DNA of 64,000 nucleotides from Magallana gigas (GCF_963853765.1 NC_088854.1:39432001-39496000), one strand, 5' to 3'; shown: positions 1 to 64,000, counted from the stretch's first letter. Numbers and translations: made by a program. The notes: generated by a model not told the origin, from the sequence alone.

Positions 1-83
1 CATCTTCTTAAGTCAGCTGTAATATTTCATACATGTATGGTATACTAGTATTTAGAATACAATCTTTTTTATGAATATTGTAG

Positions 84-2393
84 ATCTCCCTCCGCAGGAA
101 ATGTTCCTAACAGTGTCCAAAATGTCCGTGCCAAATCAGCATCATCCACCTCAGCATCTTCATCTTCAAAATCTTCTTCTAGACAGGAAAAATCAGCTTC
201 ATCCAGACAAGAATCCTTAGGCTCTGTAAGACCAGATAACAATGTCCATACAAAACAGCATGGTCATACTTCTCGCCTTGAAGGATTCCCATCATCCAAA
301 CAAGAGTTGTCTACTGCCTTCAAATCTGTGCCATCCTCATCATCATCCAGTGTATCACCAGGATCACAAGCATCTTCAGTCCAGTCTTCCTCTTCTCATA
401 GATCCCATCTTCCTCCTTCCTCTATTGCTTCACAAGGGGCAGAATCAAATTCAGATAGAAGCTTGATTACCCCAAAATCATCCTCACCCCATGCTTCAGA
501 GCATCTTCCTTCAACACAGTCGGGAAATGTTCATAAACCCATCCATGTAAAGGGATCAAAAGCCAGTCCTCTGAGGAGTTCTTCCTCTGAAATGCAGACT
601 TTGTCATCTAATACTGTTGTAGGACCTCCTAATTCAGTGATAGGTAAATCCGGGCCAGTTATGGGAGCTGTCAGTGCTCCCGTGTCAGTGGTCCCCAATG
701 CACAATTACCAGACGCAGTGGGGGCCTCTGGAGAATCTTCACAACCAAACAAGGTACTTTAATTACTGAAAGTTTGACATTGTTATAACACATTTACAAC
801 AATTAAAACTATAGATATGATTACCTGTATAAAGCTGTGGCCATGTATTATAAAATTAATGGTATTATCATATGTCACATGTTTCTTTCATTTTTATCCA
901 AGAAAGAAAAAAATCAGAGCATGAAATTTATAAAATTAGATATATACATGTACATGTATAAGGTTTTTTTTTATTCTACAGAAAGAGAAAAGGGAAAAAG
1001 AAAAGATGAGTCTTGTGAAACGATTGACATCTGGGAAGATCAAGAAATCTAAGTCTTCTCCAGATAATGAAGGGGCTGATAAGATATCACACACAAGGTA
1101 CTTTGTACTATTATAACAGTGAAAAGTCATTCATTAATTAATCCAAAACTTGAAATTTTTTTTGGAACTATTGTCATGAAATCATTTGGGGACCAGTGTT
1201 TTGGAGCAGTCAAATGAAAAGGTTCATAGGATGTATTGCAAAGAATAACCTTTTGACAGACACAAAAAAAAATGTTCTGTTTATATACATGTACATGCTA
1301 ACTGTATATTCTTGGTTATATAGACCAAAAAGGAAATAGGATTTATATTTTTCTGTACTCTGTAATAATTTTCTCTGTTAATCAAAATGGTTCATTGTAT
1401 TATGAATTGCATGCATTTATCTGAAGTGTATTGAAATTGTATTTGAACTTTTTTTATAGGTCAGGATCCTACCCTTCAGAAGTGGTGAATTCAGTTGAGG
1501 GTCAGCATGTAAAGACAGGGTCATTTGATTCTTCTATGTATCCATCCCATGGATCAAAGCACAGTAAACACAAAGTACCTCACAGAGAAAAGTAAGATGT
1601 AGTGTTTAAATACTACTGTACTTTATGATGTTCATCCAATCCTTCACATCAAAAAGGACAATGGCTCATGTTTTACTTTTAATACATAATTATATATTTA
1701 GGAATAGAAAAATGCTTGCCTCACATTTTCAGAAGCTTAGTTTTGCCATTACTGTAAACTTATTATATTTAGCTTGTACGATATTTGGCAGAATATGATT
1801 TTTCAACAAGTTGGCATGGATTTGATTTAGCGCATTCCTGAATGTACCTATTTATCTACTTAAATATTTTACATTTGGTGATGTACCAGGTACTTGATTT
1901 AGCAGACGCCCTTTACCACCAAAAAAACGCTAAATAGAATACACAGCCAAATGTAATACGTTTACAGTATGCCCTTGACTGTAAATTTGGAGATTTTTAA
2001 GTGAATATTTTATGATATTATAGAGCATTTGTGTGGTGGTTATTTTTGCAACAACAAAAAATATTTTCATTGTCTTTATTTGTGCGGTAGGTTTATATAA
2101 AGTTTATATAGTCTATATAAACCATTTTCTTCATACCATTCTACAATGCAAACAATTTCAGCTTAACATTGCTTTATCATTGTAACATTGCTTATTGTTA
2201 CTGTTCTACTTTGTGTCTTAGATACAGATGTAAAGAGCCATACCCTGCTCAACATGTGATCGAACTTGACCTGAGTGTAGGAGACATTGTGTATGTGACC
2301 AGAAAGCGAGAGGATGGCTGGTTCAAGGGCACGCTGCAGAGGAGTGGAAAGACGGGTCTATTTCCAGGAAGCTTTGTGGAAAAATTAGATTGA
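84..2393 (+). CDS. SH3RF1: E3 ubiquitin ligase SH3RF/POSH, last four coding exons (gene starts before the window)
   Basis: Exons 84-753, 982-1097, 1460-1591 and 2222-2393 have AG/GT boundaries and continuous phase (2,0,2,2). They encode a Ser-rich linker, [19 protein letters not shown] and a terminal SH3 domain ([57 protein letters not shown]). From memory this closely matches the last SH3 of vertebrate SH3RF1/SH3RF3. Confidence 0.9.
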
Positions 2394-2550
2394 GTGGTTC
2401 ATTGGAAGATTTTGAGTGGTTCACGGGAGGATTGAGTGGTTCAATAAAGGCTTGAGTGGTTCATAGGAGGATTAAGTGGTTCATAGGAGGATTGAGTGGT
2501 TCATTAGGGGATTGAGTGGTTCATTAGGGGATTGAGTGGTTCATTAGAGG
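2389..2550 (+). repeat. About 20-bp tandem repeat (about 8 units) beginning at the SH3RF stop codon
   Basis: Unit GGATTGAGTGGTTCAT(A/T)GGA read directly; the first unit contains the last codon GAT and the stop TGA. Confidence 0.9.
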
Positions 2551-4406
2551 AGTTTGACAGATGATAACAAGTCTTAGTGTATTCTAGAAACTTTGGCTTA
2601 ACATGGAGCAATAGAGAAGACTAACAAGAGATTACTGTGATAGATGTCTTTATTCAGTTCTTCTACCATTGATAAAAATATTCATTTTAGTTGACAGGTG
2701 GTTCATAAATTATTGTAGGGAAACTTAAGGAGATTTATTTGTTACAAATACATGAAGTAAATTTAGCCATTTACCCATGTACATGTAAATACATGTGCAT
2801 TGACAATAGATTACATAAAATGATATCTTATTTCAATACATGTATATATATTGTTTATACGATATTTGAAATGAAAACAAAACTAGGATTTTAATCATTA
2901 CATTTTACATACCTTTACAAATTTACAAACATTCTTTCTTTTCTTGGTTTATCAATGAAAAAAAAGAGACATATTCTGACAATTTGTATGTGATATTTTG
3001 AAAATTTATACTGACTTTGATTTATTCATTTTCTGAGAATAACATCTGTAAGACTTCCATGACATTCATCTCTGCAAGTTCAAAAATGTCCAGAAATGTT
3101 TGTAGTGGGAAGCACTGTCAAATGCAAGTTTAATTTTTTTTTTTTTTCATTTCAAGTCAGGTAAACCCATTGTTGTCATTATTCTATCGTTAATTATGCT
3201 ATTTTATATATACAATAGAGTTTTTTTTTTCCTTGGTTGTGACTGCCAATTTTTTGTGCATTTTAACTTGGGGATATTATGATGCAATATATGATTTTTT
3301 TTTTTCATTTTTCATGGATGAAAATATTTTTATCATTCATTTAGTTCATTTTCAAAATCTTTAATGATTTCTCGGTTCTTGTTACATTTAAGTGTACATG
3401 TATAAATGGACACGTTATGAAAATGACAACTAATTTGCATTTAATGTTTAACAGTTGATTAACACTGGGCATTTGGAAACTTCACAAGCACATTCAAGTG
3501 TTCAAATTATTCTTTGTGAGACCCTTCTTGTACCATAAATTCACACAAAATAGGTTTATGTTGTATGTTTAGGATTCTTTTTGTTTACTTTATACAAGAA
3601 TGTCTATTTAAACACGGCATGAATATTTCACAGCATAAATGTCTTAAGTTTATGAATGGAAAGTCATCTGTTGACTGGAAGTGACATGTATTTTTCAGTC
3701 CTAATGTATTGTACTAATTTAGTAATTAAACACTGTTAATATTTAAAACACAGCCACGACACACACCTTGCTCATATGACAGAAGTCTTATTGCCTTTAA
3801 GACCATAATTGATTAACTATATGACTGTAGCACAAATACAGTGCTATTTTGACCAAATTCACCTGCTTTTATACTTTAGAAAGAGGTTGGAGAACCTCTG
3901 AACAAATTTTGTAAGCTTGTTGTGTGCTTAACTGAGTTTGAATTGGACAATTTATGCATGCTACATTACTTTATTCATTAGGTGTTTAGTCTAGCCTTGA
4001 AATCCAAAACACAAATTACTTGTGTATGTATTTTGTTTTTAATTCTTGTTGTATAGTAAATGGAGGTATCAAGATATACTCAAATCAGTGATATTTTTTT
4101 TATGAATATATAGTTGTGATTGTTGACATTTGTTTACTACATTTTCATTGCTAGTGCTGTGAGGTATTTATAGACAGATGATTTTACCAGAGCTTGAGTT
4201 TACTGTACAATTGTTCTCCAAGACACATTTTTAATAATACATGTAGTGGATGTCTATGCATTTTTATTTTAAAAGGATTATCATGTTTATTTTCTATGCA
4301 TTGTTTTGTGTAAAACAAGAGATGAACATTCCAGCAGAATCACAGCATACTGCTTTGGTATGCCCTCTTTTCCCATCCAGAAATGACAAATGTCACAAAG
4401 AGATTC

Positions 4407-4412
4407 AATAAA
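4407..4412 (+). terminator. Candidate polyadenylation signal for SH3RF (about 2 kb 3' UTR)
   Basis: AATAAA followed by T/GT-rich sequence just before the repeat-rich block starts. No transcript evidence. Confidence 0.4.
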
Positions 4413-4532
4413 ATGGTTTGAATTTCAATTGATATTTTATCAAACTGTTGTTTTTCTTTCTAGAGGTTTTTTTCCGGATCAGTAGGTTTAAGTACATGCA
4501 TGTATAATCAAATGATTTATGCTGGAGTATGA

Positions 4533-4760
4533 TTTTTAGGTCACTTGAATCACTCAGGTGATCTTTTGCAACTGGACTTCATGTGTTGTTCATTAATAAT
4601 TCTACATTTTAAACTTTTTTGAAAACTATGAGACCAATTGTTACCAATTCTGGTTTAAAATTGTGAATTTATGACCTTACCACGAAGGGGGCCTCAAGAA
4701 CAGGGCTCAAATGCAAAAAAGGCAAAATTTTCAAAACTTTTCTTCTCTACTCCCAAACAT
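4533..4760. mobile_element. Fragment of a non-autonomous Helitron/Helentron-like oyster repeat
   Basis: Starts TTTTTAGGTCACTTGAATCACTCAGGTGATC, a short hairpin resembling a common oyster interspersed-repeat terminus I recall. Not database-checked. Confidence 0.45.
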
Positions 4761-4789
4761 GTGGGAAAAACTAAATGTATGGTTATTTA

Positions 4790-5330
4790 AACAATAACAT
4801 GCTTTCTTTGGGGATTCATTCGGGATATGAAGGTAGCGACATTGCAGAAAAATACGCGGGTTATGTAATTTTTTTCTGCAATGATAGCTACCTTCATAAC
4901 CCGCATGAATCATCAAAGAAAGCATTTTATTATTTATATTAACATCTTTCTTTTAACTAATAAATAAATTGATTATGAAAAGTTTGTAAAATTCACTAAA
5001 TTACTGTTAATGTACATAAGTACGTTAGCTAAAAGAAACAGCCAAATCGTCTGCTGTGAGACTTTGAGTCTGACATCATCATGATTATTTTGTGCAGTCC
5101 GTGATTTTTCTTAGGTTGTTGGTGACTTCGACCAATCAATAAACAGGGCGTGTCCATTTTATTCCCGTCAGTATCTTATTCAGCCGTTGTAGATTTCGAC
5201 CAATCGAAAAACGGGGCGTGTAGATTTCAGTCTGACTGTTTCTTATAGAGCTATGAATTAACTATATGTTTCCGTAAGAAATAGAGGAAATAATACTTAG
5301 CAGATGTAAATATAAGTCAATAAAGCCCTC
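4790..5330 (+). mobile_element. Interspersed element with a long imperfect palindrome (copy 1)
   Basis: Arms ATGCTTTCTTTGGGATTCATTCGGGATATGAAGGTAGC...GCTACCTTCATAACCCGCATGAATCATCAAAGAAAGCAT (about 4798-4925). The next 400 bp align with 22440-22800. Confidence 0.8.
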
Positions 5331-5374
5331 TTCCTTAACTGTGAATTTATTATTCAATAGTAAGGGGTTCAGGT

Positions 5375-5455
5375 CGCTTCGCGTCGGTTGACAATGGTTT
5401 TCTCGGGGTGTCAATTTCAACTGTTACCCTCCCAAACAGGCACTATTTATATAAT
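5375..5455 (+). mobile_element. Half copy of the palindromic element seen intact at 57727
   Basis: GCGTCGGTTGACAATGGTTTTCTCGGGGTGTCAATTTCAACTGTTACCCTCCCAAACAGGCACTATTTAT is nearly identical to about 57801-57868. Confidence 0.85.
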
Positions 5456-5459
5456 GTTA

Positions 5460-7555
5460 CATGAGGTGCAGAAGAATTATTTACAAAAGTATAAGAAAAG
5501 CAGGATTTACAAAAAGAAACAGAATAAAGTAAACAATGAATTTGTTATAGTTGTTACGTAGGATGACCGACCAAATCAAATATTTTTCTAATTAAAGTAC
5601 ACATTTTCATAAGTATTACATGATTTGAAGATGACATAAGTATTCTAAATTTTAAGATGTTTGGGTTTTTAAGATAATAATTACTATACAATTTTTTTCT
5701 TACAGGTGACAGTGCACTACATTCTAAAACATAATGAAATTCATCGCCAATTTGATTGGCTTCACATAAGCCGCATATGCGGTCTTCACGTGGAATATTG
5801 TTCCACCTACCAATTTCTATAGGGAGGTGATGGTTTGTAGTTCTATATTTAACAAACAAGTTTCTTAATTTTCGTGAAAGTATTAATAAATAGTCTTCAC
5901 AACAAAAATTACATTTAAAAATACGATATATAGCACCTTTTGACGAACTATCTAATTCACTATTCCATTTTTGGACAAATTGATCTTTTAAGATTTTGTT
6001 TGACAATATTTTCTAACCATTTTACGCTAACAGGATTTTGCTGGTGCCATACAAAGGATAAGCCACAGCTATCAAGAATGTTTTTTATACAAACTAGCCA
6101 CTTATTATTGATTTCACCTCTAATGTAACAATTGTAAAGATACATATACATAGTTTTACATAACTTATTCTCCTGGCATAACATCATCTTTGCCCAAAAT
6201 CCAATCATTCTCGTATAAATTGTTATATATAATGGAAAACGACCTGTCTCCCCATAAACCATAAAACTGGGGGTACTACTTTTCAAGTTAAGTATGTGTT
6301 TAAGAAACCCTTAAATGTACACGCTCGATAACATCAATATTTTCGTAACCCCATATTTCACAAGAGCATAGTAAAACTGGTAAAACAACCTTGTCAAATA
6401 AGTCTAATTGAATATCAAAGAACATGTCAAAATATCTTATTTTTCTAATGATACCATACATAGCTTTCTGGGATTGAGTACATAAGTGTTTCTTAGCTTT
6501 ACAAAAAGAGCCAGATCGGGAGAATAATATTCCTAGTTAGTTATACTCTTTAACTACTTCTAATTTATCATTATTGTATATAAATGAGCAGGTCCTTTGG
6601 AGAATATCATAACTTTGGTTTTTTTCACATTAACTGCAAGTTTCCAGTATTTACAATATATACAAAATTCGTCAAGCGCATGTTGTAAATCTTGAGCCGA
6701 CTCTGTTAGTATGACAGTGTCGTCAGCATAAAACAAATAAAAAGTTTACTGTAAACAATCAACTCTTCTTCTAAATCATTTGTGATACTACTTAACCCAT
6801 TGACATTTCTCTCGTTCATAAAGTTTTCTATATCGTTGATATACATGGAAAAAAGAAAAGGTGATCAATTTTCTCCTTGAAAAAAGTTACAAGGTTACAA
6901 AAGAAAAAAGGTGAAGTTTCATCATTCAATTTTACTTTTGACTTGATACCGTTGTACATGTTTTTTAAGAATGTAAGGCATTTGCCAGTTATACCACTTT
7001 TATGAATTTTAAACCATAAACCCTCACGCCACACAGTGTCAAATGCTTGTTTAAAATCAATAAAAGCACAAAACAGTTTCTTTTTGCAATGCATTAAAGT
7101 ATGTGACAAAAAATGCAATAATATAATGTTATCAAGAGTAGAATATCCTTTCCTAAATCCAGACTGACAACCACTAATTAAGTTTAAATCATCAGAATAC
7201 ATTTCAAGTCGACTGCTTAAAACGCTTGTAAAAAGTTTTCCAAGACAGCTTAACAAAGTGATAGGTTTGTAATTCTCCGGTTGTGTTGGGTCACCTTTAT
7301 TTTTATACACTGGTTTAACTATACCAATTAACCATTCATCAGGTACTATTCCTGTATCGTAAATAATATTAAACATCACATATAGAGGTAAAAATATAAC
7401 AATAGTTGACACAATATGTTCATTCAATACTTGATCACAACCCGGAGATTTATTGTTTTTTAACTTTTTAACTGCGGAGAGGATTTCTTCCTCGGTATTA
7501 GTACTATCAAGAAACTCACAACTAGTTTCCTCACACTCAAAATTTGGCTGTGTAC
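5460..7555 (-). mobile_element. 5'-truncated, decayed non-LTR retrotransposon (reverse transcriptase plus C-terminal Cys motif; RTE-X/CR1-like clade)
   Basis: RT motifs GIVKPVYKNKGD, YKPITLLSCLGKLF, QSGFRKG, CAFIDFKQAFDTV, QGEN*SPFLFSMYIND (with stop) and LFYADD (about 6720). C-terminal NHHLPIEIGRW...RICGLC...GDEFHYVLEC. Split over several frames. Confidence 0.92.
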
Positions 7556-7720
7556 ATTAACAGTAATCTAGTGGATTTTAATTACTTTTCTTAATCAATA
7601 AATTAATTAGTTAAAAGAAAGATGTTAATATACTTTGGTGATTCATGCGGGTTACGCAGAAATTTTTTTACATTACCCGCTAAGGCAAAGAAACCAAAGA
7701 AAGCATTTTAGTGTTTAAAT
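7553..7720 (-). mobile_element. Inverted, internally deleted copy of the 4790 element
   Basis: GTACATTAACAGTAATCTAGTGGA...AATTAGTTAAAAGAAAGATGTTAATA is the reverse complement of about 4930-5015, followed by a collapsed hairpin ending CCAAAGAAAGCATTTTA. Confidence 0.75.
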
Positions 7721-8258
7721 GAATATGGTTGGTCACGCGATCATTTGGTACGGACTGTATCTAAATCCCATAAAAGTCAAAAAACGACTCCTTATATTAG
7801 TTAGTTTCTTATTTTCAATTATTTACCATTTGTACATACAATTCAAATAATTGATATTTTAATTTGCACGCGACGAAAAGCAACCACGTGATGCTATTGA
7901 ACATTTCAGGAACATAGAATTACTATGGAAACATGGAATTATTGAGCCATTAAACAAAATTTAATTTCTTGTTTTATCACTGACAAAAGACACAGGAAAA
8001 TGTACGCATATTCTGAAATTTATTGTTAAATATTTGAAAATGAAACGTAGTTTGGTTTGGAGGACGAGCCCGAGTCACTTAAATTGGGTCTTTGATGGTG
8101 ACCTTGGATTCCAGGCAGGTGATCAAATGCGTGCGAATATCCAGCAGAATTATCAGACAAGGTCGCTATCCTGAAATAAGAGAACATATGCAAGTTAATC
8201 TTTTGTTTCACTTAAAAAAAAATCACTTTATTCTGCACTACAGAAGTACAATATTGTC

Positions 8259-11200
8259 TTACGCCGGCGATTTCCTGATTTGACTTGGTAGAATTGGAGT
8301 CAGTATGGGGGGCCTTCCCAATTCGTCAATCTGGTTTCCTCCATATGCGCTGTTTGTGTAGGTCGTGGTTTGTGTGTGTCGTGGAAGTGTTTCGTGTCCC
8401 CCTCCAGACAAACTGGGGATAGTGTAATGCGATGATGAGACCGTACTTCCTAGTGTGTCATACTGAGGTTCCCCCAACTTCCGTTTGTAACGTCTAAACA
8501 ACCAACATGAATATCTCGGTTATTAATTTGACGCATATGTAAAAGTACATGTACTTTACACATCTTCACAATAATAATTGTTTTGAACATAAACATTTAA
8601 ATAAAATTTATTTTCACCCGTTTTCTAATATGAATATAGATAAACTTTGAAGATGATGGATCGAATAAGATGGCGCAAATGCTCATTGACTTCATCATAA
8701 AATACAGTTTCATATATATTTGTATAATCATCTTTTTTATACATGTAATTCCCTTTTTTAAACTATATAATTATACAATTTGGCAAATTTCAAGCTATAA
8801 CAGTTAGGGGTGAGACAGCAATTTTAAATAAAATTTTAAATAATGTTTTGTGGTTGGATATGGAAGTTATATTACGAGTCAGGGTTTTTAAAAATACATG
8901 TATTTTCAAAAGTTCGAAGCACGAGTGAAAATAAAAAAAAATCCTGTCTCACGAATGAGATAACTAATTAACGTATCCAACCACATAACATTGAATTTTC
9001 TGTCTATTACACCCCCCTCCCCCATGCTTATTGCCATTTCCGGCTGACAGTCTCTGTTTCTGTGACAGAATACCACTTTACTATACTCTGTCACAGACAA
9101 AGACACTGGAAATTTTAAGTATTGCTGAATAAAACCGACCTCGTGTAAACAACAGCACTGGCGATACTGGTGACCACTACAATTAATACAACACCAGCAA
9201 CAACAGAAATCTCGACCGCTTGTGTAATCGGGTTGATGGGAGAACCTGCAAAAGAATCCTCTATAATGGAAAGAGAGGAACAAAGCAAAACAATTTTAAA
9301 AAGAAAAGAATCTGTGGGTTTCCAACTATGTATTGTGATAAATTCTTGTACCACTGCTATACGTGACAGGCACGTAGCATCAAGGGGGGGGGGGGAGGGG
9401 GGGGGGGGGCGCAGGGGGCTGCCCCCACCCCCACCCCGCTTTTTCTCGCAGCAACTAATTTGTTTAAATTTACCTATAAAAAAATTGAATTATCATGGAG
9501 TTGGCCTCCCTCTCCCACTTTTTTGGGAGTATGTAAAAAATTGGTATGAAAATAAAGAAATCAGGAGTGAAATTAAAGTTATCGATATACTACGCCAGCC
9601 CCCCCCCCCCCCCCCCCCCCCCCCCCGAATTAGGATTTTGAAGATTTTGGAAAATTCAAAATTCCTTGATTTTTTGGATGAGTCTGCCCCCCCCTCCCCC
9701 CCCACTTTTAAAAACAATGCTATGTGCCTGCTCTAGTGTTACTGAAATGAGTCTTGTGATCCGCTCCTCTACGATACGCTGTACAAGTATCTGCAAGGAG
9801 GAGCGGATTTACAAGTCCAGTTCTAATTCGATTGCCCCAGGTCTGCCTTTTGTTATACTCGTATATGTAAACTAATACTATTATATACTGTTATATATGT
9901 TGTAATTATATACTGTTATATATATTTTGTAATTATATACTGTTATATATGTTGTAATTATATACTGTTATATATGTTGTAAAAATTGAATCGTCGTATA
10001 AAGTGATATAGTATAAAATGAAAACATAATGATAATTAATAGGGAATAAGTTCTTACCCGGGTCTGTCTCCGGTATAGGCGTGGTCAGTGTTAAAGATTT
10101 AACAATTAAAGGTGTGCATGACGACCCTTTAAGCCTTTCACGTTTTCTCCCTTTACATTTCATAGAGACTATTGTGCTTTTTGTCACTGTAAAATTAATG
10201 TAATGTTGAGGACAAACAAAATATAAATCCATCTAATATATGAGATATGATTAAATTAATCATAAATTTTTATTTAGACTTTTCAATTAATCAACAAAGG
10301 AAATATATATTCTGTGGAACCAAGTTTTATTCGCTGTGATATTATTTTGCGATTAACCAAAGAAAAAGTCGTTCGCGGCGTTTAATTTCTGCGATCAAGA
10401 TGTAAATTTCTAATACTCAGTAATATACCAGACAATTAATGATTCGCTGCGGCAAAGTATTGGCGACGCAGAGAGTCTCGCTAACCTTGCAAAAATTTCT
10501 TGCACGCAAATAGAAGAAGTTATCTCAAGACTTACCCTTGATCCACAAAAGAATTTGAAAAGCCTTATTTTTTTGCAACACATTTCTAGGAGGTATCTCT
10601 AAAGTGAGAGTTCCGGTTGTTGAATTACCGATTTTCTTGTAAGTGTAAAATGTATTGTGGGATAGACAGACACAGCCCACCTCTTTGCTTTTTATCTTTA
10701 CGTCTTCCTTCCCAACAAAAGATTGTACGACAGCTACTTCGGAGAATATTCCGGTTGACGCCGTTACACTGCAGATTCTGAAGTCGTCAGTTCCAGTTGT
10801 TTTGGATTGAAGCTTATAGCCCAATAGAAAATCGCTGTTTACATTCCGAATATTTGGTTTGTTGTAAATGTCGAAGAACGAAAACCCTGTAAGGTTCGAA
10901 ATTTAAAGGTATATATGCCGTTTGTAACGCTGTTTTTGGGAATGATGTTAGAAACCAGACCTAAACTTTTTTCAGTTTGATTATCTGCCTATGTTGGAAA
11001 CTTTCTGAAATTTTTACAATTCATTTCAAAAATATTGAATATAATTTCCAATTAATTTAAATTTCTTGACCGATCCGCTCAGTAAAAGCCCCAGCATTAA
11101 AATTATCTGATCAGTTAATAATTAAAATGGTTGTCAATCGGTTTTTTGAAGGAATAATTCTAATGCAACGTCAAAAAAAAAAGTATTTCACTATTCAATT

Positions 11201-14200
11201 TTGTAAACATGCGCAGTTTACATTTACGTGATTCATTTATAATTATGCATAAGAACATTTTCATTCCTCCTGACATAAAATGATAAGATAATTCAAATAA
11301 TACAAATGATTGGTCAACCTTACGTATTCAGATCATCACACTTACAAAGTTTGGGTCAGGTATTTCCAACATAGCAAAAACAGCTCTTAAAACGGCATAT
11401 ATACCTTTAAGGTACTTCACTACACCGAGACTTATACTTAACACTACGTCACAAGATGGCGATTTAACTGTTTTATTAAGCTGTTTGTATCAATCGATTC
11501 AGATGTATATCGTCAAAGCTCAGTGGTTTAAGTATCAGGCTTGTGAAGGTCATTAGTTGGAATCCATCTGGGGCTTTTGTTTATGTTTACTGAATGAAAT
11601 TTTTGAAAATACCATTTTTTATCTAAAATTGCACATTTTTTCGCCTATTTGACATATACACTTCTTATCCATCATGCTTTCTATCATAATCAAGTAATTT
11701 TCTGCTGTTTTGAGAAACTATTTCAAGGTGTAGTGAGGCACCTTAAGCCTTATGAAGTGTTAAAAAAAATTACAATTATAAGCAGGTCATCACCTGAAAA
11801 GTAATCTTGACCAAAAATCTTTTTTTGCAAATACATGTATATTGAATTTTATTTTAAGTGAAACTGATATGCATGTTTTTTTTACATATTCAAAATGTTT
11901 TTTAATAAGTGAACAGATAAACTCAGGTGCCAAAAGTATGTCAATGTTTTTCTTTTTAGTATTTACTAGTATTCCATTGAAAACCGCAAAGCATAGTCCC
12001 AGAGTCATTTCTAGACCGATTTATTTAAATTTCTAAATAAATGAACACGAAATTCATTTCCCTTATTTGGCATAATATAAATATATAATGTTTTTCGATA
12101 CGTAATGTGTAATGTATGAAATCTCATTTTTTTGCGGTTTGACATTTCATGTAATAATTTTAATCTCTGAATCCATTTCTGAAATACATCAGGGTACGCT
12201 GAGTGAATGAATGATGCTTGTCGGGACTTGTAACGACGACCAGATGACCAGATAAGAACTCATCCAGTTTTAGAAAAAGTAAAAAGTCTTTTGGAGCTAA
12301 ACCTGGATAGTATGGTAGGTCTGGCAAGACGGTAATTAACCTTCTCTGTTTTCTAAAATTGCTACACAATCTTAGATGCATGTGATGGGTCATTATTATG
12401 AAGAAGACGAACATGCATAAATCCTGATACAGAGCGTCGTTTATGATAATACATGTATTTCTTGGTCTGTTTAGCATAACATCTCGGTAATACAGACCTG
12501 TATTAACAATATTGTCCTTCGGTATCGAAATTTGTACGGCTCTACCATCACAAGAGAAGAATATGCAATACCGTGTTTAGTAAGCAATATTTTATTTCCA
12601 ATTTTTATTACTGGTTCGAACTAGTGAACCCGTGATTCGTCACCAGTAACATTATTTGCAAATTGTTCCATATTGAATTTGGGAAAAATATTTAGCATTT
12701 GCTTAGCGGTTTGTACTCGTAACCGTTTTGGTCATCTGTCAATATATGCATGCGGTATCAATCTGGCATAATCTTTCATATTTTCTGATGAATTGCACCC
12801 ACGACAACGGTATGCTTATCACGAATGGAATGGTGTATCTGCAATCACTTTCATCTATTTCTCCGACTTTTGAGGCAGTTGCTTTGCTCGTTGCAGTCAC
12901 AGGTCGGTCATATTTTGCTGCAACTTTGACGGATCGACTTTGTGTCAGTCAGAAATACGAACTGTCTCATAAGATTATCTTATTCGACATAAACTTCCCC
13001 CAATTCAGTGAAACTCTGCATTACTGAAAGACCGAGTTTATATAAGCTGTAATTTCTTTAATATTCTTAACTCGTTTCAAAACATTTTTTTCAACAATGA
13101 TCAACGACAGGCTATATTGAAATGACTATAAGTTTAAAACTATGCATATGTAGAGATGAAGGCTCGTGTTTATACCTTTTAAAAGGTAAAGAATAGAGGT
13201 ATTCAAGAGCATCATCATCAACGAAATTGTGCAAAGCGTTAACGTGCTATAATATACATTACATATTCATATCAGACACCCCTCCTTTTTTTCTAGCCTT
13301 TAAGAGGGATCGATGGTCGTGTCCATTTTTAGACTGTATTGATCTCTTTTAAAAGGAGAGCTCAATATAAGAATAAAGGAAGAAATCCAGATTTAATAGG
13401 TGACCTATATGGACCTTTTCTTTCCTAAAAGAAAGTTTATAGCTAAAAAAAAAATATGTCTAAAACTTTAAGGAAGATTTGATGGCTAATTTGTTCACCA
13501 CCCAGCCTCCTTAATATACCAGATGAGAAGTTAACAATTACAAACTAAGATATTTTTGCTTTGAAAACTGATAAGGAAATATACAAATGCACAGTACTGT
13601 ACAGAGTTGAAAATAAATTTAACCGTTGTGTTTGAAATACTCAGTACCAAATCTTAAATTAGGTTTTTTGAAAATTATTTCAATGATATGTGCGAAAGTG
13701 CAAATAAAATTCTGCACAATTCAATCCAAATTTCTTCAAAATATGACGAAAAATATGACATCTGAACATCTGTAGTGAAATAAACTTAAATTAGAATAGT
13801 TACTTTTGGCATGCGAGTCGGTGTACGTCATCAACATGTAGATGCACCTTAAAACTGTACAATGTCATGCATATATCAGTTACCGCGGCATCTCTGTTGT
13901 ACAAAAAATGTTGATATTAAATGCATTCATGAATTAAACGATGCGTTTTGGCTTTTGCCAAATTATCTTACCCTTGTCTGGAAGACACGAACAGTTCAAC
14001 AGCTTTAGTCTAAGGGTATTCACATGCCTTAAAGAACAAGATAAGTTCCTTAAACCTATTCCGATTGTATTATCATCCAAAGCATCTCCTTGCATCCTTA
14101 TTCCGGTTATATTCTTGGGTATATAACGCTTGATTCTGTCAAAGTCGACGATACATAAACTACTGCTTAAGCAGTGGAGAAAATGGCCTGCAATGATGTC

Positions 14201-14605
14201 AATATTGACGCTCACGAGACATTCATCGTCTGACTGACAGGTGATAATTTTGGCTTGGGGGCCGTGAACCAATCGTTGTCCCTTCCCACAGGCTAAGACG
14301 GGGTTGTCCTCGCAAACAACAGGAATGCATGCTGCTCCATCGCATACACCTGTATTTTGAATTAATTTTAGTAAATACTTGTCTTCTAAACTTGATGTAT
14401 GAATTTTACTTTAGATTTGTTTTCTAATTTTCATTTCACAAATAGAGGTAATGATGTTTATAAGAAAACGTCTGATTTGGTTTAGAAAATCGTTTTGCTT
14501 TTTATTTGAAAGTAAAACAGAAAACAGTATTAAAGGATTAAAAAAAATCGAAAATTAAATCTCACCTGTGAGATAGATCACAAATAATGTCAGCAATAAA
14601 AACAT
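8259..14605 (-). CDS. Gene A: uncharacterised single-pass type I membrane protein, 374 aa
   Basis: Exons 14605-14566 (signal MFLLLTLFVIYLTG), 14349-13972, 10886-10536, 9260-9140 (TM ISVVAGVVLIVVVTSIASAVVY) and 8493-8259 (tail RRYKRKLGEPQYDTL...). All GT-AG, phases 1,1,1,2; total 1125 nt. AATAAA at 8232-8227. Confidence 0.85.
9367..9730. mobile_element. MITE with 15-bp imperfect TIRs and internal G/C homopolymer runs
   Basis: Left CAGGCACGTAGCATC, right AATGCTATGTGCCTG (13/15 inverted match). Lies in intron 3 of gene A. Confidence 0.7.
9881..9985. repeat. About 25-bp minisatellite x4
   Basis: Unit TTATATACTGTTATATATGTTGTAA read directly. Confidence 0.9.
10907..11406. mobile_element. Non-autonomous TIR element with TTAA target duplication (Kolobok- or piggyBac-type)
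   Basis: TTAA|AGGTATATATGCCGTTTGTAACGCTGTTTTT ... AAAAACAGCTCTTAAAACGGCATATATACCT|TTAA. Purine-purine 5' end plus TTAA fits Kolobok. Confidence 0.8.
11411..11742. mobile_element. Second TTAA-flanked TIR element sharing the TTAA at 11407-11410
   Basis: TTAA|GGTACTTCACTACACC ... GGTGTAGTGAGGCACC|TTAA (14/16 inverted match). Confidence 0.8.
12160..13030 (-). mobile_element. Decayed mariner (Tc1/mariner) transposase fossil in intron 2 of gene A
   Basis: Minus-strand fragments RPVTATSKATASKVGEIDESDCRYTI, KRLRVQTAKQMLNIFPKFNMEQFANNVTGDESRVH*FEP (first catalytic Asp, about 12640) and LPDLPYYPGLAPKDFLLFLKL (decayed YSPDLAPSD). Multiple stops and frameshifts; TIRs not identified. Confidence 0.85.
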
Positions 14606-14828
14606 ATTCCCTGTATGTTTAGCAACTTATCACTTGAAATTGTACGTATCATCGGGAGAAAAACTCGAGGTTAGCTATAACATATTGCATAAGAAGCGGA
14701 TCAGTTAAAACATAAAACGGATGAAACTACTTCAAAGCTTGTCGATCTTGCATGAGATTTATATTTGAATGAGTATCATAGAAAATTATATACTATAGTT
14801 TTTGATATTTTCTCAACTGTACTGGCGT

Positions 14829-14830
<2 letters not shown>

Positions 14831-14906
<76 letters not shown>
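14831..14906. repeat. (TA)n microsatellite
   Basis: Direct read. Confidence 0.98.
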
Positions 14907-14910
<4 letters not shown>

Positions 14911-14930
14911 ACAAAGAAATTCACCTTTTT

Positions 14931-14972
14931 GGAGCTCCACCTCCGCCCCGGCCGGGGCAGAGGTGGAGCTCC
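14931..14972. repeat. GC-rich hairpin beside the assembly gap
   Basis: GGAGCTCCACCTCCGCCCCGGCCGGGGCAGAGGTGGAGCTCC is a near-perfect palindrome. Confidence 0.85.
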
Positions 14973-14986
14973 TCAATTTGAGAGTT

Positions 14987-15218
14987 NNNNNNNNNNNNNN
15001 NNNNNNNNNNNNNNNNNNNNNNNNNNNNNNNNNNNNNNNNNNNNNNNNNNNNNNNNNNNNNNNNNNNNNNNNNNNNNNNNNNNNNNNNNNNNNNNNNNNN
15101 NNNNNNNNNNNNNNNNNNNNNNNNNNNNNNNNNNNNNNNNNNNNNNNNNNNNNNNNNNNNNNNNNNNNNNNNNNNNNNNNNNNNNNNNNNNNNNNNNNNN
15201 NNNNNNNNNNNNNNNNNN
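14987..15218. other. Assembly gap (232 N)
   Basis: Run of N. Confidence 1.
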
Positions 15219-16792
15219 TACCGTCAATTAGAATGGAGAGGGGGCAACCAAAGATACAGTCCAATTTCCAGAATATCATTCAAATTGATCAAATAAAGAA
15301 GGCATCCCCATCTTTCCATCACACATAACTTCAAGCAGACTGGAGTTAACATGAAAGAACTAAAAGGGATAAGCTTTTTGTAAAAATAAGTTTTGTTAGA
15401 TAAAATACAATAATAAAAAAAGAACTGACAAAACGATAGTTTTTCCTATGGTATGATGCAATTTTGTACTCAAAGCTCAAATTTCGACATAATATAAATC
15501 ATTTCATCATAAAAAGTAAGAAAATTACAATTACAACAATTCAACTGAGAATTTTCTTTTATTGATATTCACAAAATATCATATTTTGTTTGATAGATAT
15601 TAAATATTTATGTCATCATTTTATCTCACAAGCTCTAAATTAAAGCCATTCGATGCAAAATGGTCTCCATAAAGTAAATGAATAAAGTTTCAAGCTTAGT
15701 TTTGAACTAAATAAAAGATCATAACCAAAAGAGTAATTTTGTTGCAAGGGTTTGTTTTTACAAGGTAAAACGATTTCGATTAATAAAAGACGTTAAGCTA
15801 TGTAGTTCATGTAAATTAAATATTTTGATAAAAGAAACCTTGCAAAATATTTCAAGTGTAGTTCGTAATGTGTAAATGTTGAATTACATGAAATAATGAG
15901 TAAACCTTTGAATTAGAAATTGCCTACCAGGCCATTTAATTAAAAGATTCCATTGGGTCTATTATCATATCGTACGAAACCAGGTTAAAATTATGATAGA
16001 TCTATCAATTTTTAAAGATTTTCAACCAAACCTTGCACATTTTTCCCCGATCTGAAAAAAGTTATCAAAGTGTATTATGACAATACATATTTTTTAGATA
16101 GTATATGCTCAATCCATTTTTGTTCATTCAAAACGTTTAAGAATATAAATACAAGTACCTTTATATAAGATTTATTCAATAAATAAAATGAACAATAAAA
16201 CATAACAAACAAATTATATATAATATGTAAATAAACAAAACAGACAGAGACAGCCTGTAAAAATTCATCCATTTTAACCAGACAAAGGGTGTCAAGGCGC
16301 TCTCGCATCCCCTGTGTTCACTGAAAGTGTAAATCAAAATTATTTTGATAATTTTGAAAAAAAGTTTATTTGATTATTATCAAGATATAATTATAATCTA
16401 GAAACGTTTCATGCTACTATAGTCTGAGTCATATTTAGCATTCAGAAACTTGATGGAACGTTCACTTGTCAATCAGATTATCGTACACTATTTTTTCACA
16501 CCGGATAATTTAATTAAATGCAACAATTAAGTACTATATTTTTGTTTCATTTTGAAATTTTTAAATTCTATCTATATCGTTCAAAACTAGTATCATTTCC
16601 TTTCCTAAAAACAAAAGCGAATTCTTTTAGCAACAAATCAGTTAACTATTTATAATTGGAAACAAAATAACACTGAATGAATAAAATGCATACCTCCGAT
16701 GCAGGTCGACGTCATTGGATCAAAACAAAACTCGTTCTCAAAACATGTCATCTAAAAGGAAAAATAAAGGAAATTTTAAATAACTCAGAACT

Positions 16793-16794
<2 letters not shown>

Positions 16795-16858
<64 letters not shown>
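16795..16858. repeat. (GA)n microsatellite
   Basis: Direct read. Confidence 0.98.
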
Positions 16859-16862
<4 letters not shown>

Positions 16863-17069
16863 CAAACCTCTCCACAGTTATCTCCTCTTCCAACCATTTG
16901 TGTCTGTGTCTGAGGGGCGGTAGGCCTTTGGTTATTGAGACCAACGTTAGAACCTTTAACAAACAAATAACCTGCATCAAAATTCCACTGATTTTTTTTT
17001 TGCATCAATCATTTTCACTTTTAATAAACAAGGCTTGGAATTATATTTATAGGTAGATTTAAACTAATG

Positions 17070-20000
17070 CTACTGACCAGGAGCGAGTGGTGCTCCGTTA
17101 CAATTGCCACCCTGGCAAATCTCGGCTATGTCTGGTATAAGAAGTTCTCCTCCGTTTCCCGGTCTACCTTGCACTGGCCCCTGTGCCGGGGGCATCGCTC
17201 GGGGATTTAGACCCCCTAATGCAGTGAGAGGAGGCAGAGACATCCCCGTTCCGGAGTTAGAAACGCCACTCAAGGGGGATGATCCGCCACCTATATTTGA
17301 TGGACCTCTTGGTAAACTGAAAGGCGGAAGTGAGTTGGAATTTTCCGTTATTGGCGGGAATAAATCAGCTGCATTTGGAAAAGGATTAGGATCGATCTGT
17401 CCAGATGAACCCGGAACTCTCGGATTGTTCGGGATGTTGGTGGCACCACCAGGTCTTATTATTTCGGGTGCAGGTCTCATAAAGGGCGGAAACCTTGTTC
17501 CCGAAGAGTCCCGAACAAGCCATCTGGAATTCGGGTCGTTTGATGGTAAGGAATTGGTTTGCTCGTTCGGAGTAAGTGGAGAGAACTGCCCAGGTTGACT
17601 ACCAGGGACAAATGGTGGTATTTGACCACGTGTTAAAAACGGCAGGTTTGGTAGATTTTGGAAATTTGGTTGATTAGGTAGATGTGATGTCGGGTTGTTG
17701 TTGTTGACTGAACGAACATCTGTCGGACTTACCGCACCTTATAAAATCAAACTCAAATTACTTCTCAATACCTTTCTTAAATTAACGTCATGATTAGTTA
17801 CAATTTGACAAACTTATTACAATTACATGTGTACCATATCTTCTTTTGTAAAATAGCACTTAACATTTACATTTTTTGTGTCTTTGTCTGTGATAACACT
17901 ACGAATCCACATTGTAATGTATACTCAAACACATTTCTTCAATGACTAGTTTATCTAATCGTACAATTGCTGAAATTTGAAGATGGGGGAATAAGATGGC
18001 GCGAATGCCCATTCGGTTTAGTAGTGAAATACGATTTTAAATTTATTTTTCCCCAATTAAATCTATTCAAATACATGTATATTATAATACAACTTTGCAA
18101 AAGCAAATTTTCTAACTATAGTCAGTTTTTAATATATTTAACAAAAAATAAGGAAAAAAAATATTGTCGGAAATTTTGGTGGTATCGAACCCGTAACATA
18201 AAAAACCCTAGGTATATACGGTTAGCTTATGCCAGGTACTCTAACCACTGAGCCATTTCAGACACAACAAAGGCGACTTTTTAAATATTATGTGTGACTA
18301 AGGTCACGAATTACCGGACTTGTATTATTTTTTCAATACGTTCAGTTGTTGGGGTACAAAATGATATTTTGTTTTCCATTAGACCTTAATTAGACTATGA
18401 GAAAAATATGGAGTACAGACCCACTCTATAAAAGAAAATGCCTTTAAGTTCTAAAAAATGACAATATTTGCAGGTTTTGATACGTATACGCCTGTTTGAG
18501 TCAATATATTCCAAGTATTGAACATACCTACAGGTTACAAATCAATGATTTGTTAAATAAATATTGTTTTAAATGATTTTAAAAAAAACCCATCAGATTT
18601 GTTGATACTTTAATTTTTTTAGTAGCCTGTCCGACCGCGTATGGGCATTTTACACGCCTTATCCACCCATCTTCTTTATATAAATATAACTAATAAGAAA
18701 TCATTCTTTGAATATAATGAAGCGATCAAATACGGTCGGGTGTAATTAATCCCATCATAAATCCCTTCGGGCTGTATTATGTTCGATCACCCCCCCCCCC
18801 CCTTTGACAGTATTTGATCACCTCATAATGGCTGCTCAGAGAATGAGAATGTCTAATTCCTTATAAATTGAAATGACTTTATATTGACAATGTACAACGC
18901 ATCTTACCGACTGTAAGGGCTTCTCCCGTACAATGGCCTTCCACACATCGCGATGGCGGGGGACAAGGCCTCTACAAAAAACCCCAAAGAACATAAAATC
19001 CTACCAATACGACTTTGTGAACGCCTCAGAAACATCGAAGACAAAATTCACTAAAAAATGAATGTCTAATTAGAAATATATTAAAACGGACGCCTGGTGG
19101 ATGTTGGATTTTTAAAAAAAAATTAAAATCCCATTTTCCCCACACGGTAGAACAAATAGGATTATATTATTGATAGCATAAATATAGACTGACATGTTCA
19201 TCACAGGCTCCATCTGCAGACGAATATGCTATGATAGCAAAAATACAGATTGCATTGTTTATTTACACTTTTAAAATCTCAATTTGTTGGGACTTGATGC
19301 TTTATAAAAAAAAAAACAACAAACAAAATCGTTTAATATGTAAAATAGATTAAAACACCCTTTATTTAAAGAAAAGTAAAATTTTGAAATGGATAAAATA
19401 AGAGGCACTAGCTACCAGGTGTAAATATGTGATTCATGGAAAGTAAGTGGGGTTGGTAATTAGAAAAGGAATACGGCCGTATGGAAACTTATAAAACACC
19501 CCCCTCCACCACCGATTTTTCAACATTTCCGCGTATGCGCAGTAATCATCTTGATCTAGGTATACTATATTCTAATATTTTCTAATACTTACATCACATG
19601 TTTCATGATGTGGATTAGCTGTAAATAAAAAAAAGCACATCAAGTTAGTTTCAAAGTTATTCATTTGAACGTTGATACATGTAGGTAAAAATATTTTCCT
19701 TGCACATGTCATGCAAAAGAATCTAGGAATCAAAACAAAAAAAAAATATTTATGTTTCGTTGACCATTTAACGTTTTTAAGGATTATTCACTAGCGCCCT
19801 AAATACACATATGTCGATTTCAAAGCTCGTTATTGGCTAGAATTGTCACTGTGGGCTTATGAAAATGACGTCAACAGATTCCCAAAAGGCTGACGAATGT
19901 CTTTGTTTAAAATTGATTTGAGTTCCGTTTATAAAGATTAAAAAAATGCTTAGTCGACTTGTTAAAAACTATTTTTCGTGTGTAGATGATTTATTCAGGA

Positions 20001-22819
20001 AGGAAAATTATATCTAATTTATTTAACAGCAATTGATATTAATTGGGATATCAAGTGATCATGAATCAATATTGAAAACAGAGAGACAGACTTACAATTC
20101 AGTACGTCACAATGACCATCATGACATCTGTAGCCCGGGGGACAGGCCGGCTGGTGGGGAGAAAAATTAATATGAAAATTAATTATGCATAAGGTGCAGA
20201 AATGTAAGCTTACGTGTTTTATCACGTACTTGTAAGCCAAAAAATGATGTCTCATTCAAAGAGTATGTTAACTATACATATACATCAATATCAAAATACT
20301 TTGTTTATATCTTATACGTACATGTATGTCATGTATACAAATAAGACTGATGAATATTTCGATTTTAATTTTTTGATCTCTTCGAATATTTCAACGTTGT
20401 TTGAAAATTACTTACGGTACATTGGCCACCTCTGTCTACAAACAAATACATGAGGGGGAATAAGAAAATGCAATCGTTTTGTCTACAGTGCAACACAAAT
20501 TCCAGGAAATAACGATTTGATGGATTGCACTGTACCTACCTCTATCGCAACTTCCCCTGTTACAAACAAATCCGGCTGGGCATCTCGGCTAAAACGTAAT
20601 AAATTTGTGAAATAAATTACTTGTAAAATCGTATCAGTCATGAATGTCATGTTTAAAGACCACAGCAGTATATAATAATTATGATGTTGATTTAAATATT
20701 TTGACTGTATACATTCATTCAAAGAATTCCAATTTGATATGAGTGATGAACATCATCTTTTGAATTTTTTTTCTTCCCATTGATTGATGTCACTATTATA
20801 ATTTTCATTCTGTCTCTTACTGTCCTAGTTTGTAACATTTACCAGGTATTTCCTGATACAGTTTTTCTTAATCTTCTACTGACATTTTTAATAGATCGTA
20901 TGTTCTTGTTTTAATGGAAATTTTTCTTAAGATGGATACTTTCTTAAGATGGATACTTACTCTGCAAGGGACTAAAAAAAGAAAAGAAGAAGAAAGTTAA
21001 TAAAACTATTTGCTGAAAAAATAAGTGATTTGTAATGTGCAATGTATTAAATAAAAATTAATCTCAGTTTCTGTGTTTGTAACATTTTACTTACTGTCTT
21101 CGCATCTGCCATTGATGCATCTTTGCCCATTTCCACATGAAGGCTAATTGAAATGTAAACAATTAAAAAAATATCAAAAATCTTATTTATTTAGATCCGC
21201 GGAATATTCTTAAAGCTTATGACGTCATGACTTCATACTAACTAATGTTGTTTCCGTATTGCGTATTTAAGCAATATTTTTTTTGTGTGAAAAGGAGTTT
21301 TTAAGTGTTACATCATATCAAATAGTTTTTATGTAAGCAAACCAGTGAAGTTGAATAAAAAAATTTAACTACTCTTGTTGTCTGAATTTCTTAGCCATTT
21401 CACACTCTGGGAGGTTTTCTTTTTTAAAAATAATTATTATTGGCAAAATTTGTGATAAAATTATGTAGAAAGAATTTCAGCTTACCCTGCAGGGTTCTGA
21501 AAAGACCAAAAAAAAAAAAATCAATATCAACAAAGTAGTTATAATTTTTATAGGGTAAATAAATTGTTAGATACGCGATTATACGTATCAATCAAAATGT
21601 ATTTAAATATTCCAAAAAAAAAAAAATGGTAACCGGAAACAACCAAACACCTACCGTAATGGCAGTGGCCGTGATGGCACGTGTGGTTTTCCTCACACAT
21701 CGGCTAAACAAGAAAATCAAATCAAAACATCAAATTTCTCATGCAAAAGACTTTGTATAAAATAATAATCAAAATACAATTATTTAATATAATTGATTTG
21801 ATGTACATATATAAATATTGAGTATTATCAAATGTATTAATGAAATAGATACATTGATTGTCGTAAAATGTTATAAATCAATCAACGTCATGATAGATCA
21901 GATAGAATAAAATAAAGGGATTTGTTTATGGTTTGGTGCCAAAGTTGAAGTCTGCAATAGACTAGCTTAATTTCCTACTACGAGGATTTAATTGAAATAT
22001 AAAATGATTTGCCAGGAGCAGTGAGCGAAAATCATTTTAGTAAATGAGGAAGTTCAATTCTTTAAAAAACACTAATTACCTATACAGCAACAAATTTTAG
22101 TGAAAATATTTAGCTCATTACAAAATGTTATTTTTCAAACCCAGCTAATAATTAGCTAAACAAGAAAAAAAAACTTCGCCCTTACTGCATTTTAGCAACG
22201 AATTTAGAAAAGAATGTAGCTGAAATATTTAAGGCGTTGCGTAGTAACGACTTTCAATAAAAAAAATCATACGTAATAAAAATCATAAAATCTTAAAAAA
22301 TCATTTAAACAATAAAATGCTTTCTTTGGTGATTCATTCGGGATATGAAGGTAGCGACATTGCAGGAAAAATACATAACCCTCGTTAGCGGGTAATGTAA
22401 ATTTTTCCTGCAATGATCGCTACCTTCATCATTTTATTGTTTATATTAACATCTTTCTTAAACTAATTAATAAACTGATTATGAAAAGTTAGTAAAATTC
22501 ACTAATTTACTGTTAATGTACAAAGGTACATTAGCTATAAGAAACAGCCAAATCGTCTCCTGTGAGACTTTGAGTCTGGCATCGTCATGATTATTTCGTG
22601 CAGTCCGGGATTTTACTAAGGTCGCTGTAGGTTCAGACCAATCGATAAACAGGGCGTGTCAATTTCAGTCCTGTCACTTTCAGCCGCTGTAGATTTCGAC
22701 CAATCGATAAATAGGGCGTGTAGATTCAGTCTGGCTGTTTCTATAGAGCTATGAATTAACTATAAGTTTCCGTTAGAAATAGAGGAAATTATGCCTGGTA
22801 GATGTAAATATACATGTAT

Positions 22820-22888
<69 letters not shown>

Positions 22889-23632
22889 GTTTACTTACAC
22901 TACAAAGAGAGTCACCCACTACAAAAAGAAAGGAAAAGCAATGTTTATTGACAAACTGATGAAACTCAATCGATGGTCAATTTGTTTTTATCTGAATTAA
23001 TCGAATTGAACTTTTAATCTATGCATCGTTTCGAAGCTTATATACATGTAATTATCATATATGATTGATATAGCTATACTTCTTGTACATTAATCTTACT
23101 TTGTTGACATCCGCCTCCATAGCAAACATAGCCCGGGTCACATTCATCCTAAGAAATAAAACCCGGGAAAATGTTAAAATATCATATTATTAACCACAGA
23201 AATACTTTTTTGAGACATCCATTACAGATACTAACTGGACATGGCGAGGAAGAAGCACGTGGTCTTGTTAACGTTGCAGGAGGGGGTGGCTGGGGGTCTC
23301 TTCGTATCACCCTCACCATGAATGGATTATGAAAGATCCTCCCCCTGAAATCTAAGAACATTTAAATGAATGTAAAACTATTGAATAAAATTGTGTTCAA
23401 ACAGTTTCAGTAAGTAAGTAAGCAGGCGGATCCAACATCTAATTTTGATTATATATTGCTATTCAATTAAACACCCACCTCCGGGGGGGGGGGGGGGGTT
23501 AAAAATTTATATAAGATAATACAATATTAACGAGAACAAAATCACAAAGTGTTGAAAATTTTTGTACTTACTGTTCTGTTGAGCCGAACAAATGTAGTAT
23601 ATAGAAGAAAGGAGGCATATCTGTAACCACAT
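17070..23632 (-). CDS. Gene B: secreted protein, 362 aa, with four C-x3-C-x5-C-x4-C modules and a Pro/Gly/Asn-rich tail
   Basis: Exons 23632-23572 (signal MWLQICLLSSIYYICSA), 23351-23236, 21703-21655, 21496-21486 (11 nt), 21143-21095, 20971-20961 (11 nt), 20588-20540, 20435-20416 (20 nt), 20150-20096 and 17737-17070. All GT-AG, phases continuous, total 1089 nt. Core: SPCP-PMCEENHTCHHGHCHY-EPCR-PSCGNGQRCINGRCED-IPCR-PRCPAGFVCNRGSCDR-DRGGQCT-PACPPGYRCHDGHCDVLNC. Confidence 0.88.
18700..18860. mobile_element. Central-palindrome element, family 3 (related copy near 53366)
   Basis: Arms ATGAAGCGATCAAATAC (18717) and GTATTTGATCACCTCAT (18810). GTATTTGATCACCTCATAAT recurs at about 53420. Confidence 0.6.
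22310..22810 (+). mobile_element. Second near-complete copy of the 4790 palindromic element (intron 2 of gene B)
   Basis: Colinear similarity to 4790-5330 (GGGATATGAAGGTAGCGACATTGCAG, CAGCCAAATCGTC, GACCAATCGATAAA.AGGGCGTGT). The right hairpin arm is partly deleted. Confidence 0.85.
22823..22886. repeat. (CT)n microsatellite
   Basis: Direct read. Confidence 0.98.
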
Positions 23633-26600
23633 TTGTTGCTTTATGAAAGACGCTGCAAGAATTGAATAACTATTTTAAATTGACGAAAAATATTATAGCA
23701 CCAACATTACATGTACCTTTGATGATTTTAAAAAATGCCCTTGTGCTTCTACACGGTTTGCTCGAGATTTTCTGTCAAGCATTTGCTCTCGTACATGTCA
23801 TTCTTTATTAACATAATTTCTAACTTCTTTTTTATACCTGTATTACTTCGTTATCTTGATTGAATTTGATTCTTTTTCCATGTTGTAATTTTCTTTTATA
23901 AAAAAGCAAGCCTTGTTATTGCAGTTATGAGTAAACCTATCTGGAATAAAATCCTACCTTGATGGATAAATAAAAGTATAAATCCCGATTGTAAACTAGA
24001 ATACAGGTACTGTGTATTATTGTGCCTCCTAATAATGTCTATTTTTTTTTATTACAAACCCACTTTCCTTTGTCGAAGATTGTGCAGTATGGAAAAGACG
24101 AGGGAATTGTCAGAAGTTGGTCGTTATCTGTCATACTGCACATCAATCACACGCATGAGCACTCTGACAAATGACGACGTCACAGATACACTGTAATCAT
24201 CAGCCACCATAATGATGACCTTTGACCCCGAATAAAAAAAATAACCCACGACTGCAACGAACATGACAGAGAAAATAATCACCAAAAACACATTTTGTGT
24301 ATACACAAGGAAATCCAGATTGACTAATTAAAAGTACAAAGGTTCATAGGAAAACCGTGTGGTTTGTTTCGAACACGTTTTACTATTCGGATTGACGCTA
24401 TTTGTTTTGTTTGAACTTCATGACACAAATTCAATAAATCAGTGGTTTACCTAAGAACACACGTAAATTCTAATAAGGAAGAGGAAATTGATTTAATGCC
24501 TACTTATTTACCTATTTAGTCCTATTCAAAAAATACTTCAATATTAATTTAAAATCTGTTGGGGAATCTTTTCCAAAATTTTTAGAAGATGGTAGAGGAC
24601 AAACTGTGAAGCAATTTGCTCCCAGAATAATAGGACATTGTTTGCAGTTCACATCTCTAGGACGTTTTGGTGACTTTGATAATAGCACATGACATAATTC
24701 ATTCAGGGCACGTTTCTTTTTCAAATAAGTACACGTGTTTTTATGAGGGAAAAACCGCACGTATACCATTTGAAATTCGAATTTATTAAAGAAAATCAAT
24801 CAAGATTCACAAATTTTATAGGGAATTTATTGTTATATACATTTTGATAATGAAATAAATGAAATAAAGAAATTTGAAGGCCAGCTAAATAGTATTGGTA
24901 AAGTTAAAATAACCTTGATTTAATTTAAACAATATTTTATTATGTAAAAAAAAATATTACATAATAGGATTGGGCAGCAGGCAATTGATTGGAAAGGGAA
25001 CAAAATTCTTAGTCATTTCTTTTTCGTTTGATCCATATTTATCAAATATATTCTTGTATTTCAATTTGCATATGCATATCAATGTAAGCTCTATTTATTA
25101 TTTTTAGTTCTATTTAAAATATAAATAAATTGTCTTATACATTAATAGCTTGTTAACGTTTTAGGATTATCAGATTTTACATTATTTCCATACACCTAGT
25201 AGCTGTTCCGCATGAATTCCGCATAAGTGAATTTCTAGTGCTCACAGTTGCAAAAACGCATCTTATCCTTTTATTTCCTGATTAAAATTTAGTGGATAAA
25301 ATGTGTAAGTGCAAAATCTAATCTTATATCAATATATATAGGCGATTATTGCAAGTGTCCAATTTTCTGTCCACTTCCGGTCAAGCGCCATCAATACATA
25401 ATCATTCAGTAAATTTGTCCACCGATGATTTCATACCCGTCCCATTTTTTCAAGAGTCATTTAGTCTTAGTTACACATTTGTACAAGATAACAAGCATTG
25501 TGAAATATAAATGGTTTGTACTCTAGTCAAATCTTCATTTATTTCTTGAGGTATGGGACTTGATATTCTTAAATTATCCGATGTTTTAGAATCTATATTA
25601 TTTAGAATTGCGTCATTTAAAGGGCAATCATAGACATACATACATGATATCTGAATTATTTTTCTTTTTTAACTAGAATAAGTAACCATTAACGACATGT
25701 ATGCAACCACTTTATTGTATTGCTATCGTATTTGTAAATTATACAATATACATACATGTACATTATGGAAACATGTTGAACTAAGTATAAATAATTATTC
25801 ATATAGATAAGCTTATCTTGAATAAGGGTTAAGAATAAGAAAAAAATCTTAATTAACTATTACATCATTTTTTTTAGTTACAGTCCTAATATCAAACTTA
25901 CAGATATGACAGTAGGAATCATAAAATAAAAAGTATATAAAAGAGTGTATCATTTTCTAAGAAAACATTGAAATGTCATATAACATTAAAATAAAAAAAA
26001 GCTTTCCGTCTACAATATAAACGTGGAGAAATGATATGTGTTAGAATAATAAAAAAAAACCCTCTGTATATTACACAATAATATTGTAGATTTTCAAAGG
26101 TTACGTGAATACGTGTACATTATTTTGAAATGGATAAATACCTATTTCAATACTCTCATCAAAATACGCTTTCTGGGTATTTGAATTTTCTTCAAGCGTA
26201 AATGATCTTCACACAAAATCTTTGAATGTTACATTCTTTATTTGGATGTACAATTTTTTTTTAGAATTTATTTTACACCAGTCTACATTTAAAAAATTTA
26301 AAAAAAATCCCAAAAGATACTAAATAGTTGTTCTCAGAAATGCAAAGAATGATGTCTCATGAAAATGAAATACGGTTGAATCGAAATATCATTACAATAA
26401 AGTAAATACGGTGTGTATAAAATGATGCATGTATATGTAAATCTTATAAAATGAGTGCTCATGTACAAATGAATAAATAATATATATTTCCCAAGAGACG
26501 AAACAAAGTTTACACGTACTTGACATAAACCCATAACTCCTCTGGGAGATTAATGGACATCATCCATCTTACAAACAAATTCTTCATTCAAATCTCACTG

Positions 26601-26876
26601 CAGATGTTACCCAATCGAACGTTTAAGATTCTCATTTTATGCTTTTATGTTTGCATATATGCACTTGAAACAAATGAAAAGTCTCATAAATAGCACCGAG
26701 ATCCATATGATTAAAGTACTGCACAGTCAATATCAGGTCTGCACTTGTTTGTACTTATAAGTGGATTTCATTCATCCAGTTTGGGCTTGGTTGTTTTTCT
26801 TCTTCTTGCATCAAATCCAATGCATTGAACGGGGAATAATCAATTTATTTGACATATTGAAATATATACTTTAAGT

Positions 26877-29800
26877 TCAAGGAGAAATGTTGACCCCTTG
26901 GCCAGTGACGGGGTCCTGGAAGAGGATTGAGCTCAAATCGACACCTAACTGGCTGTCTGGTATATTAGACCGCCTGAATTCGCTGGCGATCCTAGCGTGA
27001 ATATCATTCGCTCCTCCTCCGCCATTCTGCTGAAACTGGGATCCGAACGCACCCGGGGTGGTCCTTCTGCCGCCTCCTACAAAGAAGTCGGTCACCTGAC
27101 TTCCTGGCCCTCCCCCTTGTTGATTCCTGACCTGGTGGTGGTGGTCGTGGTCTCCTCCTCCCGGTCCCTCGCGGTGATGATCATTATGACCCGTTTGTCT
27201 CGTTATGGGGATCAGAGCACCCCCGGCCCCGGGCTGTGAATGGTCATGGGTATGATCCAGACTGGGATTAGTGAGATGTGTCAGCGTATGGCGATCTAAC
27301 AAATGGAAGAAAATATATACATGTATTCATGACCTTAATTTTATATAAACTTGACGGTTGTAAAAGAGCAAATCAATTATCTTCCACTGCAGACTTGTTA
27401 TCAATTTCAATGTTATAAAAGAGTAAATAAATGATGAAGAGGCTTTACCAAGTTCGCAATGTCCGTGGTTGCATACTTCGGGCGGAACACATGGAACCTG
27501 TATACAAGAAAAAGAAAATAAACCCTTAATTATAATGAGTCGGTCATATCGTAAAAAGAGGTTCACGAATAGTGAAAGCTAAGAGGGTTAAACTTAGTCT
27601 TTAGTAGACAGATTGATTGTCTTTACTTACAGCGCACGTGTCTGGTCCGCTTGTTTCTGTAGAAGTAAGAAAAGAAAATTATCAATCAACCCAATTCGCA
27701 TAGTCCCTTTCAAGTATTTCTTGCCAGCTGTAAACATTTTGTAACAGTTGTGACAAAATTCTTAATAAATCTAATTAGCCCACTAGAAATGTATTATTAA
27801 ATCAATTATGAGTAAAGAAAAAGTTGGATTTTGATGAGAAAAATTAATGGTTAAAAAATGATCGATTAACGATACCTATGTCGCAGTGTCCATTGTGGCA
27901 CACATATCCAATGGGACATGGTTCCTGAAAAATGGTACATAGATTAATACACTACATTTTTTAAATTCGTTTAACATTTGTTGCTGTATATTCACTATAA
28001 ATTCATTCTATTTAAGTCTTTGAAAAAATCGTTAATTCAATATAGTTGCAGTTCTTTGGGGGCGGGGGTAAAGGGGTTCCAGACCCCTCCCTGCAAAATT
28101 CAAATTCCTTTAAATCTACATTATAAAATTACCAAAAATACGCCCAAGACACCTCCCCCCGGGAAACTTAAATGAGCGTCAGACCCCCCCCCCCCCCCCC
28201 CTGGAAAAATTGTCTCGATCCGTGCATGCGCTGTATAACTGTTTTTTCGGTAGTTTCAGCATTATAGAGATTAAAAAACTTACCCGACACTGTGCTTCAT
28301 GTAAGTGTGAAGAGGACTCTGAAATAAATTCAAAATGAAATAAACTATCACGTTTCAATATTCTATTAATCAATTTGATTTTGTAAATCATGTCAAAAAC
28401 ATCAGTTTTAAGCAAAAGCAGTCGTTACATAAGCATTATTAAACTGACAGTTTCACAACTATATTGTCATTATTGCGATGCAAAAAATAGTTTCTTAACC
28501 AACACAAGACTGATTTTCAATAAAAGATGTTAAAAGTGTAATCACCATAACTCGTGAATCTGTTTATTCAATAGGCATTCCGATAGAAGTATAGAACACA
28601 CTGTACATGTAATTATACTTTTGCAGTAAAATATTTACACATTTCATTTTCAACTCTTGCTGACAATAATTTCATCATCAGGAAGCGGTTGACAGGTCGA
28701 CGGACATTACTGTATTTTTAGCTTGTCATACTAGCTTACGCACATTTTCCGAAATCATAATACATTGTATCTGTTGTATTATTTTTTAGCCAAGTCACTG
28801 TATTGATCTTCGACTTCGATAAGGTTTTATTTACAACAATTGGCCGATTGTTATATGACGAAGGTTTGGTTATCTACAAATCCTCTTTGCAATGAGCCTA
28901 TTACATATTTGTGCGAAATAATAATAATCGTAATTTAGTTAGTACTACCTTTGTCACAATGGCCGTCATGACAAACAAAGCCTGGAGGGCATGGTGGCTG
29001 TAAACGAAATAAAAAACAGTTAAGTCTTTTTTTTTTATCATGAAGAGATTTTCATAGTGTATATGAATGTCAGGTATAGAAAATCAAATACTTGTACATG
29101 TACAAATGTATGTTATCAAAATACTTACATCGCATACTGGACCACTAGGAACAGAACTCTCTGAAAGAATTTTCCAAAATGTCATCACATACAAAAAGAC
29201 TCAAATTTTAAAAAAAATTGCCACTTGAAAGCAATGAAACAAATGGCAAATAATTACATTCACTTGAAAGTAGCGCAATCTTCTTAATTCTTGCAAAGTG
29301 CTTGATTAGGCCATTTTTATTTACAAATTAAGTCTGTATATATTAGAAAATTTCATCATTTTACCTGCCAGACATGTTCCCCGATGGCACACCTGTCCTG
29401 GACAACAAGCAGGCTGAAAAACAAAGATTACTTTACATGTAATTCTAGTTAATATGGGTTACATACCTATTACATTACATATAATGCTAGTTAAAATGGG
29501 ATACATACCTATTACATTAAATGTAATACTAATTAAAATAGGACATACCTATTACATTACATGTAATGCTAGTTAAAATGGGATACATACCTATTACATT
29601 AAATGTAATACTGATTAAAATGGGACATACCTATTACATTACATGTAATGCTAGTTCAAATGGGAAACATACCTATATGTACAATCATACATAGAATTTT
29701 GGTTTAATAATTAAGATATTCCAAAACTATTTTCTTAGTTTATATAATTGATTTGCTGGTTCAACATTTTATGCTTAGGAAACAACAAATTAGTTATAAT

Positions 29801-32800
29801 AGTAAAATTTAAGTATTATTACGATATAAAGATTTTTTCCCCATCAGGGGAATCTATTTTCTGTATTTGATTGGTTACTTGAATTAAAATTGCAAATGAA
29901 ATGGAACTAGATTAACTCAAAATGCACAACTTTATGCGCAGTATTTTTCTAATAATAATAATAATAATAAAACCCATTTCCAATGTCTATATTGTAGGTC
30001 TATAAATGTCTGAGGCAAGACCTTATTCAAAGTCGAGCAATATGGCGTATATATATTTGTCATGCGTTTGTTTTAGGAAGTAGATAACGTTAAAAAAATG
30101 TTACATAATATCAACGTTGTTTAACTAATTATAATAATGTTTAATTAATTAGAGACGTGTAGGACCATAATGACCATATCAAAATGTTTACATGATGTAT
30201 ATCCTTGGGCAGTTTCTACTTTGAATGACCTTGTACGTCATGTTATATGTAATAAACTGTCACAGATTATTTATTGTAACAAATTAAACGGTCAAAACTG
30301 ATGACGTAATTAAAACAGCGGGGAATTTATTTCTGTTTCCACGAATCTATTATTTTCAAATCCGCGTTACAGGTTGAAATTAAGCGTAAAATTCTACACA
30401 AAAAGTACAGAAAGTTTAAATACGATGCAAATTTATCTATCCACAGTTACCGCATCATAAATTTAGAACATCTGCGTTGAGCATTAAAAACTATTACAAA
30501 ATGATTCTAATGTAATACGTCTTTTTAAAAGGAAAAATATAAAGTTTTCATAATTATCTATTTAGCATGTCGTGTTAGCATTTATTTTAATAGAACTGAT
30601 AAAGAATGATTCTAAATGTAATTCCATTACCATTTAATTCAGTTATCGTACATATTTATATATCGCAAAACTTTTTTATACAGCGAACCTCAATTATTAA
30701 TAAGATTTTGATACATACCTCACAGCGATCTGCAAATAAAAAAAGAACATTCACATTTTAACTTTTACATGCAGTTATTAGAATTTCTGACATTATTTTC
30801 AATCAGGTATTAGTATTTTGTCATGATATTAATGTGTTTAAATCAAAATAAACGAAATGTTTTCATTTAAATTGATAAAAAAAATCTAGGAACTATTCTC
30901 CATCATTACTTACGATTATCTATACATTTTCCATCCCGACATGTCATTCCGTTGGAACATGCTGGCTATAAAATAAATAAAAACGAAATCAAAGACTTCA
31001 TTATTTATCATCGATATAATATTTGTAAAGAATCACAAACTGCAATGGTGTGAGGAAATGTTCTTTTCCGCCAATAATTTTCATGTCAATTCTAAATTGT
31101 TATATCATTGATAACATATTAAATTTTAAATTAAAATAATAATCGAAATAGATCATATTAATCTGAGACCTTTGAGTCATGATTTTGTATGCCTAAGACT
31201 GGAAAAAATAATGATGACAAAATCTGCAAAGTCATTTTATTCTATACATACATAACACCAGCTTGCACATATCTCAAATCTATTAATTATTTTTAGATGG
31301 AATTATCATATTAATCTAATATATGACAATAGCAACGACAATTGTGTGGTACCATTTAAAAAATTAGAAATTGTAAATGTTGAAGAAATCTTGCACGTTC
31401 TTACAAATGTGAAAGTAATACATTTAAACATTCCATATCAACATTATTCCAAAATTAATACGTTTGAAAAAAAATTATTCAAACGAATTCCACTTATAAA
31501 ACTTGAAAAACGCCCTTTTATCTGATATACGAAGTAAAATGACGCAAAACCGCAAAAATATTTACTTAATAAACAGATCTTAGCCACCGAAGAAAATGCT
31601 AAATAACTAAACAGGTCAAAAGTTATACGAATTACAAATTAATAAATCTTCAAAGACAAATTGTTACTATTTTGGTCCATGACTCTACAAAAAATATATC
31701 CAAAGTTTGGAACGTCCCCATTGTATGCGGTTTTCACATAGAAGAATGATCGATGGTACAGTTTTATAATCAGAAGACCGTGATACATCATACTTACATT
31801 ACAAGGAGCTGAAAATAAAAAAAAAGACCACGTGAGAAGAATTGTCGTTTTCATTTCATACATAAATTATTCAAAAATTGATACTTTATGAAAATAAATT
31901 AATTCAATTTCAAAAAGACAGAGTACAAGAAAAAATAATACGTGCATCTTTTTTTTTTCATCTTAGTTATACAAATATATATTTATATATGAAATATTTA
32001 AATAAAGAAAAATCAAGTAAGACATACCAATGTCACAATGTCCGTGATGACATATATAACCATTAGGGCATGATGGCTGTAGAAGAAAGAAGAAAAAAAC
32101 ATTAAACATTAAAAAAAAGGAGGAACCATTACGACAGAAAATATCAGATTTTGTTTTAAGAAAATAAACAGTTCTCTAGTAGCATTTGCGATCAGATTGA
32201 TTTGTAACTCAGTTTTATTTTTATTGATTGAAAGGAAAATACAATTTTGGACACTTACAGTACATAAAGAGTCCAGTCCTACTGTGAAAGAAACAAAAGA
32301 ATTGATTAAATAATTTGCAAAAAACCTGCGTAAATTAAATACTAGTAAACATGTAGCCATCTAAAGTCTGTCACAGAAGAGCAGATATATAGATCTATAT
32401 TTATAACGTGTAACCATGTTTGTCACAAAAAACCAGATATCTAGATCTACATTTATATAAACGTAACCATCTAATGTCTAACACAGAAAGACAGATATAA
32501 AGATCTGCATTTATACACATGTAATATTTCTATCACAGAAAAGCAGATATATAGATCTGCATTTATATACACGTAATTATCTAATTTATGTTACTGAAAA
32601 ACAGATATATAGATCTACATTTATATACACGTAATTATCTTATGTCTGTCAGAGAAAAAGAGATATAGAGATCTACATTTATTTACATGTGACCGTCTAC
32701 TGTCCGTCACAGAAAAGCAGATATAGAGATCTACATTTATTTACATGTGACCGTCTACTGTCCGTCACAGAAAAGCAGATAATTATATAGAACTACATTT

Positions 32801-34104
32801 ACGTACATGTGTCCATCTAATGTTTTTACAGAAAAATAAATATATAGATCTACATTTATTTACATGTAACAATCTAATGTCAGTCACAGAAATGCAAATA
32901 TATAGATCTACATTTATATACACGTAACCATCTAAACATCTGTCACAGGAAAGCAGATACTAGTATATAGATCTACATTTATGTGTAGGTGAATGAATAA
33001 TTATACACAACAAATACTTTCTGCAAAGTTGCTATTTGCAAGTTTAAACAATTTAAACACAAGGTTTGGCGTTTATCTGCTATACAAACATTAACCTGTA
33101 TACCAACTTTGTATTTACTAGCAGACCACAAAATATACCATTTTTAGATATTATGGGAAAACACAAAGCACTGGGAAGATATTAGACCACATATACATGT
33201 AACTTACAGTGGCATTCTCCTCCATACAACAGAAGACCAGGAGCACATGTGATCTAAATCATAGAAATAAAAGCATGATAGTTCAAAAACTTACTATCAC
33301 GGCATTCTCCCGCTAAAAGTCTTAACCCTCGAGCACACGATATCTAAAAAGGACAAGATAACTTAAATGCGATATTTTGTTTTGTAAATTTTAGTTGAAT
33401 TAAGATATAAAAAAAATTCTGTTAATTCTTAATCATAGTTGTGTACTCGATCTATATATATTTTTTTTGGCTGAACCATTTACCCGTACGAAATACTTAC
33501 ATTACAAACTGGCTGGATGTGTGTAATATCTGGCACAAAACCAGTCTGAGCCTGAAATGGAACATTTCCGGGACCAGGTTGCTGTGGGATTCTCCTTGGT
33601 GGTTGCCTGTTTATAGGTTGTTGTTGTGGCCAAATGTTCTGAGGTGGAAGGGTTTGCGAACGGGAATTCGGTTGAGGCCAATTTGGTCTTGGCCTCCGAA
33701 AGAGTCTTTGACACGCTGGAATCCAAGGATAATCAAAACAACGACCCCAAGACCACCTAGATCTTCCGATATTAAATGCCGGAGAAGACCCTATAAAAAA
33801 AGGCGTAAAAAGTTTGTAACCTTTGTCATGTTCGAGAATTTTACATTGAATAAAGTTAATTCAAACCAGTGAGTATAGCAATAAGTTTAAAAAAATAATA
33901 AAGCAGCAAATATTGCAATTTCTTTTTTTTTCAAATCTAATTTAGAAATTATACATTAAATTAATTATAAAGAAATGTGTAACATTTACCTCTAAAAATT
34001 CGGGGTCCTTGGTAAGGAATAGGAACAAAGCGAATAGTCCTAAATATCTGTGACTCCACGATAGAAAAAAGTAGCGCGGACAGCACAAACAACAGAATTT
34101 TCAT
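26877..34104 (-). CDS. Gene C: secreted paralogue of gene B, 386 aa, with five Cys modules, a Pro/Gln/Arg-rich N-region and a His/Gly-rich tail
   Basis: Exons 34104-33990 (signal MKILLFVLSALLFSIVES), 33790-33501, 32076-32028, 31808-31798 (11 nt), 30965-30914, 30729-30719 (11 nt), 29413-29365, 29160-29129 (32 nt), 28997-28949, 28318-28284 (35 nt), 27497-27449 and 27295-26877. All GT-AG, total 1161 nt. AATAAA about 30 nt after the stop. Confidence 0.88.
29455..29680. repeat. About 42-bp minisatellite (about 6 cores) in a gene C intron
   Basis: Unit GATACATACCTATTACATTACATGTAATGCTAGTTAAAATGG read directly. Confidence 0.9.
32375..32985. repeat. About 55-bp minisatellite (about 11 units) in gene C intron 2
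   Basis: Unit approximately GTCACAGAAAAGCAGATATATAGATCTACATTTATATACACGTAACCATCTAATGTCT. Confidence 0.9.
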
Positions 34105-37100
34105 TTTAGTTAAAAAGTTAAAAATCGATAAACCAATAATACTTCTGACTAGTCTTTGAGAACCAAATGATGATAAGTAAACACAGTTTGAGAGAGAGAA
34201 AGAGTAAAAAAAAGAACGAATCAACGAAATATATGTCAGACTGTGAGGGTGATGATTGTAATATTAGCACGATGACACGAGAGACTCCAGAACGTAGACA
34301 GATTGATGGGCCTAAATACGGTAGGGGAGGGGAATTTTTACGTACAAACCAATCAGGCATGACGGAACACTTCCGTCAGCAAAGTCCAACCAATAACGCC
34401 TAGTCACAGGTGAACAACACAACACTGCAACGTGAATCCCTTTTGTCAATGATATTAGTTTGTTATGATAATGAAATCAAATTACGACGAACTCTTACAT
34501 ACAAAAACTGTCTCTTTTTATAAGAGACCACTTTAAAATTAAAAATAGGAACGTTTGTGAAGTGTATAACAGAGACAAGTCTTGATATAGAAATCGGCAT
34601 GTTGGTTTCTGACACAAATTTTATAACAACATGTTATCTAATTCACATTTTCCTTTTCTGCCGTAACCCGCCAGTCCTACTGCAAATGATATGGCTATTG
34701 TTTTTAATGCTCAGACGTTGTCATATAAATGATCAAGGTAGAATAATGACAAAGCTGTAGAATTCTTTTAAATTTAGTATTTAATTTTCAAAATAGTTTT
34801 AACCGTTTCCACAGATGTCTTGAGAAAACTAAAATAAATAAGGTTTAGATAAAATCGAGACTTGATTTGCATTGCATTTGTACGCCATTGTCATAGTAAA
34901 AATGATTGGTTCGATACAATTGAATCAGCGTACGGAAAGTTATTTATTTTATTTCCTTTTATAATTTATGCATGTTTCCACGATTTTGATAGGCGTTATC
35001 TCAATAATATATCGTTGACTGGTATATAACATCGATTAGAAGACGATTCACTTATGGTTAAATACGTATGATTTCATACTACCAATGACATTCACTGCTG
35101 TCAATTAATCAATGAAAGACGTTGTTTATTATTTTGAATGGAATGTTCGTTAAAGAGAAGACAAACTTCATCTTTATCACGATCAAAAACACAGTAATTG
35201 ATGAATTGATTTAGTAGTATTGAATAAAACCCTATAAAAAGTTCTTTTGAAATATCTCTTTTAATAAAAAAGGTAGATTTTGAGAAGGACTGTTTTGTTA
35301 CATCCATTTAACCACTAATTAATCACCAGTAATTGATATAAACTGAATTGTAATTAGAATTTGTGTTGATCTCTCGTTCAGGACTGATTGCTGATGGCGA
35401 TAAAAATGTTGTTAAATTAGTTACAAACAAATACACAATTACAATAAATCGCTCATTATATGCATCAGAAGAGTTCAAGACTACAACTGCAAAATATAAT
35501 TCATGATTATTTAATGAATATTTAAGAATTAACGGGAAATATTTCTCAGTTTTTCGTGTATGTAATGGTGCATTGGTTTTGTTTTCTTGAGAGAGATAGT
35601 ACTCTCTCATACTAGTAAACGCTGTGTTGAAAAATTAATTGATAAACTCACATTAATTTCAATGTAATATAAATATATGTGATATACTCATGCCGAATTT
35701 CAAGTTGAATGTTTCTCGACTTGTTGCAACACTGCTGTTGTCATAGGCAAAATCCCATCGTGAGCCCTAGACCGGTAAATGTCCGAGTAAAAATAAACTG
35801 GCGACTTCGAGAGAATAATGACGTATATCTCCGCTATTTTAAGACCCATCAACTTGAAATTGTATCTTAGACATTACTTTTATGAAAAAAACATGTATAT
35901 TGCGAGTGTTTTAAAAATTAATTGATTTATTTGGCTTTTAAAGCGAGCTGGTAGTTTTTTTTATCTGGGTCAGAGTTCGACCCCTTTCTTTATTTATGGT
36001 TACATTGAAATTAATGTTAAACGGGCTTGGTCCCTCTGGATAAACTTAACAATTTCCTATATTTTCAGGGAAGGGGTACGGTTTATAGTAGGAACATATG
36101 TGAATCGTTACGATACACCTGTATTTTGATATTAGTATTGGCAATTGCTGCGCTGTACATGTGCATGGTTAATGAGAAAATTTAAGCCTAATGTTAACAT
36201 GTAATAAGCATTTTTTAACCCTATGTCTTTAAAAGCCCGGTCGTGTTTATATGCAACTGAGGCCACAATTCAAACGAGTTTAGATATATTGGTATTTGTT
36301 TGCGTATGAACATAAAGAATGAAATTTGAAAAAAAATTAAAAATCTATGGTTTATAGATTACATAGGATGAAATCGTAGGGAAAATGTTTCAAAATTAAT
36401 ACACATCCAGACTAGCAAGATTTTTTTTAATAAGTAAAAACTCTTTTCACAGTGTGGACACTTAACATTTTTTTATACATCCAACGCTGGAAAAATTAAA
36501 CCAATAGCTTTCGTCCGTTGAATGTAATAGAAAAAGGCTTAAATCTGGAATCTTTTTCGACAGATTTTTTTATGCATACAAAAAATTACTGATAAACACA
36601 AAGTAAGACTGGTTCGTTAAAAAATCTACAAATGTAGCAATAAAATGACAGAGTGACACATTTAAACACCTACGACTTATTCAATAACCGGATTTGTCCA
36701 TTAATAGTGTTGCTGCCACAGATCAAGATTCTCTAATAGATGTTCAAAGAGCCTTTTTAAAGCAAATGCAAAATGTCACAAACAAAACAACCGTCGCCGA
36801 AATTAACCTCCATGTTGCACTTCGTACATTATTTTGAGAACATAACGCGGTAAAGAATCCTTGACGTATTATGTCAAATCTTTTTCATCCTTCCCCAAGA
36901 TTTGTATTATAAATTCAAACATAATGAGTTATTTTATTTTCAAGGACCAAACAAAAATTGTAATCAATGTTCAATAAATTAATTAAAAGCAGGAAGATAT
37001 TTGGGAAAATTGCGACAATTTGACCCCGTTAATTTGCTATACAAGTAATTATATATTAAAAAAAAAGAGAGATACCTAATATTTTGATATCAAAAATATC

Positions 37101-37779
37101 AGTATAACGATATTGATATTTCCGCCAAAATTTTCAATTTTACATATAAATTATATACAGAAACTTGTACAAGTACTTTAGATCACATACTTTCACACTT
37201 TGAGCAATTCATATCTCTCTTCGAACATTTGCCCCTTCAATATTTACACAGAGAATCAAACTGTAACGGTATTTCCCAGCAATAAACAAGACAATCACTT
37301 AACCCAGATTTCTTTAATGATGTAATATTTTGAGACTATGTAATATAATATGATAAAATAAATATAACAAAATTGTATAATATCAAGTCATAAAATACAT
37401 TCATACATTATAACGATAGAATTATCTTTAAATACATTTCCATTGAAATATACACATGTGAAAAATATAGTTTTATTTATGAAGATAACCCGATGGACAC
37501 AGACATCCTTTATGCAGCTTATCAGCTTGTTTTGACAACCTGTAGGCACTTTTAAATTATAAATATATCCCTTTACATGTTATTAGCACTGTTTAACTCT
37601 TAAATATTTGTCGCTCTTTTACATTGCCGTTGCAAATTGAATATTTATTACCTGTACACCCAGGTGGAGTATTAAAATTAGAAATACCTTTAAACCTAAA
37701 AATAGATTATTTAAATGACTGACGTGTGGACAAGTTTCGGCCTGATCTTGACGGTACACGATTTCTACTTTCATTTTAG

Positions 37780-37848
37780 TGTTTATCATCGTATTCCCGG
37801 AAGGTAATGTTGTCATGGAATTTATAAACAACTTGGAAGTAAAATAAG
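37780..37848 (+). other. Putative 5' exon of gene E containing a short upstream ORF (37815-37847, MEFINNLEVK*)
   Basis: Polypyrimidine tract plus AG at 37779, GT at 37849; clear sequence similarity to 51791-51862 upstream of paralogue F. Confidence 0.55.
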
Positions 37849-38045
37849 GTAAAATGTGAGTACAGATATAATAAAACGTGATCTTAAATGTTTAGTGAGT
37901 TAATCGCTGCTTAAAATGACTCCATATTAGGTCGTTCATCCTCTGTCAAGATCGTTGGACCAGGAACGTACACTGAGTATAAACAACAATAACAATTTAA
38001 TATGTGTTTTAGCTCCTAGGGTATACAAAAGTAAGTACTTCATCC

Positions 38046-41000
38046 ATGCCGCCTAAGAATACGAAAAAGAATTCAGCCAAATCGGCAATTCCAAAATCGA
38101 AGACACCAGGTCCAGAATTACAACCGAAGGAGTATGTATCTAATTATTTTGCTATACATCGTCTTCTTTCTTTCGAACTCATGAGTGAACAAAAAAATCA
38201 GTTCCTTACCTTGGAATAAAATAAAACTGTTAATCTTTTACAGAGAAAATGAATTCCTCAACGGGTTATACGAAGGCCAGCTCCGGAAGTAAGTTGTTCT
38301 AAAAGACCTACGTAGCTGGTATCGCAATAGAAAAGACTTAACAATTTATGTACACTAAAAAATTTACAACAGATTCTGATACTACAATACGTAGACGAAT
38401 CAAGGCATTATTGCAATGTAAATGACAAAAGATAGAGAGCTTTGAATCTTATTTTAATTCTGAGGACATATTGAGCCATGGAATAATCTTTTATATTTCA
38501 TTAATATAGCAAAATTTTCTTTATAGTTTATTCTTTGCTTTTTAGAGCTAAAGAAGAAACAAATAATCTAGAGACTCTTTTACAGAAAAAAGACGTTCAA
38601 CTAGATAGGTAATGAAAGAATATTATTAACCATAAGACTTAGTATTTGTGCATTTTATTTTCTTAATGTTAATTAAAACAAAGCATAAACACCCATTAAT
38701 GCTGTTCCTTTTGATAAGGATAACTTATAACAAATGCAAGTAAATCCTAATGTTGTTCATTCATGTAAGCACAGGTCTGCAGCTGAAATTGAATTATTGA
38801 AGAAAGAATTGACAAAGCAGCAGAGAACTTCACAAGGGTAAAAGAATATAAAACCATGTGTAATTTTGCAGACACATACCGTCCTTTTTTGAAATAGTGT
38901 GTGTATGGGGGTAGTAGAGGGTATTCCATTCTAATATCTTGACAAACAAATACAATAAATTATCGAATCCTTAAAACCTAAATTCTTGTGAGGGTTGGCA
39001 TCTCATCATCTCATATCTTTTTCCTTTTCCACTCAGTTCCAATAATATACTCAAGTAAATATGACGGTTCATGAGGTACACCTTTATGTTTACAATTGGT
39101 GATAAATTGTCAAAGGTACAATGGAAAATATAGAAAAGGGGTATAAAAAGGTAAAAATATGCAAAGAAGACATACTGATTCATAGCCCAGTATGAAACCA
39201 TTCAAGAATAAATACTGACATATAACAGAAAAAACTTTCAATTTAACCGTAAAGCTTATAAGGTAGAGTACAACATTTTAAATTTTAAACTTGCCACAAA
39301 GACCATTTCACCAGACAGTATTAAACGGCTGTTTAAAAGCCCCAACAGTTTTCTCTTCATACTCTTAACTAAGATTATTGATAAAAAAAATTGAGGTGTA
39401 GCTATTTGTGCTGACGAAATTGCGTGATAAACATCATCATACTTTACAGCTAGCCCCTAATATTTCTGTATCTTTTATTGGATTGATAAAAAAAAAATAA
39501 TCAATCACTATATTATATTCTATAACATATACCGAGTTCCTCATCATTTTCACACTCATTAATACATCTCAGCTAATGAAACATACCATTAATCTCAACA
39601 GCAACAGTTCCCAGGACAAGAATCTTGCAGAACAACTAGAGAATGAACGAAAAAAGTAAGATTTTACATTGACCGAGCTTTAATAAGTGAGCAAACAGTG
39701 TCATTTCGACAGCATCAAAAATCAAAATCGTAATTATTTAATTGCTACTTTTCGGAACATTCAATTGCGTTATGTGAAAATTAATTAAGAATTTTATTTC
39801 ATAAGATTAAATTATTGGTAAGTGCTTTATATTTGAGGGATTGCATCATTTTGCATGTGTTTTGGAATACAGATTTCATGTCATGTAGGCAAACTATAAA
39901 ACGAATGCCTGTTTGATTTTGAAATTATTAAAATCGTGTATCCAAAATTGGTGCATTGAGTAGAGATTTTAATTCATAGAGTTATTGTTTTAAATGTCAT
40001 AATGTTAATATTTTTACATGTATAATTTGATATTGACCATTTACAGGTATAAATGTTGTAAAATTATGAGTTTAAATGCTGTAATTACTTTAGATTTGTT
40101 TTGTTTTTATGCTAATGATTAGAATATAATAGATTGTCTTTGTTAATCGCAGGTTTGAAGATGAAATTGGAAAAATAAAAGAGAAATACGAAAAAGAACT
40201 AAAGGGGTAGTCGCTTTTATTCATTAATCTTAAAGTACATTATATTTGATGCATGGTGTTTAGTATAAATTTATTTTACTTTTTTCCTTTAACACAACAA
40301 CAAATTATCACAAAGAAAATGCAACTGTCTCTATCGAGAACATAGATATTAATACTTCCCGAAAGGATAATCATCAATATAACTTGTCATTAGCAGACCT
40401 TCTTTTTAGAAGTTAATCAAAATGACTGCGAAATTCCGACATCGTCAGTAAAACTCTTTCGTGATTGAATGGTTGTCATTTAAGATACAGTAAACAACGC
40501 TTTTAACGAAGTAACAAGGACAAGCGATTTAACTTATGTATTAACGTTATTCGTTATATCCGTTAGCTACACAATGTATTTAAATCCACGGAAAATTTAA
40601 ATATATACATCATAATCGTCAATTCGTCATAAGCGAGTTTGTTTTAAACGTAATTTACTGTAATTATCATGAGATATAATTTTTGTATAATATTGTGATT
40701 ACGACAAACAGAATATTCCTACCTTGCTTTATGTGTAAATCATGATAATTGTTAGAGAGACATGCTAAAAGTAGAGAAATCAATGTAATTAAACAAATGC
40801 TTATTGGATATTTGAAATTCTTATGATTATGCATTGATATGAAAAAACGTAGATTTTAAATGATAAGCAGAGTTCTTGTTTATAACATTTACTAATTATA
40901 GTTGGTATTGCTAAGCATGTTGTTAACTTCTAATTGAAACTCTGAAATACATGTAATTATAAACAATTATATTTATTGTGTAGTTAAGTTTTTATAATTT

Positions 41001-44000
41001 GAAAATGAAGAAATTTTCATGTTGATTATACATACAGGAGTAAAGATGAAATTGAAAAATTAAAGAAGGACCACGAAAACGAAATAAAGAGGTAGATATT
41101 TATTATTTGTATAATTATACATATATATATAGTCAATTAATTGTTGTTTTTTTCATAGTGTTTTGCATTGATTGTAAAGTATGCATTATCTTGTCCTGTT
41201 TTATTTTTTGTTTTTTTTTAAATTTTACTATGTGCCTTGTTCTTTCTTTGTTGTCAATTTCACTATGTATTTTATGTCAAATAAGAACCAATTCAACTCA
41301 AATTAATTTTCATATATGTTTCAGGCTGACTGCTGGCACGGAAAAAGCCAGAAATCAGAGGTAAGATGACTCTAAAACATAGCATTAATCTTTCTATTGA
41401 AAACACGTATTAATGTTTAAAACCATAAGTAAATTGTTGGAACTGAAATATTAGGTATTATTTGTCACCATTTTTTTTTTAGAATTAAGATTGAAATGTC
41501 TCTTTAATTTGTTACATGTTTCTTCTTGATTTAAAGCAAGGAAAATCCTGAGGTGGAGAAACTTAAAGAACAACTAGAGAAAGAACGGATAAGGCATGTT
41601 GATAATCTCTGTTATAATTTGATTTTGAGTTCCAAATTAATACATGTAATGACTTAGGTGAAACAGCAACAGCCATGATACGCATAGCATCTCAAATGTA
41701 TCATACTTATAATTAAAGAAATATTCTTAGTAAGCTTTAAAAATTCCAATGAAAAAAAAATAAATAAAAAATCCAATGAATGATGTTATTTTTTTTTTTT
41801 TATATAAAAGTACTGTTATAAAAAAATAAATTACAACGTTATTTATGAAACTGTAAAGAGTATAAGTTCGGAGATATAAAAAGTGGAAAGGGGGAGAAAC
41901 CTAATCATACAATTCTTAAAAAAACTAAGAAGAGTTTGTGTTTAGTAACATTTACTCCTAACGTTGGTATTGACCAAGCACGTTGGTACGATCTGATTAA
42001 AATTCTGAAATATTAATGTTTAATAGGTATACAATAGTCCTTAGTATTCTAATTGTAATGATTTGAATATGATAAATAATTCTGTGTTGATCATAGGAAT
42101 AAAGATGAAATCGAAAAATTAAAGAAGGACCACGAAAATGATATTAAGAGGTACTTGTAGCTATTTGAATAATTGTAAAGAATCATTTAATCAAGAAAAT
42201 TAAATGCATAATTATTTTATAAATCAATGAATATTGTAACTATCTTCTATTATTCATTTACCGGTATTTAAAAAACCAAGAAGGGTTTGTGTATATCACA
42301 TTTCTTGTAATATTTGGTATTGACCATTCACGTTATTAAATTCTGACTAAAAATCAGAAATACATGTAGTTTTTCAATATTATTGTTTTCTATACTCTAA
42401 TTTCAATGATTTGAATATGACAAATATTTTGTGCTGATCGTAGGACTAAAGATGAAATAGAGAAACTAAAGAAGGATTACGAAAATGAAATAAAGAGGTA
42501 ATCATTTTTCATTTGTATAAATGTAAAGAATCATTACACAGAAAAATTAAATTGATTGATTTTTTGGGGTTATATTTTGCATTGATTTTTGAAACATGTA
42601 TTTTTCTTGTTCAGGTTTATTTTTGTCGATATCATTATTGTCTTAAGTCAAATAAAAACCAGTTTAACATATCAGTTTTTCAAATATATTTCAGGTTAAC
42701 CACTGAAGTGGAAAATTCAAGAAATCAGAGGTAAGATAACTTGGAAACACCGCAATATTTATATTTATTAAATATATCAATTAAATTCCTATGTAAAGCA
42801 TTTGGAAATGAAAAATGAAAACGTTAATTTATTGTTCGTCACATTTTTTTTACCAATTGAGATTAAAACGTTCTTCTCTTTAATTAATTACATGTTTCTT
42901 CTTGATTTAAAGCACGGAAAATCCTGAGGCGGAGAAACTTAAAGAACAACTAGAGAAAGTACAGAAAAGGTAAGTTAATAAACTTTGTTACAAGTTCCTT
43001 ATTGATGATGTTTTAAGAATATGAAATGACAGCAATGATATACGTAACATCTAAAATGAACCTGACTTATAATTTACAGAAAATAAATACGTTTTGCAAA
43101 TTCAAATTAAAGGGAGCATAAGCAAAAAATCCATGCATAATTATTTCATGATCGCAACCATTATGCAACAGTTGGATTCAAACTTCCATTTAAAAACTTT
43201 AAAGATTTATAAGAATTAATTTTCAAAGAAGAGAAAAAGGGGAGAGTCCGTACAACATGAAAGATGAGTTACTGATTATAAAAATTTGATATTCAATAAT
43301 CCCTGTCGTTAATTTCTGATAAAATACTGAGACGACTGATTAGTATCAATATTTTGTATATTCTTAAATGAATATGAAAGATACTTTTGTGTTGTAAAAA
43401 GGACCGAAGATGAAATTGAAAAAATAAAGAAGGACCACGAAAAGGAAATAAAGAGGTAGCCATTTTTTGCTTATTTAATAGTTCAGTTTTATCAATACAT
43501 TACATTAATTCTTTTGTCAATTTTACTATGTTCTTTTTGTCATATTAGAACAAGATCAACTAAATTAATTCTAATATGTTTTCAGGCTGACCACCGACAC
43601 GGAGAAGTCGAGAAATCAAAGGTTACATAACAGATTATCACTCCTGATTTTGAATAAAAATGTTTTAATCAAATGTCAAATTATTGTAAGAAAAGTTATG
43701 TATAATTTGTCACAATTTTTGTTAGAAAGTGAGGTTGGTTATAATCTTCAATTCGTAGAATGTTATTTTTTATATAAAAGCACGGACAATTCTGAGGTAA
43801 AGGCGCTTAAAGAACAACTAGATAATGAACGGAAAAAGTAAGTTAATAAACGTGATTACAAGTTATTAATTTATGGCGCCTTAAGTATAACAGCAATGCT
43901 TCATGCTTATATGTATCGGGACTATTATTGCCAAACATAATAAAAATTCCAATTTAAAAACTATTAAGTAATCATTATATGCAGGACTATGGTTACGCAA

Positions 44001-47000
44001 AATAGATCCATTATAACTTTTATTATGGTCATCTAATCAATTAACAAATGTACATAAAAGTTTTGAAACTTTAAAAAAAGGTTATCTAATAAACGATAAA
44101 GAAATGTGAAAAGGACAAAATTCTTTTTAAAAAAAATGTCAATAAAAAGAGCTGGTTATGTTTAAAATATTGACCTGTAACATTTGATATAATAGAGCAA
44201 CCAATAGTCATTATGATTTAAATAATTGGTTTAGTTCAGGCTAAATATGAAGAACTTGAATATGATAGATAATTACATGTTTTTAACTCAGATCTGTAGA
44301 TGAAATTGAGAAAAAGAACAAGAGCCATGAAGAAGAAATAAAGAGGTAACAGTAGAGCACTTCACATAAAATGATGCTTCTGAAGTTTATCTGTATGAAT
44401 AGTGTTTATCAGACTATAAAAATGATTCTGTTCGATTTATCTTTTTAAGGTTATGATAAGCCATATGTCATATAGATATTATAGATTCAATCCACTAAGA
44501 TACCTTTCTTTTTTATATATAATTTTAGGCTATCCTCAGAATTGGAAACATTGAAAAAACAGAGGTGAGACAGTATCAAAATCTTGACCGACTGACTAGT
44601 TCACTTAGCGTTGTATAGCTTTTCCTTATGTAGTTTGTCTTATTAAATACAGTATCGGTAATCCTGGCAGTGCTTATTTATGGATTTTATAAACTGGCAA
44701 TATGAGGGTTGTTCGTAAATTTTTGAGACAACACAAATATCTCTCTTTCTAAGTGGCGAATTTTAATGAAAATTGGCATAAACATTGAGGCAACCTAACC
44801 GAATAATTTAGCAAAGAAATAATACAAAATAATTAAGACTTTGTTTAGTTGTTTTGTTTTGTTACTAACTTTTGTTTGTAATACGAAGAGAGTACTTAAT
44901 ATTTACCAAGCAATTACAATCTGACTGACACGGTTTATTGAATTTTGACATCAACACAGCACAGCGAATATACATAAAATTGGTGTGACTTCCGGAAAAA
45001 AAAAATTTTTGCCCAAAAAATTGGTTAAATAAAAACTATACGATTGAAAAGAGTCAAAAGCTTCATTTAATTGGGGTTTATTTACTGATTGTTTAACTAG
45101 AATTAAAACAACGGAACTAAATACCAAGCACTTTTTTTTCACACAAACTGATTTTAACAGTTCTGAGATATATACAGAATGAATGGAAGAGAAGTTTCAC
45201 AGTAAGCTTACTTTTCGGCAGAAATAACTCGATATAAAAAAAAATGAAGAATGGAAAATATTATACAATTATTTAATGCTTGAGCAGTCGATAGACCCGA
45301 ATATTTTTCCCGAGGTGCAGGGAATCCCTTTGATTAGGTAATACATGTAACTGTTGCCATTTTAAAATAAAAAGAGAAGAAGAAAAATGAAGAATAGTTC
45401 GTGTTTCCGTTCGTTTGTAAGGTGTTTATAACATATATGACTAAGAGAAAACGTTAAAATGACGTTGCGATGATTTTGTGGTTGCGCCGGGTAGGCATGT
45501 TTGTTAGCTTACCAGGAAGGAACAAATGATGTCATTAACTTCAAGATTTTTGCGTTAATAAAAGACATCCTGATTTATGTTCTGGTGAAATTGCAATGAT
45601 TTATCTTTTTTCTTAAGGGAGTAAGAGTAATGTCTCAATACTCGAAGAGTGCATTTAAACCCAAGCGGCTATTATAGTTATATCGCAAAGAATATGGGCA
45701 ATACTAGTTTTGAAAGGTGTGAATATTGCAAAGGGCAGAGATGTACTTTCAAATATATCTCAGAAACATACAAAACTGTGTTCGTCACTTATCAAAATTA
45801 ATATAATAACCAGGTAAAAGTGGTGTTTGGAGCCTTGAATATACCTGAACATAAGCGGCTTAATTTAGATAATGATATTCGAGATATACAGATGTTTAAA
45901 AAGATTTATCTATAGAAAACACCTGAGTCGGGCAACATGCTTCGACAGAAGCAACATTTCAGGATGTCCCTTGTAATAGACGTCGATACACATGTATTTT
46001 ATTGTACTTTTGTCTTTCTTTCTTTGTGATGTATGATAGAGCGTATATTTTTTGCAAATGTTGTGATTTGTTAATATAAATTATTACTCACAGTTTCTTT
46101 GATAAGCAATGAAAGTGTTTCGATAATTGTATTTCATTGTCAGACTTGTCATTAGAATTGTATTTCGGGTCATTTTTTATATAGTGGGAATGCTCTCCAA
46201 AGTTTAGAAAAGAAATACGAGGAAGAAAAAAGTCGTGCAGAACAATTGGCGAAGTATGTATATGTATATTATACACACAACCTTTATTATGAAAGAAATA
46301 TAAATGTGTTAATAACAAAACGTAAGCCATCTTCATATTTATTACAGCGAAAACAAAGAATTGCAGGAAGACATTGAAAACAGGAAAGAACAGTCAAAAA
46401 AGTAGGTGATTTCACAATTCATTGTAACGTGAGAGAAAAAAGACCAAGTGATAAATATACTGTTTAAAATCATTAAAGAAGGGCAGTTTTTAACAAAAAA
46501 ATCTTATTTATAGTAAGAAACAGCCGAAGAATTTACCTGCTGGAGATATTGCATCGTTGAGACAGGAAAATGAAACTTTAAAAAATAGGTAAGATAATTA
46601 AATATTGTTTAGTTGACTTTCAGGAGTATAGTTTAAAACAAATGCTCACTTACATGTATTTTTAATTCTAATGTGAACAAATATTTAAGAAAACAAGCAA
46701 TCACAATCAATGTCATATAAATACATGCAATCATTGCGTTCAATTTAGTGTAAACTTTTTTCACTCGCGACGATTTTACCATTTGCAATTAAACAATGAT
46801 TATTTGGTACAAAACAACTGATATAACCTAAAATTGCAATAAGCATTTATAAAAAAATCATAAGCAAATACGAAAGAAATAAACTTATGAGAGAACCGGA
46901 TTGCAGCATATAATAATCCAAAGCCAAATTCAAATTTGAGTAACACTTTGTAAATTAAAACCACAAAAATGATGTATAATTATCCCAGGGTCCTTTGATT

Positions 47001-48850
47001 GAGTTAACTTAATGCAACTTCAATGTATGAAGCATGGATAGCTTTATACCATGACTTTCTTTTTTGTGTAGACTCAGTCAGTTGGCAGGTGCCAAATTAA
47101 CTGAAGGAAATCCTAATATTGCCGACTTGAGTGACAAAAACCGTCCTACAAATCTGGCAGAACATTTCTCAGAACTTTATGACAATGAGTGGACGGATGC
47201 ATTAGAAGAATTGACCGACACGGAAAGTAAATCTGAGGAAGAAGGAATTAAAATTCTTTTCGATATAGTTAAGGTAATGATTTTGAGCCTTTCTTGATGT
47301 ATATCATTTTGATAAATAGAGGGTTTTAAAATCAATAAATTGATTTTGTAGTACCTATTGTACAAATGATTTTGATTTACATTTATCAAATTGAAATCGC
47401 AAAGTGTCCCATACCACCTCAAGTACCCAAAGAATTGTGTTTTAGTTTATCAAGGCAATATTTTTCTTTTATTAAATTGAAAGTGTTCTCAGATAGTATA
47501 TCTGTTTAAGTTTCCCGCGTCAGATAAAATTTATTCCTAACATTAAAACACTCAGACTGGAGAGGGCTAGCATCCATTTTTAAAGGGGACACAAAATTGC
47601 ATTAAGAGAGGTGTGCAATTTAGATTCTGCTGTGGTATGGTCCTTAAGCATCTAAAACTTACAAAACCCACCTTCCAATAATTGCATTTTAAAAATCGTT
47701 TCGCATTACTTTTTAGGCAACAATAATTTTACAGTTTAATTAAAATATATTCTGTTATATTTTTTGAACCCCGTATGTCGTGTTTGATCCTATAAAGTAA
47801 AAATCTTTGAATCCTTAGAAATTGTTTTGTTGCTTCTGCAGTTATCACCATTAATTAAATGTCATTAGACAAAACTTATAATATTCAAATTGCACAAAAT
47901 TTTTTCATGAATCCAAATCGAGTTTTCCTAACAACCCTCATTAAGTTCAAATTTATGTATTAAATAAATAAAAATTGAGAAAAATAAACTTTGAAAAATT
48001 TGTTTTAAACAATTCCTAAATATAACGTACACATACATCTACAAATGAAATTTTTTTTAATATAATTGTAAAACCTTACATGATCATAATTTTGATTATT
48101 TCACAGGATGCCTATGCATTTTCTAGCAAGCAGGCGACATTTTTCTATGACTCTGTGTCAAAAGGAATGGAAGGTTTTGGGCTGGAAAACCATAATGTTA
48201 GTTATTCAAAACTATTTAAATGGATATTTCTCCTTAATATTTTGAAGATTGATAAAACAGTTCATCATGAATAAAGTAAAATTTGTTTGACAATTTTCCT
48301 GCAATTGTTAAAAAATTAACTTTTCATTTTAAAGTAAATTTATTTTAAGATAAAGACAGCAGTTGTAGATTATCTCAATCGAATAAGCATAATTTTAGAA
48401 ATGGCCACATGGATTATCCAAGCAGGTCAAGGACCACAGGAAATCAATTTCAGTTTTAGTTGCAGGGACTCTAGGCCAGGTATGTATAAGCGATGATTAC
48501 AATGATATGTTCATTCAATCTTCAGACTGCATTTATGCGAAAAGGAAATAAAAAATTGAACGACATAAATTTTAATGTTATCACAGGCATTCTTGAAAAA
48601 TCAGAAAAAGAAATATGGCAAAGCAACGGCAAAATACGCAGAAGCATGTGCGACATTGTGTTTGTATATGTGTGTGCAGGACCCTGCAGTGTATATCGAC
48701 TCCGATGTGCCTAAAGGGAAATTTGACAAAGATAAGTACAGGGCATACACGAAGTCTGGTGCCGAATACGCTTTCCTTGTTTGGCCCCCACTCTTCCTTC
48801 ATAAAGAGGGACCAATGCTTGGAAAAGGAATAGCTCAAGGATCCAAATAA
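38046..48850 (+). CDS. Gene E: coiled-coil protein with a mitochondria-eating-protein (MIEAP, PF16026-like) C-terminal domain, about 544 aa
   Basis: Exons 38046-38131, 38244-38288, 38546-38608, 38775-38837, 39602-39655, 40153-40206, 41038-41091, 41325-41360, 41537-41593 (GC donor), 42097-42150, 42444-42497, 42695-42730, 42913-42969, 43402-43455, 43586-43621, 43781-43837, 44292-44345, 44529-44564, 46348-46401, 46514-46588, 47072-47273, 48107-48196 and 48587-48850 (last acceptor uncertain). Motifs DLSDKNRPTNLAEHFSELYDNEWTDA and VQDP...FDKDKYRAYTKSG...LVWPPLFL...LGKGIAQ. I do not call it the SPATA18 orthologue. Confidence 0.82.
41000..44570 (+). repeat. Intragenic tandem duplication of a 54/36/57-nt exon triplet with its introns
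   Basis: Exons KDEIEKLKKDHENEIKR / LT.E.EKSRNQR / TENPEVEKLKEQLEKERK recur. Intron motifs are also shared (TTGGTATTGACC, ATTTGAATATGA, TTCTTGATTTAAAG). Confidence 0.9.
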
Positions 48851-51810
48851 CAGTAAATGCACAACAAAGAAGTATCCATCGTGTATCGTTGACACATACA
48901 TTGATTTTGATCAATTGTAACACTCCCATTGAATATGCTGTTATCATATAAATTTTTTCTTGTTGAAGCATAAAAAAGTTATTTTAATTTTAAGCTTGTT
49001 TCTTATAGCGACTTTGCACTTGATCATGGACAACTCCTCGAAGTGCAATTCATGGCTTTACAAAATTCAAAGTCAAGTGAGCATAAATCCAAATATCTGA
49101 TGTAAAAAATCACAATGCATGACATATAAGAAATTTAAGATATGTTACGTACTAGTATATACTTTGCATGTAGAAGAACATTTGAGAAATGCAGGGAAGA
49201 GTCAGGTAGATTAAAAAAAAATTCTTCTAAAACTACATTTCATAAATTCAAACATTTAGTTTAGCAGATTGTTTAACATTCGCTTATTGATTGTATTTAG
49301 TAATGAAGTTGTTAAGGTCTATAACCGTACTTTGTAATATTTTAGTCTTATGACTATCTAGACGTTGCTATTTGCTATTTAAAGGAATCATAAAAACAAC
49401 AAAGAAAATGAATTCATGTATTAAAAATACATTTTTTTCCCAAAAATTTTATATTGAGTACATGCCAATATTTTTTAAAAAATATCTTGGTTATAATCTA
49501 CATTTGCGTCTGACAGAGTTTAGAAAAGATTGATTTGCATTAAAATGTGCTCATTATGTTTTTCTACTGTCACATACAGATAAACACGGATATTGACTAC
49601 AACCAAAAAGTCAATAATAAAAAATAATTTATTAAAACTAAAAAAAAGTCAATATTAAAAAAAAATGCAAACTCTCACACTGTTGGTTATTTCAATTGAA
49701 AATAATGAACAAAGTTTTCTCTGAAACGTTTGATTGTTTATCTCAAGTATGAAACAATTTTTACACTGAAGTAATTTAAGACCGTTTTTCTATTCAAAAC
49801 CAAAAACGTTTAATATTGCTACAATACCTGCCTTTAAATTAAGAATTTTAAAGTTGACTATTGCCCATAGTTGTCTTGCATAAAATAAATCTAATGTACG
49901 ACAATCTGCCGAACACTTTCAATATGGTATTTTCTCTGCAACAGACAGACAACCAAAACTATCATGGTGTTATATTTGGTATACCTGTTCTCTCTGTCTT
50001 GGACTCTCGAGCTGAGAAATGTTAAATGGATTGTTACATCCACAGAGCAATTTATTCTTTAATTCACAAAAAACCCCAACAAACTACTAAAACATTCAAG
50101 TCAACACTTTTATGCCCCTTCCTAATAAAGTACATTTAATTGTACACAAAGATTGCTTAACTGTTGGTATGACAACAAATATGACATTTTATTTTTAATT
50201 TACATAATTATTTATTAAATGAGTAACACTTTACACAACACAGAATGTACATCAACAATTAACATAATATAAAAAAGAAAAATAATTGTAATAACCCAAA
50301 TTAAAGTAAAAGGGAAAATCCTGCATATACCCTACCAAAAAAAGATTATAGCGGGCAAACTGGTGACCTGGTGTTGAGCGCTAGCACCGAAAATCCCATA
50401 TCGGACTTGAAGAATTGTCAATTAAATACCCTATTTCCAAGAGATTGTAACTAGTTGTTAGAACAAAATATACTTCGTGAACCGCTGGACTAAGCATCCA
50501 TTCATGTGTGAACAAAATGAGTGGGTACCAAGACTGAACAACTTCAGTGTCTCCAATCTAGAACAACCACTATTTACAAATATCTACACATGTAGAATTG
50601 TTTTTATACGAACCAACACCCTCTGTCTTTGATTTTTAGAGGAATGGGGTCATTTAGTAATACAAAATGAAAACTTTCTAATCATACTCCTTCAAACCTA
50701 ACACATACATTGATATGATACCCTCACATACAGCAGTTATTCTATTACTATTTGACATGTATTATTGGATAATAAAAAGTGAGCCTAAAATATTTAGAAT
50801 ACTAGTAACCTGGTCATCTCGTCTGAAAGATGAGTTTCATCATAACGGAACAAAATAATCACATGAATAAATAGAATGTCGTTTGAAATAACTTCTACCC
50901 CTACCCTCGTTCCTAAATCTGAAATCATTTGCTAACATGATGATGTCAGTCTCTTTGACATAGATGGAAATGAAAGTAGGCGGCAGGATTTGATAAGTCG
51001 TTACAAGTACACATATTTTCATGTTTCAAAAAATGATGCAATTATTCAATTAAGTAAGTAAATTAAGTAAAAAAGTCTTGTTGATAATATATTCTTCCCT
51101 TCATCTGGCACAAAAAATCTCAATTAAACTCCCTTATCGCAATTTTTCGGGGTATAAAATTCCGTGTAAGTTTATATCATCCCCCCCCCCCCCCGAAAAC
51201 ACCCATTTACATATGTTTGGCAGTGCTACGTTCAAAGACAATATAAAGGGTGTCAAGGTTGTTTATCGATGTCAATTTTATATAGTTTTGATGTGTACTG
51301 TGCGTGATTATTTTGATATCTACAAAACTAAGCTTAAAAATGACTGCATGGTCTGACGTCTAATGTGTTTCAGTAAAGCAAATTTTCGAATTTTTAAATA
51401 TTTTAAATATTCAACTAATCGATAAACGGGGCGCGTACATTTCAGTCCTGTCAGTTTCATACTTGCTGGATGTAATTAATATGTTCTATTATATTACCAT
51501 TTAGTAATAAATACAAGGCAATATTGTAAAGTTTGGCACTGCATGTTTTATTTTTAACCAAAACTATCAATGCCGCGTCGTAGACAGAACATTTTGCCCC
51601 CTCGGTGAAATAACACTACTCAACATAAGAAGTGATAAAAGATTCTATTAACATAAGAAATGAATGTCCAATTACATAATCCTCTATGTATTCACGCGTA
51701 TGTCGTAGCTTAAATCCAATGCCTTTTAAACTTTTTTTTAAATGACCGATATCTAAACAGTTTTGATCAGGCTGATTTTAGGCACAACTTGATTTCTACT
51801 TTTATTTCAG

Positions 51811-51877
51811 TGTTTTTGTTGTATACCCGGAAGGTGATGTTGTTATGGGATTTATGAACAACCTATTTAAAGAAGGG
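51811..51877 (+). other. Putative 5' exon of gene F, homologous to 37780-37848 (ATG at 51845, MGFMNNLFKEG)
   Basis: AG at 51810, GT at 51878; alignment with the gene E upstream exon. Confidence 0.55.
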
Positions 51878-52016
51878 TAATGTATGATTGAAAAAATATC
51901 AAGCGATAATACTTCATTCCATGACTGGAATTGGATCAGTCTACAAGATCACAACTCGTGAGATCATCTATCATTGGTAATTTGGATAGTGCAAATGTAC
52001 GCACTTTGCCTAAACA

Positions 52017-55000
52017 ATGGCAACTAAAAACACACTACTGAAGAAAATCACATCAGGAAGAAGTACAAATCCAACGACTGAACTTGAAGTTTCTCAACCA
52101 GTGGAGTATGTATACGACCTTTGTTTTTATACATTTGTCTGTTTCTATTCTAATATAATGAGCAGTAGTAAAAAAAAATGTACATATACTATATGAAATG
52201 TTTCTTTTTATTACAGACAAAATGATAATGATTTTATAAAGGATTTGTATTATTACCATATGAAACAGTGAGTAATTTATTATTTTCTAAAGCATATGTA
52301 ACCGTCCACAACACTATAAAGACCATCTTACATCTGTATATACATACGAAAGCTCAGAAGGTTCATTAGAGATTTGAAAATCGTAATACGGAATTCGAAT
52401 TATGTGCATGTACTAATTCACTTACACGCTGTGTTATGCATACAATTTTATTTATTTTCTTCTTAATAATTTTATATCGAAAATATAAAAAAAAATATTG
52501 TAACTTCGTCTGCTTATTTCACGCCATTACATAGGCTTCTGTAAATGATGATAACCAAATAGTTACATTTTTCAGTGTCTTATTATGGAGAACACTATGA
52601 ATCGATTTTGTAACGTATATTCCAATACATCTCATCAGTGACTATTTTAATGTATTATCGTATGACTACTGAACATTTTATAGATAGAAGTAATAAGGAA
52701 TCATTCTTTTAATATCATGATGTGATCAAACAGGGCGGGTGTTATGAAATATATCATAAGCTTATCTTTTAAAAAGAAAAGCGAGCTAGCGTTGTTACTA
52801 TTTTTATACATAAAAAGGAATGTTCGTGACCAACTGGGTTAGTTCCTTAAATTGTCGTTTCTTTGCTCGGATTTTTCCTTATGATAAAATCAAGCTAAAT
52901 TGGCTAATGAAAAATTATCTTTCTTTGTGCGTCGCCGTAAAATTTTCCCACTTGAAAGTCATTTCAATCGAGTTTTTCCGTCAAAAAAGGGAAAAAAAGA
53001 AACCTTTGAGGAATTATATATCAGTTATGTACTGCATTGTATCAATCACGTCTTGTCTTTCCAACATACTCTGAAGAGACGTCCTGGTTTTTTCTTTATT
53101 TTTTATGAATGTTGAGTTATCTACGTCACTGTAATGAAAGCTAGGTTTTACCAGTTGATCTCTACAATTTTGGCACTATCTATCATGAGTTTTTGTGGAC
53201 TTTTAAATGTTGGTATGACGATAAATAAAGAAATTTCAGCATTTGGATCATATCCATTTTTATAATAAAACGAAATTGGAATTTCCCAGATTTCCCAGAA
53301 TGCCCGACCATGAGGTCGAGCTTGCGTATTCCAGAAATACAGACAAACGTAATTGTTATCGCCAGAGAGCGTTAGAAATAAACGCTCTTCGGGCTTTATT
53401 AGATTTGAACACCCCAACCGTATTTGATCACCTCATAATACCCCAAAAATGATTCCTTAATTATAGCTTAATCCTCTTTTTGCAAAATGGACCCGAGTTG
53501 TCCCATATATTTAACTCTTCGCAGCAGTCCCTTTTATGTGAAAGATAAATCATTAAAATTTTACAAAAGTTTTTCTCATAAATGTAAAGACATTTGTTTA
53601 AATACTTTATAGCAATTACAATAACTGCATTTTTTGTAATTCATTGCAATATCATACTTTTCGCTCTTTAACAACCACGTTACCTTTTATGATACTAATT
53701 AATAGAAATGATTCTGTCTATACATTCCGAATAGGCACTGGTCGAATCGTTTATAATTATAAAGATAACGTAATTATTTTTGATTCTTGTAACAAAATTA
53801 AGATCAGACGCGACCTATCTTCCATTTTTTCTATTTTTACCTATCTCCAAAATATAAAGATTTCCACTTAGTAATTTTATAATTATATTTTAATGTTATA
53901 TGATTCTTTTTTATTTAGATAAAAAGTGTTTAATTGAAAATGTATAGAATGGTTTTATTTATAAGCATTCAAATGTATTTTTCATGCTATTTTTAGAAAA
54001 ATTCGAAATTAATATTCTAGCTCCGAAAAGAACATGTTAATGTGCCCTTAATCTTTGGGAATTAACAGGTTTAAATGTTAATAAATAATGAATGAAATAT
54101 CAAGGAAAATCATATAAAATTTAGGAACGTCTCGTGTGTCCTTAATTAAATATTCTCCCTGGTAATTGACTGAGTGTCCTGTATTGATAGAGATGAATGA
54201 AAATGGCACTGCGGCTGAATAGAACAAGTTTATATGTCATTAAATAAAATAAATTTGATTATAAATTTAAAGGAGTTGTATTATAATTCTGTCTCTGTCT
54301 ATACAATTCCAATAGTTCGAATCGGTTTTAATTATAAGGATTACGTAATTATTTTTTATTCTTAATACAGCATTAAATCTTCCTGGTTGTTGAATAAGTT
54401 TTCTGTTTTGATTGAGAAGAATGAAAATGGCACTGCGTCTGAAGAAAGAAGGTCCAAATGAATAAAATTTGATTATCAATTTAAAGGATTACCGCATGTA
54501 TTATCGATAGATTTATACCATTTGACAACAAACTTTGTCCTGTTTCAGTAATCATAAATAATGATGTATAGAATTAGAGAGTCTTTACACTAAAGACGAT
54601 ATATATTGGACTCGATTTGCTTACATGTTGCGTGTCATTTTTTACATTTATACAAAGACAGTAAGATTGAAAAAGACAGGACCCAGTACTATCCAAATAC
54701 GACCTGCTCGCAAATGAATAATGTATTATTCTTTCAGTCTTTAAAGCTGATTTCATATTCATGTACATTGGTTAACTTACTAGATAACAACTCAAATTAA
54801 CTTATTAACTAATTAAAATAGTTGATATAAACATGTAAAATATCACATTGCTCAGCTGATGACTTTTTGTACATTTTATGTTGAGTTCGCTTTGAATATG
54901 TCTGAATTGCAATTGGTTTAAACTTAAGCGATATTGAGGACAACAAATCTACAGACTTGCAGAGCTTCACCTTTAAATAGATATAGTAACCATGGTAACT

Positions 55001-58000
55001 TCCAAACCAACGTGTTTCCTTGATTTATAGTTTTCATTTGTAGAGCTGACGATGAAATTGAGACCTTGAGGAAACAGCTACGGATGAAAACTAAATCACA
55101 AATTGAGTAAATACTGTACATATCCTTCATTGATGAACAACGAATCTAAAAGTTCTCATATCTCCATTAAATATGGTTTTCGAACAATACTTTGTACGTG
55201 GAATTATATTTTCTACTTTGAACAATACAGATCTGCTGCTGAAATTGAACGACTAAAGTATGAGTTGACAAAACTACAAGAAGCTACGGCAAAACCTGGG
55301 TAAGAAGACGGAAATAACCGTAAAATAAATTTTCAATCTACTTGAAGCATTAAAGAATTTGGCCTTGTTCAAGGCAGTTAAATAAAGGGCTACATCGATG
55401 TCTGATATCTTTTGCTTACTTTGAAAGACCATTATAAGACAACATTAGTATGGTCTAGAGCCATGGTCTGGTCTGGGCCAAAGTTAACCAAAGTTGTTAA
55501 AAGGCGTCCTGATGGAAAGGACATTCTAAATTGTTAAATTAAAGGGCATATTAACCTTTTTTGATAGGAGGATAATGCAAAAAAGTGAAAATAGTGTAAA
55601 CATCTTCTTTTCAAGAACCCAAGAAATGCAAGCTACAATTTGTGGTATTATCATGCAAGGGTAAAGAGGTGAACATGGTAAACATATTTGCAAAATGATT
55701 AATAATCTTTTTCTCAAGAAATACAATGCTACAATTTGTGAGATTATTATGCAATCGTTCACAATCTTATATTCATTAGATTCTAAAGTGTTAAATCCGT
55801 GACCCCACACTGATACTGGTGCTCAAAAAGGGGTTTAAAGTTTAACATAGAAATTGATAGGGAAAATGTTCCAAAATCTTTTTCTCAAGAACTACAGCGA
55901 TGTAGTTTGTGAAATTACTAAGCAACCATCTTCAAATAATGTAGATACTAATTTGTTTAAATTGTGGTGTATGCACTAATCTTAAGCCCCAAGTAAGGTT
56001 TAATCTTTAACATAGAAATGTATTTGGAAAATATGTAAACATCTTTTTTCTCAAGAACAACAATGCTACAATTTGTGCAATTACATATACTATGCTAGCA
56101 TCCTCAGATAATGTACATTAGTTAAATTGTTTCAATCGGGACTTCCGGACATACTTGGGGTCCTAAAATAGTTTTAACGTTTTACGTAGAAATATACCAA
56201 AAATTCTTTTAAAACACTATACATGTACTAAAGAATAATAATGCTACAATTACTATGCAAGCATTCTATGAAAAAATTGATTCTAAATTGTTTACATTGT
56301 GACCCTTGAGTAATACTAGGGCCCTCTCAGGGGTTCAATGTTTAAATTTAAATTATATTAGGAAAAAAAATTATGAACTAAAGAACTGTAGTTCAGGTGA
56401 GCGATGCGGCCTATGAACCTTTTGGTTTTATTAACAACCATTTAGTAAGGCATTTCTAACGATCAACCAAAATTTGAGCGTCAGTCGACGAGTTTTAAGT
56501 GGTATTAAATCTCAAATATTTATATTTGTTATGTAAACAAAGCGTTCAGGTCACGCTTTAGGTTATATTTTCTAGGTTTATGTCTAAAATGAATATAACC
56601 AAATCGAATGAAAGGAGTTAATTGTTTTTATATCTCACAAGGAGATAGAAAAATCAGCTTGACAAAGACCGTCTTACGGTACATCAAACCAATGTAAACA
56701 AAAACATGACACGAGTTTTGATTACATTACAAAGACTTGAAAGATCTGACGGTGTATCTTGCTTATAATTCTACAAGGAATACTCATATTTTAACACCTT
56801 CACATTAACATGTTTAAGAGCTCGTTATTCAATTTACGCATGCATGCTATCAATAGTCAATTCGGTTTAACAGTCTGTGGAGTGGATTTATGCACCCACC
56901 AAACTCTTTTAAACATTTTATCCATTCGACATTAATTACTTTTTCGCAAAATTTCAAAGATTGTTTTGACATTCATGAAAACCATTAAGTATTTAATTTA
57001 TACATGATAACAAACAAAAAATGTTTCTAGAAATCTAGAGATACTAGATGTACTACCTTAAAATGAGTGATAAAAAAAACCCCCAAAACTCTCATGCACA
57101 TTTCTCACAAAAATCTTACAAAAACAATTTCGTTATTTGATTTGCTTGTTTTTGTAATTGTATATCCTTTTGCAACAATTTAATGCATTTAATTATTTTT
57201 TTATATTGTTAGGAAAGAGCAGGAGACGATAAATCATCTCTTAAGAGCCAAGGAAGAGCATCACCTATCACTGTTGGAGTGAGATTGATTTTGTTTTACA
57301 TTTGTTTCTTTCTCAAAATAAGAAAATGAAATTTCAGTTTTTAAAGTATCAAAAATATAAATTAATCTTAATTACATTATATATGTGTTTTAAATACTAC
57401 TAGTATTATTGCTGAAAACCAACGATTACTGAAATGGAACACGAAACTTAAGGAAAAGCAACGGTAGGTATGATATATGAAATGCCAAACAAACAACTTT
57501 TGATATTTCAATATGTTTGTAAATTGCAATTTTGTAAATATTATGCATCTTACGGTTAATCAAATTAAATAAATGTGTTTTAAGTTAGCTAGATAACTGT
57601 AACTATTACAATAAATCATAGCTTTGTATACTTTTTGTACAGTTTGAAACTATTGGGAAAAAAGTCGATGCATTAATTAGTATTTATTGTGAAAAGCCAA
57701 AACAGAGTCAATGATTATTACTATATAAATAGTTCCTGTTTGGGAGGGTAACAGTTGAAATTGACACCCCGAGAAAACCATTGTCAACCACTGCTTTGCG
57801 TCGGTTGACAATGGTTTTCTCGGGGTATCAATTTCAACTGTTATCCTCCCAAACAGGCACTATTTATTTTGTTATACTGAATGTCTTAATTTTTTAGAAA
57901 ATTTTACTGCTTTTATATAGGAATAACGTGAATTCTACAGCGAACCGTATGCGCATATTTTTCGCGCATGTAACAATTTGTAATGTTACCCGTTGCTAAG

Positions 58001-61000
58001 TGCGTTGCTAACGCTGAGGGTAATAGAACGGATTATGAACTGCGTCTTAACCAATCAGATTTCGGTATTTAACATGAAAGTATAACAAAAATAAATATTA
58101 CTTTTTCAAAAGTCTTTGTGTTAAAACGTCACGTTCAAATCACATTAGCATTAATTTTTCAATAAGTCTGTATCTGGCACATGGCCTTAAAATGTTGTTT
58201 CATCAGTATCAAACGGTTGCTTTGTAATGTATTGTAATACACAGTCTTCTCCTTATAAAAAATCAATCTGTGTCAATGACCTACACTACTGTACACAACC
58301 GTGTTAGCAAGATGTTGAAATGTCATTAATTTCATAAACTGTTTGGAAAAGTGCTGACCAAGATTGTTAATATAAGTAACATTTAATCATTATTTGTCTT
58401 GCACGTGGGGATATAAATACAGTCGGTATGTGATTAAATCTACCATTATCCCCTCATGGATCTCTCAACTATAACTATTTCAACCTAATTCTTATCTAAT
58501 TAGCACAATCATGCCTCAAATATGAGGATATCCATTTTTTTTTAGTACAGACTCAAATTTTTCTTTGCTTGTTAAAATATTTAGGTCATCGCTTAGATAT
58601 TATATATTACTAACACTATTTATGTATATTTTTTTCATTTTAAATAAAATGAAACACACCATAAAGTATATTCACGTTTATGTTTTGTTCTTTTCGTTTT
58701 TTGTTTGTCAGGGCCAGCAGATGGTGGATTGTACACGACTCCGTGAATCATAGGTTAGTCTTTGAGCAATCCTGTGCAGACCCATTCCTTTCATTATTGC
58801 TTTCTTGGTTAAAAGTTTCTTACATTGTGTATTGAATTATAGTTTTTACTCGCCCCTGTTCATATTTTTATTAATATTCAGTCATGAACAGCATTTCAAA
58901 AATTCTTCAACGGAAGAAGATAACCAAGATGCACGGTATGGTTTGTTTCGTTGTCATTAATTTTGTAAATTAGTAAACACAGTTATGATTAATCTCAATA
59001 TTGAGTACATTTGTCTGTATATGCAATAACTTTAAAAAATATCTTTTTTTAATCTCCTTTTATGAAGATCATAAAAATCTGAATGCTAGTTAGTGTTATA
59101 AAAATGGAATTGATAAATAACTGTATTTACCGGGTATGGTTTATATCACAATTTAAGAGAAGAAACTGAAGGAATAGAGCGTCGACTGCAACATAATCTA
59201 CAAGAAATGGAAGACAAAGAGAAAGAACTCTTGCGGTAACACTTTTCTTTTCTTTTTTAAAATGAACATTGATTCATTAAAGGATTAGTTAAACAATTGT
59301 CATTCTTAATCAATGCTAAAAAATAAAACAAAAGGATGTAGCAATACAATTATCAAAATAGTTTAAAGTTAAATCTATTTTTGAATACTCAATTTATGAT
59401 GTACTTTTTCTCATCCCTAATAGTTCTGGAAACTCAAATAAAGTATTGCTCTTGGTAGGGTTTTCTCATATGCAATAAAATACTAGTGATATTTTTGGTA
59501 TTCTTTGCAATTCATGACAACGTTTGTATGTCGAAGCTTCACAAAAACCCTCTAATTTTTAAATATTATTTAATGATTTCTTATTCATAAAAATTGAAGA
59601 TAATGATTAATTGTTTTGACAGGTTGGAGGCCGAAACACAGGAGCTAACAGAGCAACTGGAACATGCACAGTAAGATTTTATAATTATTCATACCTTGAT
59701 TTGATATTGCAAATAAATAACCTTTAATTTAGCTGTTTGGATTACATAAAAATGGTCTTAATACTAAGTTTAAAAAATATCTTTATTGAAATCAGATGTT
59801 GACGCAGATACAAATATTATTAGGGCCCCGCAAGAATTTGCGGGTGCCCTATAGTAATCACTCTGTCCGTCCTTCTGTCTGACCGTCTGTCACTCTTCCG
59901 TCCACAAATTTCCTTTTTTTTCTTATAACTTTTTTTATGGTTGCCCAATCAAGTTCAAATTTGGTATGGTAGTTCAATGGGCAGAAATACATATTTTGAT
60001 GCTAAGTTTGGTTCTCTATGTCTTCTGGTTTGGAGCTGGGGTGGTGGGGTAGATTCCTAACTATGCATAAGAATGAATGGGCAAAGAGAGATAACTGCTG
60101 AGAATGAATAGGCAAAGAGAGATAACTGCTGAGAATTTTACCATTGTATACATGGAAGGCTGTGCAATATTTGTCATTTGGGATTAATTAACCTTCCACA
60201 GGAAGAAAATCCTAAGCTTTATCTTTATATGTCACATTGAGATTAATTACTGCACTGCCTGTGTCTGCAAATGAACTTTGTTTTGAAGTTAAGGTCAATT
60301 TTAAATGATGTGTAGTATTGTGTACATTCTTTGAAATATGGATTTAAAATATAATATTCATATTTTATTTTGGTTAAAATACCGTACACAATGATTTATA
60401 ATAATTTTATTGAATTATTAAATCAAGATATATATTAAGATATCCTTTTTCACTATTTTATTTTTATTAATTATTTATTTTATTTTTTTCTGCCTTAATG
60501 CTGTTAATTTTAACAGGTAATCAGATAATAACCCCATTCTGTCATTTCTGAAAAAAAAAATCTTATTATAAATTTAGAAGAAAAGGATGAGAGAGCAGAA
60601 CAATTAATCCCCTGGGATTAATTATCTTGCCTGCTGCAGTAAATTTAGAGGCTTATCTCTATCTGTCATATCGAGATTAATGAACACCTTTGTCTGCACT
60701 GATGTTTGTTTTGAAGCAAATTAAACTCTCATTCCATGAGCTGCACCCTAATATTTTTACCCCTCAGTTTAAAGGATGGTATTTGATAAAGAATATATTT
60801 CATTCTAGTCCAAATACTTATATTCTGTAAAATAAAAAAAAATATATGAATTACAATAAATTAAAAAATATATATATATTAGATATCAGTTTTTTTTATT
60901 CTTTTTTAATAGATGTTTTGGTGTTGTTGTTGTTTTTGGTTGCTATGTTTATATTAAAGGAAACTTAAGAATAGTACCTGAAAAAGGTTCCTTCTGTAAG

Positions 61001-62921
61001 CCCTGATTAAATTCAATAAATGGATGAGAGCAGGATAATTAATCCCCTGAGATTAATTATCTTGCCTGTTTGAGAAAATCTAAGGTCTGTCTTTATCTGT
61101 TATATGTATTACCGTTCGCAAGTGATGTTTGTTTGAAGTTGAGGCGAAGCCTAGGTATCATTGCATTGGTATCAATTCTTTGTTTTTTAACAAATTTTAT
61201 TTCATCCCATGTTAACCCCCTTTATTCCGTGGATATGTCTCATTGGATATTTTTTTTTTTATATCCCATTACAATGAAGTAAACTAATGTGGAGTTTTAT
61301 AAACAGTGTAAACATTGATTGTGGTGTATAAAACATGGGATAAATAGAATCTCATATGATTTGTAGTATAATATGATTTTTATCCAACTTGTGTGTGTTT
61401 TATCCCCTCACTAAGGCTCAAGAAAAAACACTTTAATCGTTGGATGAAAATCATATCCAACAACAAATCACCAGATCCTATATATTTCAGTTCTTTACAT
61501 CTTCTGCCGGGCATTTATTTTTCATCATTGTTAATATAAAGAGGGTGGAATTCAAAGGGTTTTTTCACTTCTCTATATTAATTGTCATAGCGGGGCCCTT
61601 CCTGACTGGTCAGTTTTCTAGGTTAAAACATCAATTATATAAATGTTTTTAACGTATATTGTAACCTTCTTTGCCCCACAGACACCCTGAAAACCAACCA
61701 GAAGATACTGATGGAAAGTAAGAACTGACAAGAATTTGATAATCTTTTTCATTGTGTTTATTATAACAAGGTTGAATTGATAATGTCTTTAATTTTAAAG
61801 AGCGAAAGTCTCAGAAACAGATTAACTAAAAATCGTAAAAGACACTGGTTTTGGAGGTTTGAAAAGGAATTATCCTCTAAAATGGTCATGGTGATTTTTC
61901 CTGCACGAAATCGGGCCAAAGCTGATCAGGGTTTTACTTATATGTTCTACAAAGGAAAAGAGTTTAGCATATTGGACAATAGTCAGTAAATGTGAAAAAA
62001 AATTGATAATATAAAGCAATTCGGAATTTGATATTTTAAGTGCCTTATGTTATGATACAAATTCAAAAGAGTTATACGTTCATTTAGAGCTCTAGAAATG
62101 AAGATTATAATATTTGAAACATTTCAATATACTTTTTATACTTACTTAGCACGATGAGGCAGATATTTTGCACATACAAGAAGAAATGAATAGTATGAAG
62201 TAAAAGGATCTTTGAATAATTGTTCCAAAACGAGTGTTGATTATCTTGCATGATGGTTTTTATCATAGGACTGTTGTTAAACCTATGTTACAATAATCAT
62301 TTTTTTTAGACTTGGCGAGTTGACAAGTGCTAATTCGATCGAGGAGAGTCATAATGTTGCTGATCTATATGATAAAAACTGTCCAAAAGATTTAGCAGAC
62401 AATTTCTCAGAAACTTATGAGAATGAGTGGGCTGACGCCTTAATAGAATTGACTGATCAGAAAAGTTACGCAGAAGAAGAAGCAATTCGAATTCTTTTTG
62501 ATATATTTCAGGTATTGAATCATAAATGTGTTCAATACACTGTGGAATGATTAGAATTAATGGAGGCTTAGTGTTGTGGTCTTCATGGGTAGTCATATAT
62601 CAAGAAATTTGTCGCCGCTAATTTCAATGATTCCACAATAGTCTTCATGAAATGATAGTGCAAACAATGAAAATATACATAACTGAGAAAAGAAAATCAA
62701 AGTTTGTTCATATATTGTAGTTTTCTTTGATTTGTCCTTGAAATTAATATGATATGATTTAACATTATCGATATAATTATTTTTTCAAACGTTTTATCTA
62801 TTAAAATGTTTCGCTTTTTTCTTTTTTTAAGGATGCATATGGGTTTTCTAACAAGCAAGTAGCAATGTATTTTAATTCAGTGTCTGAAGGAATGAAAGTA
62901 TTTGGACTCGACAATCATGAG
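52017..62921 (+). CDS. Gene F: diverged tandem paralogue of gene E (3' end beyond the window; exon chain 59670-62310 unresolved)
   Basis: Exons 52017-52105 (MATKNTLLKK...QPVE vs E MPPKNTKK...QPKE), 52217-52267, 55044-55106, 55231-55299, 57213-57278, 57404-57463, 58712-58753, 58882-58935, 59158-59235, 59623-59670, possibly 61682-61717, then 62310-62511 (202 nt, as in E) and 62832-62921 (90 nt, as in E). Confidence 0.78.
53340..53470. mobile_element. Partial central-palindrome element, family 3
   Basis: CTTCGGGCTTTATTAGATTTGAACACCCCAACCGTATTTGATCACCTCATAAT resembles the right arm at 18765-18830. Confidence 0.55.
55410..56430 (+). mobile_element. Non-autonomous Helitron/Helentron-like element carrying about 165-bp satellite monomers (Cg170-related type)
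   Basis: About 5 decayed monomers (TTCTCAAGAA...GCTACAATTTGTG...ATGCAAGCATCCTCAG...TTTAACATAGAAAT), ending GTTCAGGTGAGCGATGCGGCCTATGAACCT, a terminus I recall for such oyster elements. Left boundary approximate. Confidence 0.7.
57727..58090. mobile_element. Intact central-palindrome element (about 65-bp arms), family 2
   Basis: AAATAG.CCTGTTTGGGAGGGTAACAGTTGAAATTGACACCCCGAGAAAACCATTGTCAACC / GGTTGACAATGGTTTTCTCGGGGTATCAATTTCAACTGTTATCCTCCCAAACAGGCACTATTT, then a 220-bp tail. Confidence 0.85.
59818..60000 (+). mobile_element. HINE/DINE-1-like fragment (hairpin followed by a GTCC/GTCT microsatellite)
   Basis: TAGGGCCCCGCAAGAATTTGCGGGTGCCCTA hairpin, then CTGTCCGTCCTTCTGTCTGACCGTCTGTC. Confidence 0.55.
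60165..61145 (+). repeat. Three dispersed copies of an about 130-bp unit in a gene F intron
   Basis: Copies near 60175, 60585 and 61020 share GGGATTAATT, TTATCT.TAT.TGT and TGTTTTGAAG. Copies 2 and 3 contain the palindrome AATTAATCCCCTG(G/A)GATTAATT. Confidence 0.7.
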
Positions 62922-64000
62922 GTACATCTACTATTCATGTAAAAAGAATTTATGAAGAAAATCATTGATTATTCCAATTTAAAAACTTTTAAAATCGAAG
63001 TTGATATTTTACTATGATACCTAAAGCACTACACTTTGTAAACAAAAATTTTAGAATCAAAATAAGATAAATAACTTACTGAACCCTAAATTCTTCTTAT
63101 GAACACTCATAAACTCAAATATCCCTTTAAGTTTTAATTGCCTTTATAAAATATTAAATTTAATTGTTTTTTATGTACAGAACTATGAACTCTGGAGTCG
63201 TAATAGTAGTCAGGGGGAAAGATAACTGTAGCAGATAAGATCACTTATTAAACAGTACACCTTTCCTTGGACATTATAGTCGATATACATGGATTTTTTA
63301 AAACAACAAAACTAAATATATAAATGCCAATCTTGCTTTTTCTAAATTTTGACAGAGTCTAGATAGATTTGAAAGATATATTAATGTGCTATGATACTGT
63401 ATGTTGAAATTCCTGTCGCATACAAGTCAGATCTTGCAGGTTCAGCAAAATTGAATCTTAAATTTTAGTATGCTTGCCTAGTCATACAGAAATTGTAACA
63501 CCTTACTACATGTATACAGAGAATATTACATCGGTTCAACGTCGCACTACTCATATGTCCTGTGGATTGAGATCAGGGTGAAGAGTGTTAAAGGTTATAG
63601 CTTAAACAATGTTATTTACATCTCATTGGCTTAGCCTTCATAGGATTTCACAAGTTGTAGCATAGTATCTGTTGTGAGGATTATTTGTTCAGTTCTAGAT
63701 GGTTTCCCCTTATTATTTTAGCGTGAACTTGGTAATTTACTCGAGCCTTCAATATAATCAATTAAATACTTGTAAAATCGTCCGCTTTATTTTACGTTAC
63801 AAGATATATTAACATCCAATAGATTATCACATCAGGGCGATCTTTTCGCACTGTATATCTTGATAAAATGTTATTAATGATTTATAGTTGGATACCTACA
63901 TACGAATGTATTTTTGTCCCTTTTTGACGTTCACCATTTGTCAGAGAATTACAATTAATAACAGTCTAGAAGTTACACTATATAATGAACTTTCTGGTGC

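What the first reader, a model, noticed from the sequence alone, without database searches (positions are those of the whole stretch)
17070..34104. Phase-locked micro-exon system: two tandem secreted genes whose Cys modules can be recombined by splicing
In both genes every module exon (49, 52 or 55 nt; three conserved Cys) is phase 0 to 1. Every intervening micro-exon (11, 11, 20 nt in B; 11, 11, 32, 35 nt in C; one Cys each) is phase 1 to 0. Any module exon can therefore splice in frame to any downstream micro-exon or to the phase-1 tail exon, and any micro-exon to any downstream module exon. Skipping a single exon breaks the frame. This allows variable repeat number and linker/module combinations while keeping four Cys per unit. 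It resembles schistosome micro-exon genes, but with paired complementary phases rather than symmetric exons. Most exons are too short for ORF finders, so the genes may be mis-annotated. Whether alternative splicing actually occurs is inference.
Basis: partly seen in the sequence, partly recalled or inferred. Interest (0 to 1): 0.82.

Follow-up and report, generated by a model that had tools for sequence, protein, structure and literature searches.

The report
Oyster cysteine-repeat genes with micro-exons
Two neighbouring Pacific-oyster genes for secreted cysteine-repeat proteins really are built from alternating 46-64-base and 11-35-base exons, but RNA shows nearly all exons are always spliced in, so this is an unusual and often mis-annotated gene structure, not a splicing-based protein shuffler.

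Summary
The exon pattern is real. Both genes lie on the minus strand. Their introns alternate phase 1,0,1,0 from the first exon to the last. Cys-module exons (46-64 nt) run phase 0 to 1 and linker exons (11-35 nt, one Cys) run phase 1 to 0.

RNA contigs and raw reads confirm every checked gene B junction, including both 11-nt exons. Two public cDNA contigs carry every gene C exon at the predicted borders.

The genes match Magallana gigas XP_011446482 ("sporozoite surface protein 2-like") and LOC105341592. Older RefSeq models were correct. UniProt and the newest RefSeq models are broken at the micro-exons.

Combinatorial splicing is not supported:
- Gene B shows one isoform in three RNA assemblies and in all full-length transcript-derived proteins examined.
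- B and C align module by module, so the array predates their duplication.

Real alternatives are few:
- Gene C's first module comes as a conserved mutually exclusive exon pair.
- Crassostrea B orthologues have a possibly optional seventh module+linker pair, which has decayed in this genome.

The phase pattern is best explained as inheritance from tandem duplication of a two-exon unit.

The parts
16292..23632 (-). Gene B, coding span. It has 17 exons, a 1413-nt CDS and encodes 470 aa. It matches M. gigas XP_011446482.1/.2, 'sporozoite surface protein 2-like'.
   Evidence: Exon table. The length equals that of transcript-derived protein P0006. Junctions were confirmed.
23572..23632 (-). B exon 1, 61 nt, phase 0 to 1. 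Hydrophobic N-terminus MWLQICLLSSIYYICSAQQN, read as a signal peptide.
   Evidence: identical to the start of P0006.
23236..23351 (-). B exon 2, 116 nt, phase 1 to 0. Ends in ..SPCP, so it carries a linker-type Cys.
23100..23148 (-). B-M1 module exon, 49 nt, phase 0 to 1.
   Evidence: A loose end reads on from M2 through L1 into this exon.
22899..22918 (-). B-L1 linker exon, 20 nt, phase 1 to 0 (GDSLCS).
   Evidence: The loose end behind 21703 carries this exon.
21655..21703 (-). B-M2 module exon, 49 nt.
21486..21496 (-). B-L2 micro-exon, 11 nt (xPCR).
   Evidence: tables 5 and 5c: these letters sit between 21144 and 21655 in X3, X5, X8 and in X24 raw reads.
21095..21143 (-). B-M3 module exon, 49 nt.
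20961..20971 (-). B-L3 micro-exon, 11 nt (xPCR).
   Evidence: table 5c: TCTGCAAGGGA sits between 20588 and 21095 in X3, X5 and X8.
20540..20588 (-). B-M4 module exon, 49 nt.
20416..20435 (-). B-L4 linker exon, 20 nt.
   Evidence: joints 20150>20416 and 20435>20540. An unspliced contig at 20121-20569 has depth 19 against 151 for the spliced form.
20096..20150 (-). B-M5 module exon, 55 nt.
19593..19618 (-). B-L5 linker exon, 26 nt.
   Evidence: joints 18971>19593 and 19618>20096.
19195..19470 (-). Decayed seventh module+linker pair inside the L5-M6 intron. The module remnant has no Cys and no AG acceptor (about 19470-19415). The linker remnant reads ..SSADGACDEH|gtcagt (about 19235-19196).
   Evidence: It is homologous to the optional 29-aa insert of Crassostrea orthologues.
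18908..18971 (-). B-M6 module exon, 64 nt.
17078..17737 (-). B low-complexity Pro/Asn/Gly-rich exon, 660 nt, phase 1 to 1.
   Evidence: Transcript-derived proteins read on past ..APLAPG.
16868..16953 (-). B linker-type exon, 86 nt, phase 1 to 0 (..GDNCGE).
16694..16751 (-). B terminal module-type exon, 58 nt, phase 0 to 1 (MTCFENEFCFDPMTSTCIG).
16292..16320 (-). B last coding exon, 29 nt including the stop codon.
26877..34104 (-). Gene C, coding span. It has 17 exons plus one alternative exon and a 1308-nt CDS. It matches M. gigas LOC105341592.
33990..34104 (-). C exon 1, 115 nt. Hydrophobic N-terminus MKILLFVLSALLFSIVESQ.., read as a signal peptide.
33501..33790 (-). C exon 2, 290 nt, phase 1 to 0. 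Ends ..QPVCN.
33295..33343 (-). C-M0a, 49-nt module exon (ISCARGLRLLAGECRD). First of the mutually exclusive pair.
   Evidence: Present in L004 and in RefSeq X1, absent from L003.
33208..33253 (-). C-M0b, 46-nt module exon (ITCAPGLLLYGGECH). Second of the mutually exclusive pair, 41 nt downstream of M0a.
   Evidence: Present in L003 and in RefSeq X2, absent from L004. The same alternation appears in Saccostrea cucullata X1/X2.
32259..32281 (-). C-L0 linker exon, 23 nt.
32028..32076 (-). C-M1 module exon, 49 nt.
31798..31808 (-). C-L1 micro-exon, 11 nt.
   Evidence: 0 mismatches, contiguous.
30914..30965 (-). C-M2 module exon, 52 nt.
30719..30729 (-). C-L2 micro-exon, 11 nt.
29365..29413 (-). 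C-M3 module exon, 49 nt.
29129..29160 (-). C-L3 linker exon, 32 nt.
28949..28997 (-). C-M4 module exon, 49 nt.
28284..28318 (-). C-L4 linker exon, 35 nt.
27876..27924 (-). C-M5 module exon, 49 nt.
27631..27656 (-). C-L5 linker exon, 26 nt.
27449..27497 (-). C-M6 module exon, 49 nt.
26877..27295 (-). C last exon, 419 nt, phase 1. His/Gly-rich tail with a conserved C-terminal block (DIHARIASEFR..FQDPVTGQ).

Best explanation
These are two tandem paralogous oyster genes, most likely from the Magallana gigas reference genome. Each encodes a secreted protein made of three parts:
- a signal peptide and a Pro-rich head;
- an array of seven short four-Cys units (C-x3-C-x5-C-x2-G-x-C), each predicted at low confidence to be a disulfide-stapled beta-hairpin;
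- a low-complexity tail, Pro/Asn/Gly-rich in B and His/Gly-rich in C.

Each unit is encoded by a pair of exons. A module exon of 46-64 nt runs phase 0 to 1. A linker exon of 11-35 nt runs phase 1 to 0. Its second-last codon is the Cys that begins the next unit. The strict 1,0,1,0 phase alternation is inherited from tandem duplication of one ancestral two-exon unit of about 60 nt. That array was complete before B and C duplicated and before Ostrea, Saccostrea and Crassostrea diverged.

Splicing is essentially constitutive, and the 11-nt exons are always included. Losing one exon shifts the frame, so only three kinds of in-frame alternative are possible: swapping one module exon for a duplicate, dropping a module+linker pair, or a NAGNAG-type acceptor shift.
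- The swap is used. Gene C's first module exists as two tandem copies 41 nt apart and they are mutually exclusive.
- Dropping a pair may be used. A seventh pair is apparently optional in Crassostrea B orthologues and has decayed in this genome.

Shown: exon borders, phases, inclusion of the micro-exons, the mutually exclusive pair, colinearity and synteny.

Inferred: origin by duplication, the hairpin fold, and function. The most likely function is an extracellular structural or metal-binding matrix protein, suggested by the CH-x-GHC motifs and the His-rich tail.
For: - Motif and splice-site scan. Full phase table.
- RNA joints and 11-nt inserts in three runs plus raw reads.
- cDNA contigs L003 and L004 match every gene C exon.
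- The transcript-derived 470-aa protein P0006 has the same length as the exon table's CDS, and its sequence follows those exons.
- The mutually exclusive pair appears in M. gigas RefSeq X1/X2 and Logan transcripts, in a second Crassostrea species, and in Saccostrea cucullata X1/X2.
- B and C align module by module and linker by linker.
- The C. virginica locus L002 keeps the C-then-B order and the 11-nt exons with AG/GT.
- Only one locus exists in the 564-Mb genome.
- C. virginica isoforms X4/X5 lack exactly one module+linker (29 aa).
- The same position is +/-29 aa in another Crassostrea species.
- A decayed copy lies in the window's intron.
- AlphaFold2 gives a hairpin for each module.
Against: - Contigs drop rare isoforms, and only four runs were laid. 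Six joints were not displayed, so minor skipping isoforms cannot be excluded.
- One UniProt model (A0A8W8L5K9) joins C-M1 directly to C-L2, skipping L1+M2 in frame. If it rests on real reads, it is a second pair-skip.
- The structure model is weak (pLDDT 58.8), and no family, structure or paper gives a function.
- Module-to-module identities alone are too low to prove 1:1 paralogy. The case rests on the colinear alignment that includes the linkers.
Confidence: 0.8

Rival explanations
1. The complementary phases are a selected device. Module and linker exons are recombined by regulated splicing to give many proteins with varying repeat number and linker/module combinations.
For: - The arithmetic allows it.
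- C. virginica RefSeq lists isoforms that drop one module+linker pair, plus a 3-nt acceptor variant.
- One UniProt model skips L1+M2 of gene C in frame.
- Gene C swaps its first module.
Against: - Gene B gives one contig per junction in three RNA assemblies, and no skipping joint was listed.
- All full-length transcript-derived B and C proteins examined contain every unit.
- Modules are conserved position by position between paralogues and genera.
- The only optional pair has been allowed to decay in M. gigas.
- In the other Crassostrea species, presence and absence of that pair splits by study, so it may be allelic.
Confidence: 0.07
2. The variation in unit number is genomic, not splicing. 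The seventh pair of gene B is a presence/absence polymorphism or a species difference. The 'isoforms' come from reads of individuals that lack it.
For: - Contigs with the pair come from SRR144927xx and contigs without it from SRR317298xx.
- M. gigas carries a decayed copy.
- The Ostrea edulis C orthologue has one unit fewer.
- Oysters are known for high structural polymorphism (general knowledge).
Against: The C. virginica reference carries the pair with intact splice sites, yet RefSeq still models skipping at that locus. This rival concerns only the pair-skip. It does not touch the mutually exclusive pair, whose two exons both lie in this window.
Confidence: 0.4
3. The small exons are chance AG..GT matches and the models are artefacts.
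For: Many open AG-N(3n+2)-GT candidates exist in each intron: 6-23 per interval in gene C, of which 2-7 carry a Cys.
Against: RNA contains exactly the proposed micro-exons. Their sizes and Cys position are conserved in C. virginica and Saccostrea.
Confidence: 0.01

Closest known systems
Mutually exclusive exons that arose by tandem exon duplication. The class includes Drosophila Dscam1 clusters and alpha-tropomyosin exons 2/3, where closeness of the splice signals prevents double inclusion (general knowledge).
   Same: C-M0a and C-M0b are adjacent homologous exons (9 of 15 residues identical) with the same phase and nearly the same length. Only 41 nt separates them. Each transcript holds exactly one of them. 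The alternation is conserved in Saccostrea.
   Different: It is a single pair in an otherwise constitutive repeat array. Double inclusion would also shift the frame. No competing RNA pairing or other selector was looked for.
[quoted passage not shown] 2010, as summarised in PMC4350168).
   Same: The products are secreted. Very short internal exons are flanked by longer terminal exons. Annotation pipelines tend to miss them.
   Different: In MEGs most of the CDS lies in very small symmetric exons that are skipped singly to vary the protein. MEGs also appear restricted to platyhelminths. Here only 6-11% of the CDS lies in exons of 36 nt or less, none of those exons is symmetric, they alternate with 46-64-nt exons, and they are constitutively included.
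Repeat proteins whose units are copied together with their introns, such as the 54-nt exons of fibrillar collagens and the phase 1-1 EGF/LDLa module exons of exon-shuffling theory (general knowledge).
   Same: Intron positions and phases are identical in every unit because they were copied with it. The unit length is a multiple of three.
   Different: The unit is split into two exons of complementary phase (0-1 and 1-0), one of them as short as 11 nt. The unit is therefore phase 0-0 as a pair, not a single symmetric exon.
Small disulfide-rich hairpin repeats: EGF-like (tenascin and PEAR1, the names RefSeq gave to orthologues), Dickkopf_N, DUF7107, EB, TILa/FOLN.
   Same: They share Cys spacing of the C-x5-C-x2-G-x-C type and a predicted beta-hairpin. 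An intron-free 612-aa metagenomic protein (P0068) carries the same C-x-P-x-C-x5-C-x2-G-x-C units as well as DUF7107.
   Different: No Pfam model matches the oyster proteins, even at E = 10. Atlas scores are 0.78 or lower, which is chance level. PDB sequence search gives nothing meaningful.

Membership tests
Schistosome-type micro-exon gene (MEG) | Most of the coding region is made of very small exons. | tested here: not met
   Internal exons of 36 nt or less make up 88 of 1413 nt in B and 138 of 1308 nt in C. Definition taken from PMC4350168.
Schistosome-type micro-exon gene (MEG) | Micro-exons are symmetric (length a multiple of 3), so any one can be skipped in frame. | tested here: not met
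   All linker exons are 3n+2 and all module exons are 3n+1.
Schistosome-type micro-exon gene (MEG) | Protein variants are generated by differential skipping of micro-exons. | tested here: not met
   All micro-exons are included in every transcript examined. Rare isoforms are not excluded.
Schistosome-type micro-exon gene (MEG) | The product is secreted and has a signal peptide. | tested here: inconclusive
   Both start with hydrophobic N-termini, MWLQICLLSSIYYICSA|QQ and MKILLFVLSALLFSIVES|Q. These were read by eye. No signal-peptide predictor was available.
Mutually exclusive exon pair from tandem exon duplication | The two exons are adjacent and homologous, with the same phase and similar length. 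| tested here: met
   M0a is 49 nt and M0b is 46 nt, and both are phase 0 to 1. They share 9 of 15 residues and 26 of 45 nt.
Mutually exclusive exon pair from tandem exon duplication | Mature transcripts contain exactly one of the two exons. | tested here: met
   L004 and RefSeq X1 carry M0a. L003 and RefSeq X2 carry M0b. No transcript has both or neither.
Mutually exclusive exon pair from tandem exon duplication | A mechanism forbids double inclusion. | not testable with these tools
   The sequence shows a 41-nt gap between the exons and a frameshift (49+46 nt) if both are kept. Whether steric hindrance or NMD enforces exclusion needs a minigene experiment.
Mutually exclusive exon pair from tandem exon duplication | The alternation is conserved in related species. 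| tested here: met
   Saccostrea cucullata X1/X2 and a second Crassostrea species show the same two alternatives.
EGF-like repeat proteins (tenascin-X-like and PEAR1-like, as named in RefSeq) | A match to an EGF-type profile (six-Cys domain). | tested here: not met
   hmmscan against Pfam at E up to 10 gave no EGF or any other family for P0002, P0006, P0012, P0043 or P0067. The unit has four Cys, not six.
DUF7107 / Dickkopf_N-like Cys repeats | A match to PF23416 or PF04706. | tested here: not met
   Only the distant metagenomic relative P0068 matches. The oyster proteins do not.

The most novel reading that the evidence does not exclude
The paired-phase layout may be exploited, not just inherited. 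Oysters would then use in-frame 'pair cassettes' and exon swaps in a tissue- or stage-specific way to tune the number and type of four-Cys units in a secreted matrix or metal-binding protein. The known examples would be the seventh unit of B in Crassostrea, the L1+M2 skip seen in one gene C model, and the M0a/M0b swap. Single-exon slips would be removed by frameshift and NMD. This would be a micro-exon variation system that evolved independently of flatworm MEGs and works through complementary rather than symmetric phases.
Probability: 0.12. Interest if true: 0.55.

Novelty: new member of a known kind. Interest (0 to 1): 0.3.

Why it matters
Practical value: this is a clean, RNA-verified case in which constitutive 11-nt exons defeat current annotation. 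UniProt and the newest RefSeq models of both M. gigas genes are truncated, frameshifted or patched with cryptic donors. The newest C. virginica annotation splits the gene B orthologue in two (the C orthologue runs off the fetched locus). The locus is therefore a useful test case for micro-exon-aware gene finding in molluscs.

Biological value: it documents an Ostreidae-wide pair of secreted four-Cys-repeat proteins that belong to no described family. They carry a conserved mutually exclusive first module and a unit that is optional or decaying. This shows how a two-exon repeat unit limits which splice variants can exist.

It does not reveal a new mechanism of protein diversification.

Tried and rejected
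- Pfam scans of both tail exons and of five full-length orthologues gave nothing.
- PDB sequence search of the Cys region gave only chance-level hits.
- ESM Atlas feature search gave scores of 0.78 or lower, which is chance level.
- AlphaFold2 on a 14-row alignment gave pLDDT 58.8. Only the per-module hairpin pattern was used. No fold search was run, because a model this weak gives meaningless matches.
A version of 35 places or fewer would give thousands of chance hits, so it was not run.
- Literature searches for accessions, LOC ids, run ids and 'micro-exon + oyster' found nothing relevant.
- Earlier findings of the scan held nothing on this locus.
- ARAGORN found no tRNA in the expressed repeat at about 18190-18260.
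- Read laying was kept to 5111 letters and stopped short of the (CT)32 repeat at 22823-22886. B exon 1, exon 2 and M1 were therefore verified only through a loose end and through transcript-derived proteins.
Tail exons went to search tools by reference, shorter exons were translated one by one in scripts, and full-length comparisons used only public proteins and contigs returned by the tools.
Full report
**What is in the sequence**

The window is AT-rich eukaryotic DNA. A six-frame scan for C-x(4-8)-C-x2-[GNDS]-x-C finds twelve matches, all on the minus strand between 18930 and 32070. Only three loose matches occur in the other 47 kb. Each of the twelve lies 6 nt after an AG that follows a pyrimidine-rich run, and each is followed by a GT donor. 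The resulting exons are 49, 49, 49, 49, 55 and 64 nt in gene B, and 49, 52, 49, 49, 49 and 49 nt in gene C. All have length 3n+1 and begin in phase 0.

Between successive modules there is one candidate with strong splice sites and length 3n+2. Its second-last codon is Cys. In B these are 20, 11, 11, 20 and 26 nt. In C they are 11, 11, 32, 35 and 26 nt, plus a 23-nt exon upstream. Many weaker AG..GT candidates exist in each intron, so sequence alone would not settle the 11-nt exons.

**RNA evidence for gene B**

The 660-nt tail exon of B is held completely by 20 public runs from 10 studies. The contig sets are small enough to be transcriptomes.

I laid three of these runs plus one raw polyA RNA run on 17700-22810. 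That is 5111 letters, kept under the operators' limit and short of a (CT)32 repeat. The results were:
- GT..AG joints at exactly 17737|18908, 18971|19593, 19618|20096, 20150|20416 and 20435|20540.
- Two joints, 20588|21095 and 21143|21655, whose 'letters between' are the two 11-nt exons (20961-20971 and 21486-21496).
- A loose end that reads from M2 through the 20-nt L1 exon into M1.

Each junction is carried by one contig per run, and no exon-skipping joint was listed. Six further joints were not displayed. The first-mate strand of the raw reads fits a minus-strand RNA.

One unspliced contig (20121-20569) has depth 19 against 151 for the spliced form. It indicates some retention of the two short introns around the 20-nt exon.

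**Identity of gene B and the state of its annotation**

Searching the tail exon by reference found a Saccostrea cucullata protein with the same layout. Using that protein as the query found a cluster of transcript-derived 463-472-aa proteins together with these RefSeq entries:
- XP_011446482.1/.2, 'sporozoite surface protein 2-like [Crassostrea gigas]';
- XP_052675800.1 from C. angulata.

P0006 (470 aa) follows my exon table through every module and linker.

It also shows that B does not end at 17070. The tail exon has a donor at 17078. Three further exons follow, of 86 nt (phase 1 to 0), 58 nt (a module-type exon, phase 0 to 1) and 29 nt. The true stop is at 16292-16294.

The same alignment exposes the annotation errors:
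- A0A8W8L6P0 reads CHYGRCLPSC, so a cryptic donor stands in for the 11-nt exon.
- A0A8W8L790 reads module 3 in the wrong frame.
- XP_065932584-7 (104 aa) end EPCRVS*, which is read-through of the 11-nt exon's donor.
- XP_011446482.3 is a 191-aa C-terminal fragment.

The fragments match the window's alleles exactly. The window therefore most likely comes from the current M. gigas reference assembly.

**Gene C**

A full-library search with its tail exon, followed by a word search with a full-length relative, identified LOC105341592. Its RefSeq isoforms are X1 (433 aa) and X2 (432 aa). Orthologues exist in C. angulata, a second Crassostrea species, Saccostrea cucullata, S. echinata and Ostrea edulis.

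Two public cDNA contigs, L003 (SRR14803156) and L004 (SRR5431084), contain every gene C exon back to back at my borders with 0-2 mismatches. This includes both 11-nt exons.

The newest RefSeq protein (XP_065927806.1, 250 aa) and K1R4M2 (183 aa) are truncated. A0A8W8L5K9 skips L1+M2 and uses a shifted acceptor.

Upstream of the six modules, gene C has two adjacent two-Cys module exons:
- M0a at 33343-33295 (49 nt);
- M0b at 33253-33208 (46 nt).

Both are phase 0 to 1, and they lie 41 nt apart. L004 and X1 use M0a, whereas L003 and X2 use M0b. The same alternation occurs in another Crassostrea species and in Saccostrea cucullata X1/X2. The two exons share 9 of 15 residues, so the duplication is old.

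Keeping both exons would shift the frame. A 41-nt gap is also probably too short to be spliced as an intron. That last point is inference.

**An optional or decaying seventh unit in B**

C. virginica orthologues ('tenascin-X-like' X1-X5) have seven modules. X4 and X5 lack exactly one module+linker, which is 29 aa. The C. virginica locus L002 carries that pair with intact sites: a 52-nt module and a 32/35-nt linker with tandem acceptors. The tandem acceptors explain the one-residue difference between X1 and X3.

Another Crassostrea species shows the same +/-29 aa. There, contigs with and without the pair come from different studies. Allelic or population differences are therefore as likely as splicing.

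In the window, the L5-M6 intron holds the decayed copy. The module remnant has no Cys and no acceptor. The linker remnant (..SSADGACDEH|gtcagt) still looks spliceable. RNA joins L5 directly to M6.

**Origin of the pattern**

In both genes all 16 introns alternate phase 1,0,1,0. The Cys regions of B and C align colinearly, module by module and linker by linker. Examples are GDSLCS with GLDSLCT, and xPCx with xPCx. C. virginica's seventh B unit aligns opposite C-M5.

The C-then-B tandem order and the 11-nt exons are kept in C. virginica. Only this locus exists in the 564-Mb genome.

The simplest account is that one two-exon unit of about 60 nt was duplicated in tandem, introns included. The finished array was then duplicated as a whole gene before the ostreid genera split. 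On this account the complementary phases are inherited, and position-specific conservation argues that each unit is constitutive.

**What the protein is**

No Pfam family matches. No solved relative turns up by sequence. No credible Atlas neighbour appears either.

The real domain seems to be C-x3-C-x5-C-x2-G-x-C, with its first Cys supplied by the preceding linker exon. AlphaFold2 predicts one beta-hairpin per module but with low confidence (pLDDT 58.8).

A distant intron-free metagenomic protein (P0068) has the same units.

The CH-x-GHC motifs and the His-rich tail of C suggest metal binding or a matrix role. That is inference only. No paper in the library mentions these loci.

**Comparison with known systems, and verdict**

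MEGs are defined by a CDS made mostly of very small symmetric exons that are skipped singly (PMC4350168). These genes fail both structural criteria and show no micro-exon skipping. The M0a/M0b pair meets the tested criteria of a mutually exclusive pair born by tandem exon duplication.

The combinatorial interpretation is not supported.

I never joined the window's exons for any search. Tail exons were searched by reference, shorter exons were only translated one by one in scripts, and full-length work used public sequences only.

Noticed in passing
window 17900-18700 and 22146-22810: Intronic stretches of gene B have very high depth on both strands in the RNA runs (up to about 1500), many variants and many loose ends. 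They look like expressed dispersed repeats or transposon fragments, unrelated to gene B's mRNA. ARAGORN finds no tRNA there.
   Followed up: partly
window 29427-29676 and 32349-32959: Two minisatellite-like tandem arrays lie inside gene C introns. One has a 42/82-nt period with about 6 copies. The other has a 58-nt period with about 10.7 copies.
   Followed up: no
window 16795-16858 and 22823-22886: Two perfect 32-copy dinucleotide arrays of the same motif, (CT)32 and (AG)32 on the + strand. Both lie in gene B introns.
   Followed up: no
L002:4877-7700 and 8001-13030 (C. virginica GCA_053477285.1): The newest C. virginica annotation splits the gene B orthologue into a 147-aa and a 348-aa model, breaking it at the 20-nt linker exon. 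Older RefSeq versions had 460-489-aa models.
   Followed up: partly
P0066 (Ostrea edulis XP_056012700.1): The Ostrea orthologue of gene C seems to have one unit fewer. C-M4 and C-M5 are merged into one module and the linker between them is missing. This could be real unit loss by recombination or an annotation error.
   Followed up: no
P0068 (ENA metagenomic protein, 612 aa): This is an apparently intron-free protein made of the same C-x-P-x-C-x5-C-x2-G-x-C units plus DUF7107 domains. It matched with E = 1.7e-10 when gene C's orthologue was used as the query. Its source organism is unknown.
   Followed up: partly
window 14987-15218: A run of 232 N (assembly gap or mask) lies about 1 kb downstream of gene B's polyadenylation region. 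It was left untouched.
   Followed up: no
window 20121-20569: An unspliced RNA contig spans both short introns around the 20-nt exon B-L4, at about one eighth of the spliced depth. Most other introns have zero depth. This suggests slow or inefficient splicing around this micro-exon.
   Followed up: no
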